Source: Haliotis rubra | Lineage: Eukaryota | DNA: 64,000 nt | NCBI RefSeq assembly: GCF_003918875.1 | Contig: NW_025766525.1 | Location: forward strand, 502,865 to 566,864 | Direction: 5' to 3' | Shown: positions 1 through 64,000 of the stretch, in pieces | Position numbering within the stretch: the stretch's first letter is position 1 | How the letters are laid out: each line of letters begins with the position of its first letter | Translations under genes and position numbers: made by a program | Notes under the pieces: model-generated | The model's database searches: none | What the model was told of the DNA's origin: nothing | Seen by the model: only the letters and a program-made list of their open reading frames with translations

Positions 1-589
1 GTACGATTCAGTAGTTGATTTGCCACAAGTCTGCGATGGTTTTGGTGATGTCTTCTGAAAGTATTTGTAATAAATAGGTCATAACAATAACTAGTTGTCA
101 GGAATGTATTAACATCAATGGAATCAGTGGTGTGGGAGGTACTATATAATTATGCTTATTGAATCTTAAGACTAATAAAACATTACTGATATCTTTCTAG
201 AATGTACTACGCATAGGGCTAAGTGTATGCCTCTATTATATCACATTACATCAAAATCAGTGGTGAGCAGCTCATCTTCTCACTCTGGAAAGCCTAGGCT
301 TTCGGAGCCTTGACCACTTGCTGCTACGTTTATAAATACTATCACTGACTTTTAAATTTACAACAAAGTTGTTAGTTTTATATTTCTTTGTTATTTATTG
401 CTTTCACACACATATCTTTTGCAAAAAGATGCAACATGTCAGCATGCAACACATTATACACTCCGTCATATTCCCACCTGAAGTTTGGGCCAGTCAACTC
501 CGATGTTTATCGCAGAGATGGCATCATGTGTAAATCGAAGACATTAACACTATCAAGATGGACCATCATTATGTTTGTGTGGCTGCAAA

Positions 590-980
590 ACCTGTACAAA
601 CTTAGTAACCATAACATCGGGAACCAGTCTTGTGTAACCATGACAACTGGAGCTCGGTATGCCATCAAACTTCTTTTATTGTGTAACCATGACAACTGGA
701 GCTGGGTAACCATCAAACTACCATCAAACTTCTTTCATTGTGTAACCATGACAACTGGAGCTGGGTATACCAAACTTCTTTCATTGTGTAACCATGACAA
801 CTGAAGCTGGGTATACCATCAAACTTCTTTCATTGTGTAACCATGACAACTAGAGCTGAGTATGCTATCAAACTTCTTCCATTATGTAATCATGACAACT
901 GGAGCTGGGTATACCATCAAACTTCTTTCATTGTGTAACCATGACAACTTCAGCAAGGTATACACTTCTTATATTGTGTA
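590..980. repeat. Tandem satellite, roughly 48-60 bp unit x about 7 (core gtgtaaccatgacaactggagctgggtat...)
   Basis: Direct reading shows repeated units containing gtaaccatgacaactgg. ORFs 388..804 and 507..716 lie in this array and are probably spurious. Confidence 0.8.
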
Positions 981-1284
981 ACCATGGCACTGTTTACCAT
1001 GGTCTGTACGTATAGTCTGTGTTCTGACATCTGGAGCCGGAAGATACACATACAACCTACACTGCTAGGGCCAAGATATCCGCTTCAACTTGATTTTTTT
1101 GTTGGGTGTTTCTTGTGGCAAGTCCGGCACCACCTGCAGACAAACACAGCTCTGTAACATGTGGAATAGGATGCGTGTGACAGACATTACACCGTAACTA
1201 CAAATACTAGGTGAGAGTTGGGCACATACTTTGTGTGTTTATAAATTGTTGACAGTGAGGATTTAACCAAACCTGAAGAGGTTT

Positions 1285-1632
1285 TCAATTCTTTGAAGAG
1301 AGTCGTCCTTGGGGTACATATATGCATTTTCTGCGCTGAAAATGTCCTGTGACAGTTGTATCAATGTTTTAATAAAAATATTGTACAATAAATAAAATCT
1401 GTTTTATCTATTATACGGCCCCCACCTCGTGGAGTTACCTCCCGCTACGCATGAGCAGCCAACCAGGTAAGCACCTAGGCCCGTATCATCATTCCTTCTG
1501 CTGTCACTCCATTGAACGGATTGCCGCGGTCAGAGCTGAACTCCTTCCTTGGGTTAAAGAGAATAATGTCTGGGACACCACCACCTGTATGTATGGTCTT
1601 TATTTATGTCCTATGAACAGAACAGTAAGGCC
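1285..1632. repeat. Left inverted terminal repeat of element 1285-4565
   Basis: The reverse complement of 4205-4565 matches almost base for base (e.g. ggcccccacctcgtggagttacctcccgctacgcatg...). ORFs 1451..1732 and 4197..4403 are mirror-image artefacts of this repeat. Confidence 0.85.
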
Positions 1633-2004
1633 GGAGGCGGAGGAGGAGGGAATTCTCAAAAACACACAAATTGTATTAAAGAATAATGTGACTAACGCCA
1701 CAATCACGCACTTGTCACATGTCCCGTTTTGAGCTTCCGCGAGAGGCATGATGGGAGGGTAACCGACAGGGAGGAAAGGTACTGAGAGTTGACCTCGCAG
1801 GTTAAGCATAAGAGAACGCACAGAGTGCGAACGTAAACAACCCCACCCACCTTATGGTCTATCAGAGAGCACCGTAGGGGGGAAAAAACACTCACTACCG
1901 ACTATAATCTCCGTAGAGAATCGAAAGGAGGTATTACACCCAGCAGCGGACATATCAATAAAACACAATTGAAAGCAGCGTCAACAAAACCAGATAACCA
2001 AGAC

Positions 2005-2744
2005 TCACTCGGTCAGGGTGGCAGGACACTGTCCACTGGAGAGAACAGAATGGCCAAAGCTCGCACGATCACGTGAATGTGTATCGAGCTGATAGTGCCT
2101 GATAAAAGTGCTAGGCCGGCTCCAAAGAGCGGCAGAGCATATCTCTTCAATGGGTAGTGCCGATGCAAAAGCTTTTGACGTGGCTACTGCCCTGACCGAG
2201 TGAGCCTTCAACCCCTCAGGGGGAGGCTTGCCCTTAGCCTGATAAGCACCACAAATGACCGATACAAGCAAGCGAGACAGGGTCTGCACCAGATGTTACC
2301 GCCACCAGAAATACAGCCTTCCATGATAACAACTAAATGGAAATAGCCGATAGACGTGAGAACGTAGGACCGGATAGCCAATCTAGCACAATTGACAAAT
2401 CCCAAGGTGGGCTGGTTCGCCTGACAGCAGGTAGAACCCGATCCGTGCCAGCTGGGAGAGGACCAGGGGAATGAAAGCGCTTGTACAAGAGGGTGCTGCC
2501 CCAGAAGAGCACCATCGACAGGGGTGTGAAAGGTGGAAATAGTGGTGGAGTAGCCACGAATGGTCGAAGCCGCCAGGCCTTCTTCCAAACGAGCTTGCAA
2601 AAACTCCAATACTCGGACTAAATCTGCAGCCCAGAAAAGAGATCTGCAATCCCCTATCTGCACCGGCCCTGCACCAGGGACGGCAGGATGCGGAGGCGGT
2701 GAATTATGGTGGGCCTCCCTTCCACAGTGGTAGGTGGCCGACAC
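2005..2744 (-). pseudogene. Tyrosine recombinase (DIRS/Crypton-type YR), split over two overlapping ORFs (frameshift)
   Basis: ORF 2208..2744(-) carries a SAM-like core-binding motif (LVRVLEFLQARLEEGLAASTIRGYSTTISTFH). ORF 2005..2289(-) carries the H-x-x-R box and catalytic Tyr region (HSVRAVATSKAF...WSRPSTFIRHY). The two ORFs are in different frames. Confidence 0.6.
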
Positions 2745-3067
2745 TGACGGTGGACCCCAGCACCCAAGTGTTGCTTGTAGCCTTTCCCCTCCGGCAGGGA
2801 ATAGAGGCGGCCTCCCACTGGGGCGATGTGGTAAGAGAGGCGTGAGTGGTCCGAGTAGCTTGAGCTGGTTGGGACGGACCTAATGGCGACAGCCTGCCAA
2901 GAGGGTTAGCAAGGAGTGGTCGAGGGGCAGACCTCAGCGCCCTTGAAAAGGCTGGGAGCCAGGCTGAGAGGGTTGCCTCCAACAAGGCCTTAGAATCCTT
3001 GAAGGAGGTAGCTGCAGTGGGCAACGCCTCCCCAGGCTGGAGGAAGGGCCAGGCAAGGTCTGCTATG

Positions 3068-4045
3068 CTAGCTGCCAAAGTGGTAAGGGCGCGCCTGGCA
3101 GGCGGAACTCAGCCGAGGCAACCCGGAGTGTCCCAACCAGGAGGGGGATCCACCGCGTCCTGCACCTGGTAGGGCACTGAGTGGTTGGTAGGCAAGCGCC
3201 TGCGCCTGGATAAACTCAGCAATGCTTTGCCGCACCTCCCTCAGAGCGTTGCCGCCTCCCTCAAGCGGAAAGCGCCCTCCGGCTCCTCTACCTCCCCAAC
3301 GTCCATGGACTCGGCAGCCCGAGAGGGCTGGGACAGCGTGAGGGACCGGAACCCCAGGAATCCAGAGGGAACGGACCCTGGAAGGAGCTCCCGCCAACAC
3401 CGTGAACCAGAGGGGACTGGGAGCGAACCCTCCCTCTCATGGGGCGTAGCGGGCGAGGACTCGGTCCCGAGGAATCCGACCGGGCCAGAGGCAACGGACT
3501 CTACAGACGCCTCCGGGGGTAGCCGAGGATCGAGCCGGCTCGGGCGATCCCACCAAGGGAGGACTCTCCGGACCTCCTGCTGCTCAGAGTGGGCGAGGAA
3601 CTCCTGCCGGAGACCTCCAACCGACTCATGAACAAGGGACTTCACTGAGTCCATGTGCTGCTGAAAAAGCTGTGTTATTACGGACATGTCAAAACCGCTG
3701 GGAGCAGTAGAAGGCGCGCCTTACTGCGCGACTTAGCCTTTTTGCCTGTTTTTTGGCTTTAGACGGGGGGACCTGGGTCAGTTCCCCTCCCGCCTCTCGC
3801 ATTTCTCTATAAAAGAGGAAATCGGCAGCCCTTCTTTTCTGGGCTCGGGGGGAGAAGCCCATACAGAGTTCACATATGTCGGGATTATGTCTGACTTTCT
3901 CCAGACAAACGAGACACTTGTCATGCTTGTCTGCTCTGGGTATACTTTGTCCGCAGACAGTACAACCGGAAAACGCCTGAAAGCAAACACGCAAGCATGT
4001 AGCTAACAGCGGAGCCAGCAGCATAAATATACACATACAAAACAT
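3068..4045 (-). other. Gag-like region of the DIRS-like element (Cys/His-rich ORF 3689..4045 plus overlapping ORFs 3241..3687 and 3068..3400)
   Basis: ORF 3689..4045(-) carries CTVCGQSIPRADKHDKCLVCLEKVRHNPDICELC, which has zinc-knuckle-like spacing. Its position upstream of the YR in the element's sense orientation fits a gag-like role. Confidence 0.35.
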
Positions 4046-4204
4046 TGAAAATTACGTGAATGCGACCACGGGAAGAAATACTTGGTTAAAACGCAATATG
4101 ACAACCACGTGGCACGCTAAACTTCCCGCCATGGCAAAGCAACAAGTGCGTAAACCACGGGAAAGTTAGCGGAAAATATTTAATACAAAGTCACAATTAT
4201 GAGA

Positions 4205-4565
4205 CAACCGACCGCAAAGCCTTACTGTTCCGTTCATAGGACAAAATAAAGACCATACATACAGGTGGTGGTGTCCCAGACATTATTCTCTTTAACTTCG
4301 TTTTATGGAAGGAGTTCAGCTCTACACGGCACATCCGTTCAATGGAGTGACAGCAGAAGGAATGATGATACGGGCCTAGGTGCTTACCTGGTTGGCTGCG
4401 CATGCGTAGCAGGGAGGTAACTCCACAAGGTGGGGGCCGTATAATAGATAAAACAGATTTTATTTATTGTACAATATTTTTATTAAAACATTGATACAAC
4501 TGTCACAGGACATTTTCAGCGCAGAAAATGCATATATGTACCCCAAGGACGATCTCTATGAAAAA
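4205..4565. repeat. Right inverted terminal repeat of element 1285-4565
   Basis: It is the reverse complement of 1285-1632. Confidence 0.85.
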
Positions 4566-4935
4566 GAATTAACAGATTGTCAATGAATTGTCCTGTTTAG
4601 AAAACAGGGTTCTGCCACTTGGAATACTGTTGATCCATCGTCTAACTCGGGGACTGTCACAATGAGCAGATAGATAATAAGCAGACATAACTTAGAAACT
4701 TAAAACCTCTTCCTTTTCATTGAGACTGAGAACTAACTTTTCAATTTTTGAATCCCAGAAATATTTTGTGAATCATAACAGCATGTTTGTAATGAATTCC
4801 ATGTATTTGTCTGATTTCGTAGTCACTTGTGCATTTATCTCTGACTTCACATATTTAACATGTCTGTTATGGAATATGACAACACAAGATGACCCGAGGA
4901 AACATGGATGCGAAAGAGCTCGAGGATTCTATATG

Positions 4936-5377
4936 TTATAGTATGTGGAATCGGACTTGTATTGATATATTCAATGTAACCATGGTTACCTTGTTTATAC
5001 TCTCCTGTACATCCTTCATTTCAACATCTCCGTTCTCCTTCACTTTTGAGAGCTTCCCCTGACTTGGGCATTCCAAATGTTTGTTAATTAACTTAATAGT
5101 ACTATTTGTACTTGGCTTCTTTTCTTTAGAATCTGATGTAGGAGACATTGTAATTTTCACAATCTTCTTGGATAGTGTAGAATCATCTTGAGATACTGAT
5201 TTAGTCGGGGAACCTGGTGTGGTCGACTTAGACCCTGATCCAAGCTTGATCACCTTCCTACTCGTATCAATACAAGATGGCGGGGGCTTCAGGCGGTCAC
5301 CACCACCCTTGCTGGGATCACTGAATGATGTTAAGAAACGAGAAGACGAGGAATCTAACCCAGCGATTTTCTGTTTT
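4936..5377 (-). CDS. Ashwin (C2orf49-like) last coding exon, with stop at 4936-4938
   Basis: An AG acceptor (tatttcag) precedes it. The translation ...KQKIAGLDSSSS...GDRLKPPPSCIDTSRKVIKL...STNSTIKLINKHLECPSQGKLSKVK matches human Ashwin ...DRLKPPPQASFTSNAFRKL.... Its phase is consistent with exon 2. Confidence 0.6.
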
Positions 5378-5879
5378 CTGAAATACAAGGATATCATGAA
5401 CATAAATATTGTTAAAATCATGACATATGTCATATTAACAAAACTTTGCTCAGAGTTGGGTTATGTATGAATCACAAATCCTGGGTGTTGACAACAAAGG
5501 TGTTGAGCTACACAATGATAAACACCGTGACAGTCTGGCAGGGACAACTTTACCTCCAACATCATGGGGCAAACTCAAGGTGAATCTCATCCCTGTAACA
5601 ACATGAAGGTTTAGAACACATGGTCATCCGTCACCACAGCAGTCAGTACCGCAGCCTTCACCCTGATCGTATCTAATGTAAAACACTTCCCTTGTCATGC
5701 TCATATTGTTCCCAGCAATTGTATGAACTATTTTCTGCAACATAAACAATCTATAAAGAAGTCCCCATTTTCACTCAATCTGAAGCAAGTATGTTTAATA
5801 CGATCGGCAAAATGAGACAGTCATTAAACAATCGAACAAGGAATTCAACTTTTAATCTTATCACTGTCACATTGCTCAA

Positions 5880-6085
5880 CATCCAAAAGTTTGGTTTTCA
5901 AAATGACTGGCAAATGAACAGGGAATAAACCTGTGACGACCTTTACACTTCTTTAAACATGGTTGGTAGTCAGGGAATGAAACCTGTGACAACCTTTAGA
6001 CTTCTTTAAACATGGTTGGTAGTCAGGGAATGAAACCTGTGACAACCTTTAGACTTTTCAAACATGGTTGGTAGTCAGGAAACTA
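5880..6085. repeat. Tandem repeat, about 62 bp x 3 (cctgtgacaacctttagacttctttaaacatggttggtagtcagggaatgaaa)
   Basis: Direct reading shows three near-identical units. Confidence 0.8.
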
Positions 6086-6158
6086 ACCGAAACTTAGAAT
6101 GATCACATAAACAAAGACAGATACATGCAACATGTGTAAGCATGACATGATTACATAC

Positions 6159-6352
6159 TTTTGTGGAGGTTCATCCATGTCAGGAGCTGTGATGCGTCTC
6201 TTCTTGGCCAGAAGGATCTGTTTCTTAGTCAAGTCTTGTCCGCGGCGGTTCTGACGGTACTGCCTCTGAGGGAGGGGCAGGATGTACTTGTAGTAGAGCT
6301 GGAGGAGCTCTTCCTTATCCAGATCCTGCAGGTTGGGCATCTGGATGTACCT
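6159..6352 (-). CDS. Ashwin (C2orf49-like) coding exon 2
   Basis: It has the acceptor tttttcag|AGGTAC and the donor CCACAAAA|gtatgt. It encodes RYIQMPNLQDLDKEELLQLYYKYILPLPQRQYRQNRRGQDL..., matching human ...[33 protein letters not shown]. Confidence 0.6.
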
Positions 6353-7789
6353 CTGAAAAACACAGAATACACCATCAGTATCAGGAGCAGCAATGGTATT
6401 GATAATCACAAACACTTTAACTTGGACGATGATGAGTAAATATGAATTAGGTGGACACTTTGATACATTATCTCCAAATGGCACCAATGAACACTGATGA
6501 ATGCTGAATCAGGTGGTTGTCTTAGTGCTAAGATTCATATAAAGGTGTTGTAGCAAGAATAAATCTTTGCTGAGTCTATACTTGAAGCTGCCTTTACACT
6601 AAGATATCTTACATTTACAACAACAATACTTGAGACAGGGTCAGACTTGTGTTAGAAGCTTTAAATGGAACACAAGAGACAGCATGTTAAAGACAATCTT
6701 AATTTTAATGTTAAAGGACATTATTCAAACGAGTAGTTTCCTCAAGCACTAAGGAAAAACAAACCACAGATCCAACCAGTTGCGCCACCCAAATGTTGGA
6801 TTTACTCATTAAGACATGGTGGCTAACAATCATTCCATACAAAATGCTAAATGAATCAACATAGCCTTCCCATTTATTTTGGTTGAAACCCAAGCAGCAT
6901 GATTGAAAGACAATGCCTTTTTCTTGTCAACATGGTCAACAGAAGAGCAGAGCTAGATGTCAAGCTGCTTTAAAACAGCTTTAACAAGTTTATGAATAGG
7001 TAAATATTTTTCCTTTACAAATGAAAATGATTCTAGTTTGTGTTTCACCACTGTTGTGTAGAAATTACATTAGATGTATCAGGTCAGTTTACAGTCCAGA
7101 TACCTTGAAAGTTGAATCCCATTCATTTCCTTATACAATCATATATGGTTGTTTTGCATAAACCATGTGGCAGGTTTGGAACATCCTGTCTGTATACATA
7201 TATAGTCTATATGTATACATGTTGCATTGTTGTTCAGGACGTCCTTCTTCCTTCTACCAAAAGGATGTTGTTCCATGTATTTAAAGCAGTGACACAGGTC
7301 TTGTCCTGATAGATAATTTCAGCGTAAAGGACATCACAAGGACATCACAAGGACATCACAAGGAAGTCCTGAACATACAACAATGAAACATGCCTGCATC
7401 AAGGATATGAAATAGCTATCCATGATTTTCAACTCCCAACCTTTTTTCACACATATTTTTACTTCTTAGATGCTCTGAAGACATGCACAAATAACAAACA
7501 TATGTTAAATAAATCAGATCACTATGACTAGTGTAGAGGAATCTGTATTCTGACTTACAGTCAAGCTTTTAGTAAGAACTGAGCATCGCTCTTCTATCAA
7601 GCATGGCTGCGATCAGAGCGTGCAACATGTATCATATCACCAAGTACATAAATGATTGAACCTAACAATCAGTGTTGGATAACATCATTTTATATTGTGT
7701 CAGAAGTTACGTACAATAACATTAACTGACTTTTGTGCAGTGTCATGCTGAGAACTTTGTAACAGTGTGTGGTTTTGTGACTGTGAAAT

Positions 7790-8203
7790 TTGTTGTTTGA
7801 TCTGCGAGCATTTGCTCCAATGGCGGACTGTCTGAACAGACCGAAACCATTCTCCTGTGAAAGGAATGTTGCAGAAAACAGGCGACAGTTTGAGCAGGAA
7901 TTTGACATTTTACTTGTTGCTGCCTATAGCGACAAGTATGATAATACTCAAGCTTACATTTTCTTCAACACTGCAGGCAAGGAGCACACTGAAAGGGGCA
8001 AGTCATTTCAGTACGTGGGTGAGGAAACAAGTGAGAAATTGACTGTGCTCAAAGATATATTTAGTAACTGTGCATTCCTCAAACAAACATTACACTTGAG
8101 AGATTTAGATTCTTTTCATGGAATCAAGAAAAAGGTGAACCATTTCAAACATTTTATCCAGATCTCATCAACAAAGCTAATTCATGCAACTTTGGAAATT
8201 TGA
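7790..8203 (+). other. Unassigned 137-aa ORF in Ashwin intron 1, possibly a retroelement Gag-like remnant
   Basis: The ORF is MLFDLRAFAPMADCLNRPKPFSCERNVAENRRQFEQEFDILLVAAYSDKY.... It has a weak resemblance to the retrotransposon Gag (PF03732-like) spacing. No splice context was identified. Confidence 0.2.
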
Positions 8204-8312
8204 AAGATGAAATGTTAAGAGACAGGATAGCACTGATAAACACTGATGGTTTGAGAAAAACATGATCTTAATCTACCAGAGGCTGTAGCCCCAGTTGTAC
8301 AGTAGGACACCT

Positions 8313-10510
8313 CTAGCAAGGGTATATAGGAGCTGTGGACCACAGAGGCTCTAGCCCCAGTTGTACAGGCTGTAGGACATCTCTAGCATGGGTATATAGG
8401 AGCTGTGTAAACCTACAGAGGCTGTAGCCCCAGTTGTACAGTAGGACATCTCTAGCAAGGGTATATAGGAGCTGTGTAAACCTACAGAGGCTGTAGCCCC
8501 AGTTGTACAGTAGGACATCTCTAGCATGGGTATATAGGAGCTGTGTAAACCTACAGAGGCTGTAGCCCCAGTTGTACAGTAGGACATCTCTAGCATGGGT
8601 ATATAGGAGCTGTGTAAACCTACAGAGGCTGTAGCCCCAGTTGTACAGTAGGACATCTCTAGCATGGGTATATAGGAGCTGTGTAAACCTACAGAGGCTG
8701 TAGCCCCAGTTGTACAGTAGGACATCTCTAGCATCTAGCATGGGTATATAGGGAGCATGTGTGTAAACCTACAGAGGCTGTAGCCCCAGTTGTACAGTAG
8801 GACATCTCTAGCATGGGTATATAGGAGCTGTGTAAACCCACAGAGGCTGTAGCCCCAGTTGCACAGTAGGACATCTCTAGCATGGGTATATAGGAGGGTA
8901 CAGAGGCTGTAGCCACAGTTGTACAGAGGCTGTGTAGGAAACCTACAGAGGCTGTAGCCACCAGTTGTACAGTAGGACATCTCTAGCATGGGTATATAGG
9001 AGCTGTGTAAACCTACAGAGGCTGTAGCCCCAGTTGTGTAGGACATCTCTAGTGGGACATCTCTAGCAGGACATCTCTGGGTATATAGGAGCTGTGTGTA
9101 AACCTACAGAGGCTGTAGCCCCAGTTGTACAGTAGGACATCTCTAGCATGGGTATATAGGAGCTGTGTAAACCTACAGAGGCTGTAGCCCCAGTTGTACA
9201 GTAGGACATCTCTAGCATGGGTATATATATAGGAGCTGTGTAAATCTCCTGTAAACCCACAGAGGCTGTAGCCCCAGTTGTAGCACAGAGGCTGTAGCCC
9301 CAGTTGTACAGTAGGACATCTCTAGCATGGGTATATAGGAGCTGTGTAAACCTACAGAGGCTGTAGCCACAGTTGTACAGTAGGACATCTCTAGCATGGG
9401 TATATAGGAGCTGTGTAAACCTACAGAGGCTGTAGCCCCAGTTGTACAGTAGGACATCTCTAGCATGGGTATATAGGAGCTGTGTAAACCTACAGAGGCT
9501 GTAGCCACAGTTGTACAGTAGGACATCTCTAGCATGGGTATATAGGAGCTGTGTAAACCTACAGAGGTTGTGTAGCCCCAGCTTGTACAGTAGGTACACA
9601 TCTCTAGCATGGGGTATATAGGAGCTGTGTAAACCTACAGAGGCTGTAGCCCCAGTGTGCACAGTAGGACATCTCTAGCATGGGTATATAGGAGCTGTGT
9701 AAACCCACAGAGGCTGTCTAGCATGGGTATATAGGAGCTGCCCCAGTTGTACAGTAGGACATCTCTAGCATGGGTATATAGGAGCTGTGTAAACCTACAG
9801 AGGCTGTAGCCCCAGTTGTACAGTAGGACATCTCTAGCATGGGTATATAGGAGCTGTGTAAACCTACAGAGGCTGTAGCCCCAGTTGTACAGCCCCAATT
9901 GTACAGCAGGACATCTCAGGACATCTCTAGCATGGGTATATAGGAGCTGTGTAAACCTACAGAGGCTGTAGCCCCAGTTGTACAGTAGGACCCCAGCTGT
10001 GTACAGTAGGACATCTCTAGCATGGGTATATAGGAGGCTGTAGCCCCAGTTGTACAAGGACATCCTACAGAGGCTGTGTGTAGCCCCAGTTGTACAGTAG
10101 GACATCTCTAGCATGGGTATATAGGAGCTAGCATGTAAACCTACAGAGGCTGTAGCCCCAGTTGTACAGTAGGACATCTCTAGCAAGGGTATATAGGAGC
10201 TGTGTAAACCTACAGAGGCTGTAGCCCCAGTTGTACAGTAGGACATCTCTAGCATGGGTATATAGGAGCTGTGTAAACCTACAGAGGCTGTAGCCCCAGT
10301 TGTACAGTAGGACATCTCTAGCATGGGTATATAGGAGCTGTGTAAACCTACAGAGGCTGTACAGAGGCTGTAGCCCCAGTTGTACAGTAGGACATCTCTA
10401 GCATGGGTATATAGGAGCTGTGTAAACCTACAGAGGCTGTAGCCCCAGTTGTACAGTAGGACATCTCTAGCAAGGGTATATAGGAGCTGTGTAAACCTAC
10501 AGAGGTACAT
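8313..10510. repeat. Satellite array, roughly 69-70 bp unit x about 32 (ctacagaggctgtagccccagttgtacagtaggacatctctagcatgggtatataggagctgtgtaaac)
   Basis: The periodicity was measured directly (cctacagagg at 8411, 8481 and 8550). All six-frame ORFs from 8313 to 10510 are stop-free repeat artefacts. Confidence 0.9.
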
Positions 10511-10799
10511 GCCACAAGTAACTAGAACTTTTCCTAAGTGTAGAAACTGTTGTTATGAACATCCTATTGGATGTGGCCCTTCCAAAGGAAAGAAATGTAA
10601 CAAGTGTGAAAAAAAATGAATCACTTTGCCAGTGCTTGCAAATCCAGATCTAATGCAAGACAAGACAAACAAACACATCATCGCTGACAAACACAAGGCA
10701 GACAAGTCAAACATACACCAAGATGCACAGTATATGACACTGGTGAACAATCAGAGTATGATGATGATGATAATGAAGATAATTATTTCCTCACTGATT

Positions 10800-11440
10800 C
10801 CCTAGAAGTTTATGACATAATTCACCGCTGGAAGCTTATGCAAGTGTCCTTATCAACAATGAGCAAGTTCGACTGAAGGTTGACAGAGGAGCTACATGCA
10901 ACGTTCTTCCTTTTGCCACATTCAAGAAAATTAGAAGAAAAGAAAAGATTGATAAACAGAGCACTCTGTAAATTTTGTTAACTATGGAGGTAGCTCATGA
11001 AGAACACTGAGCAGAACCAAATTGATGTGAAGTACAAGAATGAAGGGGAAACTCTCACATTTCATGAAGTCACTCAAACCAATCATCGGATTGAACATGT
11101 TGAAGGATAGTGTACGAAGGCACAGATTCTGAAAGTGAAACAGTGCTATACACTGTTTGATGGCAGGCTAGGAATCCTACAGGTGGAGTATAGTGCTGAA
11201 CTAGATAATGACAAACTACCTGTGTATGACTTCAAGTTATTGTCTTTTGATGAAGATGTATTCAACATTTGTGAACACTCTTTGAACGAGAAGAAGACAC
11301 AGCCTCTGACGAAGGCACAGATTCTGAAAGTGAAACAGTACCATACACTGTTTTATGGCAGGCTAGGAAACCTACAGGTGAAGTATAGTGCTGAACTAGA
11401 TAGTAGTGTTGGGAATTGGTTAAAATCTCATAATTGATAA
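10800..11440 (+). mobile_element. Degenerate LTR-retrotransposon pol fragment (retropepsin plus start of RT) with an internal ~190-bp duplication
   Basis: 10888-10945 encodes VDRGATCNVLPFATFKKI, a retropepsin D-[TS]-G-A active-site context with T mutated to R. ORF 11135..11437 repeats ...AQILKVKQxYTLFDGRLGxLQVEYSAELD... twice, in a pattern like the PR-RT junction (vF..lG.l...h.I.l....P). Confidence 0.45.
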
Positions 11441-12584
11441 TTGGTTCATTACTACCGATCAATCATCGAAAATAATTGGTTAGCGTCATTATTGAAATGT
11501 GTTAATGCACATAACAAAAAGGGAAAAAATGCAGTTCTTTGGGGTTTTTTTGGCAGAATTTCACATCTTTAATGGATGACTAGTATGTTAGGAACCTAAA
11601 TTTCTTGGAATCTTTAAGATAAATTCAATCATGACTTGAAACGAGCTTGTTGTGCTTACGAAATGTAACAGACAAAACCAACCATGTGAAAAATATTGTT
11701 AATGAAAACAAGTGTTCCAGAATTGTTTGTGTTCGATTATGAGAAATTATGATCGATTGCTTGGTCGTTTAGTCACTACGACCAATCTTCGATTATTTCA
11801 ATTAATCGGACCACCACTACTAGATAGTGACAAACTACTTGTGATACATGCTCGATGTCAAGTACAGAAGTGAAAGAGGAACTGGACGAGATGGTGCAAG
11901 GAGTCATAGCCAAAAAGAAGGATACCAACAAGTTACGAATATAAAAAGATCCTATGGACCTAAACAAGGATCTTAACAGATAGCACTATCCCAGAGGACA
12001 GTGTGCCCAATGGCAAGAATGCCCAATGCCAATTAAGTGGTTTACAAAACTTGATTCATCACCGAGGAGTTTGGCAGATTCCTCTCTAACACAGCACATC
12101 ACTGTTGACCACTTTCAATACTCGGCACATGTATCTCAGAATGTCCCCGTTCGGCATCACCCCAACAAGTGAGGGGTAAGGTTTCCTTACGTACCCCCCA
12201 CCTAATTTTTAACTATGCACTATTGACTAAACTATAGTGTTTGCTCATCACAAAAATAGGAGGGGTACGTAAGGAACTCTTTCCCGGCTAAGGCTACCCG
12301 TGCCGACAACGACCCATTAAATTCTTTTGAAGCGAATTAAAGCCCACAAGCGGATTGCTATTAATAGATCCCCATCGTGGGGGTAGGATACTAGGCTATT
12401 ATGTGCCAAGATGTGCATTTGACATGTTGTCAGCATGTGGAGACTGATGCAATATTCCCTAGGTGTGAGCCACACCGCTCATGCACGCCTTGGCCTGTGT
12501 AATATTTCATGTCTCCTGAACAAGGTACTGACAAATGGAAAAGATAACTTGAGGATGCCACAAAATACAACCGCAAACATCCAC

Positions 12585-12677
12585 CTGCTCAAGTATGTAC
12601 AGAAGTCCATCTTTCGTTAGTAATTCAGGATGAAGCCAGTCAATATCAACATGCTTCGAGTCCGAAGAAGACGCCAT
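12585..12677 (-). CDS. Ashwin (C2orf49-like) coding exon 1, with ATG at 12677-12675
   Basis: It encodes MASSSDSKHVDIDWLHPELLTKDGLLYILEQ and ends at the donor CAG|gtggat. The motif LHPELL...LEQ matches the human Ashwin N-terminus ([20 protein letters not shown]). Phase 0 joins it to exon 2. Confidence 0.55.
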
Positions 12678-13253
12678 TTTGAAAAATACACCACGCAGTA
12701 AATGGCTTCCTTTTATTTCATTGGTTAATATGTGTAAACTCTTTGCCGACATTCGGGGGGGCCTTAGAGGGTTCGGTAATCTCCTCAAAAATGCAACCGC
12801 ATACAATGTTAGTGCTGTAGTAGAGTATGTGTCGACTATGTTACTATGTATAGCTTGTTTACTCACGCCTACATAGTGGTACATTGGGATGTAGTTGTTT
12901 GATGAAAGAAATTAGGTTCTAACTTGTTCATCGCCAAGAAAGGTATTGTTCTTGACTTAGTAATAATAGTTTACTTCTGTAGTACATGACATTGGGGATG
13001 TCAGAATATACGAGCGTTTCAGCATTGGTATCCCTGTTGTCGATTTCACTTCCGGGACAGGAAATAAATGTGTAAAAATATGCTGACAGTCCATTTTAAT
13101 ACGTGTTGCCGTCAAAGCATATATTTAAAATCCTTTATATTTTGAAACTGTGATAAATAGTTAGGTCCCCTTCGACAAAAGTTCAAATGTTTCCTCCTAA
13201 AAATTGCCACCCATCCCACCCGGATACTGCTTGCATCGTGATACAGAAAGGCA

Positions 13254-13860
13254 GACATACCTGAGGCGTGTTCAGAACCGCGAGCGCCCGTGCGATTGCC
13301 TCCCGCGAGCGCTCGCATCGGCCCTGAACGGACGCGAGCGCTTGGTTACAATAAACCATTCGTGACCAACTCGTGTTGTTCCGGGACAAGCCGAATAGCT
13401 TCTTTTATTATATTCTTAAGGGTGAAATACTGACATTGGTGAAAAGAAAAATGGTATTTTCATTTTCACTGAGTAGAATATCACTTTTGCCTGGAACAAC
13501 GAAACGCGAACTACGAAATCGATGTCTCGATCATTTATAAACATTGATCAAAATATCATAAATAGAATATATTTTGTTAATGTTGTCAATGGTTACGCCA
13601 CTCGTGAACATATCAACTTTGTCAGACCACTCGATGAAATGTACATGTTATTTGACAACATTAACAAAATATCCTCCATGCCTTCTTTTTGGAGGTTACG
13701 GAAAGGGGCGAGTGGTGACGAATGACATTAAACATGATCGCCATGTTGGTTCGCTTGGCGAGGCACCTGTGAGGATGGTTCGCGGGCGCTCGAACGGGCA
13801 CAGGCGTTCAGGATCGAGCGTTCGCTAGCGTTCGCGGGCGCTCGCGGTTCTGAACACGCC
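13254..13860. mobile_element. MITE-like element with GC-rich terminal inverted repeats of about 30 bp
   Basis: aggcgtgttcagaaccgcgagcgcccg at 13254 pairs with cgggcgctcgcggttctgaacacgcct at 13834. There is no convincing ORF inside. Confidence 0.45.
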
Positions 13861-14224
13861 TCTGGTTGTATACATATCCGCCCACATTTCCTTCTATCTT
13901 TTATTCACACATAACACATCTCATACAATTCAGCTCAGCACTTTTACGGTACCAATGAATACTGTACATTCTGCAATGCTATATCTGGAATTCCTGAAAT
14001 AATCCAAATTAATTCATTGAATCATGGGAAAATGTGTTGTCTCAGCTGTATCAAAATACAAAAATGTTGACTGGTTGCCGAACAGTTATAGCCTTGTGAC
14101 AGTTATCGCCAAAACATCAATATCACATGTGCACAATTCCGGTCAATCACAATTCCAGTATTTTTTCCACAGTATTTGACAACAATAAAGGACAGCAAAA
14201 GAAACTTCTTCATGGTAAGTAACA

Positions 14225-14545
14225 TAAGGCCAGACCAATTTTATTTCTTGTTTTATGGATTTTTATCCTCCAATAACCTAAAGGCAGAGAAAAAACATAA
14301 GAATAAAATCACCAGTCAAAGTAATATTCCTTCTAAATATTAAAGGTATTTTACTTTTGGTAAATTGTGAAGTGCATATGGGGCAAAAACACAATTTATA
14401 AAAAACATTTTCTTACAAGTTTACATTTTTCCAAATAAAAACATAAGGATTTTATTTTTGGAGCAGGAAAAATTAATTATTATTTTTTTCTTATTCTTGA
14501 AAAATTATGACCGGCTGATCCGTAAAACAAGAAATAAAATTGGTC
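14225..14545. mobile_element. MITE-like element with TIRs of about 30 bp
   Basis: ggccagaccaattttatttcttgttttatgg at 14228 pairs with ccgtaaaacaagaaataaaattggtctggc at 14518. Confidence 0.45.
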
Positions 14546-16119
14546 TGGCTTAAGAGAAAAATTAAAGATAAAGTTATGAACCCAAAAACCTTTTTTAACT
14601 TAGTCTGGGGGAATATCACACAATCTATATAATAGCAAGTTCAAGTTATAAGAAATCATTAAAGGTCACATGCAACCAAAAAATCAAACATAATTAAAAC
14701 ACAATTATCCCTTCTTCATGACATATAATATGCATTGCTGATTATGAAAAAACAAATAAACAAAATTATAAGCGTATAATCGCAAATCAAAAGTGCAATA
14801 TTTTGTACTTGGGTTTACCTCCCTCGAAACGAAGCAGCCGGGATACCGAACCCAGTCAGAGCGGGTGGGTGTGCACTCAAGTGTAACGGCTGGTTCATTA
14901 GCAGATGCTGCCTTCACGGCTCATTGTGTGTGTATATATAGAGATGTTGGGTTTTGTAAATACATGCTCATTTTTTGTGTATAACATTTTGCAATCAACA
15001 GACATCATAACATGTCATGTGTTCAAGTATCACACCTGCCTGTCTGTGTAATTACATAATGTGACAGAGACTGAACTCGGGCCATAAATCAATGCGTTTT
15101 GTTTATGGTGTATAGCCTGATTGGTGTTAAGTTCAAATTGCATGTGGTCAGTGATCGAAGTTGTGTATTGAATATTGTCATTAGCAGACAGGCAGGCAGA
15201 CACACAGGTGTCAATAAAACAAGACATTGAGTTTTGTCTTTGACAACGACATATCTATATCACAGTTAGAAATTGTGTCAACGCTAAATAATGACATTGC
15301 TTTTAAGTATCGAACTGAGAAAGTGACTCGGTAAGAAGAGCGTGTGGTCAAATAGACAAATGAAATTATATAAACAGTTTATTTACTGTCATAACATATA
15401 AAAAGCGGCGCCTGTGAGATATCAACAAAACATTATGAAAATAGCTCACACCAAAGCCTTCACCGAGTAATTCACCAGACAGCCCGCTTCGAACCTATTT
15501 CACTGCGCAAGACGCTATGAGCGCAGCCCAGCTGTTGAAACCTGTATTCCCCAGAAAAGTCTGGGGAAAATTAGTGAAACGTTTGAACTCCGATTTCTCG
15601 CGTTTTTTTCATCGCGTTATTTTTCAACTTTATAAGTTGAATTTGCATTTTTGACGCTTTGTTTCGGTAAGTCCATACCGAAAGGTATCAGAATCTGCAA
15701 AGTTGTGTTTTACGTTGCATGTGACCTTTAATTGTTTCATTCACTATCAGTCTACTGTGAAAAAAAAAAAACACTCAGTAAAGTCATGTATTCAATTATT
15801 CGAGGTTACAGTTAGTTGTGAGAAAAGACCTCTTTGAACTGACATGATTTCCTTCCGCAGCGTTATATAAAAGCATGATTGGCCTCAGTGAACTGGCTGG
15901 ACACATTGGTGAATGGCTAATTAAGTATGATAGTTAATTCTTTTTCATAGTAATTTTGTAAATACCGCTCAAATATGGCGATAACTTTTCAGCAGCCAGT
16001 GAGACATTTTGTGCCATTCATCACCACTCATTTATTTCTGTAACCTCTAAGAAGACTTGTCCTCTCGATGAATGTTGAGACATTTATGTGACTTAAACCT
16101 TGTAGGATACACAAGTCAA

Positions 16120-16555
16120 TATATATACTACCCATCAAAAGTTTAGACTCACTGAAAGCACTCACTATATGTTATGTATATGTATGTGGTTACATCGAAG
16201 ATGAATTTCTCCACCAACTTGGGGGAACCAACTGAAAACCTTATGCAGATGAATTGCACAAGGATGATGCTTCAAATTGCGAAAGGCATGAGCAAATGTC
16301 GTGCATGTGAACAGATTTGTTTTGGTGTAAAGTTTTGTTAAGAATTCGCCAATTTTCACAGATTTTAATCATTTACTGAACTCATGACAATAATCTTTTC
16401 AATGTTACGAATATGTTTTACAATACACCAGTTCATAACTAAACAGTACCTTTAAACAGTATGGAATATTTTGCAAAAAGCTAGTTTAGAACAGTGGACA
16501 AGTAAGTGGCTACATTTACACTAGTGAGTCTAAACTTTTGATGGGTAGTATATAT
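16120..16555. mobile_element. MITE-like element with TIRs of about 30 bp
   Basis: tatatactacccatcaaaagtttagactcactg at 16122 pairs with cactagtgagtctaaacttttgatgggtagtatatat at 16520. Confidence 0.5.
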
Positions 16556-17395
16556 TTGTCTATTTTTGTACAATGCCATGTTCTTATTCAATGACGTCTC
16601 ATGTTGTCAGTCAGGGTTAATCACAGGCTTGAGATTGGTTAATATGTTCTCTGCATGATGATCTGTTCGTGCATGTTGAAGTATAGCAGTCAGAAGTAAA
16701 TACATCAAGCCTGAAGAACACAACTCTACACACCTGTACACACCTGTACACACCTGTACACCTGCCCAACAACCTGGGTTTGGACCTGGTGAGGGAGTGT
16801 CTTCTTGAAAACCATTGTATAGGAATTTGTGTATTTGATAAGAATGTATGTACAAAAATCTTTCATTTGCAAATACATTAAAGAACATGAACAAAGATGT
16901 CACACGTACTATCTCAGCTGACCATTGAGGCCTGACACTGATGTGAACTACCTGAAATAAACTTTTGTGATCAGTTGAGAGACAAGCACGAGGTCAAATA
17001 TCCTGAAATGTTTTAGATATTTTTAAGCATTAGATTGCCACAAAGACATGTGACATTGAACAAGTTTGTTTGCACAGCTTTAGATGTATGTGATATTGTT
17101 CCTATATGGGATATTGACAGATGTATTCCATCGAACAATATTCCTTTTGGTTTCATTCATTTGCTGTAGCAGGAATGCCTGAAGCCTCAGCGGTTGCTGA
17201 TCATATGGTTCCATGCATAGAATTATTTAGCAGTGCAATCAATTATTCCAAAGTGGTAATATTTTATCAAATATGTTGAGTATAAGCTGCAACTAAAATA
17301 ACTTGATACTGGGATATATAATGCCGTATAAAATTTTCATTCAATCATTGCAACCCAAAAATTTAATTGTATATTATTGTACAATATAGAACAAA

Positions 17396-18175
17396 CTTTA
17401 TGGATAACAACTTCTTTTTATTGGTGAATGCGACGTTTTGATACAGATTCTTGTACCGTTGTCAAGCATAATGGAACATGAAGAAGGGGGAAGTATATAT
17501 ATACTGGATGTAACAATGGAACAAAGAAAACAACATAATTAACATAATTGGCTAGGCAGAAAGCTGATGAAGCCAGAGAGTAGACAAAGGACAGGCGTGG
17601 AAGCCAATGATGTACAAATAATAATGAGATGTTTATACAGCAGAGTTTATACAGTAGATTGGGCTTGGTGGATGAGTGCATCATAAGCGGATGGAATGAA
17701 GTATCCTTGGTCTCGGTTGATGGTGGGCTTTTGGCGTTTGATGTGGATGGCTTCGGTCATCTACAAAATATACTGTGATTGTGGGCAGAGCTACATAGGC
17801 GAAACTTCCCGACCCATCAACACCCGAGTGAAAGAACATCAGACCTCTGTTACCAATTCCGACAGCAAATCAGCCATTTCCGACCACATCAAAGCAAGCC
17901 CCAATCATCAAATAGAGTGGTCTGACATCACTATTCCCTCTAACAAACAAACAGACTTCACTAACCGCAAGCTCACCGAAGCCATCCACATCAGCTTTCT
18001 GCCTAGCCAATTATGTTAATTATGTTGTTTTCATTGTTACATTGTTACATCCAGTATATATATATACTTCCCCCTTCTTCATGTTCCATTATGCTTGACA
18101 ACGGTACAAGAATCTGTATCGAAACGTCGCACTCACCAATAAAAAGAAGTTGTTATCCATAAAGTTTGTGTCTGT
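17396..18175 (+). mobile_element. Penelope-like element (PLE) 3' fragment (GIY-YIG endonuclease domain) in an inverted partial-duplication arrangement
   Basis: ORF 17696..18019 encodes VIYKIYCDCGQSYIGETSRPINTRVKEHQ...AISDHIKAS...KLTEAIHISF, the PLE-type GIY-YIG with a CxC insertion. The ~180-bp 3' end (17990-18175) is present as its reverse complement at 17396-17580. Confidence 0.6.
17696..18019 (+). CDS. GIY-YIG endonuclease domain ORF (PLE-type), 5'-truncated element
   Basis: It has the motifs YKIY..CG..YIGET.R....R..EH and ...EAIHI. No upstream RT is present. Confidence 0.55.
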   Translation: MKYPWSRLMVGFWRLMWMASVIYKIYCDCGQSYIGETSRPINTRVKEHQTSVTNSDSKSAISDHIKASPNHQIEWSDITIPSNKQTDFTNRKLTEAIHISFLPSQLC

Positions 18176-18564
18176 CACTAAGCATAATACTGATGTTAAC
18201 AATAGCATTACACTTTGATGTTTTGCAGAACAGGGCGAAACAAAGTAAACCTGTCAAAATTATTGCCCGTAACAAGCAAATTTGTATTCAGGGAAGAAAC
18301 AACTGATCCATATTTCAACACATTCAGTGTTTGAGTTTTGTTTCCCTTTAAAGCTAGCATGTAGTATATCATTACTACAAGCATTTAGGTGCTGTAGACG
18401 CACATGGTAGGCCCCCTGTGAGTGAACTACGTTACTATGTGACACGTTAGAAGTGTACGTGTATCACACCATTGTCAGTAAACCCTCATGGGTTCTTCTT
18501 GCTCCCGCCCCAGGAAGGATGTGTAATGATCACGGTATTGACATCTGCTTCAGCTGATGTCAAC

Positions 18565-18741
18565 ATGGGGGTTTTCTCCACTTGTGTGATTGCCCTTGAC
18601 CTCACAACCAGCGTCAGTTTCAAGAAGAAAGTTGAGATAAAGAAGAAGATACTGGACAATGGGGGCATTGTTTCTTTCATCGTCACAAAAAAAGGTACTA
18701 CTTTCTTGATGATAGATATGCTGGATAGATGGCTTGGAAAG
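18565..18741 (+). CDS. PARP4: PARP4 (vault PARP) exon 1, from ATG 18565 (alternative upstream ATG at 18472)
   Basis: MGVFSTCVIALDLTTSVSFKKKVEIKKKILDNGGIVSF matches the human PARP4 N-terminus MVMGIFANCIFCLKVKYLPQQQKKKLQTDIKENGGKFSF. The donor is AAG|gtgtga, phase 0. Confidence 0.55.
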
Positions 18742-19417
18742 GTGTGATAGAGGTGTTACGTTTCTGAAGGATGGGAAACATTTACTCACGTTTATTTCAT
18801 GAAAGTTCTAAGGCTCTGGAAGAATTTGATAAAATGGATAAGGTCATGAAAGTAGAAATGCATGTATCAAGTGGCAAGTGAGGTTTAAAACATCTTGCAG
18901 GGGTTCAAAAATCCCATCGCCCGACGGGCAATCAAATAATGGTATCTTACTTGTCCGTGGGCTACTAGGTAATTTCCATTTATGGTTTCAAACTGCAAAT
19001 AAACTTTGATTTAATTTCATATCTGCTCAAAATGTAGCTATTAAATTTCGCAATGTAAAGTAGAGTTATCTTTCTTTGCTATTTAACACTTTTCAATAAA
19101 TAGTCCAGTAAACATTAACATCAAATACCATGTTGATTTCTTCTTTCATAATTACATCATCATAATTATGTCATAAAATCATGGCAAGTGGAAAATTAGT
19201 CAGGACAAGTTACTTTCTTAAAGTCACTTGCCCTGTGGCAAGTGGCTTTTTAAAAATAAATTTGAACCCCTGTCTTGATTTGCTTGCTGACTAAATAATT
19301 ACTTCCAGAGTGGTTGCAGATATTGTAATTAATTCAGCTTTTGTTTTTTAGAAGACTATTTACATTATATATCTAAGATATATATAACACTAAAACATTC
19401 CTGATTACTTGACACAG

Positions 19418-19616
19418 ACAACACATGTCGTTGGAAATGATCCAGAGAAGTTTGACGTGTCATCAAAATGCAGGATGGCTGTCAAGTACGGCATTCCAGT
19501 TGTCTCCCCAGAGTATGTGTCTGACGCCATCAGGCATGGCCAACTACCACTTACAGATGAGTACATCATTGGTGGGAGAAGCAAGACATCAGATTTCAAG
19601 TCAGGAAAAATTACAG
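19418..19616 (+). CDS. PARP4: PARP4 exon 2 (BRCT region)
   Basis: The acceptor is cacag|ACA. TTHVVGNDPEKFDVSSKCRMAVKYGIPVVSPEYVSDAIRHGQLPLTDEYIIGG matches human CTHIILDNADVLSQYQLNSIQKNHVHIANPDFIWKSIREKRLLDVKNYDP. The donor is ACAG|gtaaaa, phase 1. Confidence 0.7.
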
Positions 19617-20008
19617 GTAAAATATCATCCAATTTTAACCACTGAGTCTACTAATGACCAGTGACGAGGAACAAGTTTCTCACAAGGATCTGTTGGTAGT
19701 GATGTCAGTATTAGACACAAAGTTTGTTGAGAAGCAATGAAACCATCTCTCTGTCTGTTGTCTCTCTGTCAATGGTGTCATTTTATTGGACACATGTTTA
19801 GCATTCTGTGATTTGAATTAGACTTAATACAAACATTTTGTTGAGAATCAGATGTAAATCCTGGACCATTAAGAATTTTCTTCGTGTTGACTATGTGTAA
19901 ACGTGTTGACTATGTGTAAACGTGTTGACTATGTGTAAATCTGCAATATTGATTACTTGAACATGTTGGTGGTTTGGTGGCGTTTAAACATTCACCCTTG
20001 ATTCCAGC

Positions 20009-20150
20009 GCTAACGCCAAAGACAGAGCAAAGGAAGAAGACCAAGTCCATTTTCAGCATCAAGGGGGTTAAAGTATGGCAGTATGGGGACAATAAGGCGC
20101 CATTCTTTGATGAAGACAAATATGAAGTTGCCAAGTATGCCATGTTTGAG
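20009..20150 (+). CDS. PARP4: PARP4 exon 3
   Basis: The acceptor is ttccag|CG, which completes the codon GCG. ...FFDEDKYEVAKYAMFE matches human LPQDFEVAKYNTLEK. The donor is GAG|gttggt. Confidence 0.7.
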
Positions 20151-21099
20151 GTTGGTGTAATTATAATGTTGTGGGTGAGTCAGCTACCTAGGTCCAAGGT
20201 TTGTTTGGAAGTCTAGTGAGTGAGTGAGGTTATTTTTATGCCGCACTCAGCAATATTCCAGCTATATGGCGGCGGTCTGTAAATAATCAAGTCCCGACAA
20301 GACAATCCAGTGATCACCAGCATGAGCATCGATCTATGCAATTGGGAACCGATGACAAGTCAGTGAGCCTGACCACCCGATCCCGTTAGTCGCCTCTTAC
20401 GACAATCATGGGTTACTGAAAATCAATATTCTAACCCAGATCTTCACAGGTATTTGGAAGTGTAGACTGCCAGTTGTCCGACTACCATTTTTGTGGAAGT
20501 CGCGGCAGCTGAGTGAGTTAGATGGCTGACTTTGTGTGCTGGCGATTAGGTACCTGACTCTGAGGGTGGGGGTCCCTCATGGGACTCAACCCAACAAAAG
20601 TACTACAATCTATACTTTACTGAGAAAGCAGAATATAATCCCAAATATAACATATGTTACATTTGACCACTTTCTAAATGGCATTGTGTATTCATATTCT
20701 ATTCCTATTAAATATAAGTGTACACATAACTGCATGGTAACAAGGTTATATACATTACTACTTAATAGTAACTATTCTTAATCTACCAAATCTTTATTAA
20801 AAGATATAAGACATAAGTCTGCTTAAATTTTCAGCAGTATGACTTTTTTCCCAATTTGCCTGCACTTGATGTGGGATCCATGGTGTGACAAACAAGTTAC
20901 AACTCAACTCCAATACAATCAGCCTAAACTCAATCCTTTACTCAGTTGCTCTTTCCCTCTGTCGACCCCTGTATCCACAGGCAAACTGTAGCACTAATAG
21001 GGTTGTGCATCAGAGAGTAAATGACCAGGAAGTATGTTGCCAACCTTTGTTTGTTTTGCTTGCAAATAGGAAGCCTGGTCATTTTTCTCTCTGTTGAGC

Positions 21100-21630
21100 A
21101 ACCATATATGTGCTGCGGTTTGCCTGTGATCTATCGTGACCAGTAGCAGATTCAGCTGCGGTTTGCCTGTGATCTATCGTGACCAGTAGCAGATTCAGCC
21201 ACGGTTTGCCTGTGATCTATCCTCACCAGTAGCAGATTCAGCTACAGTTTGCCTGTGATCTATCCTCACCAGTAGCAGATTCAGCTATGGTTTGCCTGTG
21301 ATCTATCCTGACCAGTAGCAGATTCAGCTATGGTTTGCCTGTGATCTATCCTCACCAGTAGCAGATTCAGCTTTGCCTGTGATTATCCTCACCAGTAGCA
21401 GATTCAGCTACGGTTTGCCTGTGATCTATCCTCACCAGTAGCAGATTCAGCTATGGTTTGCCTGTGATCTATCCTCACCAGTAGCAGATTCAGCTATGGT
21501 TTGCCTGTGATCTATCGTGACCAGTAGCAGATTCAGCTATGGTTTGCCTGTGATCTATCCTCACCAGTAGCAGATTCAGCTACAGTTTGCCTGTGATCTA
21601 TCGTGACCAGTAGCAGATTCAGCTGGCCAC
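21100..21630. repeat. Tandem array in PARP4 intron 3, about 43 bp x 12 (ggtttgcctgtgatctatcgtgaccagtagcagattcagct)
   Basis: Read directly from the sequence. Confidence 0.85.
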
Positions 21631-21639
21631 AGGACAGTA

Positions 21640-22960
21640 CATGTAGGACTGGGCACAGGGGCATTTCACACTGAGAAACAGCGTTAGAAAGACATATAGG
21701 TATATGGACCCTACCCTAGTACTATATAAAATGAAAGGGATGTAACGATGGAACCACCCCCTGCTCAATCAAAGTTAGATTTCACTGCGTAAACTATATT
21801 TAAGGACCCGTCGAGGCCTACGGATCGAAAGCGAGATGATTTCCCTACAAAGAGAACTATAAATGGTCACAAGCGGATCATTATTTCAAACGTTATACGC
21901 CACAACTCACCGAAAACAGCTACCTCTGCAATTCCAAGCCAAAATCATGGATCACCCAAGACAGCAAAAACTCACCTTTTAAATTCATTTATTAATTCCA
22001 GCCACGTTGACAGTACCTATGTAGGGCTAGATTCGATCGGCAGCGTCATTCCACGGGTCTAAAAACTCATTGCAACATCTACAAATCATTTCCTCGACAG
22101 TAAGTAGGCATTTTCTCCCAAACCACCGGCAATCATAATCACTTGTTGGCCATAGATGGCCTTGACATTCAAGTGATCTGAGCAGATCCGCAGAAACTGA
22201 ACTGGGCCATCCGATTGGTGGAAAATATAATATACTGTAAGATTTTGCCTGTTTGCTAAAGGGCGCAAAATATGAACTTTGTAATATTCCTTCTATTCTG
22301 GATGATATAAGAATAATTTTAGAGGTTGTAAAAATGCATTCGATATTGATTTATTTTTAGGAAAATTTATTTATAAATATTTAACCTCTAAATTATTCTT
22401 ACCAATTTACTGCTCAGGTCTCTTAAATGTCAAGGCTATCTATGTCCGACAAGTGAGTATGATTGCTGATGGTTTTGGAGAAAAGTCCAGCTTACTGTCG
22501 AGGAAATGATTTATAGATGTTGCAATAAGGTTTTAGACCCATGGAATGCCGCTGCCGATCGAATCTAGCCCTACATAGGTGCTGTCAACGTGGCTGGAAT
22601 TAATAAACAAATTTAATAGGTGTGTTTTTGCTGTCTTGGGTGATCCATGATTTTGGCTTGAAATTGCAGAGGTAGCTGTTTTCGGTGAGTCATGGCGTAT
22701 AACTTTTGAAATAATGATCCGCTTGTGACCATTTATAGCTCATTTTGTAGGGAAATCATCTCGCTTTTGATCCGTAGGCCTCGACGGGGCCTTAAAAATA
22801 GTTTACGCAGTGAAATCTAACTTTGATTGAGGAGGTGGTGTTTCAGTCGTTACATCCCTTTCCTTTGATATAGTACTAGGGTAGGCTGTATATACCTATA
22901 TGGCTTTCTAACGCTGTTTCTAAGCGTGACACGCCCCTGTGGGACTGGGAGGTACTGTCC
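21640..22960. mobile_element. Foldback-like element, a long diverged inverted repeat (arms about 21640-22330 and 22350-22960) with almost no spacer
   Basis: The left arm 21640-22100 is the reverse complement, at roughly 80-85 % identity by eye, of 22480-22960. The arms continue inward to a palindromic centre near 22340 (aagaataattttagaggtt ... aacctctaaattattctt). A (cactcact)n microsatellite follows at 23003-23040. Confidence 0.55.
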
Positions 22961-23208
22961 ACCTGCTTTGAGCAGTACTGGTATGCTGAATACTGGAGGC
23001 TCACTCATTCACTCACTCACTCACTCACTCACTCAGCTACTGTCTACCGTTGTCGTAACTCCTCGAACATAGTCTCTATGATCACTGCGTGAACTTAGCT
23101 CAATCACTTCTTGTCCCATGTTGTTAGATTTTATACAATGTTGTCCAGTGTTGTCAAGTCTTGTCCCATGTTGTCCAGTGTTGTCAAGTCTTGTCCCATG
23201 TTGTCCAG

Positions 23209-23346
23209 GGCTATGATAAGAAGACAGATGCAGCTACTTTCTTTGTGGTGGAGATCCACGTGACTCAGTCCCAGGACCAGAACAAGGACTCAGAGGACCC
23301 CCGCTTCAGGGTGTACACACACCACGGCAGTCTCAAGGATGCTCAG
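23209..23346 (+). CDS. PARP4: PARP4 exon 4
   Basis: The acceptor is ttgtccag|GGC and the donor is CAG|gtgatg. It encodes GYDKKTDAATFFVVEIHVTQ...SLKDAQ, aligning to human VGMEGGQEAVVVELQC.... Confidence 0.65.
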
Positions 23347-23759
23347 GTGATGTCATGTAACACGTTTGAATAAAGTATTTTCCAGTTTAGAGAGTGCCTC
23401 AAAATGAAATGTATTATCCGTTATATATTGTGATATGGCTTTTGCAACACAATAGTGCATTCTCTTAAAAGGTAGTAGTTACAATAGACTGGAATAGATA
23501 ATTAAAAGAACGTTGTGAGACGTAACACTTATTGATGCACCCTGTGGTGGGTATGTGTGGCATTCAGTGTATCAAACGTTGTGAGACGTAACAGTTATTG
23601 ATGCACCCTGTATGTGTGGCATTCAGTGTGTGGCATTCAGTGTATCAAACGTTGTGGTTCTACAAATATCTAACATGAGTTTATGAATGAACTGTGTCAT
23701 TTCCAAACAAGCTAACATTTCAAGGCATTAGTGATTGTTATTGTATTTATCTGTTCCAG

Positions 23760-23924
23760 GAAGGGTATGACTGTTGTAGGGAGTGTAGATATGCCAAAAC
23801 ATCGGAGGAAATACTGGCCATATTTGGTAATGTGCACAAGGAACAGACGCTGCCAGGCAAGAAGATGGCCGTGGTTACAGGGAGGAAAGTCAGCAGGAAT
23901 ATTGGATCTCCAAAACTGCAAAAG
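23760..23924 (+). CDS. PARP4: PARP4 exon 5
   Basis: The acceptor is ctgttccag|GAA and the donor is AAG|gtgaaa. EGYDCCRECRYAKTSEEILAIFGNVHKEQ aligns to human RRQFAIKKTSEDASEYFENYIEELKKQ. Confidence 0.7.
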
Positions 23925-24303
23925 GTGAAATACCTCATGCAAACATGAACCCTGAAGCTTGTGTGTTGACATCAAATGCATTAATATTTTTGACATTATT
24001 GTATACAAATCTTCATAACATGATACATGATACACTTACATAAATAGATGTTTATATTAAGTAGTAGTATATTTCCTGTCTGTGAATGTGGTCATTATAA
24101 CTCTTCAAACATTTGAGGATCCCACATGATGAATTCATCATTTGTAGTGAAGTGACAACACCCTATCCACATTCATAAGAAAGGTGTACAAGGTGATCGT
24201 ACAATTCTCATTATACTATGAGCATCTGTTTGTTTGTTTATTTACCTGTATGTTTAATGCCACCAGTCTGTAAATAATCATGTTTCATGTCCATGTGTTC
24301 CAG

Positions 24304-24441
24304 ATTTTGGCAGAGTTACCTTCTGAAAGTAATGACCTTGACCCCCATGTGTCCGACCTTGTTGAACATGTGTGGCGTGAGGTTGCAGGGGAGATAACTG
24401 AGGTTATCACAATGCCAGTTGACAAAGTGAAGATGGACCAG
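24304..24441 (+). CDS. PARP4: PARP4 exon 6
   Basis: The acceptor is tgttccag|ATT and the donor is CAG|gtagga. ILAELPSESNDLDPHVSDLVEHVWREVAGEITEVITMPVDKV matches human LSQEVSDLVEMIWAEALGHLEHMLLKPVNRI. Confidence 0.8.
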
Positions 24442-24839
24442 GTAGGACTTCTATTTGGGTTGTACCACCTCACATATTATTTGCTGGAAATTAGTTTCGA
24501 TGTCCACAGTGTGAGGATAGTAGTACAAGTTGTTATTTCAGTGAAGTTTTATTCTTTCCCAGAGAAAGTCCATATAAGCACTATGCACTTGTCCAGCAAC
24601 TTCTAGAATACAACTAGGATACAACTAGTTGTGTTCCAGCGTTACTATGAGGATGTGGTATCTTCTCACCTTGGAGGAACCTCAGGCTCAAGGACGACTC
24701 TGGGCGACTGGGTTTACTTGTAGAGTTCCTTCCCTTACCTGTGATTGATCCACTGATAGTGGATTTGAATTTCAGATTTGTTTGGGGGATAAGCCTTGGT
24801 TTGTCAACACCAGATCTATAACAGAATTAACAGCAGCTC

Positions 24840-25170
24840 TTGCTTAGCCTGCCTAAACAGATGGGTCGGTAGAAACATGCAGGGTGGCAGCCTAAACAGA
24901 TGGGTTGGTAGAAACATGCAGGGTAGCTGCCTAAACAGATGGGTTGGTAGAAACATGCAGGGTAGCTGCCTAAACAGATGGGTTGGTAGAAACATGCAGG
25001 GTAGCTGCCTAAACAGATGGGTTGGTAGAAATATGAAGGGTAGCTGCCTAAACAGATGGGTAGGTAGAAACATGCAGGGTGGCAGCTTAAACAGATGGGT
25101 TGGTAGTAATATGAAGGGTAGCTGCCTGAACAGATGGGTTGGTAGAAACATGAAGGGTAGGCAGCTAGGA
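24840..25170. repeat. Tandem array in PARP4 intron 6, about 39 bp x 8 (cctaaacagatgggttggtagaaacatgcagggtagctg)
   Basis: Read directly. ORFs 24796..25209 and 24816..25151 are repeat artefacts. Confidence 0.85.
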
Positions 25171-25199
25171 TTATGGCACCTTAATTGGGTCGTATCGCC

Positions 25200-27600
25200 A
25201 AAGAATTGATGTGAGGTGCTACTAATGTGTATTAAAGTGCAAGAGAAGTACGTAGGAGGTTGCCTACTGGTGTATCCTGGGAGAAGTGCGTAGGAGGTTG
25301 CCTACTGGTGTATTGGGAGAAGTGTGTAGGAGGTTGCCTACTGGTGTATTTGGGAGAAGTGTGTAGGATGTTGCCTACTGATGTGTTTGGGAGAAGTATG
25401 TAGGAGGTTGCCTACTGGTGTATTGGGAGAAGTGTGTAGGAGGTTGCCTACTGGTGTGTTTGGGAGAAGTGTGTAGGAGGTTGCCTACTGGTGTGTTTGG
25501 GAGAAGTGTGTAGGATGTTGCCTACTGGTGTGTTTGGGAGAAGTGTGTAGGATGTTGCCTACTGGTGTGTTTGGGAGAAGTGAGTGAGAGGTTGCCTACT
25601 GATGTATTTGGGAGAAGTGTGTAGGAGGTTGCCTACTGGTGTGTTTGGGAGAAGTGAGTGAGGAGGTTGCCTACTGATGTATTTGGGAGAAGTGTGTAGG
25701 AGGTTGCCTACTGTGTGTGTTTGGGAGAAGTGAGTAGGAGGTTGCCTACTGATGTATTTGGGAGAAGTGTGTAGGAGGTTGCCTACTGGTGTGTTTGGGA
25801 GAAGTGCCCTACTGATGGTGAGAGGTTGCCTACTGATGTGTTTGGGAGAAGTGTGTAGGAGGTTGCCTACTGGTGTGTTTGGGAGAAGTGTGTAGGAGGT
25901 TGCCTGCTGGTGTATTTGGGAGAAGTGTGTAGGAGGTTGCCTACTGGTGTATTTGGGAGAAGTGTGTAGGAGGTTGCCTACTGGTGTGTTTGGGAGAAGT
26001 GAGTGAGAGGTTGCCTACTGATGTATTTGGGAGAAGTGTGTAGGAGGTTGCCTACTGGTGTGTTTGGGAGAAGTGAGTGAGAGGTTGCCTACTGATGTGT
26101 TTGGGAGAAGTATGTAGGAGGTTGCCTACTGGTGTGTTTGGGAGAAGTGTGTAGGAGGTTGCCTACTGGTGTATTTGGGAGAAGTGAGTAGGAGGTTGCC
26201 TGCTGGTGTATTTCGGAGAAGTATGTAGGGGCTTGCCTACTAGTATATTGGGAGAAGTGAGTAGGAGGTTGCCTGCTGTTGTATTTGGGAGAAGTGTGTA
26301 GGAGGTTGCCTACGGGTGTGTTTGGGAGAAGTGAGTGGGAGGTTGCCTACTGATGTATTTGGGAAAAGTGAGTGGGAGGTTGCCTACTGATGTATTTGGG
26401 AGAAGTATGTAGGGGGTTGCCTACTGGTGTATTGGGAGAAGTGTGTAGGAGGTTGCCTACTGGTGTATTTGGGAGAAGTATGTAGGAGGTTGCCTACTGG
26501 TGTATTTGGGAGAAGTATGTAGGAGGTTGCCTACTGGTGTATTTGGGAGAAGTGTGTAGGAGGTTGCCTATTGGTGTATTTGGGAGAAGTGTGTAGGAGG
26601 TTGCCTACTGGTGTATTTGGGAGAAGTGTGTAGGAGGTTGCCTACTGATGTATTTGGGAGAAGTGTGTAGGAGGTTGCCATTTGGGAGGAGAAGTGGAGG
26701 TTTACTGGGAGGGTGAAGTGTAGGAGGTTGCCTACTGGTGTGTTTGGGAGAAGTGAGTGGAGGTTGCCTACTGATGTGTTTGGGAGAAAGTATGTAGGAG
26801 GTTGCCCACTGGTGTGTTTGGGAGAAGTGTGTAGGAGGTTGCCTACTGGTGTGTTTGGGGGAGAAGTGTAGGATGTTGCCTACTGGTGTGTTTGGGAGAA
26901 GTGTGTAGGAGGTTGCCTACTGGTGTATTTGGGAGAAGTGTGTAGGAGGTTGCCCACTGGTGTGTTTGGGAGAAGTGTGTAGGAGGTTGCCTACTGGTGT
27001 GTTTGGGAGAAGTGAGTAGGAGGTTGCCTACTGGTGTATTTGGGAGAAGTGAGTGGGAGGTTGCCTACTGGTGTGTTTGGGAGAAGTGTGTAGGAGGTTG
27101 CCTACTGGTGTATTTGGGAGAAGTGTGTAGGAGGTTGCCTACTGGTGTGTTTGGGAGAAGTGAGTGAGAGGTTGCCTACTGATGTGTTTGGGAGAAGTAT
27201 GTAGGAGGTTGCCTACTGGTTACTGTGTTGTTTGGTAGAAGTGTGTAGGAGGTTGCCTATTGGTGTGTTTGGGAGAAGTTAGTAGGAGGTTGCCTACTGA
27301 TGTGTTTGGGAGAAGTGTGTAGGATGTTGCCTACTGATGTGTTTGGGAGAAGTGTGTAGGAGGTTGCCTACTGGTGTGTTTGGGAGAAGTGTGTAGGAGG
27401 TTGCCTACTGGTGTGTTTGGGAGAAGTATGTAGGAGGTTGCCTACTGGTGTGTTTGGGAGAAGTGAGTGAGAGGTTGCCTACTGATGTATTTGGGAGAAG
27501 TGTATAGGATGTTGCCTACTGGTGTGTTTGGGAGAAGTGTGTAGGAGGTTGCCTACTGGTGTGTTTGGGAGAAGTGAGTGAGAGGTTGCCTACTGATGTG
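25200..27600. repeat. Minisatellite in PARP4 intron 6, about 37 bp x about 65 (gggagaagtgtgtaggaggttgcctactggtgtgttt)
   Basis: Read directly. Confidence 0.9.
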
Positions 27601-27636
27601 TCCTGGAAGTATTCAGTCCTATTGTCCTTGCTGCAG

Positions 27637-27804
27637 CTGGAGAAGGCGGAGGCCATCTTGATGCAGATCCAGGACTGTTTAATGGCCAACAAGACAGACC
27701 AGCTCAACTCCCTAACGAGTGACTTCTACGAAGCCCTACCACACAGATGTCCGGACCAGGGTGTCAGCAAACAGTGGGTGGCCACTAAGCTTGACCTGTG
27801 TCAG
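27637..27804 (+). CDS. PARP4: PARP4 exon 7 (PARP regulatory helical region)
   Basis: The acceptor is ctgcag|CTG and the donor is CAG|gtgggt. LEKAEAILMQ...DFYEALPHRCPDQGVSKQWVATKLDLCQ matches human SKAEGILLL...EFYRLIPHKGTMPKEVNLGLLAKKADLCQ. Confidence 0.8.
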
Positions 27805-28095
27805 GTGGGTCAGTTCTCTTACAGCTGGAATATGTGTGTTAATGCAGTATTTTGTTTGTGTAATACTCTGCAACACTACAGCTATATGTCAGTATGTGTG
27901 TAATTAAGTGTGGACCACACATTCCAGTGATTGCTATGATCATTGAGTTGGGATATATTGACATTCAGCTTCTGTGTATTGGATGGTACATTTATGTAAT
28001 ACAGTAGACATACAGATACTTGGCACTGATGCCCAAACAATAACACTGGTTGGTCATTGCGTGGGAGTGCTCACATTAATCATGGACTGTTCCAG

Positions 28096-28256
28096 TTGAT
28101 CCGGGATATGATCTCCGTGAGCGAGGCCACTAATTGGTCAACTAGAAGCAGCACTGAGGCCAAATACCGAGCCCTGCGATGCAATATTGGCCATCTCGAG
28201 TCACATGACCCACAACACAAGTTGGTGAGAGACCTTGTGGAATCGTCCATCGAAGG
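28096..28256 (+). CDS. PARP4: PARP4 exon 8
   Basis: The acceptor is ttccag|TTG and the donor is GG|gtaagt, phase 2. LIRDMISVSEATNWS...AKYRALRCNIGHLESHD matches human LIRDMVNVCETNLSK...AKYRALRCKIEHVEQN. Confidence 0.85.
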
Positions 28257-28604
28257 GTAAGTTTCACAAGTCTTTATTGCATGTTTTTAACATTCTGTAA
28301 GTGTGTGCTGCAGTGTGCCTGGATGGAACTCTACATTCAGCCACTGAGGTAGCTGTTTTCACTGCATGTTAGATCAGCCTTGTCAGACACTGTAACAAGC
28401 TATTTGTCAGCTCAGCAATATGAAGGCGGTATTTGAACAGATCTGGCCCACAGTTCCTGAGGGAAACCTCCACTTTGAATGCATAGAAAATAGTCAGAAT
28501 CAGCAGCAAGCATTGGTAGAAAGACTATAGGACTGATACCTATCGTGATTTGGTTATTCGTTTTGTCTGATGTTCTCTTGAACAAAATGTCCTTGTTTTG
28601 TAAG

Positions 28605-28742
28605 CGATTTAAAGATGGAGATCAAAGCTGTGTACGAGGTGCAGCGACCCATCGAAGAAACCAACTTCCGTCATGATATTGACCCCAAACGACTCCTGTT
28701 CCATGCATCCAGGCCAGAAAACTTTGTCGGAATATTGTCACG
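28605..28742 (+). CDS. PARP4: PARP4 exon 9 (PARP catalytic)
   Basis: The acceptor is ttttgtaag|C and the donor is CG|gttggt. DLKMEIKAVYEVQRPIEETNFRHDIDPKRLLFHASRPENFVGILSR matches human VDVLQIFRVGRVNETTEFLSKLGNVRPLLHGSPVQNIVGILCR. Confidence 0.85.
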
Positions 28743-29177
28743 GTTGGTTTTGTTTGGTAATAATTGAAATTACTGTGGTATTCATGTGAAAAATATTGAA
28801 AGAGTTTTAGCTGTTATTGTGATAATTATATTTACCTGATGACTTGTTCATCTGTCTGTGTCGATCCCCGACCGCGTCATACCAAAAGACGTTAAAATAT
28901 GGTACTTGTTGGTCCCTGCCTGGTGCTCGGCATTAATGGGTACAACAAGGACTGGTCAGCTCGGAGTCAGTATAATGTGTCTGAGTGGGGTATCCATGCT
29001 TCACTGCGGCATGGTATTTCACTGGGCTAGCACTATAAAACCAGCTTAGGTCTGGGCTAGTACAAGCAGCCGCACATACACACACACACACACGCGCATG
29101 CACGTCGAAATATTCTCAAGCACGACGTTAAATCCAATTTCACCTCACCTCATCTGTCTGTTTGTTCCTGTTTTCAG

Positions 29178-29276
29178 AGGACTGTTGTTGCCGAAAGTTG
29201 TAGTGGAGAACTACGGGGGTCAGAGGTCAGACGCAGGGATGCTGGGAGGTGGACTCTACTTTGCCAGTGCTGCCAG
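29178..29276 (+). CDS. PARP4: PARP4 exon 10 (PARP catalytic)
   Basis: The acceptor is ttttcag|A and the donor is AG|gttagc. GLLLPKVVVENYGGQRSDAGMLGGGLYFASAA matches human GLLLPKVVEDRGVQRTDVGNLGSGIYFSDS. Confidence 0.85.
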
Positions 29277-29289
29277 GTTAGCTTGGGCT

Positions 29290-32040
29290 CATTGTGGTCA
29301 TTATTGAGTACTCACTGAAGAAGATAATGTTATGTAGTTAGCTCACCTGATGCAAGTGCCCAAGACAATGTTATTAAGTAGTCTCACCTGATGCAAGTGC
29401 CCAAAACAATGTTATCAAGTAGGCTCACCTGATGCAAGTGTCCAAAACAATGTTATCAAGTAGTCTCACCTGATGCAAGTGATGTTAGAGTGCCCAGGTG
29501 AAAGGTGCCCAAGACAATGTTATTAAGTAGTCTCACCTGGTGAAGAGTGCCCAAGTCAATGATATCAAGTAGTCTCACCTGGTGAAGAGTGCCCGAGACA
29601 ATGTTATCAAGTAGTCTCACCTGATGCAAGTGCCCGAGACAATGTTATTAAGTAGTCTCACCTGGTGAAGAGTGCCCAAAACAATGTTATCAAGTAGTCT
29701 CACCTGATGAAGTGCCCAAGAACAATGTTATTAAGTAGTCTCACCTGGTGAAGAGTGCCCAAAACAATGTTATCAAGTAGTCTCACCTGATGCAAGTGCC
29801 CAAGACAATGTTATTAAGTAGTCTCACCTGGTGAAGAGTGCCCAAAACAATGTTATCAAGTAGTCTCACCTGATGCAAGTGCCCAAGACAATGTTATTAA
29901 GTAGTCTCACCTGGTGAAGAGTGCCCAAAACAATGTTATCAAGTAGTCTCACCTGGTGAAAAGTGCCCAAAACAATGTTATCAAGTAGTCTCACCTGGTG
30001 AAGAGTGCCCAAAACAATGTTATCAAGTAGTCTCACCTGGTGAAAAGTGCCCAAAACAATGTTATCAAGTAGTCTCACCTGGTGCAAGTGCCCAAAACAA
30101 TGTTATCAAGTAGTCTCACCTGGTGAAAAGTGCCCAAAACAATGTTATCAAGTAGTCTCACCTGGTGAAAAGTGCCCAAGACAATGTTATCAAGTAGTCT
30201 CACCTGGTGAAAAGTGCCCAAAACAATGTTATCAAGTAGTGCAGAAAAGTGCCCAAAACAATGTTATCAAGTAGTCTCACCTGGTGAAAAGTGCCCAAAA
30301 CAATGTTATTAAGTAGTCTCACCTGGTGAAAAGTGCCCAAAACAATGTTATCAAGTAGTCTCACCTGGTGAAAAGTGCCCAAAACAATGTTATCAAGTAG
30401 TCTCACCTGGTGAAAAGTGCCCAAGACAATGTTATTCAAGTAGTCTCACCTGGTGAAAAGTGCCCAACATAATGTTATTAAGTAGTCTCACCTGGTGAAA
30501 GAGTGCCCAAGACAATGTTATCAAGTAGTCTCACCTGGTGAAAAGTGCCCAAAACAATGTTATCAAGTAGTCTCAAGTAGTCTCACAATGTTATCAAAGT
30601 CTCACCTGGTGCCCAAAACAATGTTATCAAGTAGTCTCACCTGGTGAAAAGTGCCCAAAACAATGTTATCAAGTAGTCTCACCTGGTGAAAAGTGCCCAA
30701 AACAATGTTATCAAGTAGTCTCACCTGGTGAAAAGTGCCCAAAACAATGTTATCAAGTAGTCTCACCTGGTGAAGAGTGTGCCAAAGACAATGTTATCAA
30801 GTAGTCTCACCTGGTGAAAAGTGCCCAAGATAATGTTATTAAGTAGTCTCACCTGGTGAAAAGTGCCCAAAACAATGTTATCAAGTAGTCTCACCTGGTG
30901 AAAAGTGCCCAAAACAATGTTATCAAGTAGTCTCACCTGGTGAAAAGTGCCCAAGACAATGTTATTAAGTAGTCTCACCTGGTGAAAAGTGCCCAAGATA
31001 ATGTTATCAAGTAGTCTCACCTGGTGAAAAGTGCCCAAAACAATGTTATCAAGTAGTCTCACCTGGTGAAAAGTGCCCAAGACAATGTTATCAAGTAGTC
31101 TCACCTGGTGAAAAGTGCCCAAAACAATGTTATCAAGTAGTCTCACCTGGTGAAAAGTGCCCAACATAATGTTATTAAGTAGTCTCACCTGGTGAAAAGT
31201 GCCCAACATAATGTTATTAAGTAGTCTCACCTGGTGAAAAGTGCCCAAAACAATGTTATCAAGTAGTCTCACCTGGTGAAGAGTGCCCAAAACAATGTTA
31301 TCAAGTAGTCTCACCTGGTGAAAAGTGCCCAAAACAATGTTATCAAGTAGTCTCACCTGGTGAAAAGTGCCCAAAACAATGTTATCAAGTAGTCTCACCT
31401 GGTGAAAAGTGCCCAAAACAATGTTATCAAGTAGTCTCACCTGATGCAAGTGCCCAAGACAATGTTATTAAGTAGTCTCACCTGTGCAAGTGCCCAAGAC
31501 AATGTTATTAAGTAGTCTCACCTGGTGAAGAGTGCCCAAAACAATGTTATCAAGTAGGTCTCACCTGATGAAAAGTGCCCAAAACAATGTTATTAAGTAG
31601 TCTCACCTGGTAAAAAGTGCCCAAAACAATGTCATCAAGTAGTCTCACCTGGTGAAGAGTGCCCAAACAATGTTATCAAGTAGTCTCACCTGGTGAAAAG
31701 TGCCCAAACAATGTTATCAAGTAGTCTCACCTGGTGAAAAGTGCCCAAAACAATGTTATCAAGTAGTCTCACCTGGTGAAAAGTGCCCAACATAATGTTA
31801 TTAAGTAGTCTCACCTGGTGAAAAGTGCCCAACATAATGTTATTAAGTAGTCTCACCTGTGAAAAGTGCCCAACAAATGTTACAAGTCAAGTAGTCTCAC
31901 CTGGTGAAAAGTGCCCAACATAATGTTATTAAGTAGTCTCACCTGTGAAAAGTGCCCAACATAATGTTATTAAGTAGTCTCACCTGTGAAAAGTGCCCAA
32001 CATAATGTTATTAAGTAGTCTCACCTGTGAAAAGTGCCCA
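29290..32040. repeat. Minisatellite in PARP4 intron 10, about 42 bp x about 65 (gtagtctcacctggtgaaaagtgcccaaaacaatgttatcaa)
   Basis: Read directly. The unit resembles the sequence just upstream of the exon 11 acceptor (aatgttatga...atttagctcacctggctctgttgcag). ORFs 29866-31449 are artefacts. Confidence 0.9.
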
Positions 32041-32112
32041 ACATAATGTTATGATTTATTAGTCACCGAAATGTTAATGACATGGTATTTAGCTCACCTG
32101 GCTCTGTTGCAG

Positions 32113-32296
32113 CACCAGTGCCCAGTACTCCCGTGAGAGCAAGACAAAGGGCACACGGCTGATGCTGGTGGCTGATGTTGCTCTTGGCCAGTGTAAGGAT
32201 CTGTTTAACCATGACAGGACCCTCAAGTGCCCCCCAGAGGGCTATCACAGTGTACATGGTGTCAAGAACTCTCCCAACACACCATCAGACTTCATG
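32113..32296 (+). CDS. PARP4: PARP4 exon 11 (PARP catalytic)
   Basis: The acceptor is tgttgcag|C and the donor is ATG|gtagga. TSAQYSRESKTKGTRLMLVADVALGQCKDLFNHDRTLKCPPEGYHSVHGVKNSPNTPSDF matches human TSIKYSHPGETDGTRLLLICDVALGKCMDLHEKDFSLTEAPPGYDSVHGVSQTASVTTDF. Confidence 0.85.
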
Positions 32297-32299
32297 GTA

Positions 32300-33286
32300 G
32301 GATGCTTTGACTGCCAGGCTGATGTTTGAGTATGTTTTGATTGCAAGGCTGATGTTTGAGTATGTCTGACTGCCAGGCTGATGTTTGAGTATGTCTGACT
32401 GCCAGGCTGATGTTTGAGTATGTTTGACTGCCAGGCTGATGTTTGAGTATGTTTGACTGCCAGGCTAATTGTTTAGTATGTTTGACAGCCAGGCTGATGT
32501 TTGAGTATGTCTGACTGCCAGGCTGATGTTTGAGTATGTCTGACTGCCAGGCTGATGTTTGAGTATGTCTGACTGCCAGGCTGATGTTTGAGTATGTTTG
32601 ACAGCCAGGCTGATGTTTGAGTATGTCTGACTGCCAGGCTGATGTTTGAGTATGTCTGACTGCCAGGCTGATGCTTTAGTATGTTTGACTGCCAGGCTGA
32701 TGTTTGAGTATGTTTGACAGCCAGGCTGATGTTTGAGTATGTCTGACTGCCAGGCTGATGTTTTAGTATGTTTGACAGCCAGGCTGATGTTTGAGTATGT
32801 TTGACTGCCAGGCTGATGTTTGAGTATGTTTGACTGCCAGGCTGATGTTTGAGTATGTCTGACTGCCAGGCTGATGTTTGAGTATGTCTGACTGCCAGGC
32901 TGATGCTTTAGTATGTTTGACTGCCAGGCTGATGTTTGAGTATGTTTGACAGCCAGGCTGATGTTTGAGTATGTCTAACTGCCAGGCTGATGCTTTAGTA
33001 TGTTTGACAGCCAGGCTGATGTTTGAGTATGTTAGACTGCTAGGCTGACGTTTTAGTATGTTTGACAGGCTGATGTTTGACTGTTTGACTGCCAGGCTGA
33101 TTTTTGAGATGTTTGACTGCCAGGCTGATGTTTGAGTATGTTTGACTGCCAGGCTGATGTTTGTGTATGTTTGACTGTCAGGCTGATGTTTGAGTGTCAG
33201 GCTGATGTTTGACTGTTTGACTGCTAGGCTAATGTTTGAGTATGTTACTGTGCCAGGCTGATGTGTGATGATGTTTTTACTTCCAG
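32300..33286. repeat. Minisatellite in PARP4 intron 11, about 29 bp x about 34 (ctgatgtttgagtatgtctgactgccagg), abutting exon 12
   Basis: Each unit contains ccag|gctgatg, which is identical to the real acceptor plus the first 7 nt of exon 12 (ccag|GCTGATGag). Confidence 0.9.
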
Positions 33287-33443
33287 GCTGATGAGTATGC
33301 TGTGTACTGCGTCAAGCAGCAGCGTCTGAGATACCTGGTGGAGTTTAGCCTGCAGGGGGACCAAGTTCGGGATGTAATTCTAGCAGACATCCAGCAAGAC
33401 TTGGAGCAGACGGCACTGGCTGACATGTTGCAGGACAACTTGG
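33287..33443 (+). CDS. PARP4: PARP4 exon 12
   Basis: The acceptor is tacttccag|GCTGATG and the donor is G|gtatgt, phase 1. ADEYAVYCVKQQRLRYLVEFSLQGDQVRD matches human DDEFVVYKTNQVKMKYIIKFSMPGDQIKD. Confidence 0.8.
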
Positions 33444-33696
33444 GTATGTAGCGTCCACGTTTCAGTTGTGCCAAACACCAGTGAACACACAAGTGTTTTG
33501 GCCTACAACTATATAACCGTCTCTCCATCTGTCCATCCATCCATTCCTGTTCACTCCTGTCCTTGTCATTCGTCATTCTTGTGCAATATTCACTATATTC
33601 CCTGTATTTAGTGTGTTCACTATATTCCCTGTATTAAGTGTGTTCACTATATTCCCTGTATTAAGTGTGTTCACTATATTCCTCCCCCTACGGCAG

Positions 33697-33830
33697 ACTT
33701 GTCGGACGTGCTGGGCATTGAGGACCCTCTGTCTAAGGTGGAGGCTGGTCTGGTTTCCGAGGGCAACAAGATGGCTGTGGAGCTGCAAGGAGTTCACATC
33801 CGCTCCAAACTGGTGGACCTGGCTGCTCAG
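33697..33830 (+). CDS. PARP4: PARP4 exon 13 (start of VIT domain)
   Basis: The acceptor is ctacggcag|AC and the donor is CAG|gtggga. ...GVHIRSKLVDLAAQ matches human EDVHIKGRIIDTVAQ. Confidence 0.75.
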
Positions 33831-34314
33831 GTGGGATTCATTGATTATTTGCAAGAAGTCAATAAGTCAATAAGTCACGTACTGCTGACCATCCCTTACT
33901 GGTGACACCTACAGTGTGCTGCTTGACACTGCATGAATGTAGAGCTTGTTCCAGTGGCCAGTTGATATTTCCTTCATAAACCAGAAGACAGCATGAATAT
34001 TACATGTTAGCACATTGTCATCTGCAACATTATGTTGTATAATGTGTATACATTTTTCTTAGGTTTCAGGAAGAATTGCTTTTTCTCATATACTACCCAG
34101 ACTAAATCCTATCACTTCAGGTGAATTAACTGGAGATCAGAAACTGGAACAATGTTAGTGTCAAACTAAATAATGACTTAAAATGTTGACAATTGTGTTT
34201 GTTATTGTGGCATTTCTCAAACATGAGAAAAACTTCTCTAACCTTATTCCAAGGTGCAGTAAGATATTTGTAAATGACTGACCCTGACTGATGTACCGTG
34301 CAACACATCTGCAG

Positions 34315-34539
34315 GTGATAGTTCTCCAGGAGTACTACAACACCAGTGACACTGCTGTGGAGGCCAAATATGTGTTTCCTCTGGACGACATGGCTGCTGT
34401 GTGTGGGTTCGAAGCATTTATCAATGACAAGCACATCATAGGCGAGGTCAAAGAGAAGGAGCAGGCTCACAAGGAGTACAAGAAGGCTGTCAGTGAAGGT
34501 CATGGAGCTTATCTGATGGACAGAGATGAAGAGACACCG
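34315..34539 (+). CDS. PARP4: PARP4 exon 14 (VIT domain)
   Basis: The acceptor is tctgcag|GTG and the donor is CCG|gtaagt. VIVLQEYYNTSDTAVEAKYVFPLDDMAAVCGFEAFINDKHIIGEVKEKEQAHKEYKKAVSEGHGAYLM matches human VIVFQTYTNKSHVPIEAKYIFPLDDKAAVCGFEAFINGKHIVGEIKEKEEAQQEYLEAVTQGHGAYLM. Confidence 0.9.
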
Positions 34540-34605
34540 GTAAGTTTGGCTGAAGGTCAACAGTGAAGGTCATGGAGCTTATCTGATTGACAGAGATGAA
34601 GACAC

Positions 34606-35172
34606 CATTCTTTTCCCACAGAGGTTACTCCTGTCATATCTTCCCACATGTAACCTCTGTTCTAATAATGCCCTTTCATGGTGTGAGCTGCTTCAAGACT
34701 CCTCGGATTGGAGACAATCAGATTTAGTTGTGCAATCAGCAACGCTTGTTTCAAAAGTGATCATTCGCAAGGCCCTCGGTAATTTCCGTGATACTTCGAG
34801 AAAACTAAACCTTCTTCCCGCGCCGATGCGCTAAACGCTTCCTCTAGACAGAACTCAGTCATGTTATGGCGGATCAGTGGATCTCCATCGCCTCGCTGAC
34901 AACGGACAAGCTAGCCATTAAACGCCTTGTGTGTAACATCAACACAAGTCCCCGCAGATGGGGATATTTGTGGCTTCACATTTGCTTGTGTTAGTCAAGT
35001 TGAATCTAAGTCGATGTAACACCTGTTCTGATTGGATAGAAAGAAGGGAGATAATTCATTTTGCGATCTTTGCCGCTTAGGGATTTTAAGAGAACCGGGA
35101 AATATGGCCGTATTAGAACAGAGGTTACGTGTAGGAAGATATGACAGGAGTAACCTCTGTGGGAAGAGAATG
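34606..35172. mobile_element. MITE (about 567 bp, TIRs of about 55 bp), copy 1, in PARP4 intron 14
   Basis: The left TIR is cattcttttcccacagaggttactcctgtcatatcttcccacatgtaacctctgttctaata. Its reverse complement lies at 35118-35172 (tattagaacagaggttacgtgtaggaagatatgacaggagtaacctctgtgggaagagaatga). Confidence 0.7.
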
Positions 35173-35809
35173 ATGAAGAGACACTGGTAAGTTTGGCTGA
35201 AGGTCAACAGTGAAGGTCGTGGACATTATCTCATGGACAGAGATGAAGAGACACTGGTAAGTTTGGCTGAAGGTCAACAGTGAAGGTCATGGAGCTTATC
35301 TCATGGACAGAGATGAAGAGACACTGGTAAGTTTGGCTGAAGGTCAACAGTGAAGGTCATGGAGCTTATCTGATGGACAGAGATGAAGAGACACCGGTAA
35401 GTTTGGCTGAAGGTCAACAGTGAAGGTCATGGAGCTTATCTGATGGACAGAGATGAAGAGACACCGGTAAGTTTGGCTGAAGGTCAACAGTGAAGGTCAT
35501 GGAGCTTATCTGATGGACAGAAGATGAAGAGACACACCTGTAAGTTTGGCTCAAGGTCAACAGTGAAGGTCATGGAGCTTATCTGATGGACAGAGATGAA
35601 GAGACACTGGTAAGTTTGGCTGAAGGTCAACAGTGAAGGTCATGGAGCTTATCTCATGGACAGATTAAGAGACACTGGTAAGTTTGGCTGAAGGTCAACA
35701 GTGAAGGTCATGGAGCTTATCTGATGGACAGAGATGAAGAGACACCGGTAAGTTTGGCTGAAGGTCAGTAGTGATGCTCATGGAGCTTATCTGATGGACA
35801 GAGATGAAG

Positions 35810-36377
35810 CATTCTCTTCCCACAGAGGTTACTCCTGTCATATCTTCCCACGTAACCTCTGTTCTAATAATGGCCCTTTCATGGTGTGAAGCGTTCAAGA
35901 CTTCGTGATTGGAGACAATCAGATTTAGTTGTGCAATCAGCGGCGTTGTTTCAAAAGTGATCATTTGCAAGGCCTCGGTAATTTCCGTATACTCGAGAAA
36001 ACTAAACCTCTTCCCCTGCGCGCGATGCGCATAGCGTTTCCTCTAGACAGAACTCAGTCATGTTATGGCCCGGATCAGTGGCGTCTCCATCGCCCTCGTT
36101 GACAACGGACAAGCTAGCCATTAAAGCGTCTTGTGTGTAACATCAACACAAGTCCCCGGCAGATGGGGGATATTTGTGGCTTCACATTTGCTTGTGTTAG
36201 TCAAGTTGAATCTAAGTCGATGTAACACCTGTTCTGATTGGATAGAAAGAAGGGAGATAATTGCATTTTTGCGATCTTTTGCGCTAGGGATTTTAAGAGA
36301 ACGGGAAATATGGTCAGATTAGAACAGAGGTTACGTGAGGAAGATATGACAGGAGTAACCTCTGTGGGAAGAGAATG
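35810..36377. mobile_element. MITE copy 2 (same family as 34606-35172)
   Basis: It is near-identical to copy 1 and sits in the same donor-repeat context. This implies duplication of a MITE-plus-array block. Confidence 0.7.
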
Positions 36378-36679
36378 AGATGAAGAAGAGACACTGGTAA
36401 GTTTGGCTGAAGGTCAACAGTGAAGGTCATGGAGCTTATCTCATGGACAGAGATGAAGAGACATTGGTAAGTTTGGCTGAAGGTCAACAGTGAAGGTCAT
36501 GGAGCTTATCTCATGGACAGAGATGAAGAGACACTGGTAAGTTTGGCTGAAGGTCAACAGTGAAGGTCATGGAGCTTATCTCATGGACAGAGATGAAGAG
36601 AGAATGGTAAGTTCGGTCATCAGTGAAGGTTATGGGGTGTGTTGTAAGAGAAGGTCATTTATCCATTCTGATGGACAGA

Positions 36680-37200
36680 ATTTTAGGATTGCAGTAAGTT
36701 AGAGGTGAAGGTCTGACAGGGATGTTGTCAGGGAAGATTGTGGATCTTGTCTGATACAGTAAGTTAGAGGTGAAGGTCTGACAGGGATGTTGTCAGGGAA
36801 GATAGTGGCTCTTGTCTGATACAGCAAGTTAGAGGTGAAGGTCTGACAGGGATGTTGTCAGGGAAGATTGTGGATCTTGTCTGATACAGTAAGTTAGAGG
36901 TGAAGGTCTGACAGGGATGTTGTCAGGGAAGATTGTGGATCTTGTCTGATACAGTAAGTTAGAGGTGAAGGTCTGACAGGGATGTTGTCAGGGAAGATTG
37001 TGGATCTTGTCTGATACAGTAAGTTAGAGGTGAAGGTCTGACAGGGATGTTGTCAGGGAAGATAGTGGCTCTTGTCTGATACAGCAAGTTAGAGGTGAAG
37101 GTCTGACAGGGATGTTGTCAGGGAAGATTGTGGATCTTGTCTGATACAGTAAGTTAGAGGTAAGGTCTGACAGGGATGTTGTCAGGGAAGATTGTGGATC
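36680..37200. repeat. Tandem array, about 62 bp x 8 (cagtaagttagaggtgaaggtctgacagggatgttgtcagggaagattgtggatcttgtctgata)
   Basis: Read directly. Confidence 0.85.
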
Positions 37201-37319
37201 TTGTCTGATACAGTAGAGAATAACGTCTTGATTGAAAGAGAACAACAGGGCTCCCACGGGTCAGGGAAAAGTCAGAACCAGGCATATTGATATTGCTGTC
37301 ATCACTAAGAACCAGTTTC

Positions 37320-37376
37320 TGTGAGCATGTTTAATGTTTCAGGATGTTTAATGTTTCAGCATGTTTAATGTTTCAG
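37320..37376 (+). repeat. Triplicated exon 15 acceptor motif (atgtttaatgtttcag x3) immediately upstream of exon 15
   Basis: The sequence reads gcatgtttaatgtttcag gatgtttaatgtttcag catgtttaatgtttcag|GATGTG. Confidence 0.85.
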
Positions 37377-37541
37377 GATGTGTTCACAGTGAGTGTTGGC
37401 AACCTCCCACCCCATGCATCTGTCCTCATCAAGATTACTTACGTAGCTGAACTACAGGTTGAAGCAGAACTTATAAGTTTCCGGTTACCAGGCAGTGTGG
37501 CACCATGGAAGCAAGACTCTGCAGCTGATGAAATCACTCAG
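37377..37541 (+). CDS. PARP4: PARP4 exon 15 (VIT domain)
   Basis: The acceptor is gtttcag|GAT and the donor is CAG|gtattt. DVFTVSVGNLPPHASVLIKITYVAEL...VAPWKQD matches human DVFTVSVGNLPPKAKVLIKITYITEL...VAPWQQD. Confidence 0.9.
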
Positions 37542-37749
37542 GTATTTATTGATCTGAACTATTCTGACACTAAAACTATGTGCTTGTGAAATAATTGCAA
37601 TTGTAGTGAAACTATGGAATTTTCTTTACATTTGATTTTTCAAATGATGTCTAAGAAATTATAAGTTTTGTTTTATATAGATGTTCTTATATATATAATT
37701 TCTTGTGTTGCTAGTTTGAAGTTTTGTCAGTTGTTGCTAATGGTTACAG

Positions 37750-37863
37750 ACTGAGCTGGAAACACACAAGGTTCAATCAGGGGACACCACTGTGCAGGTT
37801 GCCGTGGAGATGCCATTTGACATTCGCTCAATACAGTGTCCTTCACACAAAGTCCGAATCAAG
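37750..37863 (+). CDS. PARP4: PARP4 exon 16
   Basis: The acceptor is ggttacag|ACT and the donor is AAG|gtgaga. ...VAVEMPFDIRSIQCPSHKVRIK aligns to human ...TMSIEMPYVIEFIFSDTHELKQK. Confidence 0.7.
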
Positions 37864-37985
37864 GTGAGAAGCACTCAAGCATTTTCAGTTTTTTTGTGAT
37901 TTCAAATATTGTGTTGTCATGTAGTGCTGCCATGTTGTACTGTCCTGTTGCTGCTGGTCTACATTGTCTACTCATGTTCTTCCAG

Positions 37986-38125
37986 AGAACTGCTGCCAAG
38001 GCTGTAGTGCAGATGTGTCATGGACAGTCAATACAAGATGGCTTCCAGCTCCTGATTGGGCTGGCTGAGATACACGTGCCACGGATGTGGGTAGAGAGAC
38101 ATCCAGAGAGAGAGACATGCATCAG
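37986..38125 (+). CDS. PARP4: PARP4 exon 17 (end of VIT domain), with a phase problem at its 3' end
   Basis: The acceptor is cttccag|AGA. RTAAKAVVQMCHGQS...GLAEIHVPRMWVERHPERETCI matches human RTDCKAVISTMEGSS...GLSAAYLPRMWVEKHPEKESE. The only GT donor (CATCAG|gtaggc) leaves phase 2, which is incompatible with exon 18 (phase 0). The difference is one AG unit in a (AG)5 run. Confidence 0.6.
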
Positions 38126-40010
38126 GTAGGCTGGCAGAGGAATGATGGTCTAGTTTGTGGGTAGAGAGACATCCAGAGAGAGAGAGACATGCATCAGGCA
38201 GGCAGGCAGAGGAATGATGGTCTAGTTTGTGGGTGGAGAGACATCCAGACAGAAAGAGACATGCATCAGGTAGGCTGGCAGAGGAATGATGGTCTGGTTT
38301 GTGGGTGGAGAGACATCCAGAGAGAGACATGCATCAGGTAGGCAGGCAGAGGAATGATGGTCTAGTTTGTGGGTGGAGAGACATCCAGAGAGAGAGAGAC
38401 ATGCATCAGGTAGGCAGGCAGAGGAATGATGGTCTAGTTTGTGGGTAGAGAGACATCCAGAGAGAGAGAGACATGCATCAGGCAGGCAGGCAGAGGAATG
38501 ATGGTCTAGTTTGTGGGTGGAGAGACATCCAGACAGAAAGAGACATGCATCAGGTAGGCAGGCAGAGGAATGATGGTCTAGTTTGTGGGTGGAGAGACAT
38601 CCAGAGAAAGACATGCATCAGGTAGGCAGGCAGAGGAATGATGGTCTAGTTTGTTGGTGGAGAGAGACCAGAGAGAGAGAGAGACATGTATCAGGTAGGC
38701 AGGCAGAGGAATGATGGTCTAGTTTGTGGGTAGAGAGACATCCAGAGAGAGACATGCATCAGGTAGGCAGGCAGAGGAATGATGGTCTAGTTTGTGGGTG
38801 GAGAGACATCCAGGAGAGACACATCAGGTAGGCAGGCAGAGAGATGGTCATGCATCCAGAGACATGCATCAGGTAGGCAGGCAGAGGAATGATGGTCTAG
38901 TTTGTGGGTGGAGAGACATCCAGAGAGACATGATCATAGGCTGGCAGAGGAATGATGGTCTTGTTTGTGGGTAGAGGACATCCAGGCATCAGAGGAATGA
39001 TGGTCTAGTTTGTGGGTGGAGAGACATCCAGAGAGAGACATGCATCAGGTAGGCAGGCAGAGGAATGATGGTCTAGTTTGTGGGTAGAGAGACATCCAGA
39101 GAGAGAGAGACATGCATCAGGTAGGCAGGCAGAGGAATGATGGTCTAGTTTGTGGGTGGAGAGACATCCAGAGAGAGACATGTATCAGGTAGGCAGGCAG
39201 AGGAATGATGGTCTAGTTTGTGGGTGGAGAGACATCCAGAGAGAGACATGTATCAGGTAGGCAGGCAGAGGAATGATGGTCTAGTTTGTGGGTAGAGAGA
39301 CATCCAGAGAAAGACATGTATCAGGTAGGCTGGCAGAGAAATGATGGTCTGGTTTGTGGGTGGAGAGACATCCAGAGAAAGACATGCATCAGGTAGGCAG
39401 GCAGAGGAATGATGGTCTAGTTTGTGGGTGGAGAGACATCCAGAGAGAGAGAGACATGTATCAGGTAGGCAGGCAGAGGAATGATGGTCTAGTTTGTGGG
39501 TAGAGAGACATCCAGAGAGAGACATGCATCAGGTAGGCAGGCAGAGGAATGATGGTCTAGTTTGTGGGTGGAGAGACATCCAGAGAGAGACATGCATCAG
39601 GTAGGCAGGCAGAGGAATGATGGTCTAGTTTGTGGGTGGAGAGACATCCAGAGAGAGACATGCATCAGGTAGGCAGGCAGAGGAATGATGGTCTAGTTTG
39701 TGGGTGGAGAGACATCCAGAGAAAGACATGTATCAGGTAGGCAGGCAGAGGAATGATGGTCTAGTTTGTGGGTAGAGAGACATCCAGAGAGAGAGAGACA
39801 TGCATCAGGTAGGCAGGCAGAGGAATGATGGTCTAGTTTGTGGGTGGAGAGACATCCAGAGAGAGACATGTATCAGGTAGGCAGGCAGAGGAATGATGGT
39901 CTAGTTTGTGGGTGGAGAGACATCCAGAGAGAGAGACATGCATCAGGTAGGCAGGCAGAGGAATGATGGTCTAGTTTGTGGGTAGAGAGACATCCACAGA
40001 GAGAGACATG
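38050..40010. repeat. Exon 17 donor-derived minisatellite in intron 17, about 68-76 bp x about 27
   Basis: The unit gtgggtggagagacatccagagagagacatgcatcag|gtaggcaggcagaggaatgatggtctagttt reproduces the exon 17 3' end (WVERHPERETCI) plus the GT donor. The (ag)n length varies between copies. ORFs 38028-38614 and 39253-39525 are artefacts. Confidence 0.9.
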
Positions 40011-40150
40011 CATCAGGCAGGGGATGCCGCATGCGACATGTTATATGTGTGTTTGGATCGTTGTTGTTGTTTGAGTAACATCATGGTGTGCCAGGTTCAT
40101 GTTGGGTATTCCCTCCACAATCATTCTTTGTTCTTCATTCTATATTCTAG

Positions 40151-40337
40151 GCCTGCATGTTGACATTTTACCCTGAGTTTGAGGCTGACGAGGACGATGA
40201 TGTGGAAATTGTGTTCGTCCTTGACCTCTCCAATTCCATGTCTGGTGATGCAGTGCTGGATGCCAAGAAGCTGTTGATGATGTTGCTGCACAACTTGCCA
40301 CCGCGCTCTACCTTCAACGTCCTCTGCTTCGGAACAG
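40151..40337 (+). CDS. PARP4: PARP4 exon 18 (vWA domain start)
   Basis: The acceptor is tattctag|GCC and the donor is ACAG|gtcagt, phase 1. ACMLTFYPEF...VEIVFVLDLSNSMSGDAVLDAKKLLMMLL...FNVLCFGTG matches human ACMLVFQPDL...EVIICLDCSSSMEGVTFLQAKQIALHAL...VNIIQFGTG. Confidence 0.85.
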
Positions 40338-40469
40338 GTCAGTGTCATCCACAGAGTGTGGTCCTAAGTATGTGATTTGACAATGAATTGTTGATGGGGA
40401 ATGATAAGACATATAAAGGAAATAATTAGTAAACTTATTCAATGACATAATACTTAGATGATGGGGGGA

Positions 40470-43140
40470 TGTTGTGGATTGGTAACGTCATGACACAAGG
40501 TTGTGGGAAGGTTGTAGATTGGTAACATCATGACACAGCGTTGTGGGAAGGTTGTAGATTGGTAATGTCATGACACAATGTTGTGGGAAAGTTGTAGGTT
40601 AGTAACATCATGACACAACGTTGTGGGAAGGTTGTAGATTGGTAACGTCATGACACAACGCTGTGGGAAGGTTGTAGATTGGTAATGTCATGGTACAATG
40701 TTGTGGGAAGGTTGTAGATTGGTAACATCATGACAACATTGTGGGAAGGTTGTCGATTGGTAATGTCATGACACAAGGTTGTGGGAAGGTTGTAGATTGG
40801 AAACGTCATGACAACGTTGTGGGAAGGTTGTAGATTGGTAACGTCATGACAGCAATTTTGTGGGAAGGTTGTAGATTAGTAACGTCATGACACAAGGTTG
40901 TGGGAAGGTTGTAGATTGGTAACATGATGACACAGCGTTGTGGGAAGGTTGTAGATTGGTAATATCATGACACAGTGTTGTGGGAAGATTGTAGATTGGT
41001 AACGTCATGACACAACGTTGTGGGAAGGTTGTAGATTGGTAACATCATGACACAGCATTGTGGGAAGGTTGTAGATTGGTAACGTCATGACACAACGTTG
41101 TGGGAAGGTTGTAGATTGGTAATGTCATGACACAATGTTGTGGGAAGGTTGTAGATTGGTAACATCATGACACAATGTTGTGGGAAGGTTTTAGATTGGT
41201 AACGTCATGACACAATGTTGTGGGAAGGTTGTAGATTTGTAATGTCATGACACAACATTGTGGGCAGGTTATAGATTGGTAACGTCATGACACAATGTTG
41301 TGGGGATGTTGTAGATTAGTAACATCATGACAACGTTGTGGGAAGGTTGTAGATTGGTAACGTCATGAAACAACGTTGTGGGAAGGTTATAGATTGGTAA
41401 TGTCATGAGAAAAGGTTGTGAAAAGGTTATAGATTGGTAACGTCATGACACAATGTTGTGGGAAGGTTGCAGATTGGTAATGTCATGACACAATGTTGTG
41501 GGGATTTTGTAGATTGGTAACGTCATGACACAATGTTGTGGGGATGTTGTAGATAAGTAACATCATGACACAGCGTTGTGGGAAGGTTGTAGATTGGTAA
41601 TGTCATGACACAACGTTGTGGGAAGGTTATAGATTGGTAATGTCATGAGAAAAGGTTGTGAAAAGGTTATAGATTGGTAACGTCATGAGAAAAGGTTGTG
41701 GGAAGGTTGTAGATTGGTAATGTCATGACACAGCGTTGAGGGAAGGTTGTAGATTGGTAACGTCATGAGAAAAGGTTGTGGGAAGGTTATAGATTGGTAA
41801 TGTCATGACACAGCGTTGTGGGAAGGTTATAGATTGGTTACGTCATGAGAAAAGGTTGTGGGAAGGTTGTAGATTGGTAATGTCATGACACAGCGTTGTG
41901 GGAAGGTTGTAGATTGGTAACGTCATGACAAAGGTTGTGGGAAGGTTATAGATTGGTAATGTCATGACACAGCGTTGTGGGAAGGTTATAGATTGGTAAC
42001 GTCATGAGAAAAGGTTGTGGGAAGGTTGTAGATTGGTAATGTCATGACACAGCGTTGTGGGGATGTTGTGGATTGGTAACGTCATGACACAATGTTGTGG
42101 GGATGTTGTAGATTGGTAACGTCATGACACAAGGTTGTGGGAAGGTTGTAGATTGGTAACATCATGACACAGCGTTGTGGGAAGGTTGTAGATTGGTAAT
42201 GTCATGACAGCGTTGTGGGAAGGTTGTAGATTGGTAATGTCATGACACAGGCGTTGTGGGAAGGTTGTAGATTGGTAATGTCATGACACAGCGTTGTGGG
42301 AAGGTTGTAGATGTCATGACACAGCGTTGTGGGAAGGTTGTAGGTTGGTAATGTCATGACACAGCATTGTGGGAAGGTTGTAGATTGGTAACATCATGAC
42401 ACAACGCTGTGGGAAGGTTGTAGATTGGTAATGTCATGACACAGCGTTGTGGGAAGGTTGTAGATTGGTAATGTCATGACACAGCGTTGTGGGAAGGTTA
42501 TAGATGTCATGACACAGCGTTGTGGGAAGGTTATAGATTGGTAATGTCATGACACAGCGTTGTGGGAAGGTTGTAGGTTGGTAATGTCATGACACAGCGT
42601 TGTGGGAAGGTTGTAGATGTCATGACACAGCGTTGTGGGAAGGTTGTAGGTTGGTAATGTCATGACACAGCGTTGTGGGAAGGTTGTAGATTGGTAATGT
42701 CATGACACAACGTTGTGGGAAGGTTATAGATTGGTAATGTCATGACACAGCGTTGTGGGAAGGTTGTAGATGTCATGACACAGCGTTGTGGGAAGGTTGT
42801 AGATGTCATGAGACAGCGTTGTGGGAAGGTTGTAGATGTCATGACACAGCGTTGTGGGAAGGTTGTAGATGTCATGACACAGCGTTGTGGGAAGGTTGTA
42901 GGTTGGTTATGTCATGACACAGCGTTGTGGGAAGGTTGTAGATTGGTAATGTCATGACACAACGTTGTGGGAAGGTTATAGATTGGTAATGTCATGACAC
43001 AGCGTTGTGGGAAGGTTGTAGATGTCATGACACAGCATTGTGGGAAGGTTGTAGATGTCATGACACAGCGTTGTGGGAAGGTTGTAGATGTCATGACACA
43101 GCGTTGTGGGAAGGTTGTAGATGTCATGACACAGCGTTGT
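40470..43140. repeat. Minisatellite in PARP4 intron 18, about 39 bp x about 68 (gttgtgggaaggttgtagattggtaacgtcatgacacaa)
   Basis: Read directly. ORFs 42660-43208 are artefacts. Confidence 0.9.
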
Positions 43141-43459
43141 GGCAAATTGCCAAATAAACATTGAAGTGAATTTCTGCTTTGTTTCTTACTACTGGGAAAA
43201 CAATTCAACTATTAACATAAATAGAACGTTAAGTCAACGTAAAATACGTTAGTGTCAAATACCTTAACGTAAATGGGAGCCCATCAGAATAACGTTGTAA
43301 CAGCGAAAGCATAATGTGGTGACTTCATTTTGTAGAATAGACGAATATGGGTCTGAATGATGACATAAAGGAAGACACCCTAGTTTGTGAACTATGATAA
43401 ATTGGGAGTAATATTTGAGTAAGTTATGTTCCTGTACATGGTGTTTGGTGTGTTGCCAG

Positions 43460-43533
43460 GCCACAGGGAGCTGTTCGCAACCAGCCAGTCGAACACAAAC
43501 ACTACCATCCAGGCTGTAGAGACATTCCTCAAG
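43460..43533 (+). CDS. PARP4: PARP4 exon 19 (vWA)
   Basis: The acceptor is gttgccag|GC, which completes GGC. The donor is AAG|gtagga. HRELFATSQSNTNTTIQAVETFLK matches human YKELFSYPKHITSNTMAAEFIMS. Confidence 0.75.
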
Positions 43534-43634
43534 GTAGGAGGAATCTGAAACCATGACACTTTCTGGATATTACAGGGAAGTGAGGGAACTTCTACTTCTG
43601 TCAGAATCATTACAGTAATTGTGGACTCTACTGT

Positions 43635-43755
43635 CAGCTGGTTATTGCAGGGCCTAGATTTTCAGAGCTCTCTTAGCGCTAAGATTGTCGTAAGTTAATG
43701 TTAATATATGGCACAACTATCTTAGCGCTAAGAGACCTTCGGAAATCTAGGCCCA
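43635..43755. mobile_element. Small palindromic MITE-like element (about 120 bp)
   Basis: gggcctagattttcagagctctcttagcgctaagat pairs with atcttagcgctaagagaccttcggaaatctaggccc. Confidence 0.4.
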
Positions 43756-44243
43756 GGAGTGAAACTACTGTAGTGTCAGGATGAAATAAGTTGATGTCGT
43801 TCTATTGACTTCCCACAATGCACCAGTGCTAGCTCTATTGCTGTGCCATGTAAGTCCATATATCCTCATCAGTTCAGTAGTCTGGAAAGGTGTTACTCCA
43901 GGTGTGTGTAGGATCTCAGATGTACTCCACAACATAAGACCAGAAGTTTTTAGTATCTTTGTGTAGCTGTCAGAATTTTAAATAATCTTGTTGTGCATCA
44001 ACGTCACCTAGCAATATTTTATGTTTGGCCATCAGAGCATGAACTGTTCATATCCAGTTCACAGACTGACTCGAGGCTTAGAGATCTGATTGTACCAGTG
44101 TAGATTCACTGGAATGGAGGATTATATGATATTTTGTTATCCGATGACTAAGATGAAGCTCTGAGGTTGAATATTGATAATGTTGTGGTTAGTCTTCCTT
44201 CCACTGGGTTAGAGATTAGTTGGCAGCTCATCTTGTTGTGCAG

Positions 44244-44431
44244 ACGGCGTGTGCAGACATGGGCAACACGGAGGTGTTTAAACCCCTCCACTCCTACCAC
44301 CTGCTAGCCTCCACAACAGCAACACGCAACATCTTCATCATCAGTGACGGACACTTCAACAACGAGGACAGTGTTCTCAATGCTGTCCTCAACAACGCTA
44401 CTCATACTCGAGTCTTCACGTTGGGTGTCAG
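44244..44431 (+). CDS. PARP4: PARP4 exon 20 (vWA)
   Basis: The acceptor is ttgtgcag|ACG and the donor is AG|gtatgg, phase 2. ADMGNTEVFKPL...NIFIISDGHFNNEDSVL...THTRVFTLGV matches human PTMGNTDFWKTL...NILLVSDGHLQDESLTL...PHTRLFACGI. Confidence 0.85.
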
Positions 44432-44739
44432 GTATGGAGATTAGTCGACTTCTGTAAGTTCATCAGTAACAAGGAGATAAACAACAGTATACTGGTTCAC
44501 GGATCTAGGTTGTTGTATAGGGCACTGAGAGTTTAATCACTTGTTATCATTCACTTTGCTTATAGTTTTCTTGGGAGCTTCAAGAGATTTTTACTCTCCA
44601 GGATCCAGTCAGTTAGGTTTTCTCAAACAACTGAATAGACAAGAAAGTAAGATTATATATGGCTTCCTCTTATTGTCACTACATCCATTGTTGTTGTAAA
44701 TCCCCTTGATTCATACCTACAGGTTGTTATTACTTGATC

Positions 44740-44860
44740 CCTGTTGATGTATGTAAGTCCCTCCTGTGCTGTACTACCTCACTCTTGCTTGACAACGGTA
44801 TAAGAATCCATATTGAAACGTGGCACCATATATAATAAAGAAGTTGTTTTCCATAAAGAA
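44740..44860. repeat. Solo copy of the PLE terminal segment (homologous to 18060-18175) in PARP4 intron 20
   Basis: cttgacaacggtataagaatccatattgaaacgtggcacc...ataaagaagttgttttccataaag matches cttgacaacggtacaagaatctgtatcgaaacgtcgcactcaccaataaaaagaagttgttatccataaag. Confidence 0.55.
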
Positions 44861-46015
44861 GCTTACTTTCTTATTACTCACCAACTTCTAAAATGCCAAT
44901 GAAACCGATCAATGGAATTGACATATTTAAGAACAATTGCACTTAAAAAGTGAGACCCAGTCACATGAACAGCAGCGAAACATGGAAGAAGTTTGATGTA
45001 GAGCTTCGGTGGGTAATACACTGCACCCAGTCCCAGACCGCGTTGTATCACTAGTACCACACAACATGATATTGATTTATCACATGATATTGCAGTAATA
45101 GCCCACTTTCCTTAGAAGAGGACTATAATGAAGGAAAAACAGAGGCACAACTGTGGATTTAATGGCCGAGGGTGTGAAGGTTCTAGTGGGCTACCCCAAT
45201 CTTGAAATAGAATGCTAATAATAAGCCTAAAAGATTTTAGCTATGTGGCAACTTGCGTCGCCAACATAATTGTTACCAGCCAAAATTGCTGAGGCCCAAA
45301 TGATGGAAACGTCGCAACCCGACCAACGCTGGGGGTCAACAATGGGAGCGAACGCCGCCAGGCCCCGATACTTAACTTAACTGTTACTAGATTCCCCGAG
45401 TGAAAACCTGGGAAAGACTGGGTTCCAACTGGTAAGAAGGTAACCCAGCCGAGGTTCTCGCTGGAAAGCAGGTAACCGGAAACCCTAATTAACATATATA
45501 TATTCTTATGAGTTATGTTGAAAGGTACCCACAAGAACCACGCACTCCACGACATGATTTATTCAGGAACTATAATCAAAATATATATACAGTATGTTGA
45601 GGTAATAGATATGTACAATTGTTCATGTCCGGTACCTATAATGTACAACAACACGAGATGGACAATGAAATTTGATAGATGGAGGCAAGCAGGGCGGGAG
45701 GGTGGAAAGCGAAAGAGAAAACGGTACGAGTATGCCCGGTGAACGGCTCACGCGAAGTGATGCGTAAAGAATTACTGTTAGATTGATGACGTAATGCATG
45801 AGGTGTTATGCATGAGTGCCGTAATTTTCAGGGAGCTGCGCGTGCAGCTCCACTCATGTGCGAAGTCAAAATGTAAACATAAGATAGCATACCTGCAATA
45901 AAAACATTTAATAACTAGTACTTGATGCCATTAGTCATAACACATGCATACCAGCTGTATTGTTAGTCTTTTCTACCGGGAATCCCAGTTCCTGAACTCC
46001 TGTGTTTTTCTGTAG

Positions 46016-46115
46016 TTCCACTGCCAACATGCACCTCCTGCGAGCCATTGCAAGAGTTGGAGGGGGAGCATTCGAATTCTTTGACCGGAAAGCCAAGTCC
46101 AAGTGGGAGAGGAAG
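46016..46115 (+). CDS. PARP4: PARP4 exon 21 (vWA end)
   Basis: The acceptor is tttttctgtag|T and the donor is AAG|gtaagc. STANMHLLRAIARVGGGAFEFFDRKAKSKWERK matches human STANRHVLRILSQCGAGVFEYFNAKSKHSWRKQ. Confidence 0.9.
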
Positions 46116-47459
46116 GTAAGCTGTGGTAGCATCACTCTGCCCTATGTGAAGAATGGGTCCTCTTGTTGTTAGAAGTGACGTCACACGTGGTAAAGTGTCA
46201 CTGTACCTCAATGGTGTGGGATGTTTTGTCTATAAGTCACTGGTTTGTGTGGGCCTGACTGTTGACAGGCCATATAGTGGGGCATAATGGTCTCATATAT
46301 CATGTTAAGTCAGTCTGATATTTCTCTGTTCTGATTGGTCAGTTAGATATTTCAAATTACAAAAACTACCTGTGAATGAATTTTTGCCGATTTCACTCCT
46401 GCATCACTGTGAAGCTGATACATGTATTAAAGAGGTTGAATGCCGTGGTTTGTGGGCATACCGTATGTGACGGGATGTGACAGTAGGAGCGTGTAGTTAT
46501 GTTACGCAGTTATTTCCCTTTATCTTGCTTCTAATCATACTTCATGATATTTTGGCCACACAAGCATTTGTCCTGAGGTAAACCTGGGCAAGAGTTACCT
46601 GCCCTTAACGTTTTCTCATCGATGAATCAATACTTTTTTTAATATTAGTATGTCAATAAAAACATACTGCCTTGAAATTTGATTGTCCTGCTTTATTTCA
46701 TATCAGTACTGAAATATCTTTATAACAAAACACATACTGAATAATAAAAGTAAACAATGTACTTTTCAGAGAACTTTTATTGACATAATACATTTTAGAG
46801 ATGGTTCAACAAGAGGGCGCCACTTGTCAAACAAATGCGGTGACTTGCTATTTTTTTACAAGTCAAGTTACATTATTAGATTTGGGACACATTTTCCCAC
46901 AAAATGATACCAAATTTAGCAATTTTTTGACGTTTTGATATTTTGTATCTAACCTCCTTAATAGAAATTCCATCTCAGTCATTGTTGGAAGCATATTTAT
47001 ATATTATAAAATATTGTGTTTATGACCATATTTAGTGTGTACACTGTAGTGAGAACATGTGACTGTAATCAACAGACAGCTTAGGGCTCACAGTATGTTT
47101 GAGATTTGGCACTATTGTGCAGCTGACTGTGAAGTCCTATTGTTTTAGTGGTGGGATGTTGTAACAGTGATGTGTTGTGAAGGCTTGTCCATGTTGAAGT
47201 ATATGGCTTTATGGCACATGTTTCTGTTGTAACTATGCTACCTTCACAGTTGATAGCCTACATGCTTTGTACATTACCAAATTATTCTCTGCAAAACAAC
47301 AGGTTCGTCTTGTGTTTGTCATCATTAATTATTGATAATAGGTCATATTCATGCAGTCAGTTGTTGGAACATACATGCTGAAAATATTGAATCTTACAGT
47401 GATGTTAGCATTGTGTAAAGAATATACATTCTGAAAGTACAACTATATCTGCTGTGTTT

Positions 47460-48700
47460 AAACACTGTCAGTGTTGTGGGGTGGCTTATCTCACCACTGT
47501 GGGATGGCTTATCTCACTTCTGTGGGGTGGCTTATCTCATCACTGTGGGGTGGCTTATTTCACCACTGTGGGGTGGCTTATTTCACCACTGTGGGGTGGC
47601 TTATCTCACCACTGTGGGGTGGCTTATCTCACTACCGTGGGACGGCTTATCTCACCACAGTATGATGGCTTATCTCACCACTGTAGGGTGGCTTATCTCA
47701 CCACTGTGGGGGAATTATCTCTTTTCCGTTGGGGGCTTATCTCACCACTATTGGGTGGGGTATCTCACCACTGTGGGGTGGCTTGTCTCACCTCTGTGTG
47801 TGTGTGTGGGGGGGCTTGGGGGCCTTATCTCACCACTGTAGGATGGCTTATCTCATCACTGTAGGGTGGCTTATCTCACCACTGTGGGGTGGCTTATCTC
47901 ACTTCTGTGGAGTAGCTTATCCCATCACTGTGGGGTGGCTTATCTCACCACTGTGGGGTGGCTTATCTCACCACTGTGGGGTGGCTTATCTCACTTCTGT
48001 GGAGTAGCTTATCTCATCACTGTGGGGTGGCTTATCTCATCACTGTAGGCTGGCTTATCTCACTTCTGTTGGGGGCTTATCTCACCACTATTGGGTGGGG
48101 TATCTCACCGCTGTGGGGTGGCTTGTTTCATGACTGTGGGGCTGCTTATCTCACCAATCTGGGGTGGCTTATCCCATCACTGTGGGGTGGCTTATCTCAC
48201 CACTGTGGGGGTTTATCTCACTTCTGTGGAGTAGCTTATCTCATCACTGTGGGGTGGCTTATCTCACCACTGTTGGGGGCTTATCTCACTTCTGTTGGGG
48301 GCTTATCTCACCACTATTGGGTGGGGTATCTCACCACTGTGGGGTGGCTTGTCTCACCACAGGGTGTGTGTGTGGGGGGGCCTTATCTCACCACTGAGGG
48401 GTGGCTTATCTCACCACTGTGGGGGGCTTATCTCACCACTGTGGGGTGGCTTATCTCACCACTGTGGGGTGGCTTATCTCACCACTGTGGGATGGCTTGT
48501 CTCATCACTGTGGGTGGCTTATCTCATCACTGCGGGTGGCGTATCTCACCACTATTGCTTGGCTTATCTCACCACTATTGCTTGGCTTATCTCACCACTG
48601 TGGGGTGGCTTATCTTACCACTGTGGGGTGGCTTGTCTCACCACTGTGGGGTGGTGTATCTCATCACTGTGGCTTATGTCGACACTTTTGGGTGGCTTAT
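47460..48700. repeat. Minisatellite in PARP4 intron 21, about 23 bp x about 54 (cactgtggggtggcttatctcac)
   Basis: Read directly. ORFs 47454-48747 are artefacts. Confidence 0.9.
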
Positions 48701-48916
48701 CTGACCCCTGGCTGATCACTGTGGCTCGATTCCCCATGGGAAGATAATGTTTGAGGCGGGTTCCTAAAGCCCTTGCTAACAGGACCCAAGTTAAAACAGT
48801 ACATTGATTGGATAATACATTGTTTAATGGATTAAAGTTATTGATGTTGCAAAAACCATACATGTAGAAATGTTCCTATTTTCCCTGATGAATAAACTGA
48901 AGCCTTCCATCAACAG

Positions 48917-49087
48917 GTGAAGTCTCAGCTGAGTAAGGCCTCACAACCAGGTCTGACCTCGGTGGCAGTTGAGTGGCAACAATTTGACAATGATGCAGCA
49001 ACATTGCCACAAGCTCCGCGGCAGATCACAGCTCTATTCAATGGCTCACGTCAAGTTGTATATGGACTGGTACCTAACTGCACCATG
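48917..49087 (+). CDS. PARP4: PARP4 exon 22
   Basis: The acceptor is catcaacag|GTG and the donor is ATG|gtgggt. ...SVAVEWQQFDNDAATLPQAPRQITALFNGSRQVVYGLVPNCT matches human ...SVSVKWQQLNPDVPEALQAPAQVPSLFLNDRLLVYGFIPHCT. Confidence 0.9.
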
Positions 49088-49122
49088 GTGGGTATATATG
49101 GGTAGTAGATGTGTTAACGCTT

Positions 49123-49125
<3 letters not shown>

Positions 49126-49180
<55 letters not shown>
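49126..49180. repeat. (GAT)n microsatellite inside the 114-bp PARP4 intron 22
   Basis: gatgatgat... repeats about 18 times. Confidence 0.95.
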
Positions 49181-49201
49181 TATCTGACTGTTTCGATGTA
49201 G

Positions 49202-49282
49202 GCAACCTTGAAAGCTGTTGTTGGGGGACAGGAAGTGTCAACAGTAGTCTCGACGTCTGAACTTAGCATCACAACAGGAATG
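49202..49282 (+). CDS. PARP4: PARP4 exon 23
   Basis: The acceptor is tcgatgtag|GCA and the donor is ATG|gtaaga. ATLKAVVGGQEVSTVVSTSELSITTG matches human ATLCALIQEKEFRTMVSTTELQKTTG. The preceding 114-bp intron contains (gat)n. Confidence 0.85.
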
Positions 49283-49652
49283 GTAAGATATTTTAGTGTT
49301 GTTTTCATTCATGCTGAGAAGTAGTGAGTGTGTTGTTCACTCCTGTGACTCACAGATAGACATGTCTTCATTGTTTGTGTATTGAATGTAAATACATATC
49401 GATGCAAACATATTGATATCTCCTTGTCATATATTATCGTTTTTTATGATCCTATTTCATGTGTAACTAGTAAAATCAGGCCTACTGGCCTAACATCAAA
49501 TGCTTCCCTTGTATGGCCCAGTGGTAGGCTCATATATAATCATCATGATGCACCTATTTGTTGTAATCCCACAGGTAAATCACTAAATAGGTACAAATAG
49601 TGAAAAACATCTTAACCTGGTATCAACTGACCCCTGTATGTCCTGATTACAG

Positions 49653-49733
49653 ATCGTTCACCGCCTGACAGCGCGGTCACTTATACGAGACTGGGAGGAT
49701 GGTATGCTGTCTGCAGATCGCACACAACACGAG
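49653..49733 (+). CDS. PARP4: PARP4 exon 24
   Basis: The acceptor is gattacag|ATC and the donor is GAG|gtcagt. IVHRLTARSLIRDWEDGML...TQHE matches human IHKLAARALIRDYEDGILHENETSHE. Confidence 0.9.
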
Positions 49734-50213
49734 GTCAGTCCCATGATGCACTGTCACTTCTTTTCTCGAAACTGAAGAAATGAGTTAATCTTTATTTCTG
49801 AACCCATCTCTGTGACTTCAAATCTGTATAAAGCTAGACCAGTTATATTTTCCCAACATACTTGTACCTCTGGTAGGATCAGGGCTAGCCCACAAAGTGA
49901 TCCCAGCGCTACAACTATCTTAAGCCTAGGTTGGAGAAACGGAGTTACAATCATCGTAGTGCTAAGATCGTTTTGTGCAAGTGAGCCCTGTAGGAGAAAT
50001 ATATAATGTTGTTGAAGTTATTTAAGGATGGTTATCTTCTTGAAAAGTGTTTCATTAAAAAATGAAGACAATGAATTTAAAAGGTTCTGCTTGTTGTACC
50101 TTTAACATATGGAGTCAACACTTGTTTGTAACGTTAGAAAATACAGTTCACCAAACTTGGCACTGTAGATACATGTGTTTAACATTCTACCAACAAGCAC
50201 CTGTATGTTGTAG

Positions 50214-50315
50214 ATTTTGAAACTGAATCTGAAGAACTATGTGATTGACTTGAGCAAGGAGTATTCCATTGTCACTCAGTTCACCAGCTTTGTTGCCATA
50301 GAAACCAGAGATGAG
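50214..50315 (+). CDS. PARP4: PARP4 exon 25
   Basis: The acceptor is tgttgtag|ATT and the donor is GAG|gtaagg. LKNYVIDLSKEYSIVTQFTSFVAIETRDE matches human LKSLIIKLSKENSLITQFTSFVAVEKRDE. Confidence 0.9.
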
Positions 50316-50869
50316 GTAAGGAATTTCTTCCCCACCATCAGGGCCTGTCAGTTGGAGTGATCAGATGAGTTAGGAACCGTACGTGTCTTGTCTGAGGGAA
50401 GAATCCGCTGCCTGCTGATCAGGTGCTCTTTAGGATCTGTCCAGATTTATTATTTGGGGGTTTATACAGAACCAAAAGTGTTGCAAGAAAAATGTCTGCT
50501 GCTCTAAGTAGATATTCTCACCTGAAATTTTCAAGCTATGAATACGACTTTAAATAATGTATTTGAAACAGATTAGTTTTTCAGTCAGACTTTCAGTTTA
50601 ACATGCGCTGTCAATGGAACAAGGAAGTCTGCCATGTTGTGGAGTGGTAGCGCGCCATCTTCCTGAGGAGCAGACTGCTACAGAGTATGTGGCCCTGACG
50701 TTGACATTGATGTAATTGTCCGTCTCGTACCCAGATTCTGATGTTTTGTGCTCCTTTTCTGGAAGGAGGCGTCAAACCAGTTAGTTACTGTCATACATGA
50801 TATTAGTAGACTCTGTCCACTGAGAAAATATTCAAGTTTTGATCTGAGTAATATTTGTATCCCGGCTAG

Positions 50870-51179
50870 GATGAGAAGAAAGGCCTGCGGGAGTCAGGTG
50901 GCCCCAGCATATTTGAGTTGGTGAGTGGTCACAGCATGGACATCCTGGACTACATGGGATGGGAGGGGGGACAAGGACGAGGAGAAGATGAGCAGGTCGG
51001 AGGAGGAGCTGGAGGATTTGATGATGGAGCCGGAAGAGCATGACTCATTGATGGAGGAGCTGGACTACTTGATGGACGAGCCAGAGGAGTATCAAGCGAT
51101 GATGTTGGACCTGGACGAGGCGAAGATTATGGAGGAGCAAGGGACAGGGATGGAGCTGGACAAGCTTCAGTCTGAATTT
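50870..51179 (+). CDS. PARP4: PARP4 exon 26 (acidic, repeat-containing C-terminal region), with an apparent +1 frame discontinuity in a G-run near 50960-50970
   Basis: The acceptor is cccggctag|GAT. ...SIFELVSGHSMDILDYMGWEG matches human ...VSELIAKEDVDFLPYMSWQGE. After the gggagggggga run the long acidic ORF (EELEDLMMEPEEHDSLMEELDYLMDEPEEYQAMMLDLDEAKIMEE...SEF) continues in the +1 frame and ends at the donor TTT|gtaaga. The exon is 310 nt, which is 309 plus 1. Confidence 0.5.
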
Positions 51180-51575
51180 GTAAGAATACCTCAGTAAAAC
51201 TCTGTAGTTGCAGACAATAGAAAGCAAACTTAATACTCCCCCTTGATCTATTTGACTAGGAAGATATATAGACATCTTGCATTTCATTCTGTATTGATAT
51301 ATTACGTCAATAAATCTAGATACCAATGTACTTGGTTTGTTGCCAGTGTAATGACCAACAGTTTGTCAACTTGTGCGTGGAAATATACCTTATGTTAGCA
51401 TGTACATTAAAACATAATAAGATTGGTCTCAGGATGCAATGTTTATGTGTAAAGTGTATATTTTTCCTTATCCTGACTCATGCTCTTTTGCTTACCTCAT
51501 GAGTCAGGATAAGTATAAAATATCAATTTTATTCAGAAAATTACATGTTTTTATAATTGATGTTATTCTTTCCAG

Positions 51576-51600
51576 GCAACCTCGCCCCCGTCGATGCAGG
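51576..51600 (+). CDS. PARP4: PARP4 putative 25-nt micro-exon 27
   Basis: It runs ttctttccag|GCAACCTCGCCCCCGTCGATGCAGG|gtaatg. It is needed to bring exon 26 (phase 0) into phase with the terminal exon, and it is an inference from phase bookkeeping. Confidence 0.4.
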
Positions 51601-51965
51601 GTAATGATATTTTACATTTTTATGGCAAAGAGTATTTTTTCAAGTGATGGACATTTTGTTATGACATATGTGTTTCTGTATTTCGTAAGTGTTTTTGATT
51701 GATCTGTCTTAAACAAAATAGTAGAAGTTGTTAAAGGTGACTGAGCTTTGTCAAAATGTCAGTCCTACTGTTTTGTCTATGTATTAAATATATGTCAATG
51801 CATATCAGTTTGACACAAGGCTGAGTTCTAGAAGAAAGATAATGAATATGAGTAGATGTTGACAGTGAAAAGCAGAACCCCCTTTAACACTGTAGGACAA
51901 TATCCAGGAGTAGATGTAAAACAAGATGTGTAGTTTGACAATGAGATGTGTTCTTGTGTTTACAG

Positions 51966-52087
51966 AAAAGCTGATGGCTTTCAAAGGAGCTGATTTCTCA
52001 GCCTTTGATGATTATGATTCTAGTGAGAGCTTGGATGATGAATGGGATGACGGAGCCCAAGACAGTTTGCGGACATCTTATTTGTAG
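51966..52087 (+). CDS. PARP4: PARP4 putative terminal coding exon, with stop TAG at 52085-52087
   Basis: The acceptor is tgtttacag|AA. In phase 1 it reads EKLMAFKGADFSAFDDYDSSESLDDEWDDGAQDSLRTSYL* as an uninterrupted acidic tail. In phase 0 it stops immediately. Confidence 0.45.
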
Positions 52088-52276
52088 GTTGATTTACCCT
52101 TCGTACTGCTATAGGGACATCACAATCCCTGTGGAGGGTTGCTTCCCCTTGATGTACCAGGAACCTATGATGGTTGGTTCACATCAAGTTTGTGCCCTCT
52201 GTGTCCTGTATTAATATCTGTATTATTTTCACATTGGTGTATAGTCTCATTGGTCACCCAAGATAGCACACCTGGC

Positions 52277-52391
52277 TAGCTATTCTCGAAACGTTCGTAG
52301 CCCTACGGACTTCTTATTCCCATTCTTAAAACGTTGGCTACGATCAAACTTAAGAATTCTTAGGGCTACGAACGTTTCGAGAATAAGGGCA
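52277..52391. mobile_element. Palindromic MITE of about 115 bp with 5-bp TSD (ctggc), a filled site
   Basis: The sequence reads cacctggc|tagctattctcgaaacgttcgtagccct...agggctacgaacgtttcgagaataagggca|ctggcaactaa. The paralogous empty site near 53950 reads cacctggcaactaa. Confidence 0.7.
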
Positions 52392-52743
52392 CTGGCAACT
52401 AATTGCATAATCTCCCCCATTCTTTAAAGAACAAGTAAACTTTGTTTTTTTAACTATTTTTTACGATCTCTTTTAACTATTACATATGAAAGATTTGTGG
52501 TTAGTCTTATGTGGAACACCAAATTAATTCTTAAAAAACTTGTGATTAATTAATACCGAGCGATTAAAAGTTGCCAAAAAGTAGCCTGCTTCACTCTCGC
52601 CCGCAAACGAAACCACAGACAGGTTACGTAACTCTGTCGCCAGAGCACTGCAGTGACGTCATATGAGGAACGATTTTCAGTTAGTTGTATAGAAAGTGTG
52701 TAGCAAGCTCGTCATTTTGATGCTTTCTCGACATCAACGAAGA

Positions 52744-52925
52744 CATGCCGAATCGTTGTGTTGTCATCAATTGCTCCTAGGGGTCGGGTGATGGTGTCAC
52801 CATGCACAGATTTCCACAGGACCCCGCAGTTCGTGCTAAATGGGTTATGTTTGTGAGTGCGAAGCGAGCGTTGTGGAAGCCTGAAACGATATCTTACTTG
52901 TGTTCAGATCGCTTCACGGAAGTTA
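52744..52925 (+). pseudogene. Decayed THAP-type zinc-finger domain (P-element transposase-derived DNA-binding domain)
   Basis: The translation is MPNRCVVINCS*GSGDGVTMHRFPQDPAVRAKWVMFVSAKRALWKPETISYLCSDRF. The C-x4-C, HRFP, (R)AKW and WKP...LCSD[H to R]F hallmarks are present, but there is an in-frame TAG and the His ligand is lost. Confidence 0.5.
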
Positions 52926-53470
52926 AAGAATCAAAACTACTTACTAGTTGTAGTGAAATATGTATATGATTTATGACATAAAGATTGTCCATGACACAAC
53001 TTGTAACATAACGATTTCTTTCTCGGAAGCGAGGTGGTCGAAGTAACAATAATACTGTAAGTAGTATTATATTGACACCCACCTCGATTCCACGAGAGAA
53101 ATGTTATGTTATATCCTATGTCATGCAAAATGCTATTGGCCATCAATCAAATACATATTTTACTACCAGTAGAAAGTAGTTTGGATTTTGTAACTCGGTG
53201 AAAACAAACCTAAACAGCATTTATCCTCACACTGGCCGATGTTCGCGACAGGGCGCCGCAATTTTTTAAATACGTGAAGTCACGGGCTAAAGTCTGTTAG
53301 TATTAATGAGATTATGGTTTGTTTTCATCAAGTTAGAAAATCAGAACTACTTTCTACTCGTAGTTAAATATGTATTTGAATCATGACCAAAAGGATTTTG
53401 CATGACACAACTTATAACGTAATGATTTCTTCCACGGAAGCAAGAAGGGGTTCAAAGTCACAATACTGCG
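52900..53470. repeat. Diverged inverted and direct repeat cluster (hairpin arms about 52900-53030 and 53040-53170; a third, direct-orientation copy at 53330-53470)
   Basis: caaaactacttactagttgtagtgaaatatgtatatgatttatgacataaagattgtccatgacacaactt... recurs in the same orientation at 53330-53470 and as a diverged reverse complement at 53040-53170. Confidence 0.45.
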
Positions 53471-53904
53471 CGATAACTTTCTTGCTACATTCACGTGGTT
53501 AACGTCTATTCACCAGTATGCAGATACTAGTCAATGTACGTCTTTATATTTGGTCTTATAATCCTAATTAGTTTATTATCATACTTGTGTGCATTTTGAA
53601 ACTAAATAAAGAGGAGACAATCTGCTGATACTTATAACAGGACAGTAATATCTAGACATTTTATAGTTTGCCAATGTGAATCATAATCCGCACACACGCC
53701 CTATAGTGTATTCACGGCGAAAACAATGATTCTGTTGAATGCTACCACAAATGAATAAGAACAAAATGCAAATATCAAAATTAAGACAGATTAAAGTTAT
53801 AGGAACAATGTCAGGCTATTACCTTGCTCGGGGAATGTATCCATCAATATCCACAAAAACGAGATGTGTCTTTTAACATTCTAATATATGAAAAAGTGAC
53901 ATAT

Positions 53905-54010
53905 CGTTTCAGGTATTTCACATTGGTGTATAGTCTCATTGGTCACCCAAGATAGCACACCTGGCAACTAAATGCATAATGTCCGCCATTCTTTAAAAAA
54001 AAGTAATTTA
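53905..54010. repeat. Local duplication of 52215-52276 plus 52392-52440 (the empty-site paralogue of the MITE insertion)
   Basis: cacattggtgtatagtctcattggtcacccaagatagcacacctggc(aactaaatgcataat...) occurs at both places. Only the first copy carries the MITE. Confidence 0.7.
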
Positions 54011-54999
54011 GTTAGCCAACAATGAGCAATCAATCAATGTATTGGCGGTCAATCCTTTGAAAGAAGGACGTTGTTTTTTCGCAGACACAGACACGACAGA
54101 GTGTATTCAGTATAGATTAGTAAATCTACATACAAAAACACCACCTCTTGACAAATCCGCTGTGTAAGATAAAAGTAATTAATCAATCAGCGTGCTATCG
54201 GTTAATCCTTTGATCCTTTGATCGATGTTTATAATTTTGAGTATTTACTCCTGACACAAGAAATGTCAAATGGGAACCTTTGTCGGGTAATCTAAGTAGT
54301 GTTACCGCTAATTATTCCTGTTAAAATTCATTAACTGACCATCAAGTGAATGATGACAAATAACATGTGTAGGTTTATACCACCTAATCAGGTTACAGAA
54401 TCGTCTATGAAAACAAGTTGTAACTCGGAAACTAGGCAAAGTAGGAGACAAAAATAAATGACAGTAGATTGTGAGAACATATAGCTTTCATTTTTTTTTA
54501 CAACAGTTGTCACGATTTCAGGTTTATACAAACCTGTAAACAAGATAATTTACCCCCTGAAATGTACATGAATTCTGCATCAGCCCTCATATTTATTCCT
54601 CACATGATGTCACAGAGACGCATCGCTCTGATTAGTTGAAATTTCATGCGCGGGTGAGAATTGTGCACTGTTGTCAAAAAGGTCAATTTAAGTTAATTAA
54701 AGATCAAAATGAGTAGTTTTAATGACAAAGTTTCATTTATAACAATGCGACTAACAGGATCGGGTGGTCAGGCACATTGACTTGGTTGACACGTTATCAT
54801 ATCCCAGTTGCATAGGTTGATGCTCAAGCTGATTGTGTGGATTGTGTGGTTCATTTGTTGATTATTGACAGATTTTTAACACATTGCTTTGTTTCACCAG
54901 AACTGGGACTGAAATTGAAGAAGCATATACAGCTGGTGAGAAGAATAGTACCGATGACAGTCTAGAATCTGGTAGGTGTTTCAGGATTGTAGTTCTGGG

Positions 55000-55104
55000 C
55001 CCTTATTCTCGAAATGTTCGTAGCCCTAAGAATTCTTAACTTTGATCGTAGCCAATGAGTTGAGAATGGGCTTAAGAAGTAGGGCTACGAACGTTTCGAG
55101 AATA
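55000..55104. mobile_element. Second copy of the same palindromic MITE family
   Basis: The sequence reads ttattctcgaaatgttcgtagccctaagaattcttaactttgatcgtagccaa...agggctacgaacgtttcgagaata. The internal segment is inverted relative to copy 1. Confidence 0.6.
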
Positions 55105-55254
55105 GCCAGCCTGGCTAGTAACATTGTCTTGAATGCACATGTTAAAGATGCACTTCACACAATGCCTCAATAGCTGACATGTTCATGTGTTGTAAAGGCA
55201 CCAAGCACATTAGGGTATAAATGTTCAATTTAGTTTCCTGTGAGGAAGTGTGTG

Positions 55255-55560
55255 GTCATCACTGAGGTAAAAGATCATGGCAGACCTAGAAGACCGAGGA
55301 AGACCAATGACTGTTATGTTGTGACTGTTAAGTCCACACTGCTGGTGTGGTGTTGTGTGTGGCCATCAGTGAGGTAAAAGATCATCGCAGACCTAGAAGA
55401 CCGAGGAAGACCAATGACTGTTATGTTCTGACTGTTAAGTCCACACTGCTGGTGTGGTGTTGTGTGTGGCCATCAGTGAGGTAAAAGATCATCGCAGACC
55501 TAGAAGACCGAGGAAGACCAATGACTGTTATGTTGTGACTGTTAAGTCCACACTGCTGGT
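55255..55560. repeat. Tandem repeat, about 120 bp x 3
   Basis: ggccatcagtgaggtaaaagatcatcgcagacctagaagaccgaggaagaccaatgactgttatgtt.tgactgttaagtccacactgctggtgtggtgttgtgtgt occurs three times. Confidence 0.85.
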
Positions 55561-55952
55561 GTGGTGTTTTGTGTCAATGAGTTGGATCTCGTTACCGGGC
55601 GGAAGTACTGGATACTGCAATCATGCCACATTTGATCACCATCCCAATTCCAGGCCCAGCTTGTTACTGTAAAGGGCACTTGCTCTTCAGCCACTGGTGC
55701 TCCACAGGGATGTGCCCTTTCTCCTATCTCGTTTATTTGCTCTACAAATAACTGCCAGTGTACAATAACTGTCTTATGATGCAGCTCAGCTGGTTTTGAT
55801 AAGGATTCAGAACTGGAATACAAAGCAGAGATTTCTAAATTTGTCATGGTGTAAAGGTACTTTTCTATTCTTTAATTGTAACAAAACTACAGAAATTAGT
55901 ATAGATTTCAGAAAATGGAAATGGTCTTAGTCTTTGGTTCTGAAATTTTAAA

Positions 55953-56156
55953 CTTATCCTATCTCACAGTATGCACCTCTCCTCTTCTTCTACGACCATG
56001 TTTGGAAAAGTGCTGTAGGCTAAGTTGAATCAAATCTTGCTGGCCTCTGACCCGCCCTGACCTCTGCCCCCACTCCGACATCAGCACCTGTCAATCATCT
56101 CCGCAAGTGTGGAGCTCGCTCAGATGATCATGTGACTACCTGTGCCTGTCATTCTC
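55953..56156. repeat. DIRS-like element left ITR
   Basis: It runs cttatcctatctcacagtatgcacctctcctcttcttctacgaccatgtttgg...cctgtgcctgtcattctc, the reverse complement of 62501-62701. Confidence 0.85.
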
Positions 56157-56692
56157 TTTCTTGTCACTACGTGGTGTGGACGTGTGCTTGTCTCTAAGAA
56201 AGTTTGATTGTGTTTCCAACAATGGGAAAATCTAATCGCAGTGGTTCTAAGAAGCGCAAACATCGCGGTAATTGTAACAGTAACTTCTCGGCGGCAGACC
56301 CACATGCTTAGGTCGTTGTGAGTGGTCTCAACGTTGTACTTTTTGTGCAGACCTCAACGACGATGATTTCTCTGAATACCGACGGGTGGCTTGTAGACGC
56401 ATGTCAGATAGGGATCGTTGAAAACCATCTGAGGGTCCATCTGCATCCGTCGTTCGAAGTCCCCGACTCCTAATGAAGATTTCCTAGGGGAGGCGTCTGA
56501 TTCTTACCTCAGTGGAAACTTACGGCAACTTTTCCGACCGCATGCCTCTAACCCCATAACTTTAGAAGACTCTTCTCCACCTAGGGTTGTCGTGTTATCT
56601 ACATCTTCTCTTCAGCCCCGTCCGTCTTCGGTGATAGCTATCCCTCAGTGCACTTTGGGTCCTGAGGTGGGGATTTCTGGTGCGGCGATGGT

Positions 56693-57759
56693 GTGATTCC
56701 TAGCATTACATCTCAAGTGACGCTTCCTTGCAGTGCGGCGCTTTCCACTTTGGTGGTTGTTACTACGTCTGTTTCCCATTCGGTGTTTGCGTCGAATGTG
56801 TCACTTGCTTTGGGTACAGGGGATAGTTTTGATGCGGCGCTTTCTCATCCTCCGGTGGGGTTGACAAGTGTGTCGATGATTCCCAGAGTACCTTTTTCCA
56901 CTTCTATCCCGTATCCTGTACCGTTTGGTTATGGGCCACCATTCAGCGTTCTTGTTTGCCCCCAGTTCAGTGCTTACTACTGGTGCTCCTGGTTCGGCGC
57001 TTCCTCTCGGTGTTCCCGGTTCGGCGCTAATTCATGCAGGCTTGGGTTCGGTACTTCCTCATGGTGCTCCCGGTGCGGCGCTTACTCATAGTACTCCCGG
57101 TTCAGCGCTTCCCCACGGTGTTTGTGCTTCGGTGCTTAGGCATATTGTTCCTGGTTCGGCGCTTTCTCATAGTTCACTGGCTTCAAGATTGACTCATGGG
57201 GCGTTTGGTTCGCTGCTTCCTCAGGGTTTAGTGCTTACCTATCATGTGTCTAGTTCAGCGCTGGGTCCGCTCAGCTCAACTTTTGCTGTCAATGCCCGGG
57301 ACCTTACGGCTTCATCGTTGCTTCATAGGGGTGTGTCTCAGTCTGCTAGAGGTCCGTCTTCTCTTAGTGAGGTGCCACATCATCTCTCGGTGTCTGCTTC
57401 TGTTTCGTCGGTTCCTCCTACAATGGGATCGGTGGCCAGACCCATTTTACCGGTATCCTGGAATCTGGGGTCTGAGGTTTCGAGTTCTCAACCTATGGAC
57501 CTATGTTATTGTGCTAGCGGTAGCGTCAGCATTACGACAGCAGGTGTCAGCATCTTCCTCTGCTAATCAGTCATCAGGTCCTTTGACTACTCCAGTTCCT
57601 CTTTTAGAGGAGGTTCATCGTTCGACGACGCCATCTCCTTCGTGTGATGATACGGCACTATCCGATGGGTGCATGGATGCTGTTGACACACCTCAACTAC
57701 TTGTCTGGATTGCCGATAGCCTTCGTTTACAGCATAGTAGTTTGCCGGGGGATTTATAA
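56693..57759 (+). other. DIRS-like element 5' ORF region (putative gag-like), spread over three overlapping frames
   Basis: ORFs 56693..57091, 56925..57566 and 57244..57759 overlap in different frames and are Ser/Pro/Leu-rich. Frameshifts or decay are implied. Confidence 0.3.
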
Positions 57760-58473
57760 TCCAGTTTTGACATGAAGCCAGGTGACTTTGGCTCTATCAC
57801 GTTCCCGCCTCGTCCGTGTATTACTCAATTGGCAGCATCTCTGGATGAGGCTTTTGGTAACCTGAGGAAGGTTAAGGATGGGTTTGCGGCTCCTCACTTC
57901 AATTTAGCATCTGCTCATGTTCATGGTTTTTCTACGCTAATCGTCTCCCCTCCGGTGGATGATGATATTGCATTGCTGTGCACTAAACAGAAAGCCTACT
58001 CGCCGTTGCTGGTTGAGGATCGTGAGCTTTTGCATTTGGATGGTGTCATAAGGAAGATTATGCCGCCACTCAACATGTTGTTGAGGACTACCGAAGCGGT
58101 GGCTATGTCGGTTGCGCATGCTACGTCCCATCAACATGTGTGTATATTCGGGCAGCTATGGTCTTATTGCAACAGCAATTCCAGACCATTCTAGATCAGT
58201 TGGCTCACTTCTTTTCGTACATCACAGCTGTGCGTCGCATGGGGCCTTTGCACTTATCCTCTTTGGAGGATTGGTTCCGTATTGATCTCTTTCGGCAGCC
58301 ATGGTCTGGCAGATAAATTTTCAACGGGGCAGTTAGAGATGTCGCCAACAGAGTAGGTCAAGATGCTCATTTACAAGTGTCAGTGGAATTGTTGAAGTTC
58401 CAGCGTTTGCAGGTGGAGGAATCATTGCGCCAGCGACGGCCAGCCCGTTATGTCCATGTGAATCCGGACCTTC

Positions 58474-59364
58474 GTGCGGGTTCTGCTGCTTCCTTTCGTG
58501 GTAATGGATCCTTTGGGAGAGGACGACTCAACCATCAACGTCGGGCATCCACTGCTTCACAATCAGCTCCCACTTCCGACCAGCCCACTTTGCAAACACC
58601 TGACAAACAGTGACTTGAGGACATTAGCAGGCGACTTGGTTCTTCCACCTCCAGTCATGCCCATTCTGACTTCCCCAGTAGGCGGCTGGCTTGGGACTTA
58701 TGCTCCCAACTGGACCATCTTGGGAAACCCCTTCGTCCTCTCCATGTTGTCCATGGGTTTTCAGCTGCCACTCATCGGGGATCCTCCTCTCACTTTACTT
58801 CCAGATCGCAGAACGTATCCCGCTCAACAAACGGCAGTTCTGCGATCCACAATAGACACCTTACTCAAGAAACTTGCGATCGAATCCCTGGGTCCGGCTC
58901 CCACCGCCCCGGGGTTCTATTCTCCAATCTTTCTGGTCCCCAAGAAGGATTCGGACAAACTGAGGTTAATCTTCAACATGAAGATTTTCAACGAGATGTT
59001 TCTGCAGCCTCCGCCCCATTTTCGCATGGTATTGGTGGCACTCCTCAAGACCATTATCAAGCCGGGAGACTACATGGTCAGTTTGGATCTCCAGGATGCG
59101 TACCTTCACATCCCGATCTTCCTGGCTCATCACAAGTTCCTTCGGTTTGTCTTCGAGGGCACCCACTATCAGTGGCGTGTCCGCCCGTTTGGAATTTCTT
59201 CAGCCCCGTGGCTGTTTACATGGGTAACGAAACCTATCACCAGCTTCCTTCACCACAAGGGGATAGTGTTCGAAGCTTACATTGACGACTGCATTCAGGC
59301 GCAGACCGATCATGCCCTTTTGCTTCGTCACATGCAGTTACGATACAGCTTCTTCGCCAATTAA
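58474..59364 (+). CDS. Reverse transcriptase domain ORF of the DIRS-like element
   Basis: It carries FYSPIFLVPKKDSDKLRLIFNMKIFN (RT motifs 1-2), LDLQDAYLHIPI (motif A/B region), QWRVRPFGISSAPWLFT and YIDDCI (a YxDD-like box). Confidence 0.8.
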   Translation: MRVLLLPFVVMDPLGEDDSTINVGHPLLHNQLPLPTSPLCKHLTNSDLRTLAGDLVLPPPVMPILTSPVGGWLGTYAPNWTILGNPFVLSMLSMGFQLPLIGDPPLTLLPDRRTYPAQQTAVLRSTIDTLLKKLAIESLGPAPTAPGFYSPIFLVPKKDSDKLRLIFNMKIFNEMFLQPPPHFRMVLVALLKTIIKPGDYMVSLDLQDAYLHIPIFLAHHKFLRFVFEGTHYQWRVRPFGISSAPWLFTWVTKPITSFLHHKGIVFEAYIDDCIQAQTDHALLLRHMQLRYSFFAN

Positions 59365-59813
59365 GCTGGTTAATCAATCTGCAGAAATTGGAACTAGCCC
59401 CTATGCACCATCTTCAATTCATTGGAGCAGTGTTCGACACAGAGGCCAACAAACTCTTTGTCCCGAGGGATCGTTTCTACAAGATTCAGCGATTGGTTTC
59501 TCTGGCACTGGTGCAACCCAGGACGCTTCGTCAGTGGCAGGAGCTCCTGGGCCTCTTGACGTCGGCTCAGGCGTTCACCCTCAGGGGTCAACTACAACTT
59601 CGTCCCTTGCAGTTCTTTGTAGCGCCTTACATCAGAGTGGGAGATCCCGTTGCCTTGATCACTCTACCTCTGCAGCTCCATCCCCATCTCCTGTGGTGGA
59701 TGGCAGAATTGAATGTTTGCGACGGAGTTTGTTTAGGGCCGTTTGTTCCGTCTTACCACCTGTATGCGGACGTGTCTCTACACAGGTGAGGAGCTCATCT
59801 TCTCAATCAACAA

Positions 59814-60407
59814 GTGGCAGGGCGGTGGTCTCCCATCGATCGCGCCTGTCACATCAACGTTCTGGAGTTCAGGGCGGTGATGCTTGCAATCAGTCACTGG
59901 CAGGATGTCCTACGAGCAACTTCCCTCATGATCCGGTCGGACAACGCAGCGGTGATTTGGCATATCAACAGGATGGGGTCCACGGGGTCAACTCAACTGC
60001 TGCAGTGGACCCAACGGTTTCTTCGATCTGGTGGACTCTCTCCACATCATGGTATGAGCCAACTACATTCCGGGGGTGAAGAATGTCATCGCAGATTCTC
60101 TGTCCCGACTGAGTCGTCCCTCTCCAACGGAATGGAAATTACATCCTCAGGTGTTCCAGACCTGTTGCCTTCCATTGACGACTCTGACAGTGGATCTCTT
60201 CGCCACTCAATTCAACCATCAGCTGCCTCGGTTTGTGTCACCGATTCCGGATCCTCTGGCTTGGGACCTCGATGCCCTAGCCATTCCGTGGGAGGACCTG
60301 AACGCTTACGCGTTTCCACCAGTGGCCCTTCTTCCTCGCATATTAGTGAAGCTGCGTGCAACTCAGAGGATGACTCATCTTTTGGTCGCGTCCTATTGGC
60401 CGGCTAG
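59814..60407 (+). CDS. RNase H domain ORF of the DIRS-like element, frameshifted relative to RT
   Basis: It carries INVLEFRAVMLAI and IRSDNAAVIWHINRMG, typical RNase H catalytic motifs. The adjoining ORF 60076..60561 carries KNVIADSLSR, the end-of-RNase-H motif of DIRS/Ngaro pol. Confidence 0.65.
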   Translation: MAGRWSPIDRACHINVLEFRAVMLAISHWQDVLRATSLMIRSDNAAVIWHINRMGSTGSTQLLQWTQRFLRSGGLSPHHGMSQLHSGGEECHRRFSVPTESSLSNGMEITSSGVPDLLPSIDDSDSGSLRHSIQPSAASVCVTDSGSSGLGPRCPSHSVGGPERLRVSTSGPSSSHISEAACNSEDDSSFGRVLLAG

Positions 60408-60506
60408 AAGCTGGTTCGTAAACCTTCAAGACATAGCCGAACCAGATCCCGTGCCACTTCCTGTTCGACCTGATCTACTGGTACATCCGCACACCGACCA
60501 ACTGCA

Positions 60507-61644
60507 TTGGTCCCCGATGACGCTCCATCTGCACGTTTGGTGCATCTACATCGGTCGTTAACGGCTAAGACCTATTCTAAGCGTGTGGCTACTGCCATTA
60601 CTACAGCGCATCGTACTTCTACGAGGTCACTCTACGATGACAAATGGAAGAATTTCAAAGCGTATTGCAGGAAGAGGGGCGTCTCATCCCTCACTACGGC
60701 GTCCCCGCAGATGGTGGCAGAGTACCTTTAGCATCTCTGAACCTCCAGAAAACTCAAAGGTTCTTCACTAGCTACCTATCTGGTGGCTCTTAACACGGTT
60801 ATTGCAGCGGCCTCAGGTGTGAAGGTGTCCACCGAGCTGAACTCGAGTCTCTCCTCCGGTCTTACACCCGCCGTGATGTTGCTGGAATATTGCTAAAAGC
60901 AACGTAAAACCAAACTCAGTCAGTCAGTCTTACAAACTGGCTCACCAATCTCGGAAGTTCCGGCCTCCAGCTTGGAATCTTTCCGTTGTACTTGCTCATC
61001 TCACGTCAGCTGATTATGAACCTTTGGAAGAGAAAGATTTCGAACATGTCTCCTTTAAGATCTTCTTTCTATTGGTCTTGGCTACGGCTGCTCGTATTTC
61101 TGAGTTGCATGCTCTTGATGATTCTCGGGTGCGGTTTGAAAGGTCTAGACATACAAAAGTTTTCCTTGGTTTGCGGTGGGATCTTCTCGCCAAGAATCAG
61201 TTACCAGGACAGCCGGATCGCACATTCACGATTCCGCCGTTGTCCTCTATCTTGGGCCCATATGACACTGAGGATCTGTCCTTATGCCCGGTGCGTGCAT
61301 TAAGGATTTACTTAGCTGCCTCACAGGATCGCCGCAGACTGCGTAAAAGATTGTTCATTCCATTGTCTACTGCCTCCACCTCGGAAGTCTCCCGTACTAC
61401 CTTGGCGTTTTGGATGCGAACTACAATCCTGCGTGCTTATGCCTTTGCTGACCTACCTCCACCGTCGAAGGTGAAGCGTCATGAGACTCGAGCTCTTGTC
61501 TCCACCATGGCTCTTCACAGAAATTGTTCCCTGCAGTCCATCATGGAGGGCTGTTTTTTACGATCAGATACGGTGGAAGGTCTACATCAATTCGGCCCCC
61601 TGGTCCTGGCGCAGCAATTGTCATCGGCCCGCGTTCGCAGATAA
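60507..61644 (+). CDS. Tyrosine recombinase of the DIRS-like element, across two ORFs (60507..60731 and 61024..61644)
   Basis: The N-terminal part is SLYDDKWKNFKAYCRKRGV...VAEYL. The catalytic part carries FLLVLATAARISELHAL, CPVRALRIYL and RHETRALVSTMAL (H-x-x-R box). Confidence 0.75.
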
Positions 61645-62367
61645 AGCAATCCTTCTTTGGTCGGTGTTGCTCTGTACATAATAAAAGATATCGATGTAAT
61701 CCATGTCTTGGTACTTTTTTCTATTTGTGCTTAGATTATTCTCACCTATGGGAATAGAGCGTGTCTGCACTGTCATCAGTTATGACTTAATAGACTGTGA
61801 GGCCAGTCTTGTGCTACATGCAGAGATGATCGACACTCCACTTACTGACCTCTACGCTCTGAGCAATTACGTCAGTTAAGTGTTGATTTCCGATTACATA
61901 CATGGTTTTCAAAGCGTTCTGCTCCTGATTCCTTTCTCACCTTTGGTACGTTAGGGAGATTGGTACTGAACGTTAAACTAGTTGAGCAACCGAACTATTC
62001 CCTCTTTCACCGCCTTCCAGCGTGTGTCTGTGGGGGGTAGTTTCGAAGCAGGGACTGGCCAGATTAAGGTCCTCAACTTTAATTCACTGGGGTCACCTGA
62101 TAAATCGCGGGACGGCGGTGCCTAGTTGCCGAACTGCATCCTTTTGCTTGTCAAAAGTTGCGGCTGAAAACCACATTAATTCGGGAACACCCACTCCCTA
62201 GAGTTTTTGTGCTGTGTAAGCCAAGGGGTTACGTGAAGAAACCCATCTCAAGTTGGAGTTTGCATATCGGGAGTTGGTGCTTTCTCCTGGCCTCCTTGGG
62301 TTATGCGTTTTTCCTAGTGGTAGTAACGGGGTAATCTGCGACTTGCCTACCAGCCGTGGGATTATGC

Positions 62368-62446
62368 ATACCGTGAGATAGGATAAGTTTAAACATTTGA
62401 AAATTTTATTATATATTGTATATTTATATACTTATCCTATCTCACG
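62368..62446. repeat. Internal complementary region (ICR) of the DIRS-like element, a hairpin-forming segment
   Basis: Within gtgagataggataagtttaaacatttgaaaattttattatatattgtatatttatatacttatcctatctcac, the left half is the reverse complement of the left outer terminus (tgaaattttaaacttatcctatctcac, 55940-55967). The right half is the reverse complement of the right outer terminus (gtgagataggataagtatataaatatacaatttataat, 62686-62725). Confidence 0.7.
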
Positions 62447-62500
62447 CGATAGGACCCACCCAACCTGCCCCACATCACAGATTACTGGAAGCTCCAAGAC

Positions 62501-62701
62501 GAGAATGACAGGCACAGGTAGTCACATGATCATCTGAGCGAGCTCCACGCTTGCGGAGATGATCGACAGGTGCTGATGTCGGAGTGGGGGCAGAGGTCAG
62601 GGCGGGTCAGAGGCCAGTAAGATTTGATTCAACTTAGCCTACAGCATGTTTCCAAACATGGTCGTAGAAGAAGAGAGGTGCATACTGTGAGATAGGATAA
62701 G
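62501..62701. repeat. DIRS-like element right ITR
   Basis: It runs gagaatgacaggcacaggtagtcacatgatcatctgagcgagctccac...ggtgcatactgtgagataggataag. Confidence 0.85.
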
Positions 62702-63155
62702 TATATAAATATACAATTTATAATAAAATTTTCAAAATTTGAAACTGTTTATCAGTACAAGTATCTTGGTACACTCAGAACATATTGTCTTTAGTACAAG
62801 GTGAATTTGCTTAAGTATTCATATAAAACATGGCATGCACACTGTGTATGTACACACACTGAAGTCGATTCTTATAAACATATGCATCGTCTTTTCAGAT
62901 TGCTAATGTAATAATGAGCTTGCAGAATATGTAGATAACTCTACAAAATCAGTGCAATAAGTGCAATAATGCAACACAAGCCCCGCCCATTGTTTTTCCA
63001 GCCAATCAGGCAACAGTTGTTTGTTTGTGGGTACAGCGCAATTTCTTTTTAGTTTTTGGAAACAATCTTGTTTAACTAATCTCTTGCAATTAGTGAATTT
63101 AAAAATGTAAATGTGATTCATATTTTAATGTAAATGTATGTGTTTTTCTTTCAGG

Positions 63156-64000
63156 CTATAGTCTCCTTGGACTACAACGTAAATTGTTGCGGGAAGAGCC
63201 CGCTGAGAAAAAGAAGCAACATGGAGCACAATTTGCAACAGGCAATAGAGGTAGTACAAGACGCCCGCTTCCTCCATTGACTGAGACTGGGGGTCTTGGC
63301 CAGGCAATGGCAGCTGAATGGATAGCTGAACAGTGTGGTGAGTTGGAGGAGTCGGAGGATGAAGACATGGGGTTTGGATTGTTTGATGATGACACTCCCA
63401 CAAGTTCCAAATATGCCGCTCCTGATGGACAGGAGGTCTTGCCTGGAAACACAGCAGTAGGAGGAGGGGCCCCACCCCACTTGCCAGTCCGAGCTGTTAC
63501 AGGCATTGAAGGAGTGGAGTTTGGTCATGTTGCAGCGAAATCAGTGAAAATGAAGAGAAAGTCCAAATTATTCTTTCCTCCTCCACTTCCAGTCATCCAT
63601 CCAATGATGTCTGCAGGGCCCCCAATACCCACTGTGGCACCTGCAAGTCATGGTCGTGCTTCTCTGCTTCAACAAATAGGCAATGGCAAACAGTTAAAGA
63701 AAGTTATTGAGCCTCAAATTGCTCGTATACAAAGTAATGCACCCATGCACTTTCAAGCTAAACAGTTTTCTGATGAAGCATTTCGCCCTTATGCCAGATG
63801 TACCAGTTCGGACACAGCCTCTCCAAGAGCAGGACTAGCTTCAAGCCATCGTAAAGCCCCACCTCCACCACCTCCCCCTCCTGGACGTCATGCAGCTCCA
63901 CCTCCCCCTCCAGGACTAGCTCCTCCTCCACCTCCCACTTCTAGCCATCATGAAGCCCCGCCTCCACCACCTCCCCCTCCTGGACGTCAGGCAGCTCCAC
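63156..64000 (+). CDS. Exon of a WH2-motif, proline-rich (verprolin/WIP-like) actin-regulator gene; the ORF stays open to the window end
   Basis: The acceptor is ttctttcag|GC. The translation contains EESEDEDMGFGLFDDD, then SHGRASLLQQIGNGKQLKKV (a WH2 consensus, cf. human WIP RNALLSDISKGKKLKKT), then PPPPPPPPGRHAAPPPPPGLAPPPPP. The minus-strand ORFs 63125-63528 are the poly-Pro reverse complement. Confidence 0.5.

Follow-up and report, generated by a model that had tools for sequence, protein, structure and literature searches.

We consider it probable that the 3.3-kb feature described here, located in a stretch of 64,000 nucleotides of Haliotis rubra DNA (the window, whose numbering is used throughout), represents a single genomic copy of a DIRS1-like tyrosine-recombinase retrotransposon (order DIRS) that has decayed and suffered internal deletions. 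Judging from sequence comparisons, the copy belongs to a gastropod lineage closely related to the elements of Haliotis asinina. It has kept both termini, including the extension specific to the right one, and has lost the gag core, the RT, RNase H (RH) and Dam-like MT domains, the recombinase N-terminus and catalytic core, and the internal complementary region (ICR). The copy encodes no enzyme. Its element type is already known: it is a broken copy of a DIRS1-like retrotransposon and not a new class. An earlier reading, made from the sequence alone, had proposed a poorly described class, which is not justified, as fragmented or truncated copies of DIRS-1 are reported to be common in genomes (Malicki et al. 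2020, PMC7192593), as are degenerate DIRS families in Xenopus (PMC9210276), and molluscs have been known since 2011 to contain DIRS1-like elements, namely AcaDIRS1/2 of Aplysia and LgDIRS1-3 of Lottia (Piednoel et al. 2011, PMC3266345).

The extent of the element was deduced from homology to the termini of Haliotis asinina elements. By this comparison the element occupies about 1261-4569 on the minus strand, and not 1285-4565 as first proposed; its left end reaches 4569, with a sequence starting ATTCTTTTTCATAGAGATCGTCC, and its right end reaches about 1261-1268 (uncertain by a few bases), with an extension ending in CCTCTTCAGGTTTGGTTAAAT. The inverted terminal repeat (ITR) arms, 1297-1631 and 4219-4557, are reverse complements of each other with 94.2% identity over 343 columns (E = 6e-147). 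The arms, about 335 nt long, are separated by some 6 substitutions and some 8 small indels, and their identity is about 98% when only substitutions are counted. The near-identical inverted arms noted earlier are therefore real, but with 94% identity and indels they are not "perfect". The features of the element are listed in Table 1.

Table 1. Features of the DIRS1-like copy, from its left to its right terminus.
Feature	Position	Strand	Description and basis
Left terminus (lTer)	4219..4569	-	Starts ATT at 4569; reverse-complement alignment with 1297-1631
lTer subparts	about 4551-4569; 4219-4552	-	Divergent outer part; conserved ITR
5' untranslated region, left ITR to ORF1	4046..4218	-	Sequence reading; no homology outside ITR
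ORF1/gag N-terminal remnant	3689..4045	-	Cys-rich, C-x2-C...H-x2-C-x2-C...C-x2-C motif; homologous stretch 3764-3955
Degenerate rest of ORF1/gag	2977..3687	-	At least 3 frame changes; tblastn with L003/L004 gag
Start of pol (RT/RH/MT) ORF, ~60 codons	2698..2880	-	One stop codon; tblastn with L002 pol residues 5-63
Deletion junction 1	2663..2677	-	Local DNA alignments on both flanks; L002 positions 695 to 2524 missing
Recombinase residues ~72-180	2288..2633	-	SAM-like N-domain and start of catalytic domain to ...FLVAVTSG; alignment A1
Deletion junction 2	2287..2289	-	L002 2875 aligns to window 2289, L002 3182 to window 2287
Recombinase C-terminal remnant	2005..2286	-	AHSVRA (HxxR box), W, ...FIRHYQLD Tyr box; stop codon 2005-2007
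3' untranslated region	1632..2004	-	Without the ICR expected just inside right ITR
Right terminus (rTer)	1261..1631	-	ITR 1303-1631, divergent part ~1288-1302, right extension (rE) ~1261-1287

The terminal comparisons were made with two Haliotis asinina elements, L005 (CM074541.1, element 7140-13619) and L006 (CM074534.1, element 6671-~13253). Window positions 4446-4571 align with the left termini of both, and 1268-1397 with the right terminus of L005 (13481-13611) and with that of L006. Within these regions, 4528-4569 in the left terminus and 1268-1316 in the right extension and right terminus are homologous to their counterparts and to the ICRs in L005 and L006: the outer 42 nt of the left end are 93% identical to the L005/L006 left terminus and complementary to their left ICR, and 1268-1316 is complementary to their right ICR. 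The window copy thus carries DIRS1-like termini with an ATT start and the right extension, and its anatomy agrees with that described for mollusc DIRS1-like elements, namely an ATT start, an AAT junction and a right extension (PMC3266345). The flanks of 1261-4569 show no direct repeat, which is what integration by a recombinase, without target-site duplication, would be expected to leave. Moreover, no split direct repeats were detected in window positions 1-8000, and the terminal repeats are all inverted. Elements of the Ngaro/PAT type share with the full-length relatives of our copy the capacity for gag, RT/RH and recombinase, but have split direct repeats (A1...B1-A2-B2), whereas the window element and its relatives have inverted terminal repeats, to which the relatives add an ICR and a Dam-like pol domain (a weak match).

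The coding remnants were identified by comparison with full-length relatives, which are only 70-80% identical and are not members of the same family as the window copy. The Cys-rich, gag-like ORF at 3689-4045, already pointed out in the sequence-only reading, is real: it matches residues 3-66 of the gag of the full-length relative L003 (BLASTP, 50% identity, E = 3e-22). In Pfam this ORF gave only zinc-ribbon matches, all below threshold, and the 267 aa of the 5' gag region had no match in a protein search; exact-product look-ups for the window ORFs 3241-3687 and 3689-4045 showed neither to be on record. Downstream, gag is recognisable only as islands at 3589-3666 (corresponding to L004 gag 93-118), 3277-3306 and 2977-3015 (the FKDSKALLE box). 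The LAP2alpha-like gag core is mostly absent from the window copy, as judged by tblastn; the gag core of L003 matches Pfam LAP2alpha (PF11560) with 32 bits, and the LAP2alpha domain is derived from DIRS1 ORF1 (PMC4495291).

The reported absence of RT and RNase H was confirmed. Pol is reduced to a stretch matching L002 pol residues 5-63 (42% identity, E = 1e-5), whose DNA aligns to L002 571-695. In the relatives, an RT/RNaseH pol lies between gag and the recombinase (contigs L001-L003 and the Haliotis asinina elements L005 and L006), and the gene order gag, RVT_1 pol, recombinase is also found in the contigs carrying the matched proteins and in further relatives (L001-L004). The pol of L002 contains RVT_1 (E = 8e-22) and weakly matches RT_RNaseH (E = 0.008) and Dam (E = 0.0014). 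Junction 1 accounts for a loss of about 1.83 kb, which comprises all of RT, RNase H and Dam-like MT and the first ~71 recombinase residues. Both the box-I arginine (RRVGDIHAM) and the central beta region fall within the about 306 bp (~102 residues) missing at junction 2, a gap of 104 columns in the recombinase alignment A1. The remnants can be read as a colinear series of gag scraps, pol codons 5-63, the 1.83-kb gap, recombinase residues 72-180, the 306-bp gap and recombinase residues 283-366, with at least 5 frameshifts and 2 stops across the copy. This colinearity with full-length relatives supports the DIRS affiliation and the "internally deleted derivative" of the earlier reading. On the evidence of the domains that the relatives carry and that are absent here, the window copy is a deletion derivative in the simple sense: the relatives have RT at exactly this position between gag and recombinase, the very finding that the earlier reading had named as refuting its proposal, and ~60 pol codons survive at the edge of the deletion.

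The claim that the element encodes a DIRS-type tyrosine recombinase is not supported. Homologous remnants are present and their DIRS affiliation stands, but they are frameshifted and the catalytic core is deleted, so that no recombinase can be made. The remnants form two separate pieces, are spread over three reading frames, contain an in-frame stop and lack the first ~71 and an internal ~102 residues. The piece at 2288-2633 is interrupted by one in-frame stop and by a single frameshift near 2478; its parts are 82% and 60% identical to the L002 recombinase (tblastn); the C-terminal piece is 81% identical to L002 recombinase residues 283-366 (E = 3e-41). Overall, the remnants are 70-81% identical to the proteins P0001-P0005 and the L002 recombinase, and at the DNA level they can be aligned to mollusc and abalone elements with 69-76% identity. 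A Pfam search of eight window ORF fragments and of the stitched recombinase assigned no significant family, and the recombinase identity was therefore established via the relatives. In a profile search the call, which fails for the window fragments alone, passes at the family level: P0007 matches PF00589 at 37.6 bits (cut-off 27.1), 11 of the 24 family members match PF00589, and the profile of the 24-sequence family (A3) matches Cre/Tre (E = 2.6e-5), with the region of the C-terminal remnant aligning to Cre/Tre residues 289-328. A narrower profile built from 10 close recombinases gave only spurious kinase matches among PDB sequences, and an AlphaFold2 model of P0001 (7-sequence alignment) was unusable, with a mean pLDDT of 40.9.

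A recombinase-related coding sequence without an RT domain would also be expected of a Crypton-like DNA transposon, a cut-and-paste element that has only a recombinase and has acquired long terminal inverted repeats, as the sequence-only reading had alternatively suggested. Cryptons likewise have a tyrosine recombinase akin to the recombinases of DIRS elements, such as the window copy once encoded, but they have no gag, pol, RT or ITR/ICR system. Here, the first ~60 pol codons and a DIRS1-type ORF1 are retained, the closest relatives all have RT/RH/MT between gag and recombinase, the termini have DIRS1-like homologues that in the relatives come paired with ICRs, and the recombinase, itself frameshifted, is without the box-I arginine region. 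A Crypton origin is thus excluded for practical purposes, since both the pol remnant and the existence of homologous full-length retroelements refute it.

In order to find the ICR, for which a segment near 1632-2005 had been suggested as a place to look, the 3' region was compared with the termini and with the relatives; no ICR-like segment is present there. A blastn-short search of 1632-2004 gave no match of at least 12 nt to either terminus, and a sensitive blastn search against the 3' regions and ICRs of L002, L003, L005 and L006 detected no homology. Smith-Waterman alignments for the expected left and right ICR scored 7 and 12, which is the level of shuffled sequences, as compared with 27-54 for three positive controls. 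These controls, L005, L006 and the second DIRS1-like element of the window, show the ICR to be a trait of the relatives that was lost in the window copy. The L005 and L006 ICRs are exactly complementary to both element ends, and the ICR of the relatives sits 35-55 nt inside the right ITR. For DIRS-1 the ICR is essential, its deletion having abolished retrotransposition experimentally (PMC7192593), and the window copy is therefore most likely immobile even in trans.

This bears on a different account of the deletions, in which they arose before the last transposition and the copy represents a non-autonomous DIRS1-derived family, with autonomous relatives providing RT and recombinase in trans. 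The copy has two intact termini, the right-specific extension among their parts, which are homologous to those of functional-looking relatives, the ITR arms are very similar by substitutions, and the DIRS-1 RT is able to work in trans on a truncated element's RNA (PMC7192593). However, the missing ICR stands against such mobilisation, and the truncated DIRS-1 construct of that work is not reported to complete a cycle. Moreover, the 64-kb window contains no second copy of the 3.3-kb element, and its other DIRS1-like element has unrelated termini and ICR. Scans of metagenome DNA gave 0 matches for the junction pattern CCCTGGTGCAGGGCCGGTGCAGATAG and 0 for the terminal pattern TTTTTCATAGAGATCNTCCTTGGGGTAC, and together with the look-ups of exact ORFs they count weakly against a family, as the host genome is probably not among the sequences in these collections. 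The earlier proposal that the element is "mobilised in trans" is thus unsupported and, without an ICR, improbable; we regard a trans-mobilised family as quite unlikely. LARD/TRIM elements of the Dasheng type, likewise consisting of terminal repeats around a non-coding or decayed interior, offer a conceptual model for mobilisation in trans, but they are defined by many copies with the same interior, whereas here one copy is known and the ICR is missing. It is less likely still, indeed very unlikely, that the copy stems from a propagating ICR-less DIRS1 derivative family, mobilised in trans by autonomous relatives, whose ends would be regenerated via the long (about 335 nt) ITRs, for instance through fold-back, with one arm serving as template for the other. 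If true, this would mean that some DIRS1-like elements can do without an ICR.

The reading as a single decayed copy has its own difficulties. Counting substitutions, the arms have kept an identity of about 98% though the interior has lost half its length, and the deletions would pre-date the insertion if other copies shared the same junctions. Additionally, the ITR is longer than the about 223 nt of the Haliotis asinina relatives and than that of any mollusc element in PMC3266345 (about 66-175 nt for those listed), and it extends inward over the 5'-UTR motif CTGTATGTATGGT (4250-4262), which is unique sequence outside the ITR in L005/L006 and L003. Simple decay does not explain this length, which may be a family trait or the result of a repair event. 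In the latter case, a break near the ICR would have been repaired by copying from the inverted left arm past the ITR boundary into the 5' UTR and then closed by end joining; such a single event, compatible with a decayed copy as a sub-hypothesis, would both lengthen the ITR and remove the ICR. Consistent with it, the inner ~110 nt of the window ITR include the 5'-UTR motif, the extra sequence sits exactly where the ICR of the relatives lies, and the differences between the arms, both mismatches and indels, are concentrated in a cluster at 1522-1552, close to the place that corresponds to the ITR boundary in the relatives. This cluster is still alignable between the arms, however, and hence is not a clean junction, and the conserved part of the ITR spans 31-304 nt among DIRS1-like families (PMC3266345), so that a long ITR may be a family trait. 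We put the repair event forward tentatively, as a rather unlikely one.

If the element is a decayed copy, its progenitor would, under the established model, have been ~6.3-6.6 kb long, with the order lITR, ORF1/gag, pol (RT, RNase H, Dam-like MT), YR, lICR-rICR, rITR and rE. Transcription would have started within the left ITR, and reverse transcription would have produced single-stranded cDNA. With its outermost ends restored on the ICR, this cDNA would have become a circle, which the element's tyrosine recombinase would have integrated without target-site duplication. Since every cycle would use the ICR as template for the right extension and the divergent ITR tips, loss of the ICR probably followed the last integration. 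Ordinary post-insertion decay is the simplest explanation of the other lesions; by our own estimate, the density of indels in the ITRs (~8 events per ~680 nt) is high enough for the frameshifts of the 2.6-kb interior to have arisen by the same neutral decay. In the Cappello model of 1985, as summarised in PMC7192593, the left repeat is restored from the right, and ITR divergence can therefore serve as a rough indicator of age.

With the mollusc DIRS1-like and Haliotis asinina elements the window copy has in common the ITRs, the ATT start, the right extension, the lack of a target-site duplication, the Cys-rich ORF1 N-terminus and the order gag, pol, recombinase. It differs in its length of 3.3 kb as compared with 4.7-6.6 kb, in the loss of RT/RH/MT, gag core and ICR, in its broken recombinase and in the longer ITR. 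Dictyostelium DIRS-1 has the same architecture and inferred replication logic, many fragmented copies and the same need for an ICR (PMC7192593), but it belongs to a distant sequence family, and its recombinase ORF lies upstream of pol and overlaps it, whereas the catalytic part of the recombinase follows pol here. L003 was left out of the terminal anatomy, as it shows direct repeats (387-504/6138-6255) and no ITR within the contig; this contig may be a chimeric or tandem assembly.

What superficially looked like an odd "recombinase-only element with long ITRs" turns out to be an ordinary DIRS1-like insertion in a degraded state and in itself matters little. Its study would give new insight into DIRS replication only if many ICR-less copies with the same junctions exist genome-wide. 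The value lies in annotation, with precise ends and deletion junctions for one copy and the identification of a second element; in addition, the two clean Haliotis asinina reference elements with exact ICRs could seed a family library for abalone-type genomes. The second DIRS1-like element is near-complete and lies at 55947-62746 of the same window. It was rejected as a helper on account of its unrelated termini and ICR and of a pol identity of only 34-41%, and it served as a positive control for the ICR.

The inverted-repeat feature of the window is quite probably a decayed and internally deleted copy of a DIRS1-like retrotransposon, that is, an ordinary object of an already known kind, and not a member of the poorly described element class suggested from the sequence alone. 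The Pfam analysis of individual window ORFs revealed no significant family, and the recombinase fragments alone had no match in the Pfam search. A conceptually stitched recombinase was used as the query of a protein search, which returned seven proteins, five of them 70-80% identical; the more distant protein P0007 (match to the query, E = 2.5e-8) carries PF00589 (37.6 bits, cut-off 27.1). An exhaustive profile search yielded 18,215 representative relatives, and a 24-sequence profile of the recombinase domain matched the Cre/Tre recombinase (E = 2.6e-5 to 1e-4) across the SAM-like N-domain and the HxxR...W region, with 11 of the 24 sequences matching PF00589 individually. With a shallow profile of close relatives, the recombinase was not found among PDB sequences, and the AlphaFold model of the recombinase-matching protein P0001 was unusable (pLDDT 41). 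The recombinase assignment thus holds at the family level, but not for the window fragments alone.

The contigs of two close recombinase matches and of two relatives found via the L002 pol (L001-L004) all contain, in this order, ORF1/gag, a pol ORF of 660-745 aa with RVT_1, and the tyrosine recombinase, encoded in a frame that overlaps pol. In the L002 pol, RVT_1 (E = 8e-22) is accompanied by weak RT_RNaseH and weak Dam (N6-adenine methyltransferase) matches, which corresponds to the RT/RNase H/methyltransferase (MT) series of DIRS1-like elements. The L003 ORF1 scored above threshold on Pfam LAP2alpha, a domain derived from ORF1 of DIRS1-like elements (PMC4495291). It can also be observed that the recombinase frame of the full-length relatives is open for about 700 codons before the recombinase domain begins and runs over the entire pol ORF, which is read in a different frame. 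Such a long overlap is known for DIRS1-like elements and was reported absent in molluscs (PMC3266345); the relatives showing it are metagenome contigs and may not be molluscan. Many database proteins of about 950 aa seem to represent this overlap as well, having a C-terminal recombinase domain and no Pfam match within their first ~630 residues. In L003 the terminal-region repeats are direct, not inverted, and no ITR was detectable within this metagenome contig, though ICR-like segments are present; a DIRS1-like element assembled in tandem, across a circular junction or as a chimera might account for this.

The window copy was mapped against these relatives, and its coding remnants are all on the minus strand. 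The GC content of its interior is 56-60%, versus ~38-45% in the background.

Features of the window, its two DIRS1-like elements and their relatives
Feature	Position	Strand	Remark
Arms of window copy	1297-1631 / 4219-4557
gag residues 3-66, Cys-rich N-terminus	3764-3955	-	E = 3e-22
Small colinear gag islands	3589-3666, 3277-3306, 2977-3015	-	changing frames
pol residues 5-63	2698-2880	-	stop codon
Junction 1	2663-2677	-	~1.83 kb gone: RT, RNase H, MT-like domain, first ~71 recombinase residues
Recombinase residues ~72-180	2288-2633	-	one frameshift, one stop
Junction 2	2287-2289	-	~306 bp / ~102 residues gone, including box-I arginine motif RRVGDIHAM
Recombinase residues 283-366	2005-2286	-	HxxR, W, Tyr box; stop codon
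Motif (C)CTGTATGTATGGT(C/T)T	window 4250-4262, 1587-1599; L005 7447-7474; L006 6980-7007; L003 104-120
Complete H. asinina elements	L005 7140-13619; L006 6671-~13253
Long open recombinase frame	L001 1150-3834; L002 210-3440; L003 2167-5361
Direct repeats of L003	387-504 / 6138-6255; 5789-5815 / 6097-6123
Element 2	55947-62746	+	~6.8 kb
Element 2 ITRs	55946-56156 / 62501-62708		175 nt at 97%, 48 nt at 90%
Element 2 ICR	62365-62445		complementary to left start (TTTAAACTTATCC...) and right end plus extension
Element 2 RT/RH/MT	58675-60486	+	three frames, at least 2 frameshifts; 34-41% identical to L002 pol
Element 2 recombinase pieces	60558-60821, 61024-61644	+
Minisatellite arrays	8277-10509, 21112-21624, 24849-27601, 29326-33195, 35172-37215, 38086-43142, 47475-48672, 55248-55574
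Minisatellite arrays near window copy	630-963, 5919-6079
Shared interspersed repeats	window 20215-20665, 34964-35176; L005 14556-14731, 20456-20662; L006 6035-6240, 19138-19279

The LAP2alpha-like core (~240 residues) has shrunk to ~260 nt. The lack of RT and RNase H, already seen in the sequence-only reading, results from the loss at junction 1; the relatives carry an RT between gag and the recombinase, and a pol stub persists at the deletion edge, so that the finding named beforehand in the sequence-only reading as marking a simple deletion derivative was made, though in relatives rather than in further copies. Owing to the gaps, frameshifts and stops, no functional protein is encoded, and the supposedly encoded tyrosine recombinase is reduced to two remnants. 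Of the origins considered from sequence, an internally deleted DIRS derivative is borne out by this map and the DIRS1-type termini, while a Crypton-like DNA transposon with long terminal repeats is ruled out by the same gag and pol remnants and termini. The Ngaro/PAT type was rejected, there being no split direct repeats in window positions 1-8000.

The arms aligned as reverse complements over 343 columns with 94.2% identity (E = 6e-147), differing by ~6 substitutions and ~8 small indel events (~98% identity by substitutions). The large, near-identical inverted repeat was thus confirmed, but it is not perfect, and since no recombinase is encoded either, the original observation holds only in part. 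No second copy was found within the 64-kb window.

The termini were compared with those of complete elements in Haliotis asinina chromosomes (L005, CM074541.1; L006, CM074534.1), reached through the annotated pol proteins P0011 and P0013. Their ITRs (~200-223 nt) are 98-99% identical, and in their ICR the left start (ATTCTTTTTCATAGAGATCC...) recurs as its reverse complement, directly followed by the reverse complement of the right end with the right extension (rE); in L006 the two match at 98% over 45 nt and 100% over 54 nt. This lITR...lICR-rICR-rITR-rE organization, with ATT start and AAT junction, is that of mollusc DIRS1-like elements (PMC3266345). The window element ends match these termini and ICRs at 73-93% identity, which places the left start of the copy at 4569 and its right end at about 1261-1268. 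The right arm bears a right-specific divergent tip and extension, and is therefore a genuine right terminus rather than a duplicated left arm. A check for target-site duplications found none flanking the element. An ICR-like segment, which the sequence-only reading had proposed to look for, is absent: the tips have no match of at least 12 nt in the interior, no homology to the ICR regions of relatives was detected, and the expected left and right ICR reached Smith-Waterman scores of 7 and 12 (shuffle maxima 14-15), versus 27-54 in three positive controls (shuffle maxima ≤19).

In the DIRS model of Cappello et al., as outlined in PMC7192593 and PMC3266345, the outermost ends are missing from the transcript, the right repeat restores the left one, the ICR templates the tips and rE to give a circular junction, and the recombinase integrates the circle without target-site duplication. 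Given its canonical termini, rE and lack of target-site duplication, the window copy would have integrated by this pathway; because rE and tips require an ICR template, the ICR was probably still there at the last integration and deleted afterwards. The remaining deletions, frameshifts and stops could most simply be explained by post-insertion decay, as the arm indel density (~8 events per ~680 nt) predicts many frameshifts in the 2.6-kb interior. For Dictyostelium and for Xenopus, degenerate or fragmented DIRS copies are described as common (PMC7192593, PMC9210276). According to PMC7192593, ICR deletion abolished DIRS-1 retrotransposition while cDNA was still made, and the RNA of a truncated element served as a substrate for the DIRS-1 RT in trans, the full cycle not being demonstrated. 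Membership of the window copy in a trans-mobilized, non-autonomous DIRS1-derived family nevertheless appears improbable: the missing ICR speaks against the proposed mobilization in trans, and exact-ORF look-ups and metagenome scans were empty, in collections that probably lack the host. The decayed copy encodes no working enzyme and is most likely immobile.

Its ITR (~335 nt) is longer than those of the abalone relatives (~223 nt) and of the mollusc elements tabulated in PMC3266345. The inner ~110 nt span the short motif CTGTATGTATGGT, which is unique 5'-UTR sequence in L005, L006 and L003, and the extra sequence sits at the ICR position of the relatives. Either the family had long ITRs and an ICR further in, since deleted, or, which we regard as rather unlikely, the ICR was lost in a single repair event in which copying of the left arm ran beyond its normal limit and took the place of the ICR. 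Three families that have otherwise diverged share the motif in their 5' leader; it occurs twice in the window copy because it lies within the ITR, and may be a cis-acting site, e.g. for priming or for the start of the transcript.

A second, near-complete DIRS1-like element of a different family (element 2), with a clear ICR, was also observed in the window. The window is crowded with minisatellite arrays (periods of 23-218 nt, up to 68 copies), which account for its strong GC-skew blocks and several long repeat-only "ORFs". An abalone or a related vetigastropod is the probable source of the window, to judge by its GC content (~40%, abalone-like; PMC11393055), by the closest named relatives, which are H. 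asinina proteins, and by interspersed repeats shared with H. asinina. The RepeatMasker-type annotation of that species already has a combined Gypsy/DIRS1 category. Short interspersed repeats are common to the window and the H. asinina DIRS flanks, and their 83-85% identity suggests one SINE-like family.

Follow-up and report, generated by a model that had tools for sequence, protein, structure and literature searches.

The window analysed here, a 64-kb stretch of Haliotis rubra DNA taken at its full length, contains on its + strand an orthologue of PARP4, the vault poly(ADP-ribose) polymerase. The encoded domains are arranged in the order BRCT, PARP catalytic, VIT and vWA, and the best similarity is to PARP4, as in a member of the vault PARPs. 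The BRCT domain is encoded by exons 1-2 (Pfam, 2.4e-10), the end of the PARP catalytic domain by the exons at 32113-32296 and 33287-33443 (Pfam PF00644, 4.8e-14), and the VIT domain across the join of exons 14 and 15 (1.7e-34). The best solved relative of the catalytic region is human PARP4 (PDB, E ~1e-22), and the downstream exons have their best PDB match in residues 853-1191 of the same protein. A composite ORF query of the N-terminal exons gave no match in the PDB; these exons were placed by eye and by the Pfam BRCT domain. The exon map was constructed from translated orthologous contigs (tblastn) and human PARP4. The gene is about as distant from its fish-like relatives as from human PARP4. 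No Rfam families were found in the window.

Five exons lie upstream of the exon at 24304, and exons 11 and 12 occupy 32113-32296 and 33287-33443, respectively, both on the + strand. Exon 11, which encodes part of the PARP catalytic domain and ends in ...GYHSVHGVKNSPNTPSDFM, has the donor ATG/gtagga and was identified by translation, PF00644, human PARP4 and tblastn. Exon 12 (ADEYAVYCVKQQRLRYLVEF...) was identified by alignment with human PARP4 and by tblastn with orthologous loci. The join of the two exons, ...SDFM/ADEYAVYCVKQQRLRYLVEF (ADEYAVY), aligns without a gap with ...TDFE/DDEFVVYKTNQVKMKYIIKF (DDEFVVY) of human PARP4, and an intron is located at the same codon in three orthologous loci. 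The exon 12 boundary at 33287, which an earlier note on this DNA had proposed, is therefore sound, and the exon numbering of that note is right.

Intron 11 (32297-33286, 990 nt) is occupied almost entirely by a tandem repeat, and its non-repeat share is only ~9 nt. At 32306-33195, TRF detected an array with a period of 29 bp (30.9 copies, 91% matches), beyond which degenerate rows extend to 33275. When the intron is cut in register at every GCT[GA]A[TC], it resolves wholly into a 21-nt donor piece and 34 units of ~29 bp, of which 25 are regular and nine increasingly degenerate. The donor piece (32297-32317, + strand, from the parsing) is composed of the donor stub GTAGGATGC and a first partial unit, TTTGACTGCCAG. 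The homogeneous core (32318-33043, + strand, from TRF and parsing) contains 25 units, one of 30 nt and 24 of exactly 29 nt, with the consensus GCTGATGTTTGAGTATGT[T/C]TGACTGCCAG. It is followed by eight degenerate 3' units of 19-29 nt (33044-33256, + strand, from the parsing), all of which end in AG and whose indels are located in an internal ATGTTTGA subrepeat. The terminal unit, GCTGATGTGTGATGATGTTTTTACTTCCAG (33257-33286, + strand, from the parsing), carries the authentic acceptor.

Each piece of the parsed intron ends in AG followed by GCT[G/A]A, and the authentic ccag/GCTGATG is the 35th copy. The 34 AG/GCT mimics upstream of the real junction comprise 28 CCAG, two CTAG, two TCAG, one CAAG and one ACAG; 34 is the assembly count, and copy number in the assembly of such repeats may be inaccurate. 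No same-species or allelic copies of the locus were found by exact-ORF look-ups. The earlier note had described an array that runs right up to the authentic acceptor and places about 34 acceptor mimics before it. Both descriptions hold: the parsing counts exactly 34 AG/GCT sites, the last unit ends in the AG of the authentic acceptor, and exon 12 keeps the register.

The 11-mer CCAGGCTGATG is present in 27 copies in the 64-kb window, compared with 0.03 expected by chance. All copies lie within 32314-33293, and the last of them is the true junction. The 22-nt core of the unit has no occurrence elsewhere in the 64-kb window, which indicates an array of local origin. A dispersed repeat family was rejected for this reason, as within the window the unit occurs in intron 11 only. 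The exon 11 donor region has no similarity to the array (score 4.0).

The repeat unit contains intronic and exonic sequence together with a splice signal, in the layout ...TTTGACTGCCAG/GCTGATG[TTTG]AGTATGT. In register, 7 nt (GCTGATG) are identical to exon 12, and past a 4-nt insertion in the unit TGAGTATG matches exon 12 again (AGTATG). Alignment of the full unit with the first 27 nt of exon 12 gave a score of 11.0, which was reached by none of 1944 other exonic 27-mers (maximum 9.0) and by 22 of 20000 shuffles. An exon-only local alignment, in which position was ignored, gave a score of 8.5 and was matched by nine of 409 non-adjacent array/junction pairs. The exon-only match without regard to position is marginal, and the significance of the junction copy therefore rests on register and contiguity. 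The proposal that the unit was copied from the junction of intron 11 and exon 12 is upheld. The identity to the true junction claimed in the earlier note is correct over ccag/GCTGATG; it does not extend beyond position +7, where an indel is needed, and on the intronic side the unit has tgccag and the true site ttccag.

The exon-derived part of the unit is short, 7 nt being certain and 13-14 nt probable. Its template is probably the first 13-14 nt of exon 12, GCTGATGAGTATG(C). The unit could also have started as a 19-nt proto-unit, GCTGATG+TTTGACTGCCAG, that was then extended internally by a 10-nt duplication (ATGTTTGA[G/C]T). In this decomposition the junction origin is kept, but the exon would have contributed 7 nt, and AGTATG(T) would match by coincidence. 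Variant units of 19 and 27 nt indicate that the internal ATGTTTGA subrepeat does slip.

A homologue search returned six ORF fragments only (46-64% identity), all of which end in ...[DE]FE followed by V (GTN) and represent exon 11 read into its intron. The contigs of these fragments contain three independent orthologous loci (L001, L003 and L006) with compact, fish-like genes. A phase-0 intron follows ...DFE at the same codon in L001, L003 and L006, and also in all six fragment ORFs. The orthologous introns are 73, 98 and 378 nt long in L001, L003 and L006, respectively, and no tandem repeats were found in any of the three. Exon 12 starts with GATGAGGAGTACGTG, GATGACGAGTATGTG and GATGATGAGTATGTT in L001, L003 and L006, respectively, and with GCTGATGAGTATGCT in the window; the orthologue starts have the form GA[TC]GAGTATGT. 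The residues D[DE]EY are encoded in the orthologues by GATGA[GCT]GAGTA[CT]GT, in which GATGA.GAGTA.G is conserved, and GATGAGTATG is conserved coding sequence there. Because the exon motif is conserved as coding sequence, it must be the original from which the repeat was copied. The repeat-free introns at the same codon in three loci show an old intron with a lineage-specific array. The unit has AGTATGT, like two of the orthologues, and the present exon 12 has AGTATGC (Val to Ala); this single base weakly suggests that the founding duplication predates the Val-to-Ala change. Codon 1 is GCT (Ala) in exon 12 and in all units, and GAT (Asp) in all orthologues and human; either the change to GCT came first or it spread by conversion.

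The 24 central units of the array are mutually 93-96% identical. Identity peaks at a lag of eight units (0.961 vs. ~0.93 at other lags), and an 8-unit (232-bp) higher-order duplication is present, in which 32609-32753 matches 32841-32985. The array has a homogeneous centre and degenerate edges. Together with the 8-unit block, this pattern is typical of classical slippage and unequal exchange with boundary exclusion.

Minisatellites that span a splice junction have been published as mirages in the lancelet globin genes BflGb6 and BflGb9 (Ebner et al., PMC3087553) and in TnC and PGBD5 (Pavelitz et al. 2013, PMC3902484). The term is credited in the globin study to work on Adh3 (Canestro et al. 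2002), for which the same source quotes units of 10-72 bp (PMC3087553). In the globin mirages, either boundary can be duplicated and many units retain AG or GT; RT-PCR detected regular splicing, haplotypes differed in copy number (6 vs. 3), and a pattern of slippage, unequal exchange and excluded boundaries like that of intron 11 was described (PMC3087553). The intron 11 array is a further case of this published class, and no new mechanism is revealed by it. It consists of head-to-tail units of minisatellite size, its unit joins intron and exon sequence with a splice signal, and its terminal copy is the authentic junction. It also shares with the published mirages a unit that spans the boundary, the involvement of 5' or 3' boundaries, the retention of AG or GT in many units, the exclusion of the edges from homogenisation, and the occurrence of several cases per genome or gene.

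BflGb6 belongs to the same subtype as the intron 11 array, its unit likewise combining the 3' end of an intron with 5' exon sequence. Its unit is 150-160 bp, whereas that of intron 11 is 29 bp (~7-14 nt of it exon), a size within the 10-72 bp of Adh3, and its copy number is 3-6 compared with 34. Unlike the mirages compared, the intron 11 array has replaced essentially the whole intron. The present case is somewhat unusual in its very short exon portion, high copy number, near-total replacement of the intron and occurrence of four arrays in one gene. Ordinary intronic minisatellites resemble the array in their period of 10-100 bp, in a strand bias towards G/T, and in having higher-order repeats and edges that are degenerate. 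They differ from it in that the intron 11 unit includes a splice site with exon sequence and keeps the register of the real junction.

The array is quite probably a neutral, acceptor-type mirage, that is, a junction minisatellite tolerated as a by-product of tandem duplication. The founding event would have been a short tandem duplication across the intron 11/exon 12 boundary. The duplicated segment would have comprised about 12 nt of intron end and 13-14 nt of exon start, with 4 nt gained by the unit at a later stage. The duplicate would have been spliceable as intron because it sat upstream of an intact acceptor-plus-exon. Growth to 34 copies may have occurred by slippage and unequal exchange, including multi-unit events, and the short old intron would thereby have reached 990 nt with nearly all of its unique sequence lost. 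The authentic acceptor would have stayed in use as the sole copy contiguous with the full exon and as the copy with the best pyrimidine tract. An array without function is most likely. We infer both its growth mechanism and its neutrality from sequence comparison. Loss of the unique ancestral intron sequence requires an additional, undocumented deletion, which counts against this explanation.

Junction-spanning arrays, involving both donors and acceptors, number at least four in this gene when that of intron 11 is included (A6, A8, A10 and A11). A8 is a donor-type array with a 70-bp unit (34494-34602, 35172-35809 and 36385-36613, + strand), which contains the last ~40 nt of exon 14 (…GHGAYLMDRDEET) and CTG/GTAAGT. 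It comprises 13 GGTAAGTT copies, and a ~570-bp element that bears terminal inverted repeats of 70 nt interrupts it twice (34603-35175 and ~35812-36375). Both element copies share one position within the 70-bp unit, so that block re-duplication is visible in this neighbouring array. A9 is a diverged derivative of A8. A10 is an acceptor-type array (17 bp x 3.2, 37327-37381, + strand) with the unit ATGTTTAATGTTTCAG/G (TTTCAG/GATGT), which extends 5 nt into exon 15 (GATGT). A11 is a donor-type array (68 bp x 27.6, 38086-40021, + strand), the unit of which contains the last ~38 nt of exon 17 (…MWVERHPERETCIR) and CAG/GTAGGC; its first copy is the exon 17 end with the donor, and 19 CATCAGG[TC]AGGC copies are present. 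The exon-side alignment scores of A8 and A11 are 34 and 33.5, respectively, compared with a non-adjacent maximum of 9.5, and the donor-derived arrays that the earlier note had placed in this gene are thus confirmed.

Other arrays were considered as mirages but not counted among them. The 42-bp array of intron 10, taken as a decayed acceptor mirage, gave a score of 8.0 (TCTCACCTGG...AGTGCCCA vs. exon 11), with 18 of 409 non-adjacent pairs as good. The 37-bp array of intron 6, taken in the same way, gave a score of 7.0 (GGAGAAG...GGAGG vs. exon 7), with 52 of 409 as good. The short matches of both arrays are colinear but not significant, and the two were left unclassified. A further array, with a 30-bp unit and three CCATGTTGTCCAG copies (23109-23208), stops precisely at the acceptor of exon 4; an exon part is undetectable in it.

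The presence of several such arrays had been taken in the earlier note as a sign that splice junctions act as seeds of tandem duplication. Junctions would then be mechanistic hot spots, whether of the gene or of its lineage, and DNA damage coupled to transcription or splicing could be a cause. Among about 10-12 intronic arrays, four (A6, A8, A10 and A11) span a junction, the array at 23109-23208 ends exactly at an acceptor and others end 14-60 nt from one. The sense strand is strongly G-rich in eight of 12 arrays, a hint of transcription-linked asymmetry. The array-free introns are mostly 122-484 nt long, with one of ~1.6 kb, and the unique remainder of the array-bearing introns is 20-1600 nt (about 20-600 nt in most). 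Under a null model in which unit-length duplications are placed uniformly and purely exonic ones are removed, a crude model with estimated ancestral lengths, 2.6 of 10 arrays are expected to span a junction; four were observed, with P(>=4)=0.23. A junction-specific cause is thus not needed, and the claim that junctions are seeds is not supported in that form. Several large arrays (A1, A12 and A13) are internal, and the mirage papers offer no junction-specific process and call the mechanism unclear (PMC3087553). Survivorship is sufficient for the pattern, since junction-spanning duplicates carry their own splice site and can be removed by splicing, whereas purely exonic ones cannot. Hot spots at junctions are therefore unlikely. 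An equally unlikely view is that junctions are preferential duplication seeds in the lineage, which would fit the G-richness of the sense strand, or, in a milder form, that arrays of decoy acceptors and donors serve to regulate PARP4 through unproductive splicing.

A purely intronic origin of the array is a shade less likely again; exon 12 would then resemble the unit by chance, or because its first codons had been replaced with repeat sequence through gene conversion or unequal exchange. Such an origin would account for codon 1 of exon 12, which is GCT as in every unit and differs from the Asp (GAT) of the orthologues and human, and the exon-only similarity is modest. However, GATGAGTATG is conserved as coding sequence in the orthologues, so that the shared motif pre-exists in the exon. 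The exact match of 7 nt in register, with 8 more past one indel, is far above chance. Conversion of a single GCT codon is compatible with a junction duplication and is no substitute for that origin.

The neutral acceptor-type mirage also agrees with the properties of the mimic acceptors. TGA is present in all three frames of the unit. Read in the frame of exon 11, 24 of 33 mimics lead to ADV followed by a stop, the others reach a stop within <=20 codons, and the 34th (33257) again gives ADV and a stop. Use of a mimic would lead to an in-frame stop within a few codons and hence to an unproductive transcript, and any leakage would probably be targeted to NMD. A rough, home-made acceptor PWM, with approximate frequencies, gave a score of 4.4 for the authentic acceptor and a mean of 0.4 (maximum 4.1) for the mimics, with two mimics near the real site; 17 mapped real acceptors of the gene had a mean of 2.5, some being <0. 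The authentic acceptor has pyrimidines at 12 of 18 positions with a longest run of 5, and the mimics have 10.1 of 18 with a mean longest run of 3.1. By this rough PWM the authentic site is the best copy, though the margin is not wide. In the authentic unit, the TTTTTACTTCC tract is due to G-to-T changes relative to the consensus. A putative branch point, CTGAT, matching the yUnAy consensus and derived from exon sequence, lies ~25 nt upstream of the authentic AG. In the mimics, the branch-point-like CTGAC/TTGAC is only 7 nt from the AG of the same copy, and as a general rule an AG so near a branch point is not used. The mimics are presumably silent, and the real site would win by its exon context and better pyrimidine tract.

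It is very unlikely that the array controls PARP4 output, be it by acting as a decoy in splicing, by timing or by a regulated switch to unproductive splicing (NMD). [quoted passage not shown] Selection holding AG in the mimics was nevertheless rejected, because only nine of the 29 core columns vary, so that both AG columns would escape variation with a probability of ~0.47, and the retention is not significant. The orthologues have no array, and the same gene has similar arrays of unrelated sequence on donors and deep in introns. Published mirages left splicing unaltered in RT-PCR (PMC3087553, PMC3902484). Creation of intron 11 by tandem duplication (the Rogers model, or tandem-array intron gain) would agree with an intron of almost pure repeat in which each unit has GT...AG signals, but it is excluded, with hardly any probability left to it, by a repeat-free intron at the identical codon and phase in the three orthologous loci.

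The intron 11 array still resembles the Rogers model and the later work on internal gene duplications, as outlined in the globin study (PMC3087553), in that tandem duplication reiterates splice signals and the material between the used signals is intron. It differs in that a pre-existing conserved intron was enlarged and none was created. In several human VNTRs, the first monomer lies across the donor boundary, as in F7 IVS7 (37 bp), IFI6/6-16 intron 2, CBS IVS13, LMNB2 and PDGF (PMC1557585). The pseudo-sites of these VNTRs are functional yet stay silent, as splicing takes the site that lies farthest upstream (PMC1557585). As in intron 11, the splice site is reiterated within the intron as pseudo-sites, and the choice among the copies depends, presumably in intron 11 too, on their placement with respect to the exon. 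A8 and A11, in which the donor is reiterated downstream, are exact structural analogues of the F7-type VNTRs. The first monomer of the intron 11 array does not lie across a donor; the acceptor is reiterated instead. F7-type arrays are subject to 5'->3' scanning with use of the most upstream donor, whereas in intron 11 the most downstream acceptor is presumed to be in use. Because this array is on the acceptor side, a selection rule other than that of F7 must apply, such as exon context or the pyrimidine tract.

Arrays of this kind, being on the acceptor side, mirror the system of F7 intron 7, with which 5'->3' scanning of donors was shown. The 34 near-identical acceptors before the real one could serve as a natural substrate for the question of why the spliceosome picks the last copy. 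They are also traps for annotation, as gene predictors may choose a mimic site and assemblers may mis-size the array. If seeding at junctions were true, exon-intron boundaries would be true seeds of intron growth. Intron 11 is a clean and extreme example of its kind, in which a conserved short intron (73-378 nt in orthologues) has been inflated tenfold by copies of its own 3' junction.

Intron 14 of the PARP4 orthologue contains array A8, a tandem array of 70-bp units copied from the end of exon 14 and its donor, and array A9, which has a 65-bp unit and is located at 36692-37215. The units of A8 and A9 have GTAAGTT, GTGAAGGTC and CTT.TCTGAT in common, and A9 appears to have arisen by divergence from the 70-bp, donor-derived unit of A8; therefore, the exon 14 donor junction may be the source of most of intron 14. 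Array A8 also carries two copies (34603-35175 and approximately 35812-36375) of a MITE-like element of about 570 bp with 70-nt terminal inverted repeats that are 91% complementary. Both copies occupy the identical position within the 70-bp unit, which indicates that a block of units was re-duplicated together with the element, at a period of approximately 1.2 kb.

Two other arrays in the gene extend to acceptors. A 30-bp array with a 10-bp sub-period (23109-23208) has its 3' end exactly at the exon 4 acceptor and contains CCATGTTGTCCAG in three exact copies, so that the acceptor is reiterated; no exon sequence is detectable in its units. The 42-bp array of intron 10 (29326-32112, approximately 60 copies) has a degenerate continuation up to the exon 11 acceptor. 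This array and the exon 11 junction share colinear TCTCACCTGG...AGTGCCCA..AC, a match that by itself is not significant, being equalled by 18 of 409 controls, and the unit appears as though the acceptor segment had been lost from it by deletion. A repeat across a junction was also identified in L003, one of the three fish-like orthologous PARP4 loci used for comparison, where AGAACCCAGTGAGTCTGCCA forms a 20-bp x 1.9 repeat (1167-1204) across the exon 12 donor (...gaacccag|gtgagc). It may represent a duplication of the junction into two copies that arose in a lineage other than that of the window.

The sense-strand GC skew is strongly positive (+0.33 to +0.66) in eight of the 12 intronic arrays of the PARP4 gene (A2, A3, A6, A8, A9, A10, A11 and A12, within 24849-43142) and strongly negative in none of the 12; the values for unique intronic sequence and exons are +0.08 and +0.06, respectively. 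The positive skew might result from transcription-linked mutational asymmetry or from selection against pyrimidine-rich (acceptor-like) repeats on the sense strand.

Repeats are also found elsewhere in the window. Large arrays with 69-bp (8277-10509) and 49-bp (630-963) units precede the start of PARP4 (~18565) and are not part of the mapped gene, and a perfect (GAT)18 microsatellite (49126-49180) follows the exon at ~48917-49092, starting about 35 nt past its donor. The 3' part of the window, which is richer in GC, holds a retroelement: a cluster of + strand ORFs at 56925-61644, one of which (58474-59364) encodes a reverse transcriptase domain (RVT_1, 1.3e-12). The long ORFs at 30763-31449 (-), 47958-48704 (+) and 38028-38614 (-), 130-248 aa in length, lie entirely within minisatellite arrays; they are not genes, their frames being generated by the repeats. 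Such array-internal ORFs could mislead ORF-based annotation.

Follow-up and report, generated by a model that had tools for sequence, protein, structure and literature searches.

A tandem array of 5′ splice junctions in a PARP4 intron of Haliotis rubra: probably a silent, lineage-specific minisatellite

Directly behind a coding exon in a 64,000-nucleotide stretch of the Haliotis rubra genome (hereafter the window), the 3′ end of the exon and its 5′ splice site are repeated many times over, raising the question of how such an array arose and whether its extra donors compete with the real one. We consider it probable that this is an intronic minisatellite specific to the lineage, that its first monomer is the authentic junction of an exon encoding the VIT domain of PARP4 (vault poly-ADP-ribose polymerase) and that its pseudo-donors are silent and near-neutral; most likely, rampant tandem duplication gave rise to it as a near-neutral by-product. 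The host gene had been taken for PARP4 in a sequence-only reading of this DNA, which is borne out by the Pfam profile of the conceptually spliced protein comprising, in order, PARP_reg (3.6e-07), PARP (2.1e-31), VIT (7.6e-37) and VWA_3 (3e-12), with BRCT-like N-terminal exons according to tblastn; on these sequence features we assign the gene to PARP4. Exons were mapped by tblastn with ORFs from three orthologous loci, and the protein search matches are single-exon ORF fragments from eukaryotic contigs, the best exon identity being 85%. Counting the mapped conserved coding blocks from the ATG at 18565, the exon from which the array departs is number 13; it would become exon 14 if the gene had a non-coding first exon or if one poorly conserved exon had been missed. 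The features of the intron and its flanking exons are as follows, a slash marking the exon-intron boundary here and below.

34315-34539, forward strand: PARP4 VIT-domain exon (e13), from its translation, Pfam VIT (E=2e-34), tblastn to the exons of loci L001-L004 and an in-frame splicing model
34491-34560, forward strand: first monomer, the authentic exon-intron junction, with donor GT at 34540-34541 (CCG/GTAAGT)
34561-34605, forward strand: 5′ part of the second monomer, severed from its donor (now at 35187) by insertion of a terminal inverted repeat (TIR) element
34606-35172, forward strand: putative TIR mobile element, copy 1, 567 bp, from inverted repeat I1, its fold (z=-10.3) and an independent copy of its terminus in locus L005
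35173-35809, forward strand: block 2, nine pseudo-donors (35187 to 35748) and a terminal partial unit, from TRF, the donor list and unit alignments
35810-36377, forward strand: putative TIR mobile element, copy 2, from alignment to copy 1 and inverted repeat I3
36378-36606, forward strand: block 3, three pseudo-donors (36397, 36467 and 36537), from TRF, the donor list and unit alignments
36607-36693, forward strand: diverged 87-bp monomer with a degenerate donor, ATG/GTAAGTTC, from global alignment (z=5.4 against shuffles)
36694-37215, forward strand: 65-bp array of eight units that are 98% alike and form a higher-order pattern of 195 bp, from TRF and the unit list
37327-37376, forward strand: tandem triplication at the acceptor, 17 bp x 3.2 (TTTAATGTTTCAG), the real acceptor being the last copy, from TRF and sequence
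37377-37541, forward strand: PARP4 exon that follows (DVFTVSVGNLPP...), whose acceptor pairs with the authentic donor

The exon at 34315-34539 ends in GACACCG/GTAAGTTTGG, also read as GACACCG/GTAAGTTTGGCTGAAGGTCAA, and its translation ends in KKAVSEGHGAYLMDRDEETP. Alignment of the repeat unit to this boundary confirmed that its 70 bp consist of the last 49 nt of e13, the exonic share, and 21 nt of intron, arranged head-to-tail, successive units starting 70 nt apart. Since the real junction serves as the first monomer, the array starts at the real donor. Full units are identical to the true junction at 65-70 of 70 positions (93-100%), and two of them (donors at 35397 and 35467) throughout, so the earlier proposal that the 3′ end of the exon and its 5′ splice site are the building block of the array holds. 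TRF reports period 70 at 35172-35809 (9.1 copies, 94% matches, score 1116) and at 36385-36613 (3.3 copies, 97% matches, score 437). Beyond the real donor at 34540 we counted 12 intact GTAAGTTTGGC donors (35187, 35257, 35327, 35397, 35467, 35540, 35610, 35678, 35748, 36397, 36467 and 36537) and one degenerate donor at 36607, amounting to ~14 unit-equivalents including the real one and falling short of the more than 15 repeats first estimated. All 12 pseudo-donors retain GTAAGTTTGG unchanged over +1 to +10. It had been claimed that each copy carries a consensus-quality CCG/gtaagt; the intronic part is indeed intact in all 12, but CCG/GT, identical to the real site from -3 to +6, is present in only three, while eight have lost the CpG, reading CTG or TTG at -3 to -1, and CCT is found in one, the single case of T rather than G at -1 of GTAAGTTTGGC. 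The CCG to CTG changes have the appearance of CpG decay, and donors of the form CCG or CTG/GTAAGT match the consensus at eight of nine positions. From this anatomy, slippage or unequal exchange would have duplicated a 70-bp donor-spanning segment in tandem, an origin that had already been suggested from the sequence and that we regard as likely. Slippage between two TGAAGGTCA 9-mers (exon -46 and intron +12) was also considered as the seed; they are not the unit boundary because their spacing is 57 nt, not 70.

The sequence-only reading had described three array blocks, which are present, but it overlooked the 567-bp TIR copies that separate them. The arms of copy 1 are 70 nt long and 91% complementary, and inverted repeat I3 of copy 2 spans 39 nt with 100% complementarity. 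The two copies share 94% column identity and occupy the same position within the repeat unit; ~20 indels of one or two bases set them apart, often within homopolymer runs. An 8-bp direct repeat, AGATGAAG, stands unaltered on both sides of copy 2, which may be a chance match given that the target is a repetitive GA-rich unit, and the flanks of copy 1 resemble AGATGAAG with small indels. Contig PEAW01033114.1 (L005, positions 963-1042) carries the same TIR terminus with the same CATT start, 87-94% identical and bordered by unrelated sequence, showing that the element is mobile; this was the only copy found at an unrelated locus, and none was found elsewhere in the window. These sequence features characterize the interrupting element as a putative non-autonomous, MITE-like TIR DNA transposon, possibly of the hAT superfamily, for which an 8 bp target-site duplication is expected. 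An Rfam scan of the whole window returned no family at the gathering threshold, and thus no structured RNA accounts for the repeats or for the strongly folding TIR element. The array probably falls into three blocks because the element entered one unit and was then duplicated with neighbouring units. Specifically, the transposon would have inserted once and an unequal exchange of ~1.2 kb between units would have copied it together with its neighbours. Two independent insertions were considered and rejected on account of the shared unit position and the same unit variants following both copies, the first units of block 2 having the variants of block 3 (C/T type) after each TIR copy.

The region between block 3 and the acceptor (36607-37215) appears to hold older derivatives of the same junction. 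The 87-bp monomer retains the exon-derived motifs CAGTGAAGGTTATGG and TCTGATGGACAGA and aligns locally to the exon at 26 of 33 positions. The 65-bp array aligns to the 70-bp unit with z=4.1, includes a 22/28 ungapped match to the exon and has a junction score of 13, as compared to a maximum of 9 for 42 non-adjacent junctions. Its donors, placed from 36694 to 37149, read ACA/GTAAGT in six copies and GCAAGT in the other two, which would add to the tally of donors if this related array were counted. Both the diverged monomer and the seed of the 65-bp array would date from an earlier round of duplication. The next exon has its acceptor at 37377, where it had been placed before. The structured pattern of variants indicates a coherent mutational history and not a set of identical artefactual copies.

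All 13 intragenic arrays were compared with their flanking junctions. Two further arrays in the gene are junction-derived, one of 68 bp x 27 at another donor and one of 29 bp x 31 at an acceptor, with junction scores of 43.5 and 14 respectively against the same maximum of 9 for non-adjacent junctions. In all, there are 28 copies of this other donor junction and 32 of the acceptor junction, the real acceptor being the last of the 32. The donor copies of the 68-bp array stand between 38197 and 39946, ahead of the acceptor at 40151, and the acceptor copies lie within 32320-33270, with 32296 as their splicing partner. The 43-, 39-, 37-, 42-, 27-, 40- and 23-bp intragenic arrays have no detectable relation to exon sequence, and a 107-bp x 3 repeat at 55248-55574, which contains a GTAAAAG motif, was rejected as a junction copy as it lacks ORF or exon evidence. 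Minisatellites make up 45% of the PARP4 gene span. The view that an array of this composition is uncommon and may have regulatory significance is therefore not sustained, the arrangement being known in several human genes and occurring at least three times in this one; at least three junction arrays in a gene that is 45% minisatellite suggest a mutational by-product rather than a designed feature. The end of e16 is the first monomer of the 68-bp array and has an apparent +2 (GA) frameshift there, most downstream copies being of in-frame length. An alternative that we regard as quite unlikely is that PARP4 in this lineage is a hotspot of repeated splice-junction capture by minisatellites (two donors and at least one acceptor) with arrays actively exchanging sequence with the exons, or that the pseudo-donors throttle its expression via nonsense-mediated decay. 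If the hotspot reading were true, the +2 (GA) would be genuine, an allele brought in through slippage or unequal exchange, and its own junction arrays would at present be damaging PARP4.

In principle, mis-assembly or over-expansion of a repeat could have produced the array, or its length and division into three blocks. The indels between the TIR copies are consistent with this, as are two apparent frame problems, in an A7 run (18686-18692) at the donor of e1 and in a (GA)n run (38103-38113) at that of e16, both low-complexity, which suggest an imperfect consensus in repeats. The array-specific intron-to-exon join had no match in public metagenome contigs, a weak indication given that the species and its close relatives seem to be absent from these collections. 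We nevertheless consider an artefact very unlikely, as the CpG-decay variants, the matching order of variants after the TIR copies, the transposon with its possible target-site duplication and the adjoining older derivatives are not made by collapse or expansion. Exons e3 to e22 moreover splice in frame apart from the low-complexity run at the e16 donor, and several independent arrays of like kind occur within the gene. The exact copy number of the array and its small intra-repeat indels may reflect assembly quality.

Comparison with orthologous loci suggests that the exon supplied the repeat. The exon boundary ...DEETP/V (GHGAYLMDxDEETP/GT) is conserved in all homologous exon ORFs, and the exon sequence of the repeat unit is therefore ancestral. 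A comparison of orthologous introns had been proposed as a check; those of L001 (990 bp), L003 (356 bp) and L004 (62 bp) contain no copy of their own junction, and the corresponding introns of the relatives are free of minisatellites. A high local rate of tandem duplication would thus be the driver, since the gene is 45% minisatellite and has two further junction arrays, whereas the relatives lack minisatellites in these introns. Telescripting and U1-dependent retention are known general phenomena, and it is conceivable on this basis that the ~20 intronic GTAAGT motifs form a platform that recruits U1 snRNP without splicing, suppressing premature cleavage and polyadenylation in the enlarged intron or promoting nuclear or chromatin retention of the pre-mRNA. 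The density of strong U1-complementary sites is the sole support for such a role, which we consider extremely unlikely: the orthologous introns lack the array, which is accordingly not conserved, its copies are young with neutral CpG decay, and the arrays derived in the same gene from an acceptor junction and from non-junction sequence would be left unexplained.

The preferred reading, a near-neutral minisatellite, has precedents in human genes. The array belongs to a described class of minisatellites in which the first monomer lies across an exon-intron boundary, and is a good example of that class, not a new kind; its human members are F7, IFI6-16, CBS, LMNB2 and PDGFA (PMC1557585). The F7 intron 7 VNTR is likewise arranged head-to-tail, with the authentic donor in the first monomer and copies downstream in the same intron, and its reiterated donors are functional yet silent, the most upstream being selected (Borensztajn et al., 2006, PMC1557585). 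However, the 37-bp F7 unit comprises 4 nt of exon and 33 nt of intron in 5-9 copies, whereas 49 of 70 nt are coding here in 12-13 copies; the F7 donor is gtgggt, as compared to the GTAAGT found here which is much closer to consensus; and unlike in F7, a duplicated transposon interrupts the array and an older derivative array follows it. By the summary in PMC1557585, LMNB2 (1997) and PDGFA, with an 81-bp repeat in intron 4, have junction monomers of 81-100 bp in arrays that fill most of the intron, resembling the 70-bp array as well as the 68-bp and 29-bp arrays near it but in other genes and another species, and use the authentic site only. According to the same summary, IFI6 (6-16) intron 2 and the 31-bp VNTR of CBS intron 13 also reiterate a junction often (25 pseudo-sites in 6-16 and 15-20 repeats in CBS), and splicing there makes constitutive use of the two leading pseudo-sites (Turri et al., 1995; Yang et al., 2000, in PMC1557585). 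[quoted passage not shown] Megasatellites over exon-intron junctions, studied at the scale of vertebrate genomes, have been read as recent formations (bioRxiv 10.1101/2021.07.19.452908), but these have motifs of at least 90 bp and are mostly multi-exonic or coding, whereas the present motif is 70 bp and only its first copy is coding.

These precedents bear on the proposal that the copies are competing cryptic donors, whereby a meaningful share of transcripts would splice downstream, keep 0.65-2.0 kb of intronic sequence containing a premature stop and be lost to nonsense-mediated decay, array length thus tuning PARP4 output. The intact donors, three of them equal to the real site, are compatible with this proposal, as is the use of two proximal pseudo-sites in IFI6-16 and CBS, the CBS VNTR being linked to reduced activity in the summary of PMC1557585. 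Furthermore, an in-frame TGA lies nine codons past the real donor and is reached from any downstream donor, making such isoforms predicted decay targets. As every downstream donor gives this premature TGA, no productive alternative isoform is expected, and the earlier suggestion that a 70-nt unit would yield frameshifted isoforms becomes moot. We nonetheless regard competition as unlikely, because only the authentic site is used in F7, LMNB2 and PDGF, and in F7 mutagenesis the upstream site wins whatever the strength of the pseudo-site up to a consensus value of 91. Where pseudo-sites are used they are the nearest one or two, but here the nearest intact one has been pushed 647 nt downstream of the real donor, beyond the hairpin-forming transposon, and an exon extension of at least 650 nt is disfavoured under exon definition. 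The copies also bear no sign of selection for or against GT, the array simply being young.

By analogy with the human cases, the spliceosome would join the first of the identical donors, the one furthest upstream, to the acceptor at 37377, and the other copies would be spliced out as ordinary intron, leaving the array nearly selectively neutral. This silence is experimentally proven in F7 and is carried over here from mammals; the donors of the present array are stronger than the natural F7 sites, lie between the tested F7 consensus values at which competition was absent (91) and present (100), and have a geometry unlike that of F7, with the first intact pseudo-donor behind the transposon. When equally strong 5′ sites are both occupied in vitro, the acceptor-proximal one reportedly can win (Reed and Maniatis, 1986; Eperon et al., 1993). 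A tandem duplication across a junction is tolerated since its additional copies land within the intron. The array would have inflated this intron from <1 kb to its present 2.8 kb, may offer ready cryptic donors that could be activated should the real donor mutate, and may turn the exon end into an exchange partner of the array copies.

Beyond its value as a test case the array is an expected by-product of a minisatellite-prone genome or locus, and not a new mechanism. With 13 near-consensus donors, stronger than those of F7, it provides a natural test of spliceosome choice among identical sites, and this one gene could be used to examine outside mammals both the rule that the most upstream donor wins and the matching expectation for acceptors, the real one being the last of 32. 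Arrays of this type also mislead gene predictors and read aligners, and mark likely assembly errors or real frameshifts.

At least 22 exons of a plus-strand gene beginning with an ATG at 18565 were mapped using ORF peptides from the orthologous loci L001, L003 and L004, ENA contigs of fishes found via homologues of the exon ORFs. The domain order of the conceptually spliced protein (PARP_reg, PARP catalytic, VIT, VWA) is the architecture of PARP4, bearing out the gene assignment made in the sequence-only reading. The exon of interest, 34315-34539 (+), is the thirteenth mapped coding block (e13), for which the earlier label of exon 14 is plausible; it translates as VIVLQEYYNTSDTAVEAKYVFPLDDMAAVCGFEAFINDKHIIGEVKEKEQAHKEYKKAVSEGHGAYLMDRDEETP, gives a Pfam VIT hit (E=2e-34) and passes into the intron as GACACCG/GTAAGTTTGGCTGAAGGTCAA (slash, splice boundary). 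The downstream exon begins at 37377, where its acceptor had been placed, and reads DVFTVSVGNLPP... The boundary ...DEETP/GT is conserved in all homologues, indicating that the exon sequence is ancestral and that the array downstream was derived from it. Almost the whole of the 2,837-nt intron is array, transposon or derived array, with array periods and copy counts obtained using Tandem Repeats Finder.

Repeats and mobile element copies in the intron downstream of e13
34606-35172: TIR element copy 1, 567 bp, in a gap between array blocks
35172-35809: 70-bp period array, 9.1 copies, 94% matches, score 1116 (Tandem Repeats Finder)
35810-36377: TIR element copy 2, in a gap between array blocks
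36385-36613: 70-bp period array, 3.3 copies, 97% matches, score 437 (Tandem Repeats Finder)
36607-36693: diverged 87-bp monomer, keeping CAGTGAAGGTTATGG and TCTGATGGACAGA
36694-37215: 65-bp array, 8 copies, 98% alike, with a three-unit (195-bp) higher-order pattern
35187, 35257, 35327, 35397, 35467, 35540, 35610, 35678, 35748, 36397, 36467, 36537: intact pseudo-donors, i.e. array copies of the real donor (GTAAGTT scan)

In register, the 70-bp unit joins the final 49 nt of e13 to the initial 21 nt of the intron. Full units agree with the authentic junction at 65-70 of 70 positions, two of them (donors 35397 and 35467) at all 70, and the 11 full units have a mean pairwise identity of 94%. This resemblance is far beyond chance, and the first monomer of the array is the real e13 junction. 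The array is real and its first description largely correct, the identity to the junction confirming a unit made of the exon 3' end, the donor and the intron start. More than 15 repeats had been claimed; the GTAAGTT scan recovers the real donor at 34540, 12 intact G/GTAAGTTTGGC copies and one degenerate site at 36607, placing the true count at 12-13 extra copies. Each copy was also said to carry CCG/gtaagt, of which the GTAAGT part is intact in all 12 extra donors (positions +1 to +10 are unchanged throughout) and the CCG is kept by only three, with CTG or TTG in eight and CCT in one at -3 to -1. The CTG and TTG triplets reflect loss of the CpG at -2/-1, which is the expectation for unconstrained methylated vertebrate DNA. 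Reading through from e13 into the intron gives ...EETPVSLAEGQQ*, with an in-frame TGA nine codons beyond the real donor, so that any downstream donor would meet the same stop and the frameshifted isoforms suggested previously become moot. Splicing from an array copy to a CAG within a later unit would, as read from the sequence, place a TGA right after CCG.

No copies of their own junction were found in the orthologous introns (990, 356 and 62 bp), and the corresponding introns of L001, L003 and L004 contain microsatellites but no minisatellites. This comparison, which had been proposed with the original description, shows the 70-bp array to be lineage-specific.

The three array blocks described earlier are present, and the gaps between them are the two copies of a 567-bp element with terminus CATTCTCTTCCCACAGAGGTTACTCCTGTCATATCTTCC, arms of 39-70 nt that are 91-100% complementary, and a very stable fold-back (z=-10.3 vs shuffles). 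A search across the window revealed no TIR occurrences besides these two. A related terminus on public contig PEAW01033114.1 (L005, 963-1042) starts at the same CATT with 87-94% identity and adjoins an unrelated flank, confirming the element boundaries and indicating a mobile, non-autonomous TIR element. Copy 2 has an exact 8-bp direct repeat, AGATGAAG, on both sides, which would be hAT-like but may be a chance match, the target itself being repetitive. The insertion point within the 70-bp unit is identical for both copies, and the variants CTCATGG and CACTG are common to the units following either copy, while deeper units of block 2 (the array part after copy 1) are of the exon type. The three blocks would be most simply explained by a single TIR insertion and a later unequal exchange in the array, spanning ~1.2 kb, that duplicated the element together with neighbouring units. 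The insertion split the second monomer and displaced its donor, which is the first intact pseudo-donor, to a distance of 647 nt from the real one. The two element copies differ by ~20 small indels, many within homopolymer runs, and their indel:substitution ratio is unusually high. We consider it very improbable that the array is an assembly artefact given the structured variation among its copies, although copy number and small indels in repeats are uncertain. Pairing of the neighbouring inverted arms (35131-35172 with 35810-35851) within the pre-mRNA could loop out block 2.

The 87-bp monomer has a local match of 26/33 to exon sequence (global alignment z=5.4). The 65-bp array is also related to the e13 junction unit (z=4.1 vs shuffles), its unit showing an ungapped match of 22/28 to exon sequence TCAGTGAAGGTCATGGAGCTTATCTGAT and the array scoring 13 against the e13 end compared to a maximum of 9 among 42 non-adjacent junctions. 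Six of its copies have GTAAGT and two GCAAGT; the latter replaces the former in each third unit, and another unit has ATAGTGGCT instead of ATTGTGGAT. The kinship of monomer and array suggests that the intron records repeated amplification rounds seeded at the same junction.

Each intragenic array was scored against each exon junction, with non-adjacent junctions (maximum 9) as the control. Seven other arrays compared in this way had no relation to exon sequence.

Other junction-related arrays in PARP4
23138-23208: tandem at the 23209 acceptor, 30 bp x2.4, perfect, duplicating the pyrimidine tract and AG (ATGTTGTCCAG)
32297-33286: 29-bp array filling a 990-nt intron, repeating the e11 acceptor junction CCAG/GCTGATG...AGTATG
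37327-37381: tandem at the 37377 acceptor, 17-bp unit ATGTTTAATGTTTCAGG, x3.2
38086-40021: 68-bp array, 27.6 copies, repeating approximately the last 40 nt of e16 (…MWVERHPE…) and its donor

The 68-bp array, scoring 43.5 against the control maximum and keeping CAG/GTAGGC in 24 of 28 copies, is a second, larger donor-junction minisatellite in PARP4. The 29-bp array scores 14, also above the control, and places 31 pseudo-acceptors ahead of the real e11 acceptor at 33287; a good pyrimidine tract (TTTTTACTTCC) is found at the real acceptor only. Use of either upstream AG in the triplication at 37377 would lengthen the exon by 17 or 34 nt, bringing in an in-frame TAA. Tandem arrays with periods of 23-70 bp make up ~45% of the PARP4 span (18565-50962), several being 1-2.7 kb long (e.g. 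25243-27601, 29326-32052, 40471-43142, 47475-48672). By comparison, no minisatellites were found in the orthologous regions of three fishes, indicating great expansion of the PARP4 introns in this window. Such a pattern is expected where minisatellites arise at a very high rate, whether at this locus or genome-wide, and junction-crossing arrays would be tolerated because their extra copies fall within the intron.

Junction-spanning minisatellites have been reported in several genes, the first monomer spanning the exon-intron boundary and the donor being reiterated in the intron (Borensztajn et al., 2006; PMC1557585), and megasatellites overlapping exon-intron junctions in vertebrates are described in a preprint (10.1101/2021.07.19.452908). 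In F7 IVS7, where a 37-bp unit (4 nt exon + 33 nt intron) provides 5-9 sites, splicing is confined to the most upstream one; across 50 F7 minigene constructs the choice always fell on the most upstream functional site, pseudo-sites raised to a consensus value of 91 did not compete, and only perfect-consensus pseudo-sites did so, in part (PMC1557585). According to the same paper, only the authentic site is used in LMNB2 (100 bp x10-15) and PDGF intron 4 (81 bp x16-18), whereas two pseudo-sites are used alongside it in CBS IVS13 (31-bp VNTR, 15-20 repeats) and two proximal ones of 25 in IFI 6-16 intron 2. On its structure, the 70-bp array belongs to this F7-type class. It differs from the human cases in the much larger exonic share of its unit (49/70 nt), a donor nearer consensus (8/9 positions, GTAAGT), the nested and duplicated transposon, the adjoining older derivative array, and the presence of both donor-type and acceptor-type arrays within a single gene. 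The array had been considered uncommon and possibly regulatory, a view that is not supported, given the described class (PMC1557585) and the similar arrays elsewhere in PARP4. Our analysis indicates that it is probably a near-neutral junction-spanning minisatellite with silent copies, in which the most upstream, authentic donor would be chosen and the array copies would leave with the intron. Use of some downstream donors, producing premature-stop transcripts subject to decay, has precedents in 6-16 and CBS but seems unlikely, as those genes use only the nearest one or two sites and here the nearest has been moved 647 nt away. Least probable is a U1-binding platform, since the array is not conserved and this role would leave the acceptor-type and non-junction arrays of PARP4 unexplained. 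The feature is of interest mainly as a natural test, with several arrays in one gene, of the rules by which splice sites are selected outside mammals.

All exons splice in frame as assembled except for problems at e1 and e16. The latter ends in phase 2 at CAG/GTAGGC (38125/38126) and the next exon (40151, ACMLTF...) requires phase 0, the phase of the same ...CAT CAG/GT donor in L003. The (GA)n of e16, in the first 68-bp copy, is one GA too long, giving 40 nt from TGTGGGT to CAG as opposed to the in-frame 38 nt found in 14/26 copies of the array. Exon e1 (ATG 18565; exon end within 18680-18700) ends ACAAAAAAAG/GTACTA, its A7 run leaving it one base off phase; with six A's it would read TKK/TTHVV, in frame with the next exon (TTHVVGN…, at 19409-19420), and the A7 is possibly a homopolymer error. 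Imperfect consensus in repeats and low-complexity runs is the likeliest source of both faults, although a real e16 frameshift may have been imported from the 68-bp array.

In the 3' part of the gene, a 107-bp x3.1 repeat at 55248-55574 (97% matches) has a unit containing CAGTGAG/GTAAAAG, with nothing in it that points to an ORF or exon. Upstream of the gene, weak translated matches at 8074-8229 and 11894-12173 to ORFs beside the L004 reverse-transcriptase gene are retroelement remnants with stop codons, and a degenerate 2.2-kb array of 69-bp period occupies 8277-10505.

Follow-up and report, generated by a model that had tools for sequence, protein, structure and literature searches.

The window analysed here, a 64-kb stretch of molluscan DNA, carries a PARP4 (vault PARP) gene over about 36.6 kb of its forward strand (13800-50400). 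The identification, first made from the sequence alone, is borne out by the domains of the spliced model: Pfam finds PARP_reg (2.5e-7), the PARP catalytic domain (1.5e-31) and VIT (7.2e-37), and these are followed by a vWA-like exon recognised by a tblastn match to PARP4 sequence only. With exons 14 to 17 as query, the best named match is the C. gigas ‘poly [ADP-ribose] polymerase 4-like’ protein at 74% identity, with fish at 53%; protein searches spanning the exon junctions return at most 74% identity over most of the query, and exon-sized fragments reach up to 85%. Exact look-ups of the two window ORFs that cover exons 14 and 15 gave no match, nor did a 32-nt probe from exon 15 in metagenome contigs. 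A fish or other vertebrate origin of the DNA was rejected on these identities and on the abalone proteins that are the best named matches of the neighbouring retroelement; an amphioxus origin, considered because of the junction repeats described below, has no positive support, the named matches pointing to molluscs. Fourteen exons with canonical GT-AG borders join into an uninterrupted ORF of 708 amino acids. The boundaries were taken from database proteins and from the sequence itself. The numbering in the earlier note on this DNA, which spoke of exon 4 and exon 15, is consistent with the exons placed, and is kept here; neither exons 1-3 nor the N-terminal BRCT domain could be placed in the gene model. 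In order, the exons are:

23209-23346, forward strand: exon 4
23760-23924, forward strand: exon 5
24304-24441, forward strand: exon 6
27637-27804, forward strand: exon 7
28096-28256, forward strand: exon 8
28605-28742, forward strand: exon 9
29178-29276, forward strand: exon 10
32113-32296, forward strand: exon 11
33287-33443, forward strand: exon 12
33697-33830, forward strand: exon 13
34315-34539, forward strand: exon 14, ending ...GAYLMDRDEETP/gtaagt in phase 0 (slashes mark splice junctions or unit limits throughout)
37377-37541, forward strand: exon 15, 165 nt, phase 0 to 0, in the middle of the VIT domain
37750-37863, forward strand: exon 16
37986-38125, forward strand: exon 17
40151-40339, forward strand: vWA-like exon, outside the 708-residue model

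Exon 15 encodes DVFTVSVGNLPPHASVLIKITYVAELQVEAELISFRLPGSVAPWKQDSAADEITQ and is followed by gtattt. Homology and reading frame both point to the AG at 37375-76 as its authentic, productive acceptor. In genomic contigs from other species, more than 20 homologous ORFs continue across the same border as ...Q(cag)/DVFTVSVGNLPP; the Q is the translated cag of the acceptor, and the residues before it are unrelated between species. Spliced homologues carry LMDQDEETP/EVFTV (C. gigas XP_011429775.2) and LMDQDEETP/DVFTV (Solemya velum), and in two genomic ORFs of relatives (P0164 and P0167) the similarity to PARP4 ends exactly at ETP/V(gt). Exon 14 (...DEETP) joins DVFTVSVGNL in phase 0, an arrangement shared with the PARP4 of oyster, Solemya and human, and the 708-residue frame stays open only with the AG at 37375-76. 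The boundary can be taken as authentic because of this homology and because the ORF is open over 14 GT-AG exons, in agreement with the initial reading that the last of several AGs is the real one.

Immediately upstream of this boundary, intron 14 ends in a head-to-tail array of three 17-nt units, each terminating in ATGTTTAATGTTTCAG. The sequence of about 37320-37390 reads tgtgAG/CATGTTTAATGTTTCAG/GATGTTTAATGTTTCAG/CATGTTTAATGTTTCAG/GATGTGTTCACAG, and is made up as follows:

37326-37342, forward strand: unit 1, CATGTTTAATGTTTCAG; decoy AG at 37341-42, exon extension of 34 nt
37343-37359, forward strand: unit 2, GATGTTTAATGTTTCAG; decoy AG at 37358-59, exon extension of 17 nt
37360-37376, forward strand: unit 3, CATGTTTAATGTTTCAG; 3' splice site taken as authentic, AG at 37375-76
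37324-37381, forward strand: entire repeated block, from the 24-nt repeats and Tandem Repeats Finder

The units differ at their first base only, and all three keep the splice signal, ending in CAG. Tandem Repeats Finder gives a period of 17 with 3.2 copies, 94% matches and a score of 103 over 37327-37381 (55 nt). A repeat search finds three 24-nt copies, at 37324, 37341 and 37358, spaced by 17 nt, and the 16-mer ATGTTTAATGTTTCAG occurs three times in the 64 kb, all within the triplet, against an expectation of 0.13 and with three matches reached in none of 100 shuffles. The three measures agree on the tandem 17-nt units ending in tttcag that the earlier note had described, and the triplet is genuine and non-random. 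The 24-nt sequence at 37324, AGCATGTTTAATGTTTCAGGATGT, is 100% identical to the copy at 37358, including the preceding AG and the following GATGT; the copy at 37341 is 92% identical. The copy at 37358 crosses the intron/exon border into the first five exon bases (GATGT), and the junction CAG/GATGT is found twice, once where unit 1 meets unit 2 and once where unit 3 meets the exon. From -17 to +5 there is no difference between units 1 and 3, which also present the same sequence at the positions used in MaxEnt-type 3' splice-site scoring, so sequence strength cannot separate decoy from authentic AG. Sharing only 5 nt with the exon, the 17-nt unit is almost purely intronic, and its similarity to exon 15 is not above that of shuffles (z = 0.3), for which reason an origin of the unit from exon 15 was rejected. 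The predicted RNA fold of 37280-37420 has no special structure that might hide the decoys (-31.5 kcal/mol, with shuffles averaging -31.1; z = -0.12), and Rfam has no match anywhere in the window.

What would follow from use of an upstream AG? Read in phase 0 from exon 14, the extended exons begin:

unit 2 AG, forward strand, +17 nt: ...ETP-H-V-TAA
unit 1 AG, forward strand, +34 nt: ...ETP-D-V-TAA
GAG at 37324-25, forward strand, +51 nt, in frame: ...ETP-H-V-TAA

The 17- and 34-nt extensions shift the frame, as had been pointed out, and additionally both meet a TAA at the third added codon. None of the upstream AGs (+17, +34, +51, +61 and +67) gives an open frame. A stop codon far upstream of later exon junctions generally makes an mRNA a substrate for NMD, and by this rule the +17 and +34 mRNAs would be expected to be such substrates.

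The earlier note had suggested looking for the duplication in related species. It is missing from all three orthologous loci compared (L001, L002 and L003/L004), which belong to distant relatives with 85-87% amino-acid identity in exon 15. Each has a single acceptor before the DVFTV exon and no repeat; the acceptors end in ...tttttttttacag/, ...gtgtacatcag/ and ...ctgctttgtag/, and these intron ends are unrelated to that of the window. Since all three loci have a single acceptor without a repeat, we take the triplet to be lineage-specific, and since its copies are identical or nearly so, the duplication is probably recent. The position of intron 14 is ancient, being shared by oyster-type, Solemya-type and related loci, and its border has not shifted. 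The corresponding PARP4 region in the orthologous loci holds few minisatellites, and hardly any in L002 and L004; none lies at a junction. Repeats of another kind precede the same conserved acceptor in other species. In P0024 the acceptor follows a 15-nt x 3 repeat, SPPLPSPPLPSPPLK/DVFTV, seen as protein only; in the visible frame the upstream units have P where the last unit has K, with no apparent copy of the acceptor AG. P0028 reads HVHTHAHTQ/DVFTV, which suggests a CA-rich simple repeat.

A second repeated acceptor precedes exon 4, the phase of which was set via exon 5:

23138-23208, forward strand: perfect 30-nt x 2.4 repeat (Tandem Repeats Finder; 71 nt) ending at the exon-4 acceptor

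Within it TTGTCCAG stands at 23141, 23171 and 23201, the last copy being the acceptor of the exon that starts at 23209. The repeated ttgtccag reported here from the first reading is thus present, while its description as a smaller-scale version does not hold, the repeat covering 71 nt against 55 nt at exon 15. In contrast to the exon-15 decoys, the CCAG sites at -30 and -60 keep the frame and meet no stop, each adding CCQVLSHVVQ; the CAAG sites at -20 and -50 shift the frame. Exon 4 has good splice sites on both sides and its frame agrees with that of exon 5. Its peptide (GYDKKTDAATFFVVEIHVTQ..., 23209-23346) has no detectable homologue in a representative library of 1.84 billion proteins and belongs to a fast-evolving part of PARP4.

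The triplet is the smallest case of gene-wide minisatellites that copy exon-intron junctions. Tandem Repeats Finder returns 106 rows in the window, some overlapping, and the 21 major arrays tabulated amount to 14.5 kb of the PARP4 span, or about 40%. Those related to splice junctions, with the intron that holds most of them, are:

32306-33275, forward strand: 29-bp array, nearly all of intron 11 (32297-33286)
34540-37376, forward strand: intron 14, 2837 nt
34494-34601, 35172-35809 and 36385-36613, forward strand: 70-bp arrays of intron 14, exon-14 end and donor
36692-37215, forward strand: diverged 65-bp array of intron 14, exon-14 end and donor
38086-40021, forward strand: 68-bp x 27.6 array, starting inside exon 17 and running into intron 17

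The 29-bp units (..tgccag/GCTGATGTTTGAGTATG..) reproduce the acceptor of exon 12 together with its first bases (ttccag/GCTGATGAGTATG; exon start at 33287). Intron 11 holds 30 decoy NAG/GCTGATG sites (ccag/GCTGATG..GAGTATG), and the AG is kept in 30 of 30; the real exon 12 acceptor has a better pyrimidine tract (tgtttttacttccag) than these decoys. The exon-side similarity of this array is marginal (z 3.2, its score reached by 2 of 200 shuffles). The 70-, 68- and 65-bp arrays clearly span an exon-intron boundary (shuffle z 18.5, 17.5 and 5.6, respectively). The 70- and 65-bp units consist of the last ~45 nt of exon 14 and its donor, giving intron 14 19 decoy GTAAGT sites, three of which match the real site over CACCGGTAAGT; certain copies still encode EGHGAYLMDRDEETP exactly. 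The first 68-bp unit comprises the final 40 nt of exon 17 and the donor, and CAGGTAGGC is found 24 times in that array, 23 of them as decoys. Beyond the triplet the gene has more than 70 decoy splice sites (30 acceptors in intron 11, 19 and 23 donors in introns 14 and 17), and exons 4-17 are intact beside these older, diverged arrays with their 30 acceptor and more than 40 donor decoys. The idea that intron 17 is a new intron born from its own array was rejected, as L002 has an intron at the same place and the donor of L003, in which exon 18 was not recovered, matches.

Further arrays lie in and around the gene. Intron 10 is filled by 41/42-bp arrays (29326-32052, ~64 copies in total), whose unit (..tagtctcacctggtgaaaagtgcccaaaac..) resembles by eye the flanks of the exon-11 acceptor (tagctcacctgg...AGTGCCCAGTAC) without its pyrimidine tract and AG; an alignment test against the exon side alone is unsupportive (z 1.3). 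Upstream of exon 4, a 43-bp x 12 array (21112-21624) has weak similarity to the interior of exon 4, with a score of 13 that was reached by none of 200 shuffles and that is marginally significant as one of 26 tests. The 37-, 39-, 40- and 23-bp arrays (25243-27601, 24849-25160, 40471-43142 and 47475-48672, respectively) have no detectable relation to an exon junction. A perfect (GAT)18 microsatellite (49126-49180) sits in the short intron that splits an exon pair at ~48902-49285. The propensity to form minisatellites is not confined to PARP4 introns, since a 69-bp minisatellite of ~30 copies lies upstream of PARP4 at 8277-10505, outside any recognised gene.

The closest published likeness is with the mirages of amphioxus, minisatellite-like tandem duplications of exon-intron boundaries (PMC3087553; PMC3902484). 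These have been described in Adh3, with units of 10-72 bp in the account that PMC3087553 gives of Canestro et al. 2002, in the globin genes BflGb6/9 (PMC3087553), and in TnC and PGBD5 (PMC3902484). Overall the units measure 10-160 bp, the duplications involve 5' as well as 3' borders, and the AG or GT is often kept (PMC3087553, PMC3902484). Where amphioxus mirages duplicate splice sites, RT-PCR reportedly detected no aberrant mRNAs (PMC3087553, PMC3902484). The present gene shares with them the head-to-tail repetition of junctions, the involvement of both borders, the mostly kept AG or GT and the presence of several arrays per gene. Its 70-, 68- and 29-bp arrays fit exactly, and the 17-nt triplet falls at the short end of the Adh3 range. 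The host differs, being a mollusc instead of a cephalochordate, and the silence of the decoys, established by RT-PCR in amphioxus, is something that we infer here. No report of mirage-type duplications in molluscs was found in the literature searched. Judged by its sequence, the triplet looks like a very small junction duplication of the mirage type, in a taxon for which the searched literature has not described mirages.

Other systems resemble parts of this picture. In human F7 intron 7, the first unit of a 37-bp VNTR of 5-9 copies spans the exon 7 donor, and of the 5-9 identical donors only the most upstream, exon-adjacent copy is used (PMC1557585). Early globin experiments, as cited in the same paper, found use of the proximal duplicated site, with contradictory results from another group. 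Structurally the F7 VNTR is the same as the donor arrays of introns 14 and 17. The triplet, on the other hand, concerns acceptors, and the F7 logic is not directly transferable, because 5'-to-3' scanning from the branch point favours the acceptor copy farthest from the exon. In NAGNAG ‘wobble’ acceptors and in violations of the AG exclusion zone, several AGs compete near one exon, and in human disease data a newly created AG is usually harmful when it lies more than 6 nt beyond the branch point and more than 5 nt short of the acceptor (PMC1431707, PMC9284458, PMC2668829). The 17-nt spacing of the triplet exceeds the range of direct competition (<12 nt). NAGNAG variants are in frame, whereas the extensions here shift the frame and meet their TAA at the third codon; and the AGs of the triplet come not from a point change but from the duplication of an entire cassette with its branch-like motif. 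Finally, the Rogers model of intron gain or sliding by tandem duplication of AGGT segments, as outlined in PMC3087553 and with Drosophila cases presented in PMC2891723, also has a duplicated splice-signal segment that creates redundant sites, after which the border may shift. It differs in that intron 14 is ancient and its border has not moved.

How could the exon-adjacent AG be chosen among identical copies? Each 17-nt unit contains uuaAu, a match to yUnAy, then a short run rich in U and the CAG. From the branch-like A it is 8 nt to the AG of its own unit and 25 nt to that of the next: A37334 is that of unit 1, and A37351, that of unit 2, is 25 nt upstream of the authentic AG. The pyrimidine content of the acceptor (10/15) is typical for this gene. 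The best classical branch-site match lies further upstream:

37303-37309, forward strand: branch-point-like cacuaAg (A37308), 17, 34, 51 and 68 nt upstream of four successive AGs

Under mammalian rules, the AG used is the first to lie at least 12-15 nt from the branch site, nearer ones being bypassed, with direct competition only between AGs less than 12 nt apart (PMC1431707). Applied to this molluscan host, these rules leave A37351 as the only candidate that puts the authentic AG first beyond the bypass zone. A37334 would by the same rules select the +17 AG, and simple 5'-to-3' scanning from A37308 would lead to the GAG 17 nt on or the unit-1 CAG 34 nt on, both non-productive.

These observations can be joined in a model. 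The triplet would have arisen in a stretch rich in ATGTTT, by slippage during replication or by unequal exchange, and would have no function of its own, the 3'-most AG (37375-76) staying the productive acceptor. Each unit would amount to a complete mini 3' splice-site cassette (branch-like motif, U-rich tract and CAG), with an A too near its own AG, at 8 nt, to serve it and ideally placed, at 25 nt, for the next. Productive splicing would then use the unit-2 branch site (A37351), bypass the AG 8 nt on and choose that of unit 3, a choice that exon definition by the real exon and its donor could help. If A37334 or A37308 were used instead, the mRNA would gain 17 or 34 nt, meet a TAA at the third codon and presumably be degraded by NMD. 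Overall, output would be unaffected or modestly reduced. We favour, with reasonable but far from full confidence, a small and probably recent mirage-type duplication in which the exon-adjacent AG is productive; the choice of branch site, the silence of the decoys or their removal by NMD, and the recency are parts that we infer. Use of the exon-adjacent AG is supported because 30 older decoy acceptors coexist with intact exons and because the published mirages are silent. Counting against it are the scanning from A37308, which favours the decoys, the identity of units 1 and 3, which sequence cannot tell apart, and the early globin experiments in which the proximal site was used.

That same scanning, which meets the decoys first, is what a deleterious or degenerating allele would exploit: the upstream decoys would be mostly used, and the haplotype would yield little functional PARP4. 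Molluscs carry a heavy genetic load and are highly heterozygous, and a second irregularity in the gene points the same way, its exon 17 donor being out of phase with exon 18. The donor, CAG/GTAGGC at 38126, is in phase 2, exon 18 (40151) starts in phase 0, and in the orthologues exon 17 ends ...DHQ/ in phase 0. The exon-adjacent unit of the 68-bp array has a (GA)5 run (38106-38115), and the (GA)4 of several decoy units would restore the frame. The mismatch may come from a frameshift in this allele, from an error in sequencing the GA run, or from splicing at a weak phase-0 donor, TGG/GTAGAG at 38091; this haplotype may, from its sequence, not be fully functional. The argument for correct splicing from an intact gene is weakened because this junction is out of frame in the assembly. 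Even so, 14 consecutive exons keep an uninterrupted, highly conserved ORF of 708 residues with canonical GT-AG borders, the exons are intact beside decoy arrays that are much larger and older, and published mirages leave splicing undisturbed. We consider it unlikely that the haplotype is largely mis-spliced.

Could the decoys instead be put to use? In regulated unproductive splicing they would be used at a controlled rate, a share of the PARP4 pre-mRNA would go to NMD, and expression would be tuned in the manner of a poison exon extension. Both decoys are full-strength copies of the acceptor with an immediate in-frame TAA, and a plausible branch site lies 25-34 nt before each of them. A conserved AS-NMD (poison) site is not what the comparison shows, though: the decoys are missing from all three orthologous loci, and the identity of the copies suggests youth. 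Dozens of junction copies at other exons evidently come from a mutational process, and neither a distinguishing structure (fold z -0.12) nor an Rfam match sets the triplet apart. Such regulation seems improbable. An assembly or sequencing artefact, with the copy number of a short repeat mis-called and 1-2 units in the true genome, would suit the perfect copies and the likely 2-nt length problem in the GA run elsewhere in the gene, but is very improbable for a 51-nt block that has unique flanks and is far below any read length, in a window where many tandem arrays have the internal variation typical of real minisatellites.

On the favoured reading, a mirage-type duplication with a productive exon-adjacent AG, PARP4 biology does not require the triplet, for which no function is evident; its value would be that of a natural experiment in splice-site choice. 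For acceptors, simple scanning from branch point to AG predicts the opposite of exon-adjacent choice. Were the exon-adjacent copies used exclusively, the exon-proximal selection known for the F7 donor would extend to acceptors and to a lophotrochozoan, and mirage-type minisatellites would not be peculiar to amphioxus. A broader proposal, which we put forward tentatively and would not rely on, is that this mollusc lineage has an amphioxus-like, genome-wide propensity to make minisatellites from junctions, and that its spliceosome, at donors and acceptors alike, reliably finds the exon-adjacent one of up to 30 tandem copies whose core splice signal is kept (identical in the 17-nt triplet). If that proposal is true, the triplet would offer the cleanest natural test, with three 3' splice sites, those of units 1 and 3 identical from -17 to +5, that bring their own branch-like motifs. 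Of modest interest alone, the triplet gains from its place among more than 70 tandem decoy splice sites in one gene. Arrays that copy junctions can also mislead gene predictors and splice-aware aligners in the annotation of mollusc genomes.

Outside PARP4, two other groups of ORFs were seen. A GC-rich ORF cluster lies near the start of the window (2200-4050, reverse strand). Towards its end, retroelement ORFs at 57700-61650 (forward strand) include a Pfam RVT-type reverse transcriptase (58474-59361) whose closest named proteins are from three Haliotis species, at 46-69% identity; by eye only, we judge this element to be DIRS-like, with a tyrosine-recombinase-like ORF.

Follow-up and report, generated by a model that had tools for sequence, protein, structure and literature searches.

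The window analyzed here, a 64,000-nucleotide stretch of Haliotis rubra DNA, carries a gene whose assembled 1,156-residue product is predicted by Pfam to contain BRCT, PARP regulatory, PARP catalytic, VIT and vWA domains, in this order (Table 1). This architecture, which was read from the mapped exons and stops short of the C-terminal region beyond them, confirms the predicted identity of the gene as PARP4-like (vault PARP), as the initial annotation had proposed. Exons were mapped by combining open segments with splice-site and frame logic, and the resulting exon map and frame check reveal that, besides exon 17, 22 of 22 exons and 21 of 21 junctions are intact. The label ‘exon 17’ holds when coding exons in the window are counted from the BRCT start. 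The closest named homologue comes from the bivalve Solemya velum (56-64% identity); homologues read ...HVPRMWVE... across the 17th coding exon and conserve the sequence ACMLTFYPEF encoded by exon 18. An Rfam scan of the window found no family.

Intron 17 is filled with copies of the 3′ end of the preceding exon and its donor, as had been noticed from the sequence at the outset. TRF reports a single array with a period of 68, 27.6 copies, 86% matches and a score of 2681, and dissection of the copies with an anchor (TGT[GT]GGT[AG]GAG) yields 28 units in a head-to-tail tandem arrangement, in good agreement with the original estimate of about 27. The array accounts for 1,896 of the 2,025 intron bases (94%). 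Its first copy is composed of the final 40 nt of the exon, the GT donor and 30 intronic nt, and thus the real exon-intron junction resides inside the outermost monomer and the splice site is reiterated through the intron. The unique remainder at the 3′ end of the intron (129 nt), when added to the 30 intronic nt of copy 1, indicates that the ancestral intron was approximately 159 nt long.

Table 1. Features of the PARP4-like gene and its arrays (nucleotide positions in the window, residues in the predicted product; a slash marks a splice junction)
Feature	Position	Strand	Description and basis
BRCT	aa 2-95		Pfam on predicted product
PARP_reg	aa 316-399		Pfam on predicted product
PARP	aa 440-599		Pfam on predicted product
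VIT	aa 660-772		Pfam on predicted product
VWA (vWA)	aa 908-1060		Pfam on predicted product
Intron 11 29-nt array, ~31 copies	32306..33299	+	unit with ccag/GCTGATG(tttg)AGTATG, i.e. acceptor plus exon 12 start; TRF, by eye
Intron 14 arrays from exon 14 end plus donor	34494..37215	+	TRF, junction probe, exon-homology test
Intron 14 70-nt unit blocks	34494-34607, 35172-35809, 36385-36613	+	
Intron 14 diverged 65-nt relative	36692-37215	+	
17th coding exon	37986..38125	+	140 nt as assembled; starts on a codon boundary, ends 2 bases into a codon
Intron 17 minisatellite	38086..40021	+	28 copies; modal 68-nt unit with 38 nt from the exon end, then 30 nt from the intron start; TRF, dissection
Copy 1	38086-38155	+	spans the exon-intron junction
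(AG)5 tract in exon end	38105..38114	+	2 nt beyond in-frame (AG)4; direct reading, copy table
Most upstream donor CAG/GTAGGC	38126..38131	+	presumed authentic intron 17 5′ splice site
Intronic decoy copies 2-28	38156..40021	+	23 intact CAG/GTAGGC pseudo-donors, GT at 38270 ... 39947
Degenerate middle copies 11-13	38793..39010	+	110, 63, 45 nt; lie between a 5′ block with more variation and a 3′ block that is more uniform
Non-repetitive intron 17 3′ end	40022..40150	+	polypyrimidine tract and acceptor ...ttctag
18th coding exon	40151..40337	+	ACMLTFYPEF...VFVLDLSNSMSG, vWA start; begins on a codon boundary

The units of the array are less regular in length than the 68-76 nt first reported, with values of 68 (15 copies), 72 (7 copies), 70 (2 copies) and 73 nt (1 copy) and four irregular copies of 110, 63, 45 and 45 nt. 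Likewise, the pure AG run within each copy comprises 4-7 units rather than 3-5, and some copies carry interrupted variants (AGAGAAAG, AGACAGAAAGAG). Mean pairwise identity among the copies is 94% (0.933 within the 5′ block and 0.954 within the 3′ block), and many non-adjacent copies are identical, which is the pattern of homogenization within a cluster that is characteristic of concerted evolution. The recurrence of identical copies 10-11 units apart, together with the identity of copies 2 and 6, indicates block duplications.

The exon origin of the unit is evident from alignment of the repeat consensus to the end of exon 17, which is contained in the unit with matches at 39 of 40 positions (z = 25.8 in gapped alignments against 42 control exon flanks at the gene's 21 other introns). 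A 24-nt junction probe, applied with a tolerance of up to 4 mismatches, recovered 25 further copies, every one of them within intron 17; no copy was present elsewhere in the window or on the minus strand. The conserved residues (M)WVERH are encoded by the first 16 nt of the unit, from which it follows that the exon was copied into the array and not the reverse. The repeated coding piece corresponds to residues 878-889 of the predicted protein, and by the Pfam limits it belongs to the linker between the VIT and vWA domains and not to the C terminus of the VIT domain, to which it had been ascribed. The reading WVERHPERETCI originally given for this piece is partly frameshifted, and it is in frame only as the (AG)4, 68-nt form, which reads WVERHPERDMHQ.

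Most copies also carry a donor of normal strength. The first donor has a score of 8.3, which is also the median for the 21 other real donors in the gene, and the pseudo-donors score 8.3 compared to a real-donor mean of 8.2; among 2,164 other intronic GT dinucleotides of the gene, only 7 score as high. There are 24 intact CAGGTAGGC sites spread over 23 of the 28 copies, so that the initial description of a GT donor after each copy holds for these 23 and not for the remainder: copies 2, 6 and 28 read CAG/GC at the donor, and copies 12-13 are degenerate. The unit has stop codons in all three frames, and use of any of the 24 donors yields a premature stop in the gene as assembled. By analogy with other genes in other taxa, we infer that the first donor is the one used and that the pseudo-sites are silent. 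We also considered whether units might contain recursive splice sites or form cassette exons within the array, and rejected these arrangements for want of a credible pyrimidine tract in the unit. Specifically, the tctag/ site has 4 pyrimidines at positions -15 to -4, compared to 6-10 (mean 8.3) in 22 real acceptors.

Intron 17 is not the only site of expansion, as minisatellite sequence makes up 27% of the window and the gene has eight large arrays. The second donor-derived array mentioned in the initial annotation is indeed present in intron 14, where the 70-nt unit consists of the final ~49 nt of exon 14, GTAAGT and 21 intronic nt, and where 12 extra junction copies were found (z = 32.7 for the 70-nt unit, and 3.5). 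These intron 14 arrays are interrupted by two TIR elements of ~565 bp. With the strict 24-nt probe, decoys were detected for donors 14 and 17 only; this probe is blind to short acceptor overlaps, which were judged by eye and by gapped alignment. An acceptor-side case identified in this manner is the intron 11 array, whose exon overlap is short and is not significant in an exon-only test. Arrays in introns 3 (a 43-mer), 6, 10, 18 and 21 gave no convincing indication of exon origin. The intron 3 43-mer has a 13-nt match to exon 4 (z = 5.6) but is located 1.6 kb from that exon, and was treated as a chance resemblance; the apparent resemblance between the intron 10 unit and the acceptor region of exon 11 is not significant. 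Thus, three of the eight arrays span a junction (two donors and one acceptor), and the other five lack significant exon homology.

These counts bear on an earlier suggestion that the arrays reflect a locus- or lineage-specific mechanism. A neutral seeding model in which ancestral introns were short (six of the eight at ~50-560 nt, on the assumption that ancestral length equals the present non-array remainder of each intron) predicts 2.4 junction-spanning and 1.2 donor-spanning arrays among eight, compared to the observed 3 and 2 (P = 0.35 for two or more donor-spanning arrays). The neutral model fits the counts, and therefore no donor-specific mechanism is needed. Nothing indicates a mechanism aimed at donors, given the five arrays without significant exon homology and the acceptor-side array. 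The suggestion is upheld in part, as a lineage effect is supported by the abundance of minisatellite sequence in the window and by the existence of a second lineage with arrays.

This second lineage emerged from a comparison of homologous loci. Three other assemblies (L003, L004 and L005), at approximately 75-82% protein identity, have an array at this junction as well, with the unit start, the 68-nt period and the CATCAG/GT offset found in the window. This observation and the (AG)5 frameshift described below are new results, and in the literature on repeats of this kind we found no description of a same-junction array in another lineage that is fairly distant. In each lineage, the exon-derived portion of the units tracks the exon of that lineage, and no similarity was detected between the 30 intronic nt of the unit in the window and in L003 (p = 0.77). 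L003 and L004, whose proteins are 97% identical, have 10.1 and 12.2 copies at this junction, and the intron 14 array measures ~4.7 kb in one of the two and ~0.6 kb in the other; the window represents one haplotype. Acceptor-derived arrays also occur elsewhere in the gene in the L003/L004/L005 lineage, including introns 14 and 18 of L003. No array is present in this intron in L006, in Solemya or in the sequenced part of L007, and L002 and the open reading frames P0005-P0008 have no intron at this site. The array-free Solemya intron is ~415 nt long, and its donor is at the matching position. Introns at exactly this position, on a codon boundary, are present in Solemya, L003, L004 and L006, and the conserved position in Solemya velum indicates that intron 17 is ancestral.

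Because its first monomer spans an exon-intron boundary, the intron 17 array belongs to a known kind of repeat. The closest human counterpart is the 37-bp VNTR in F7 intron 7 (IVS7), where an authentic donor is likewise followed by identical pseudo-donors. Minigene mutagenesis revealed that the most upstream site is used and that the pseudo-sites, although functional in sequence, are silent (Borensztajn et al., 2006; PMC1557585). F7 has 5-9 copies with 4 exonic nt per unit, whereas the array described here has 28 copies of 68 bp with 38-40 coding nt, including the frame-sensitive (AG)n run. According to the summary in PMC1557585, the minisatellites of human IFI6 (6-16), CBS, LMNB2 and PDGF belong to the same class, with use of the upstream-most site. 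As summarized there, CBS IVS13, LMNB2 and PDGF have boundary minisatellites in which 10-20 units of 31-100 bp repeat the donor, and IFI6 intron 2 has 25 pseudo-sites (compared to 23 intact ones here), the two nearest of which are also used constitutively. Here, such use would add 68-72 nt with stop codons.

Similar elements called ‘mirages’ (Canestro et al., 2002, as cited in PMC3087553 and PMC3902484) are minisatellite-like tandem duplications of exon-intron boundaries in the amphioxus genes Adh3, TnC, the globins BflGb6/9 and PGBD5. They can be located at a 5′ or a 3′ boundary, several can be present in one gene, their length varies between haplotypes, and they are homogenized within clusters and are reported to leave splicing undisturbed (PMC3087553, PMC3902484). 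The window resembles this system in having donor-side cases (introns 14 and 17) together with an acceptor-side case (intron 11). Mirages have been described only from lancelets, however, and have few units (3-6 in BflGb6), unlike the 28 units in the window.

The intron 17 array is likely to be a mirage-type minisatellite that spans an exon-intron boundary, and we propose the following history. A segment of ~68 bp, which began in the exon 38 nt before the 5′ splice site and ended 30 nt into a short intron of ~160 nt, would have been duplicated in tandem and then amplified to ~28 copies by slippage and unequal exchange, including multi-unit steps. Copy 1 would still serve as the working exon end, and the others would be intronic passengers, each with a purine-rich stretch resembling an exon and a donor of ordinary strength. 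The decoys may be tolerated because the spliceosome picks the most upstream donor of the series, and the products of any later donor would probably be removed by nonsense-mediated decay, given the stop codons they acquire. If selection holds copy 1 in place, this copy could not be lost, and so the array could persist and re-expand. Exchange between copy 1 and the other copies would cause the coding end and the intronic copies to co-evolve, and out-of-frame variants, of which the assembled (AG)5 is an example, could thereby reach the exon.

This (AG)5 tract deserves separate consideration. It is 2 nt too long, and so exon 17 is frameshifted as assembled: the product of the first donor reads ...ERETCIRPAC followed by a stop, contrary to the in-frame splicing implied by the initial annotation. 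The proposal that copy 1 is the working exon end thus requires (AG)5 to be an error or else a defective allele. A search for frame-preserving GT-AG or GC-AG pairs near intron 17 yielded only TGG/GTAGAG (38091) and two deeper exon sites, all far weaker than any real donor. A 40-nt cassette from a 68-type copy would restore the frame (140 + 40 = 180 nt), but its acceptor is poor. Perhaps the true sequence is (AG)4 and the gene is intact, with the extra dinucleotide reflecting a consensus or assembly error at the edge of the array, an explanation we find plausible although somewhat short of probable. It is consistent with the integrity of every other exon and junction, with the in-frame length held by every orthologue and by the modal 68-nt array copies, and with the precedent of an amphioxus mirage that was aberrantly assembled in a genome draft (PMC3087553). 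Conversely, unique upstream sequence anchors copy 1, a five-unit dinucleotide run is short, and the 70-nt length class is shared with copy 27, which is 97% identical to copy 1. Because these two copies share this class, a real allele produced by exchange or slippage is equally possible.

Whether the arrays of the two lineages descend from one ancestral array is a second consideration. We regard independent origins at a local hot spot as rather unlikely, despite several observations in their favor. The intronic portions of the units are not detectably alike, although at this divergence one would expect neutral intron sequence to have reached saturation, and so the missing similarity says little. 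In a simple identity matrix, the window, L003, L006 and L007 are about equidistant, which does not single out the window and L003 as a clade. New junction arrays clearly form separately, as intron 14 has a donor-derived array in the window and an acceptor-derived one in L003, and motifs of the GTGGGTGG type occur both in the exon and immediately 3′ of the donor in this G-rich region. What argues against separate origins is the shared layout: the unit start (TGTGGGT) agrees to within a few bases, and the 68-nt period, the 38 + 30 split and the CATCAG/GT offset are all the same, a coincidence for which we roughly estimate a chance of 1 in 1,000 unless a hot spot is involved.

An extended version of the single-origin scenario, which we judge quite improbable as a whole, holds that the array is ancient, is kept in place by selection on copy 1 and has persisted from a time before the window separated from L003, L004 and L005. 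Exchange with the exon would then make the VIT-vWA linker evolve rapidly and vary in length (HPERDMHQ versus HPDRPDHQ), and would generate recurrent frameshift alleles. The frame might even be restored in the sequenced haplotype by one 40-nt cassette (tctag/TTTGTGGG...CATCAG/gt), and inclusion of this cassette would duplicate the WVERHPER motif in the protein.

The match in strength between pseudo-donors and real donors could also suggest a function for the array in splicing control. Approximately 23 extra U1-binding sites with adjacent purine-rich, enhancer-like sequence might make exon 17 better defined, keep U1 bound to the intron, or channel a regulated fraction of the transcripts into out-of-frame products that are degraded. 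The premature stop in every pseudo-donor product is compatible with such a function, and the array at the same junction in a second lineage could reflect retention. We nevertheless find such a function highly unlikely, since a plain intron suffices in L006, Solemya and the sequenced part of L007, and L002 is intronless at this site. Moreover, L003 and L004 have different copy numbers, the intronic part of the unit lacks conservation across lineages, equally large arrays without splice-site content reside in other introns of the gene, and the F7 pseudo-sites have no detected role (PMC1557585). Finally, the intron could have been created by the duplication itself, in a Rogers-type gain whose source is an exon segment that contains AGGT and was duplicated in tandem, but despite the AG/GT in the unit and the missing intron in L002 and P0005-P0008, we reject this scarcely credible origin because the intron position is shared by Solemya, L003, L004 and L006, the acceptor lies in the unique sequence outside the array, and joining an array AG to the downstream sequence fails to restore the frame.

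Nature rarely provides runs of identical 5′ splice sites in which donor choice among equals can be studied, and this locus offers 24 donors of equal strength together with donor- and acceptor-side arrays in neighboring introns. Junction arrays can be present at one and the same site in lineages with only ~75-82% protein identity and can enlarge short introns ten-fold, and the coding exon end may be at risk of frameshift through exchange with out-of-frame copies. Annotators should therefore expect broken or mis-phased gene models at the intron 17 junction.

Minisatellites whose first monomer lies across an exon-intron boundary are an established class, described by Borensztajn et al. (PMC1557585), with human members in F7 (37 bp, 5-9 identical donors), IFI6/6-16 (25 pseudo-sites), CBS, LMNB2 and PDGF. 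In 50 minigene constructs the most upstream functional donor was selected, and competent pseudo-sites remained silent (PMC1557585). The amphioxus equivalents, termed 'mirages', occur at either boundary and have been described from Adh3, TnC, globin and PGBD5 genes; their length varies, the units of a cluster are homogenised, the mRNA is left undisturbed, and the assembly of one of them went wrong in a draft genome (PMC3087553, PMC3902484). The array in intron 17 of the PARP4-like gene exhibits the structural features of this class, and we conclude that it is an unusually large new representative. The type is instantly recognisable to a specialist in splicing or genome evolution. Two findings deserve mention, namely that a second lineage has an array at the corresponding junction and that the end of exon 17 is frameshifted as assembled; a specialist might also value the locus as a natural series of 24 donors, or as an example of a coding end that co-evolves with its intronic copies.

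The exon map, which we built from open segments, splice sites and continuity of the reading frame, has 23 coding exons, all on the plus strand. Pfam matches on the 1,156-residue product follow the order of the PARP4 architecture (BRCT, PARP regulatory, PARP catalytic, VIT at residues 660-772, vWA at 908-1060), and the best named homologue is that of the bivalve Solemya velum. The initial annotation had assigned the repeated part of exon 17 to the C terminus of the VIT domain. Instead, it encodes residues 878-889, which belong to the VIT-vWA linker.

TRF reports a single array of period 68 with 27.6 copies and 86% matches. Cut at every unit start, it resolves into 28 copies, numbered here from the 5' end, and the array accounts for 1,896 of the 2,025 bases of intron 17, which bears out the original description of an intron filled with tandem copies of the 3' end of exon 17 and its donor. 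The modal unit is TGTGGGTGGAGAGACATCCAGAGAGAGACATGCATCAG/GTAGGCAGGCAGAGGAATGATGGTCTAGTT (a slash marks the junction), and copy 1 comprises the final 40 nt of the exon, its donor GT (38126) and 30 intronic nt. The unit consensus contains the terminal exon sequence, as predicted, with identity at 39 of 40 positions (z = 25.8 against a background of 42 exon flanks from the gene's 21 other introns). Furthermore, a 24-nt junction probe finds 25 additional copies, every one inside intron 17, and none in the rest of the window or on the opposite strand.

Two details of that description hold only in part. Most copies fall within the proposed 68-76 bp (68 nt in 15, 72 nt in seven, 70 nt in two and 73 nt in one), with the exception of four irregular ones of 110, 63, 45 and 45 nt. 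Likewise, a GT donor was attributed to every copy; there are 24 intact CAGGTAGGC sites spread over 23 of the 28 copies, GC replaces GT in copies 2, 6 and 28, and copies 12-13 are degenerate. Full-length copies share a mean identity of 94%. Because some copies have identical counterparts 10-11 units further along (8-10 equal 19-21, and 15-16 equal 25-26) and copy 2 is identical to copy 6, array growth included multi-unit duplications. With a score of 8.3, the pseudo-donors equal the median real donor of the gene, a level that just 7 of its 2,164 other intronic GTs attain. The unit has stops in all three frames, and 68 is not divisible by 3. Cassette exons within the array are unlikely, since the sole AG of the unit (tctag/) is preceded by only 4 pyrimidines in 12 positions, versus 6-10 for real acceptors.

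The frameshift was overlooked in the initial annotation. Exon 17 opens with a complete codon and closes with the first two bases of another, and exon 18 (ACMLTFYPEF...) also opens with a complete codon. Joining the first donor to exon 18 yields ...ERETCIRPAC followed by a stop, and intron 17 is the sole intron among 22 that has no in-frame GT-AG solution. Homologues read PRMW[VA]E...Q/ACMLTFYPEF across the junction, and the Solemya velum intron at the same place falls on a codon boundary (TCA CAG/gtatac ... cgcag/GCT TGC ATG). Only the 68-nt (AG)4 version, WVERHPERDMHQ, is in frame, and it agrees codon for codon with WVERHPDRPDHQ of L003, a homologous locus in another assembly. Copy 1 as assembled carries (AG)5 at 38105-38114, an excess of 2 nt. 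The single frame-preserving donor nearby, TGG/GTAGAG at 38091, scores 1.6, versus 4.1-10.9 for the 21 real donors of the gene, and every one of the 24 array donors leads to a premature stop. The (AG)5 may be a consensus error, it may represent a genuine defective allele, or it may have come from a 70-nt copy by exchange; the identity between copies 27 and 1 is 97%.

Arrays at the same junction are found in three ENA assemblies that together represent one related lineage (loci L003, L004 and L005). Their ORFs P0034, P0041 and P0042 continue past the donor at the end of exon 17 into intronic sequence that repeats WVERH.DRP.HQ/VG. The period is again 68, and the copy number is 10.1 for L003 and 12.2 for L004. 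At all three loci the unit starts with the same TGTGGGTGGAGAGACA as in the window and CATCAG/GT lies at the offset of the window unit, so that the unit again divides 38 + 30; copy 1 keeps the reading frame, and CATCAG/GTGGGT occurs 8, 10 and 7 times, respectively. The exon part of these units tracks their own exon sequence, and therefore the coding end and its intronic copies have been homogenised together in each lineage. A single origin for the arrays of the window and the related lineage is the simpler reading because unit start and length agree, and we consider it likely. Similarity between the intronic 30 nt of the window and L003 units was not detected (p = 0.77). Protein identities among the window, L003 and two further homologous loci (L006 and L007) are 0.75-0.82, which makes them roughly equidistant. 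Intron 17 is about 365 nt in L006, with no arrays across the locus, and the 256 nt of this intron present in L007 before its contig breaks off are free of repeats. The Solemya intron at this site is array-free at 415 nt, and locus L002 lacks the intron.

The related lineage also carries acceptor-derived arrays that are absent from the window. The 89-nt unit in intron 14 of L003 includes tgcag/GATATGTTCACAGTGAGTG, which covers the acceptor and roughly the first 25 nt of exon 15, and the intron 18 repeats of L003 and L004 include gtgcag/GGTACAGGGAGCTGT, the acceptor and start of exon 19. The L005 contig opens with a Nextera transposase adapter (TCGTCGGCAGCGTCAGATGTGTATAAGAGACAG, positions 1-33), so the contig starts with non-genomic sequence.

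As first noted, intron 14 of the window gene is a second intron with a donor-derived array. Exon 14 ends ...GAAGAGACACCG/gtaagt (GT at 34540), and the 70-nt unit comprises its final ~49 nt, the donor and 21 intron nt, with 12 additional junction copies (z = 32.7); a diverged 65-nt relative is also present (z = 3.5). Two elements of ~565 bp are inserted at an identical unit position, and thus a block of one element plus about nine units was itself duplicated; the window holds no further copies of this element. The intron 11 unit includes ccag/GCTGATG(tttg)AGTATG, the acceptor and start of exon 12. No significant exon homology was found for the large arrays in introns 3, 6, 10, 18 and 21.

Features of the PARP4-like gene and its homologues
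Feature	Sequence	Position	Strand	Description
Acceptor repeat before exon 4	window	23109-23208		10/30-nt unit (tgttgtccag); in-frame alternative acceptor at 23179
Intron 6 array	window	25243-27601		37-nt unit; introns 6, 10, 18 and 21, 1.2-2.7 kb each
Intron 10 array	window	29326-32052		42-nt unit
Intron 11 array	window	32297-33286		98% of intron is one 29-nt array, ~31 copies; non-repeat rest only 20 nt
Elements in intron 14 array	window	~34606-35172 and 35810-36378		two, ~565 bp; ~60-nt terminal inverted repeats CATTCTCTTCCCACAGAGGTTACTCCTGTCATATCTTCC...; 91% identical
Acceptor repeat at exon 15	window	37327-37381		17-nt unit atgtttaatgtttcagg x3.2, spanning acceptor
17th coding exon	window	37986-38125	+	140 nt, precedes array-bearing intron
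Intron 17 array	window	38086-40021		
Exon 18	window	40151-40337		
Intron 18 array	window	40471-43142		40-nt unit
Intron 21 array	window	47475-48672		23-nt unit
Microsatellite	window	49126-49180		perfect (GAT)18 within short intron 22 (49088-49201)
Intron 14 acceptor-derived array	L003	3258-7950		4.7 kb, 89-nt unit, 50 copies, 98% identity
Intron 14 acceptor-derived array	L004	832-1410		~0.6 kb
Intron 18 repeats	L003	14512-14925		66/96-nt units
Intron 18 repeats	L004	6863-7250		66/96-nt units

The presence of two donor-derived arrays in one gene had been taken to argue for a locus- or lineage-specific mechanism. We modeled the first duplication, of length u, as having a uniform start position and as tolerated if entirely intronic or across a single junction, which gives each array a junction-spanning probability of 2(u-1)/(L+u-1). 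Across all eight large arrays, this neutral seeding model predicts 2.4 junction-spanning arrays versus 3 observed, and 1.2 donor-spanning arrays versus 2 observed (P for at least two = 0.35). Minus their arrays, six of the eight array-bearing introns measure about 50, 150, 200, 260, 490 and 560 nt; introns of the gene that carry no array span 114-710 nt, except for one of 1,584. Minisatellite arrays make up 27% of the window. Given the model expectation, this high minisatellite load and the short introns, two donor-derived arrays in one gene are to be expected. What survives of the earlier interpretation is a lineage-specific minisatellite load rather than a targeting of donors.

The window is eukaryotic, with a G+C content of 43%, and an Rfam search of it found no family. 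The Solemya velum PARP4 locus (L001) is broken into several short 'hypothetical protein' models, and immediately downstream of the PARP4-like fragments, in tail-to-tail orientation, is another gene model (18361-20077, minus strand) that has BRCT and PARP_reg matches. Long ORFs at about 57700-61650 (plus) and 2200-4050 (minus) of the window look to us like retroelement genes of the DIRS type (reverse transcriptase-like and tyrosine recombinase-like). Finally, an open frame at 63103-63999 (plus) reaches the window end and carries a WH2-like motif (LLQQIGNGKQLKKV) and poly-proline runs; it probably marks where a neighbouring gene for an actin regulator begins.

Follow-up and report, generated by a model that had tools for sequence, protein, structure and literature searches.

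The window, by which we mean the whole 64-kb stretch of DNA that was analyzed, carried exon-like ORFs of a PARP4-like gene on the + strand from ~18.4 to 52.09 kb (18400-52087). The concatenated translation gave matches with PARP catalytic and VIT domains, some of which were named PARP4, and the pieces of the gene were BRCT-like, PARP regulatory and catalytic, VIT, and vWA-type C-terminal segments. When the exon peptides were used (twice) as protein queries, no Haliotis orthologue was among the matches. Dozens of minisatellites were found in the window, and long minisatellite arrays, with periods of 23-111 bp and up to 68 copies, filled the introns of the PARP4-like gene. The last PARP4-like ORF ended with a stop codon at 52085-52087, and an ATTAAA sequence was located at 52563.

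Seven loci totaling 134 kb were used for comparison, namely, six Haliotis loci (H. rufescens and H. asinina) and a metagenome contig of 5 kb that was reached through DIRS protein matches. Several interspersed repeats of the window recurred in the loci of both Haliotis species with 70-97% nucleotide identity. The interspersed repeat at 14658-15731, which lies upstream of the PARP4-like gene, was also present in two H. asinina loci, L003 (6433-8185) and L006 (1825-3073), at 71-83%. The SINE-like repeat of ~190 bp at 20218-20414 had many copies in the loci of both species (73-90%), and a related piece was located at 54744-54872. A large foldback occupied 21696-22899, with arms at 21861-22174 and 22422-22740, and it matched positions 968-1499 of L006 at 76-81%. 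Toward the other end of the window, positions 56700-61650 of the + strand held a DIRS-like retroelement (RVT_1, a weak RNase H, and further ORFs). The best matches of its reverse transcriptase were in Haliotis (50-69% identity), and the element showed 62-66% aa identity (RT and C-terminal ORFs) and ~64% nucleotide identity to H. rufescens elements in loci L001 and L002. On the - strand, overlapping ORFs at 2200-4050 formed another GC-rich set, which may represent a further DIRS-like element. Taken together, the features of the window are those of animal rather than prokaryotic DNA, and the source is probably a gastropod that belongs to Haliotis or is close to it.

Two copies of a short non-coding DNA transposon, a MITE of 113-117 bp, were located beyond the PARP4-like ORFs. 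Copy 1 began ~190 bp downstream of the last recognizable PARP4-like ORF and occupied 52275-52391 of the + strand (117 bp, GCTAGC...AAGGGCA). This sequence was absent from a paralogue in the window (at 53961) and from both H. asinina homologues. The left inverted repeat of copy 1, TATTCTCGAAACGTTCGTAGCCCTA (52281-52305), was complementary to the right inverted repeat (52361-52385) at 25 of 25 positions, and the predicted hairpin fold had an energy of -51 to -53 kcal/mol (-52.9) and a z score of about -9 to -10 (-9.9), with shuffled sequences at -22 ± 3. Thus, the palindromic insert of ~115 bp that had been reported in the initial annotation was borne out by perfect 25-nt inverted repeats and a strong hairpin fold. 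MITEs are generally non-coding and smaller than ~800 bp. The element described here was 113-117 bp and non-coding, with near-terminal inverted repeats and a TSD shown by an empty site. The sole ORF across it was a 46-aa read-through, which had no relatives, and thus no ORF called across another copy of the MITE, among 1.84 billion protein representatives. Given its position past the last PARP4-like ORF, the copy 1 hairpin might be transcribed; nothing indicated a cellular function for the MITE or an influence on the PARP4-like gene.

Copy 2 was located at 54998-55110 on the - strand (113 bp, reading GGCCCTTATT...GAATAGCCAGC on the + strand) and was 89% identical to copy 1 by blastn. When the two copies were compared in full, 103 positions were identical and 10 differed by substitution, with a single indel of 4 bp; this corresponds to ~91% over the aligned bases. 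The inverted repeats of copy 2 (55004-55028 and 55080-55104) matched at 24 of 25 positions, and its hairpin fold had an energy of -47 to -55 kcal/mol. The copies were 2.6 kb apart, in opposite orientations, and had unrelated flanks. In copy 1 orientation, both began with GCTRGC and finished with AAGGGCM, and in both, the inverted repeats started 6 nt inside these asymmetric ends, such that the first and last 6 nt of the element were not complementary. The end type was GGCCCTTATTCTCGAAACGTTCGTAGCCC. An "internally inverted" second copy had been placed at 55000-55104; the copy is real, but it extends over 54998-55110, and the inversion affects the entire element, given that its non-palindromic ends (GCTRGC and AAGGGCM) had changed places as well.

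Copy 2 had its own surroundings. An exon-like segment was found at 54921-54972 of the + strand, with an acceptor (...tttcaccag|A), an open frame (TGTEIEEAYTAGEKNSTDDSLES), and a donor (CTG|gtaggt). This segment stops ~25 bp before copy 2, so copy 2 may be intronic. Directly downstream of copy 2, at 55248-55574, a 107-bp unit was repeated in tandem 3.1 times with 97% identity.

Next to copy 1, the evidence for an insertion came from a comparison of a filled site with a paralogous empty site. Within the window, blastn aligned 52227-52276 with 53916-53965 at 50 of 50 positions (E = 2e-21) and 52392-52438 with 53961-54006 at 42 of 47 positions (89%; E = 1e-11); thus, the flanks were homologous. 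The two matches overlapped in subject coordinates by exactly the duplicated bases. A spliced global alignment of the filled and empty copies placed the start of homology at 52227/53916 and its end near 52440/54006; upstream of 52227 and downstream of ~52440, the surroundings of the two copies were unrelated. The shared segment had been said to start at 52215/53905, and while such a segment exists, its true start is ~11-12 bases later. Between these limits, the filled copy (52227-52438) contained 120 bases more than the empty copy (53916-54006). The left flank of the filled site (52227-52271) was identical to 53916-53960, and the right flank (52395-52438) was part of the 89% match. Taken literally, the filled copy had a CTGGC (52272-52276), then 115 bp (52277-52391), and then a second CTGGC (52392-52396), and the empty copy read without interruption as CACCTGGCAACTAA. 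The read-through that had been claimed for the second copy was therefore found, but the string quoted for its right-hand side differed between the window copies by a single base (aactaaTTGCATAAT versus aactaaATGCATAAT). All five differences in the filled fragment were on the right (5 of 47 bases), and none were on the left (50 of 50 matching). The probability of this one-sided pattern would be ~0.03 if the differences were evenly spread, and it may reflect chance or conversion.

Two homologues in H. asinina, at unrelated loci on different chromosomes (L003 and L006), were also uninterrupted at this position and read GATAGCACACCTGGCAACTAA. In total, there were three empty homologues, namely, one paralogue in the window and two in H. 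asinina, and each contained a single CTGGC. The target in these sequences belonged to a host repeat. Positions 53529-54381 of the + strand, which include the empty site, were collinear with L003 3840-4787 and L006 17609-18569 at 69-86%. This segment represents one copy of an interspersed repeat whose length is 2 kb or more, because L003 3553-5543 and L006 17328-19320 matched each other with 91% identity over ~2 kb. In contrast to this copy, the filled locus at 52227-52438 was a 97-bp fragment of the host repeat, and its surroundings were not homologous to that repeat. The 3' part of the left flank (from 52245) was 94-97% identical to L003 4299-4330 and to L006, and the right flank (52392-52423) was 83-84% identical to the two loci. 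The two window copies were each other's closest relatives, yet they were members of a dispersed family. Thus, the "local duplication" in which the initial annotation had placed the MITE is at best a partial description: the mutual closeness stands, and what is present is a full copy and a 97-bp fragment of a dispersed repeat that also occurs in H. asinina. The homology with the H. asinina repeat ended at 54381, before copy 2, and copy 2 therefore lacks an empty site.

Several other features were observed in and around the host repeat. Its core, TGGTCACCCAAGATAGCACACCTGGCAACTAATTG (window 53934-53975, L003 4299-4340, and L006 ~18060-18100), was almost invariant, and the sequences around it were 69-80% alike; this core is the target of the MITE and a conserved motif without an assigned role. 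Between the filled and empty sites, positions 52745-52939 of the + strand held a THAP-domain pseudo-exon (MPNRCVVINCS*GSG...HRFPQDP...CSDRFTE; Pfam E = 4e-9) with an in-frame stop codon, and THAP-like pseudo-ORFs were also present within an H. asinina repeat (L003 6982-7053 and L006 2362-2487). At 52913-53465, three units of ~115-130 bp (52920-53033, 53104-53231, and 53295-53444) were arranged in +, -, and + orientation and were 73-84% alike. This array is a foldback-type repeat to which no family was assigned.

We also considered whether the empty site could have been produced without an insertion, either through loss of the sequence between the two CTGGC microhomologies or through precise excision, and whether the hairpin could be a palindrome that was generated locally. 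Excision by PIF/Harbinger elements is usually precise and takes one TSD copy with it (PMC2836001), so an excised site would resemble an empty site. However, three independent homologues lacked the element, two of them in H. asinina, which argues that the repeat family ancestrally lacked the MITE and makes deletion or excision a very unlikely source of the empty site. In addition, the 113-117-bp unit recurred 2.6 kb away between unrelated flanks. We regard an origin without insertion as highly improbable. The filled/empty pair that the initial annotation had claimed was confirmed by the two flank matches and the 120 extra bases: the MITE is a real insertion, for which the filled site is precise and an empty site is provided by a paralogue.

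The number of duplicated bases was a separate question. The initial annotation had given a 5-bp TSD of ctggc, and copy 1 alone was compatible with any duplication up to CTGGC, with 5 bp fitting equally well. Specifically, the copy 1 junctions were ...CAC CTG GCTAGC[TIR...TIR]AAGGGCA CTG GCAAC..., and the copy 2 junctions, in copy 1 orientation, were ...AGC CAG GCTGGC[TIR...TIR]AAGGGCC CAG AACTAC.... All TSD placements of 2-5 bp were listed by hand, with the boundaries fixed from copy 1. Among all of these placements, CTG/CAG, one of the three of 3 bp, was alone in being perfect (3/3) in both copies. The putative TSD copies are CTG at 52272-52274 and 52392-52394 in copy 1 and, on the + strand, CTG at 54995-54997 and 55111-55113 in copy 2; the alignment of filled and empty copies located the right-hand duplicate in copy 1, the window paralogue carried a single CTG at 53961-53963, and the copy 2 boundaries were carried over from copy 1 by alignment. 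If uniform base frequencies are assumed, the flanking trinucleotides of copy 2 would match by chance with a probability of 1/64, and the probability that they would match each other and conform to CWG as well is ~1/2000.

The 5-bp duplication did not hold in copy 2, where CAGGC would be paired with CAGAA. A true 5-bp duplication of CTGGC, perhaps from a CWGGC target, would place the element in a superfamily with 5-bp TSDs or in one that is undescribed. Exactly five bases were duplicated in copy 1 relative to three empty sites, and both copies read CWGGC (CTGGC or CAGGC) to the left of TRGC, which speaks for this proposal. The right flank of copy 2, CAGAA, would then require two adjacent substitutions in an element that is otherwise ~9% diverged, whereas the left-hand resemblance to CWGGC is accounted for at no cost if GC is part of the element. 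Moreover, the ends of a 5-bp element (TAGCT.../TGCCC...) match neither the CACNNTG of Transib nor the TGTNR of Ginger. On balance, we consider a 5-bp duplication unlikely, although it is the strongest of the alternatives. Slightly less likely again is its more specific form, in which the target would be a true five-base CWGGC-like sequence, the ends would be asymmetric and neither CAC nor TGT, and the MITE would be a non-autonomous member of a DNA-transposon lineage undescribed in molluscs.

A 4-bp duplication of CCWG was also weighed, with one copy of the duplication mutated in copy 1. CCAG flanks copy 2 on both sides if the element ends one base earlier. The same placement in copy 1 would give CCTG...ACTG, and the three empty sites indicated that the A before the right-hand CTG is not target sequence; the element boundaries would also disagree between the two copies. 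The two 4-bp placements matched at only 3/4 and 2/4 positions, and we judge this duplication length improbable, well below the 5-bp alternative.

We therefore return to the 3-bp CWG duplication, which would give the same boundaries (GCTRGC...AAGGGCM) in both copies (n = 2) and which we estimate to be roughly three to five times as probable as one of 5 bp. On this view, GC is both the start of the element and the continuation of the target, a coincidence that makes the duplication in copy 1 look like 5 bp; on the 5-bp reading, copy 1 would be 115 bp (52277-52391). The 3-bp reading is probably correct, drawn as it is from two copies and thus short of a demonstration.

Searches for further copies and relatives were carried out within and beyond the window. 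No third copy was detected elsewhere in the 64-kb window by blastn, and no copy was detected in the 134 kb of comparison loci by blastn, a TIR search allowing 5 mismatches, or nhmmer. A metagenome scan with a 21-nt TIR pattern gave no match. A two-arm pattern had a single match, in metagenome locus L008, and we rejected it as a chance match because the 13-nt core GTTCGTAGCCCTA was all that L008 and the MITE had in common; the rest of the hairpin was unrelated. Rfam had no family for the MITE, and its hairpin match to MIR5185 was sub-threshold (24.6 bits compared with a gathering score of 101.7; E = 0.13). The 64-kb window contained no autonomous partner that had the same ends as the MITE and encoded a DDE_Tnp_4 transposase together with a Myb/SANT protein.

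Several superfamilies were rejected on the basis of their TSDs and termini. Transib elements have a 5-bp TSD and RSS-like CACNNTG termini; the MITE ends on the 5-bp reading would be TAGCTAT and TGCCCTT, and copy 2 had no matching 5-bp TSD. Tc1/mariner, piggyBac, and hAT elements have TSDs of TA, TTAA, and 8 bp, respectively, and in the MITE, the empty sites cap the duplication at CTGGC. Ginger1 and Ginger2 elements have TGTNR termini and, in metazoans, a 4-bp TSD (CCGG/CCGT, or within RTATAY) (PMC2836005); the MITE ends were TAGCT/TGGCT or GCTRG, and its TSD was not 4 bp.

G-rich and GC-rich termini are usual among PIF/Harbinger elements, and one end of the MITE (GGCCCTT/TGCCCTT) is of this type. 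Within the PHIS (PIF/Harbinger-ISL2EU-Spy) superfamily, CWG TSDs are the defining feature of the NuwaI group (Han et al. 2015, PMC4482050). Because CWG duplications define NuwaI, we suggest that the element is a Tourist-like, NuwaI-type PIF/Harbinger (PHIS) MITE with a 3-bp CWG target that is mobilized in trans, and we place the probability of this assignment at about 0.7. The transposition mechanism can be drawn from what is known of the family. A DDE transposase of NuwaI type would move the MITE in trans, with the help of a Myb/SANT-like DNA-binding protein that would recognize the inverted repeats. The target would be cut at C|CWG|G with a 3-nt stagger, and gap repair of the staggered cuts would yield the CTG...CTG duplication.

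The existence of CWG-duplicating PIF/Harbinger relatives (NuwaI), including in a mollusc, was known already (PMC4482050), and the MITE represents ordinary biology. The ends of this small mollusc MITE are defined by an unusually clean filled/empty pair, the value of which is mostly for annotation. The locus also carries a lesson, namely, that an element whose start mimics its target can make a 3-bp duplication resemble one of 5 bp. If the CWG duplication holds genome-wide, the known range of CWG-targeting Harbinger relatives would grow to include an abalone-like gastropod, and repeat masking would gain a consensus. A more modest form of the novel reading given above, if true, would make this the first recognized NuwaI-type (CWG) MITE family in vetigastropods, located within or just past the 3' end of a PARP4-like gene.

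The NuwaI group was set up via paralogous empty sites (Han et al. 2015, PMC4482050), and the same approach was used for the MITE. It includes 23 families in 16 animal genomes, and four of them are in the oyster Crassostrea gigas (Harbinger-2/4/5/8_CGi = NuwaI-1..4_CGig) (PMC4482050). We set the MITE beside these families by their published descriptions. The MITE appears to share the 3-bp CWG TSD (CTG/CTG and CAG/CAG in copies 1 and 2, respectively; n = 2), and its inverted repeats of 25 bp are inside the 12-61 bp range of NuwaI TIRs (PMC4482050). NuwaI is known from animals that include a mollusc, and the host of the MITE is probably a gastropod. The target in copy 1, GCACACCTGGCAAC, and the integration target of zebrafish Harbinger3_DR (NuwaI-2_DRer; PMC4482050), AAACACCWGGTCTTT (PMC3016246), have ACACCWGG in common. 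With regard to the palindromic core CCWGG, copy 1 had CCTGG (within CACCTGGCA) and copy 2 had CCAGA (within GCCAGAA), which matches at 4/5 positions.

There were also differences between the MITE and NuwaI elements. Autonomous NuwaI elements code for two proteins, a DDE transposase and one of the Myb/SANT type (PMC4482050), and are 1.6-8.5 kb with transposase and Myb-like ORFs, unlike the MITE, which is 113-117 bp and non-coding. NuwaI TIRs usually start with GGG (PMC4482050), where "usually" allows exceptions, whereas the MITE ends are GGCCCT/TGCCCT and GCTRGC, and its outer 6 nt are not inverted repeats. The GGC/TGC and GCT ends, instead of GGG, and the non-complementary outer 6 nt count against NuwaI membership.

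Tourist-like MITEs such as mPing are likewise miniature and non-coding, with terminal inverted repeats and a 3-bp duplication. PIF/Harbinger transposition needs both proteins, and Tourist-like MITEs depend on the PIF/Harbinger transposase and ORF1 protein in trans (PMC2836001), a dependence that would also be expected of the MITE described here. The triplet duplicated by classical Tourist/PIF elements is TWA (TTA/TAA), and their targets are AT-rich, whereas the MITE appears to duplicate CWG in a GC-containing target. In NuwaII, the sister group of NuwaI, the targets are C|TNA|G, the bases beside the TSD are conserved, and the TSD is subject to the same ambiguity between 3 bp and an apparent 5 bp (PMC4482050). 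Thus, the MITE shares this ambiguity with NuwaII, but the core triplet of NuwaII is TNA and that of the MITE is probably CWG, the triplet that defines NuwaI.
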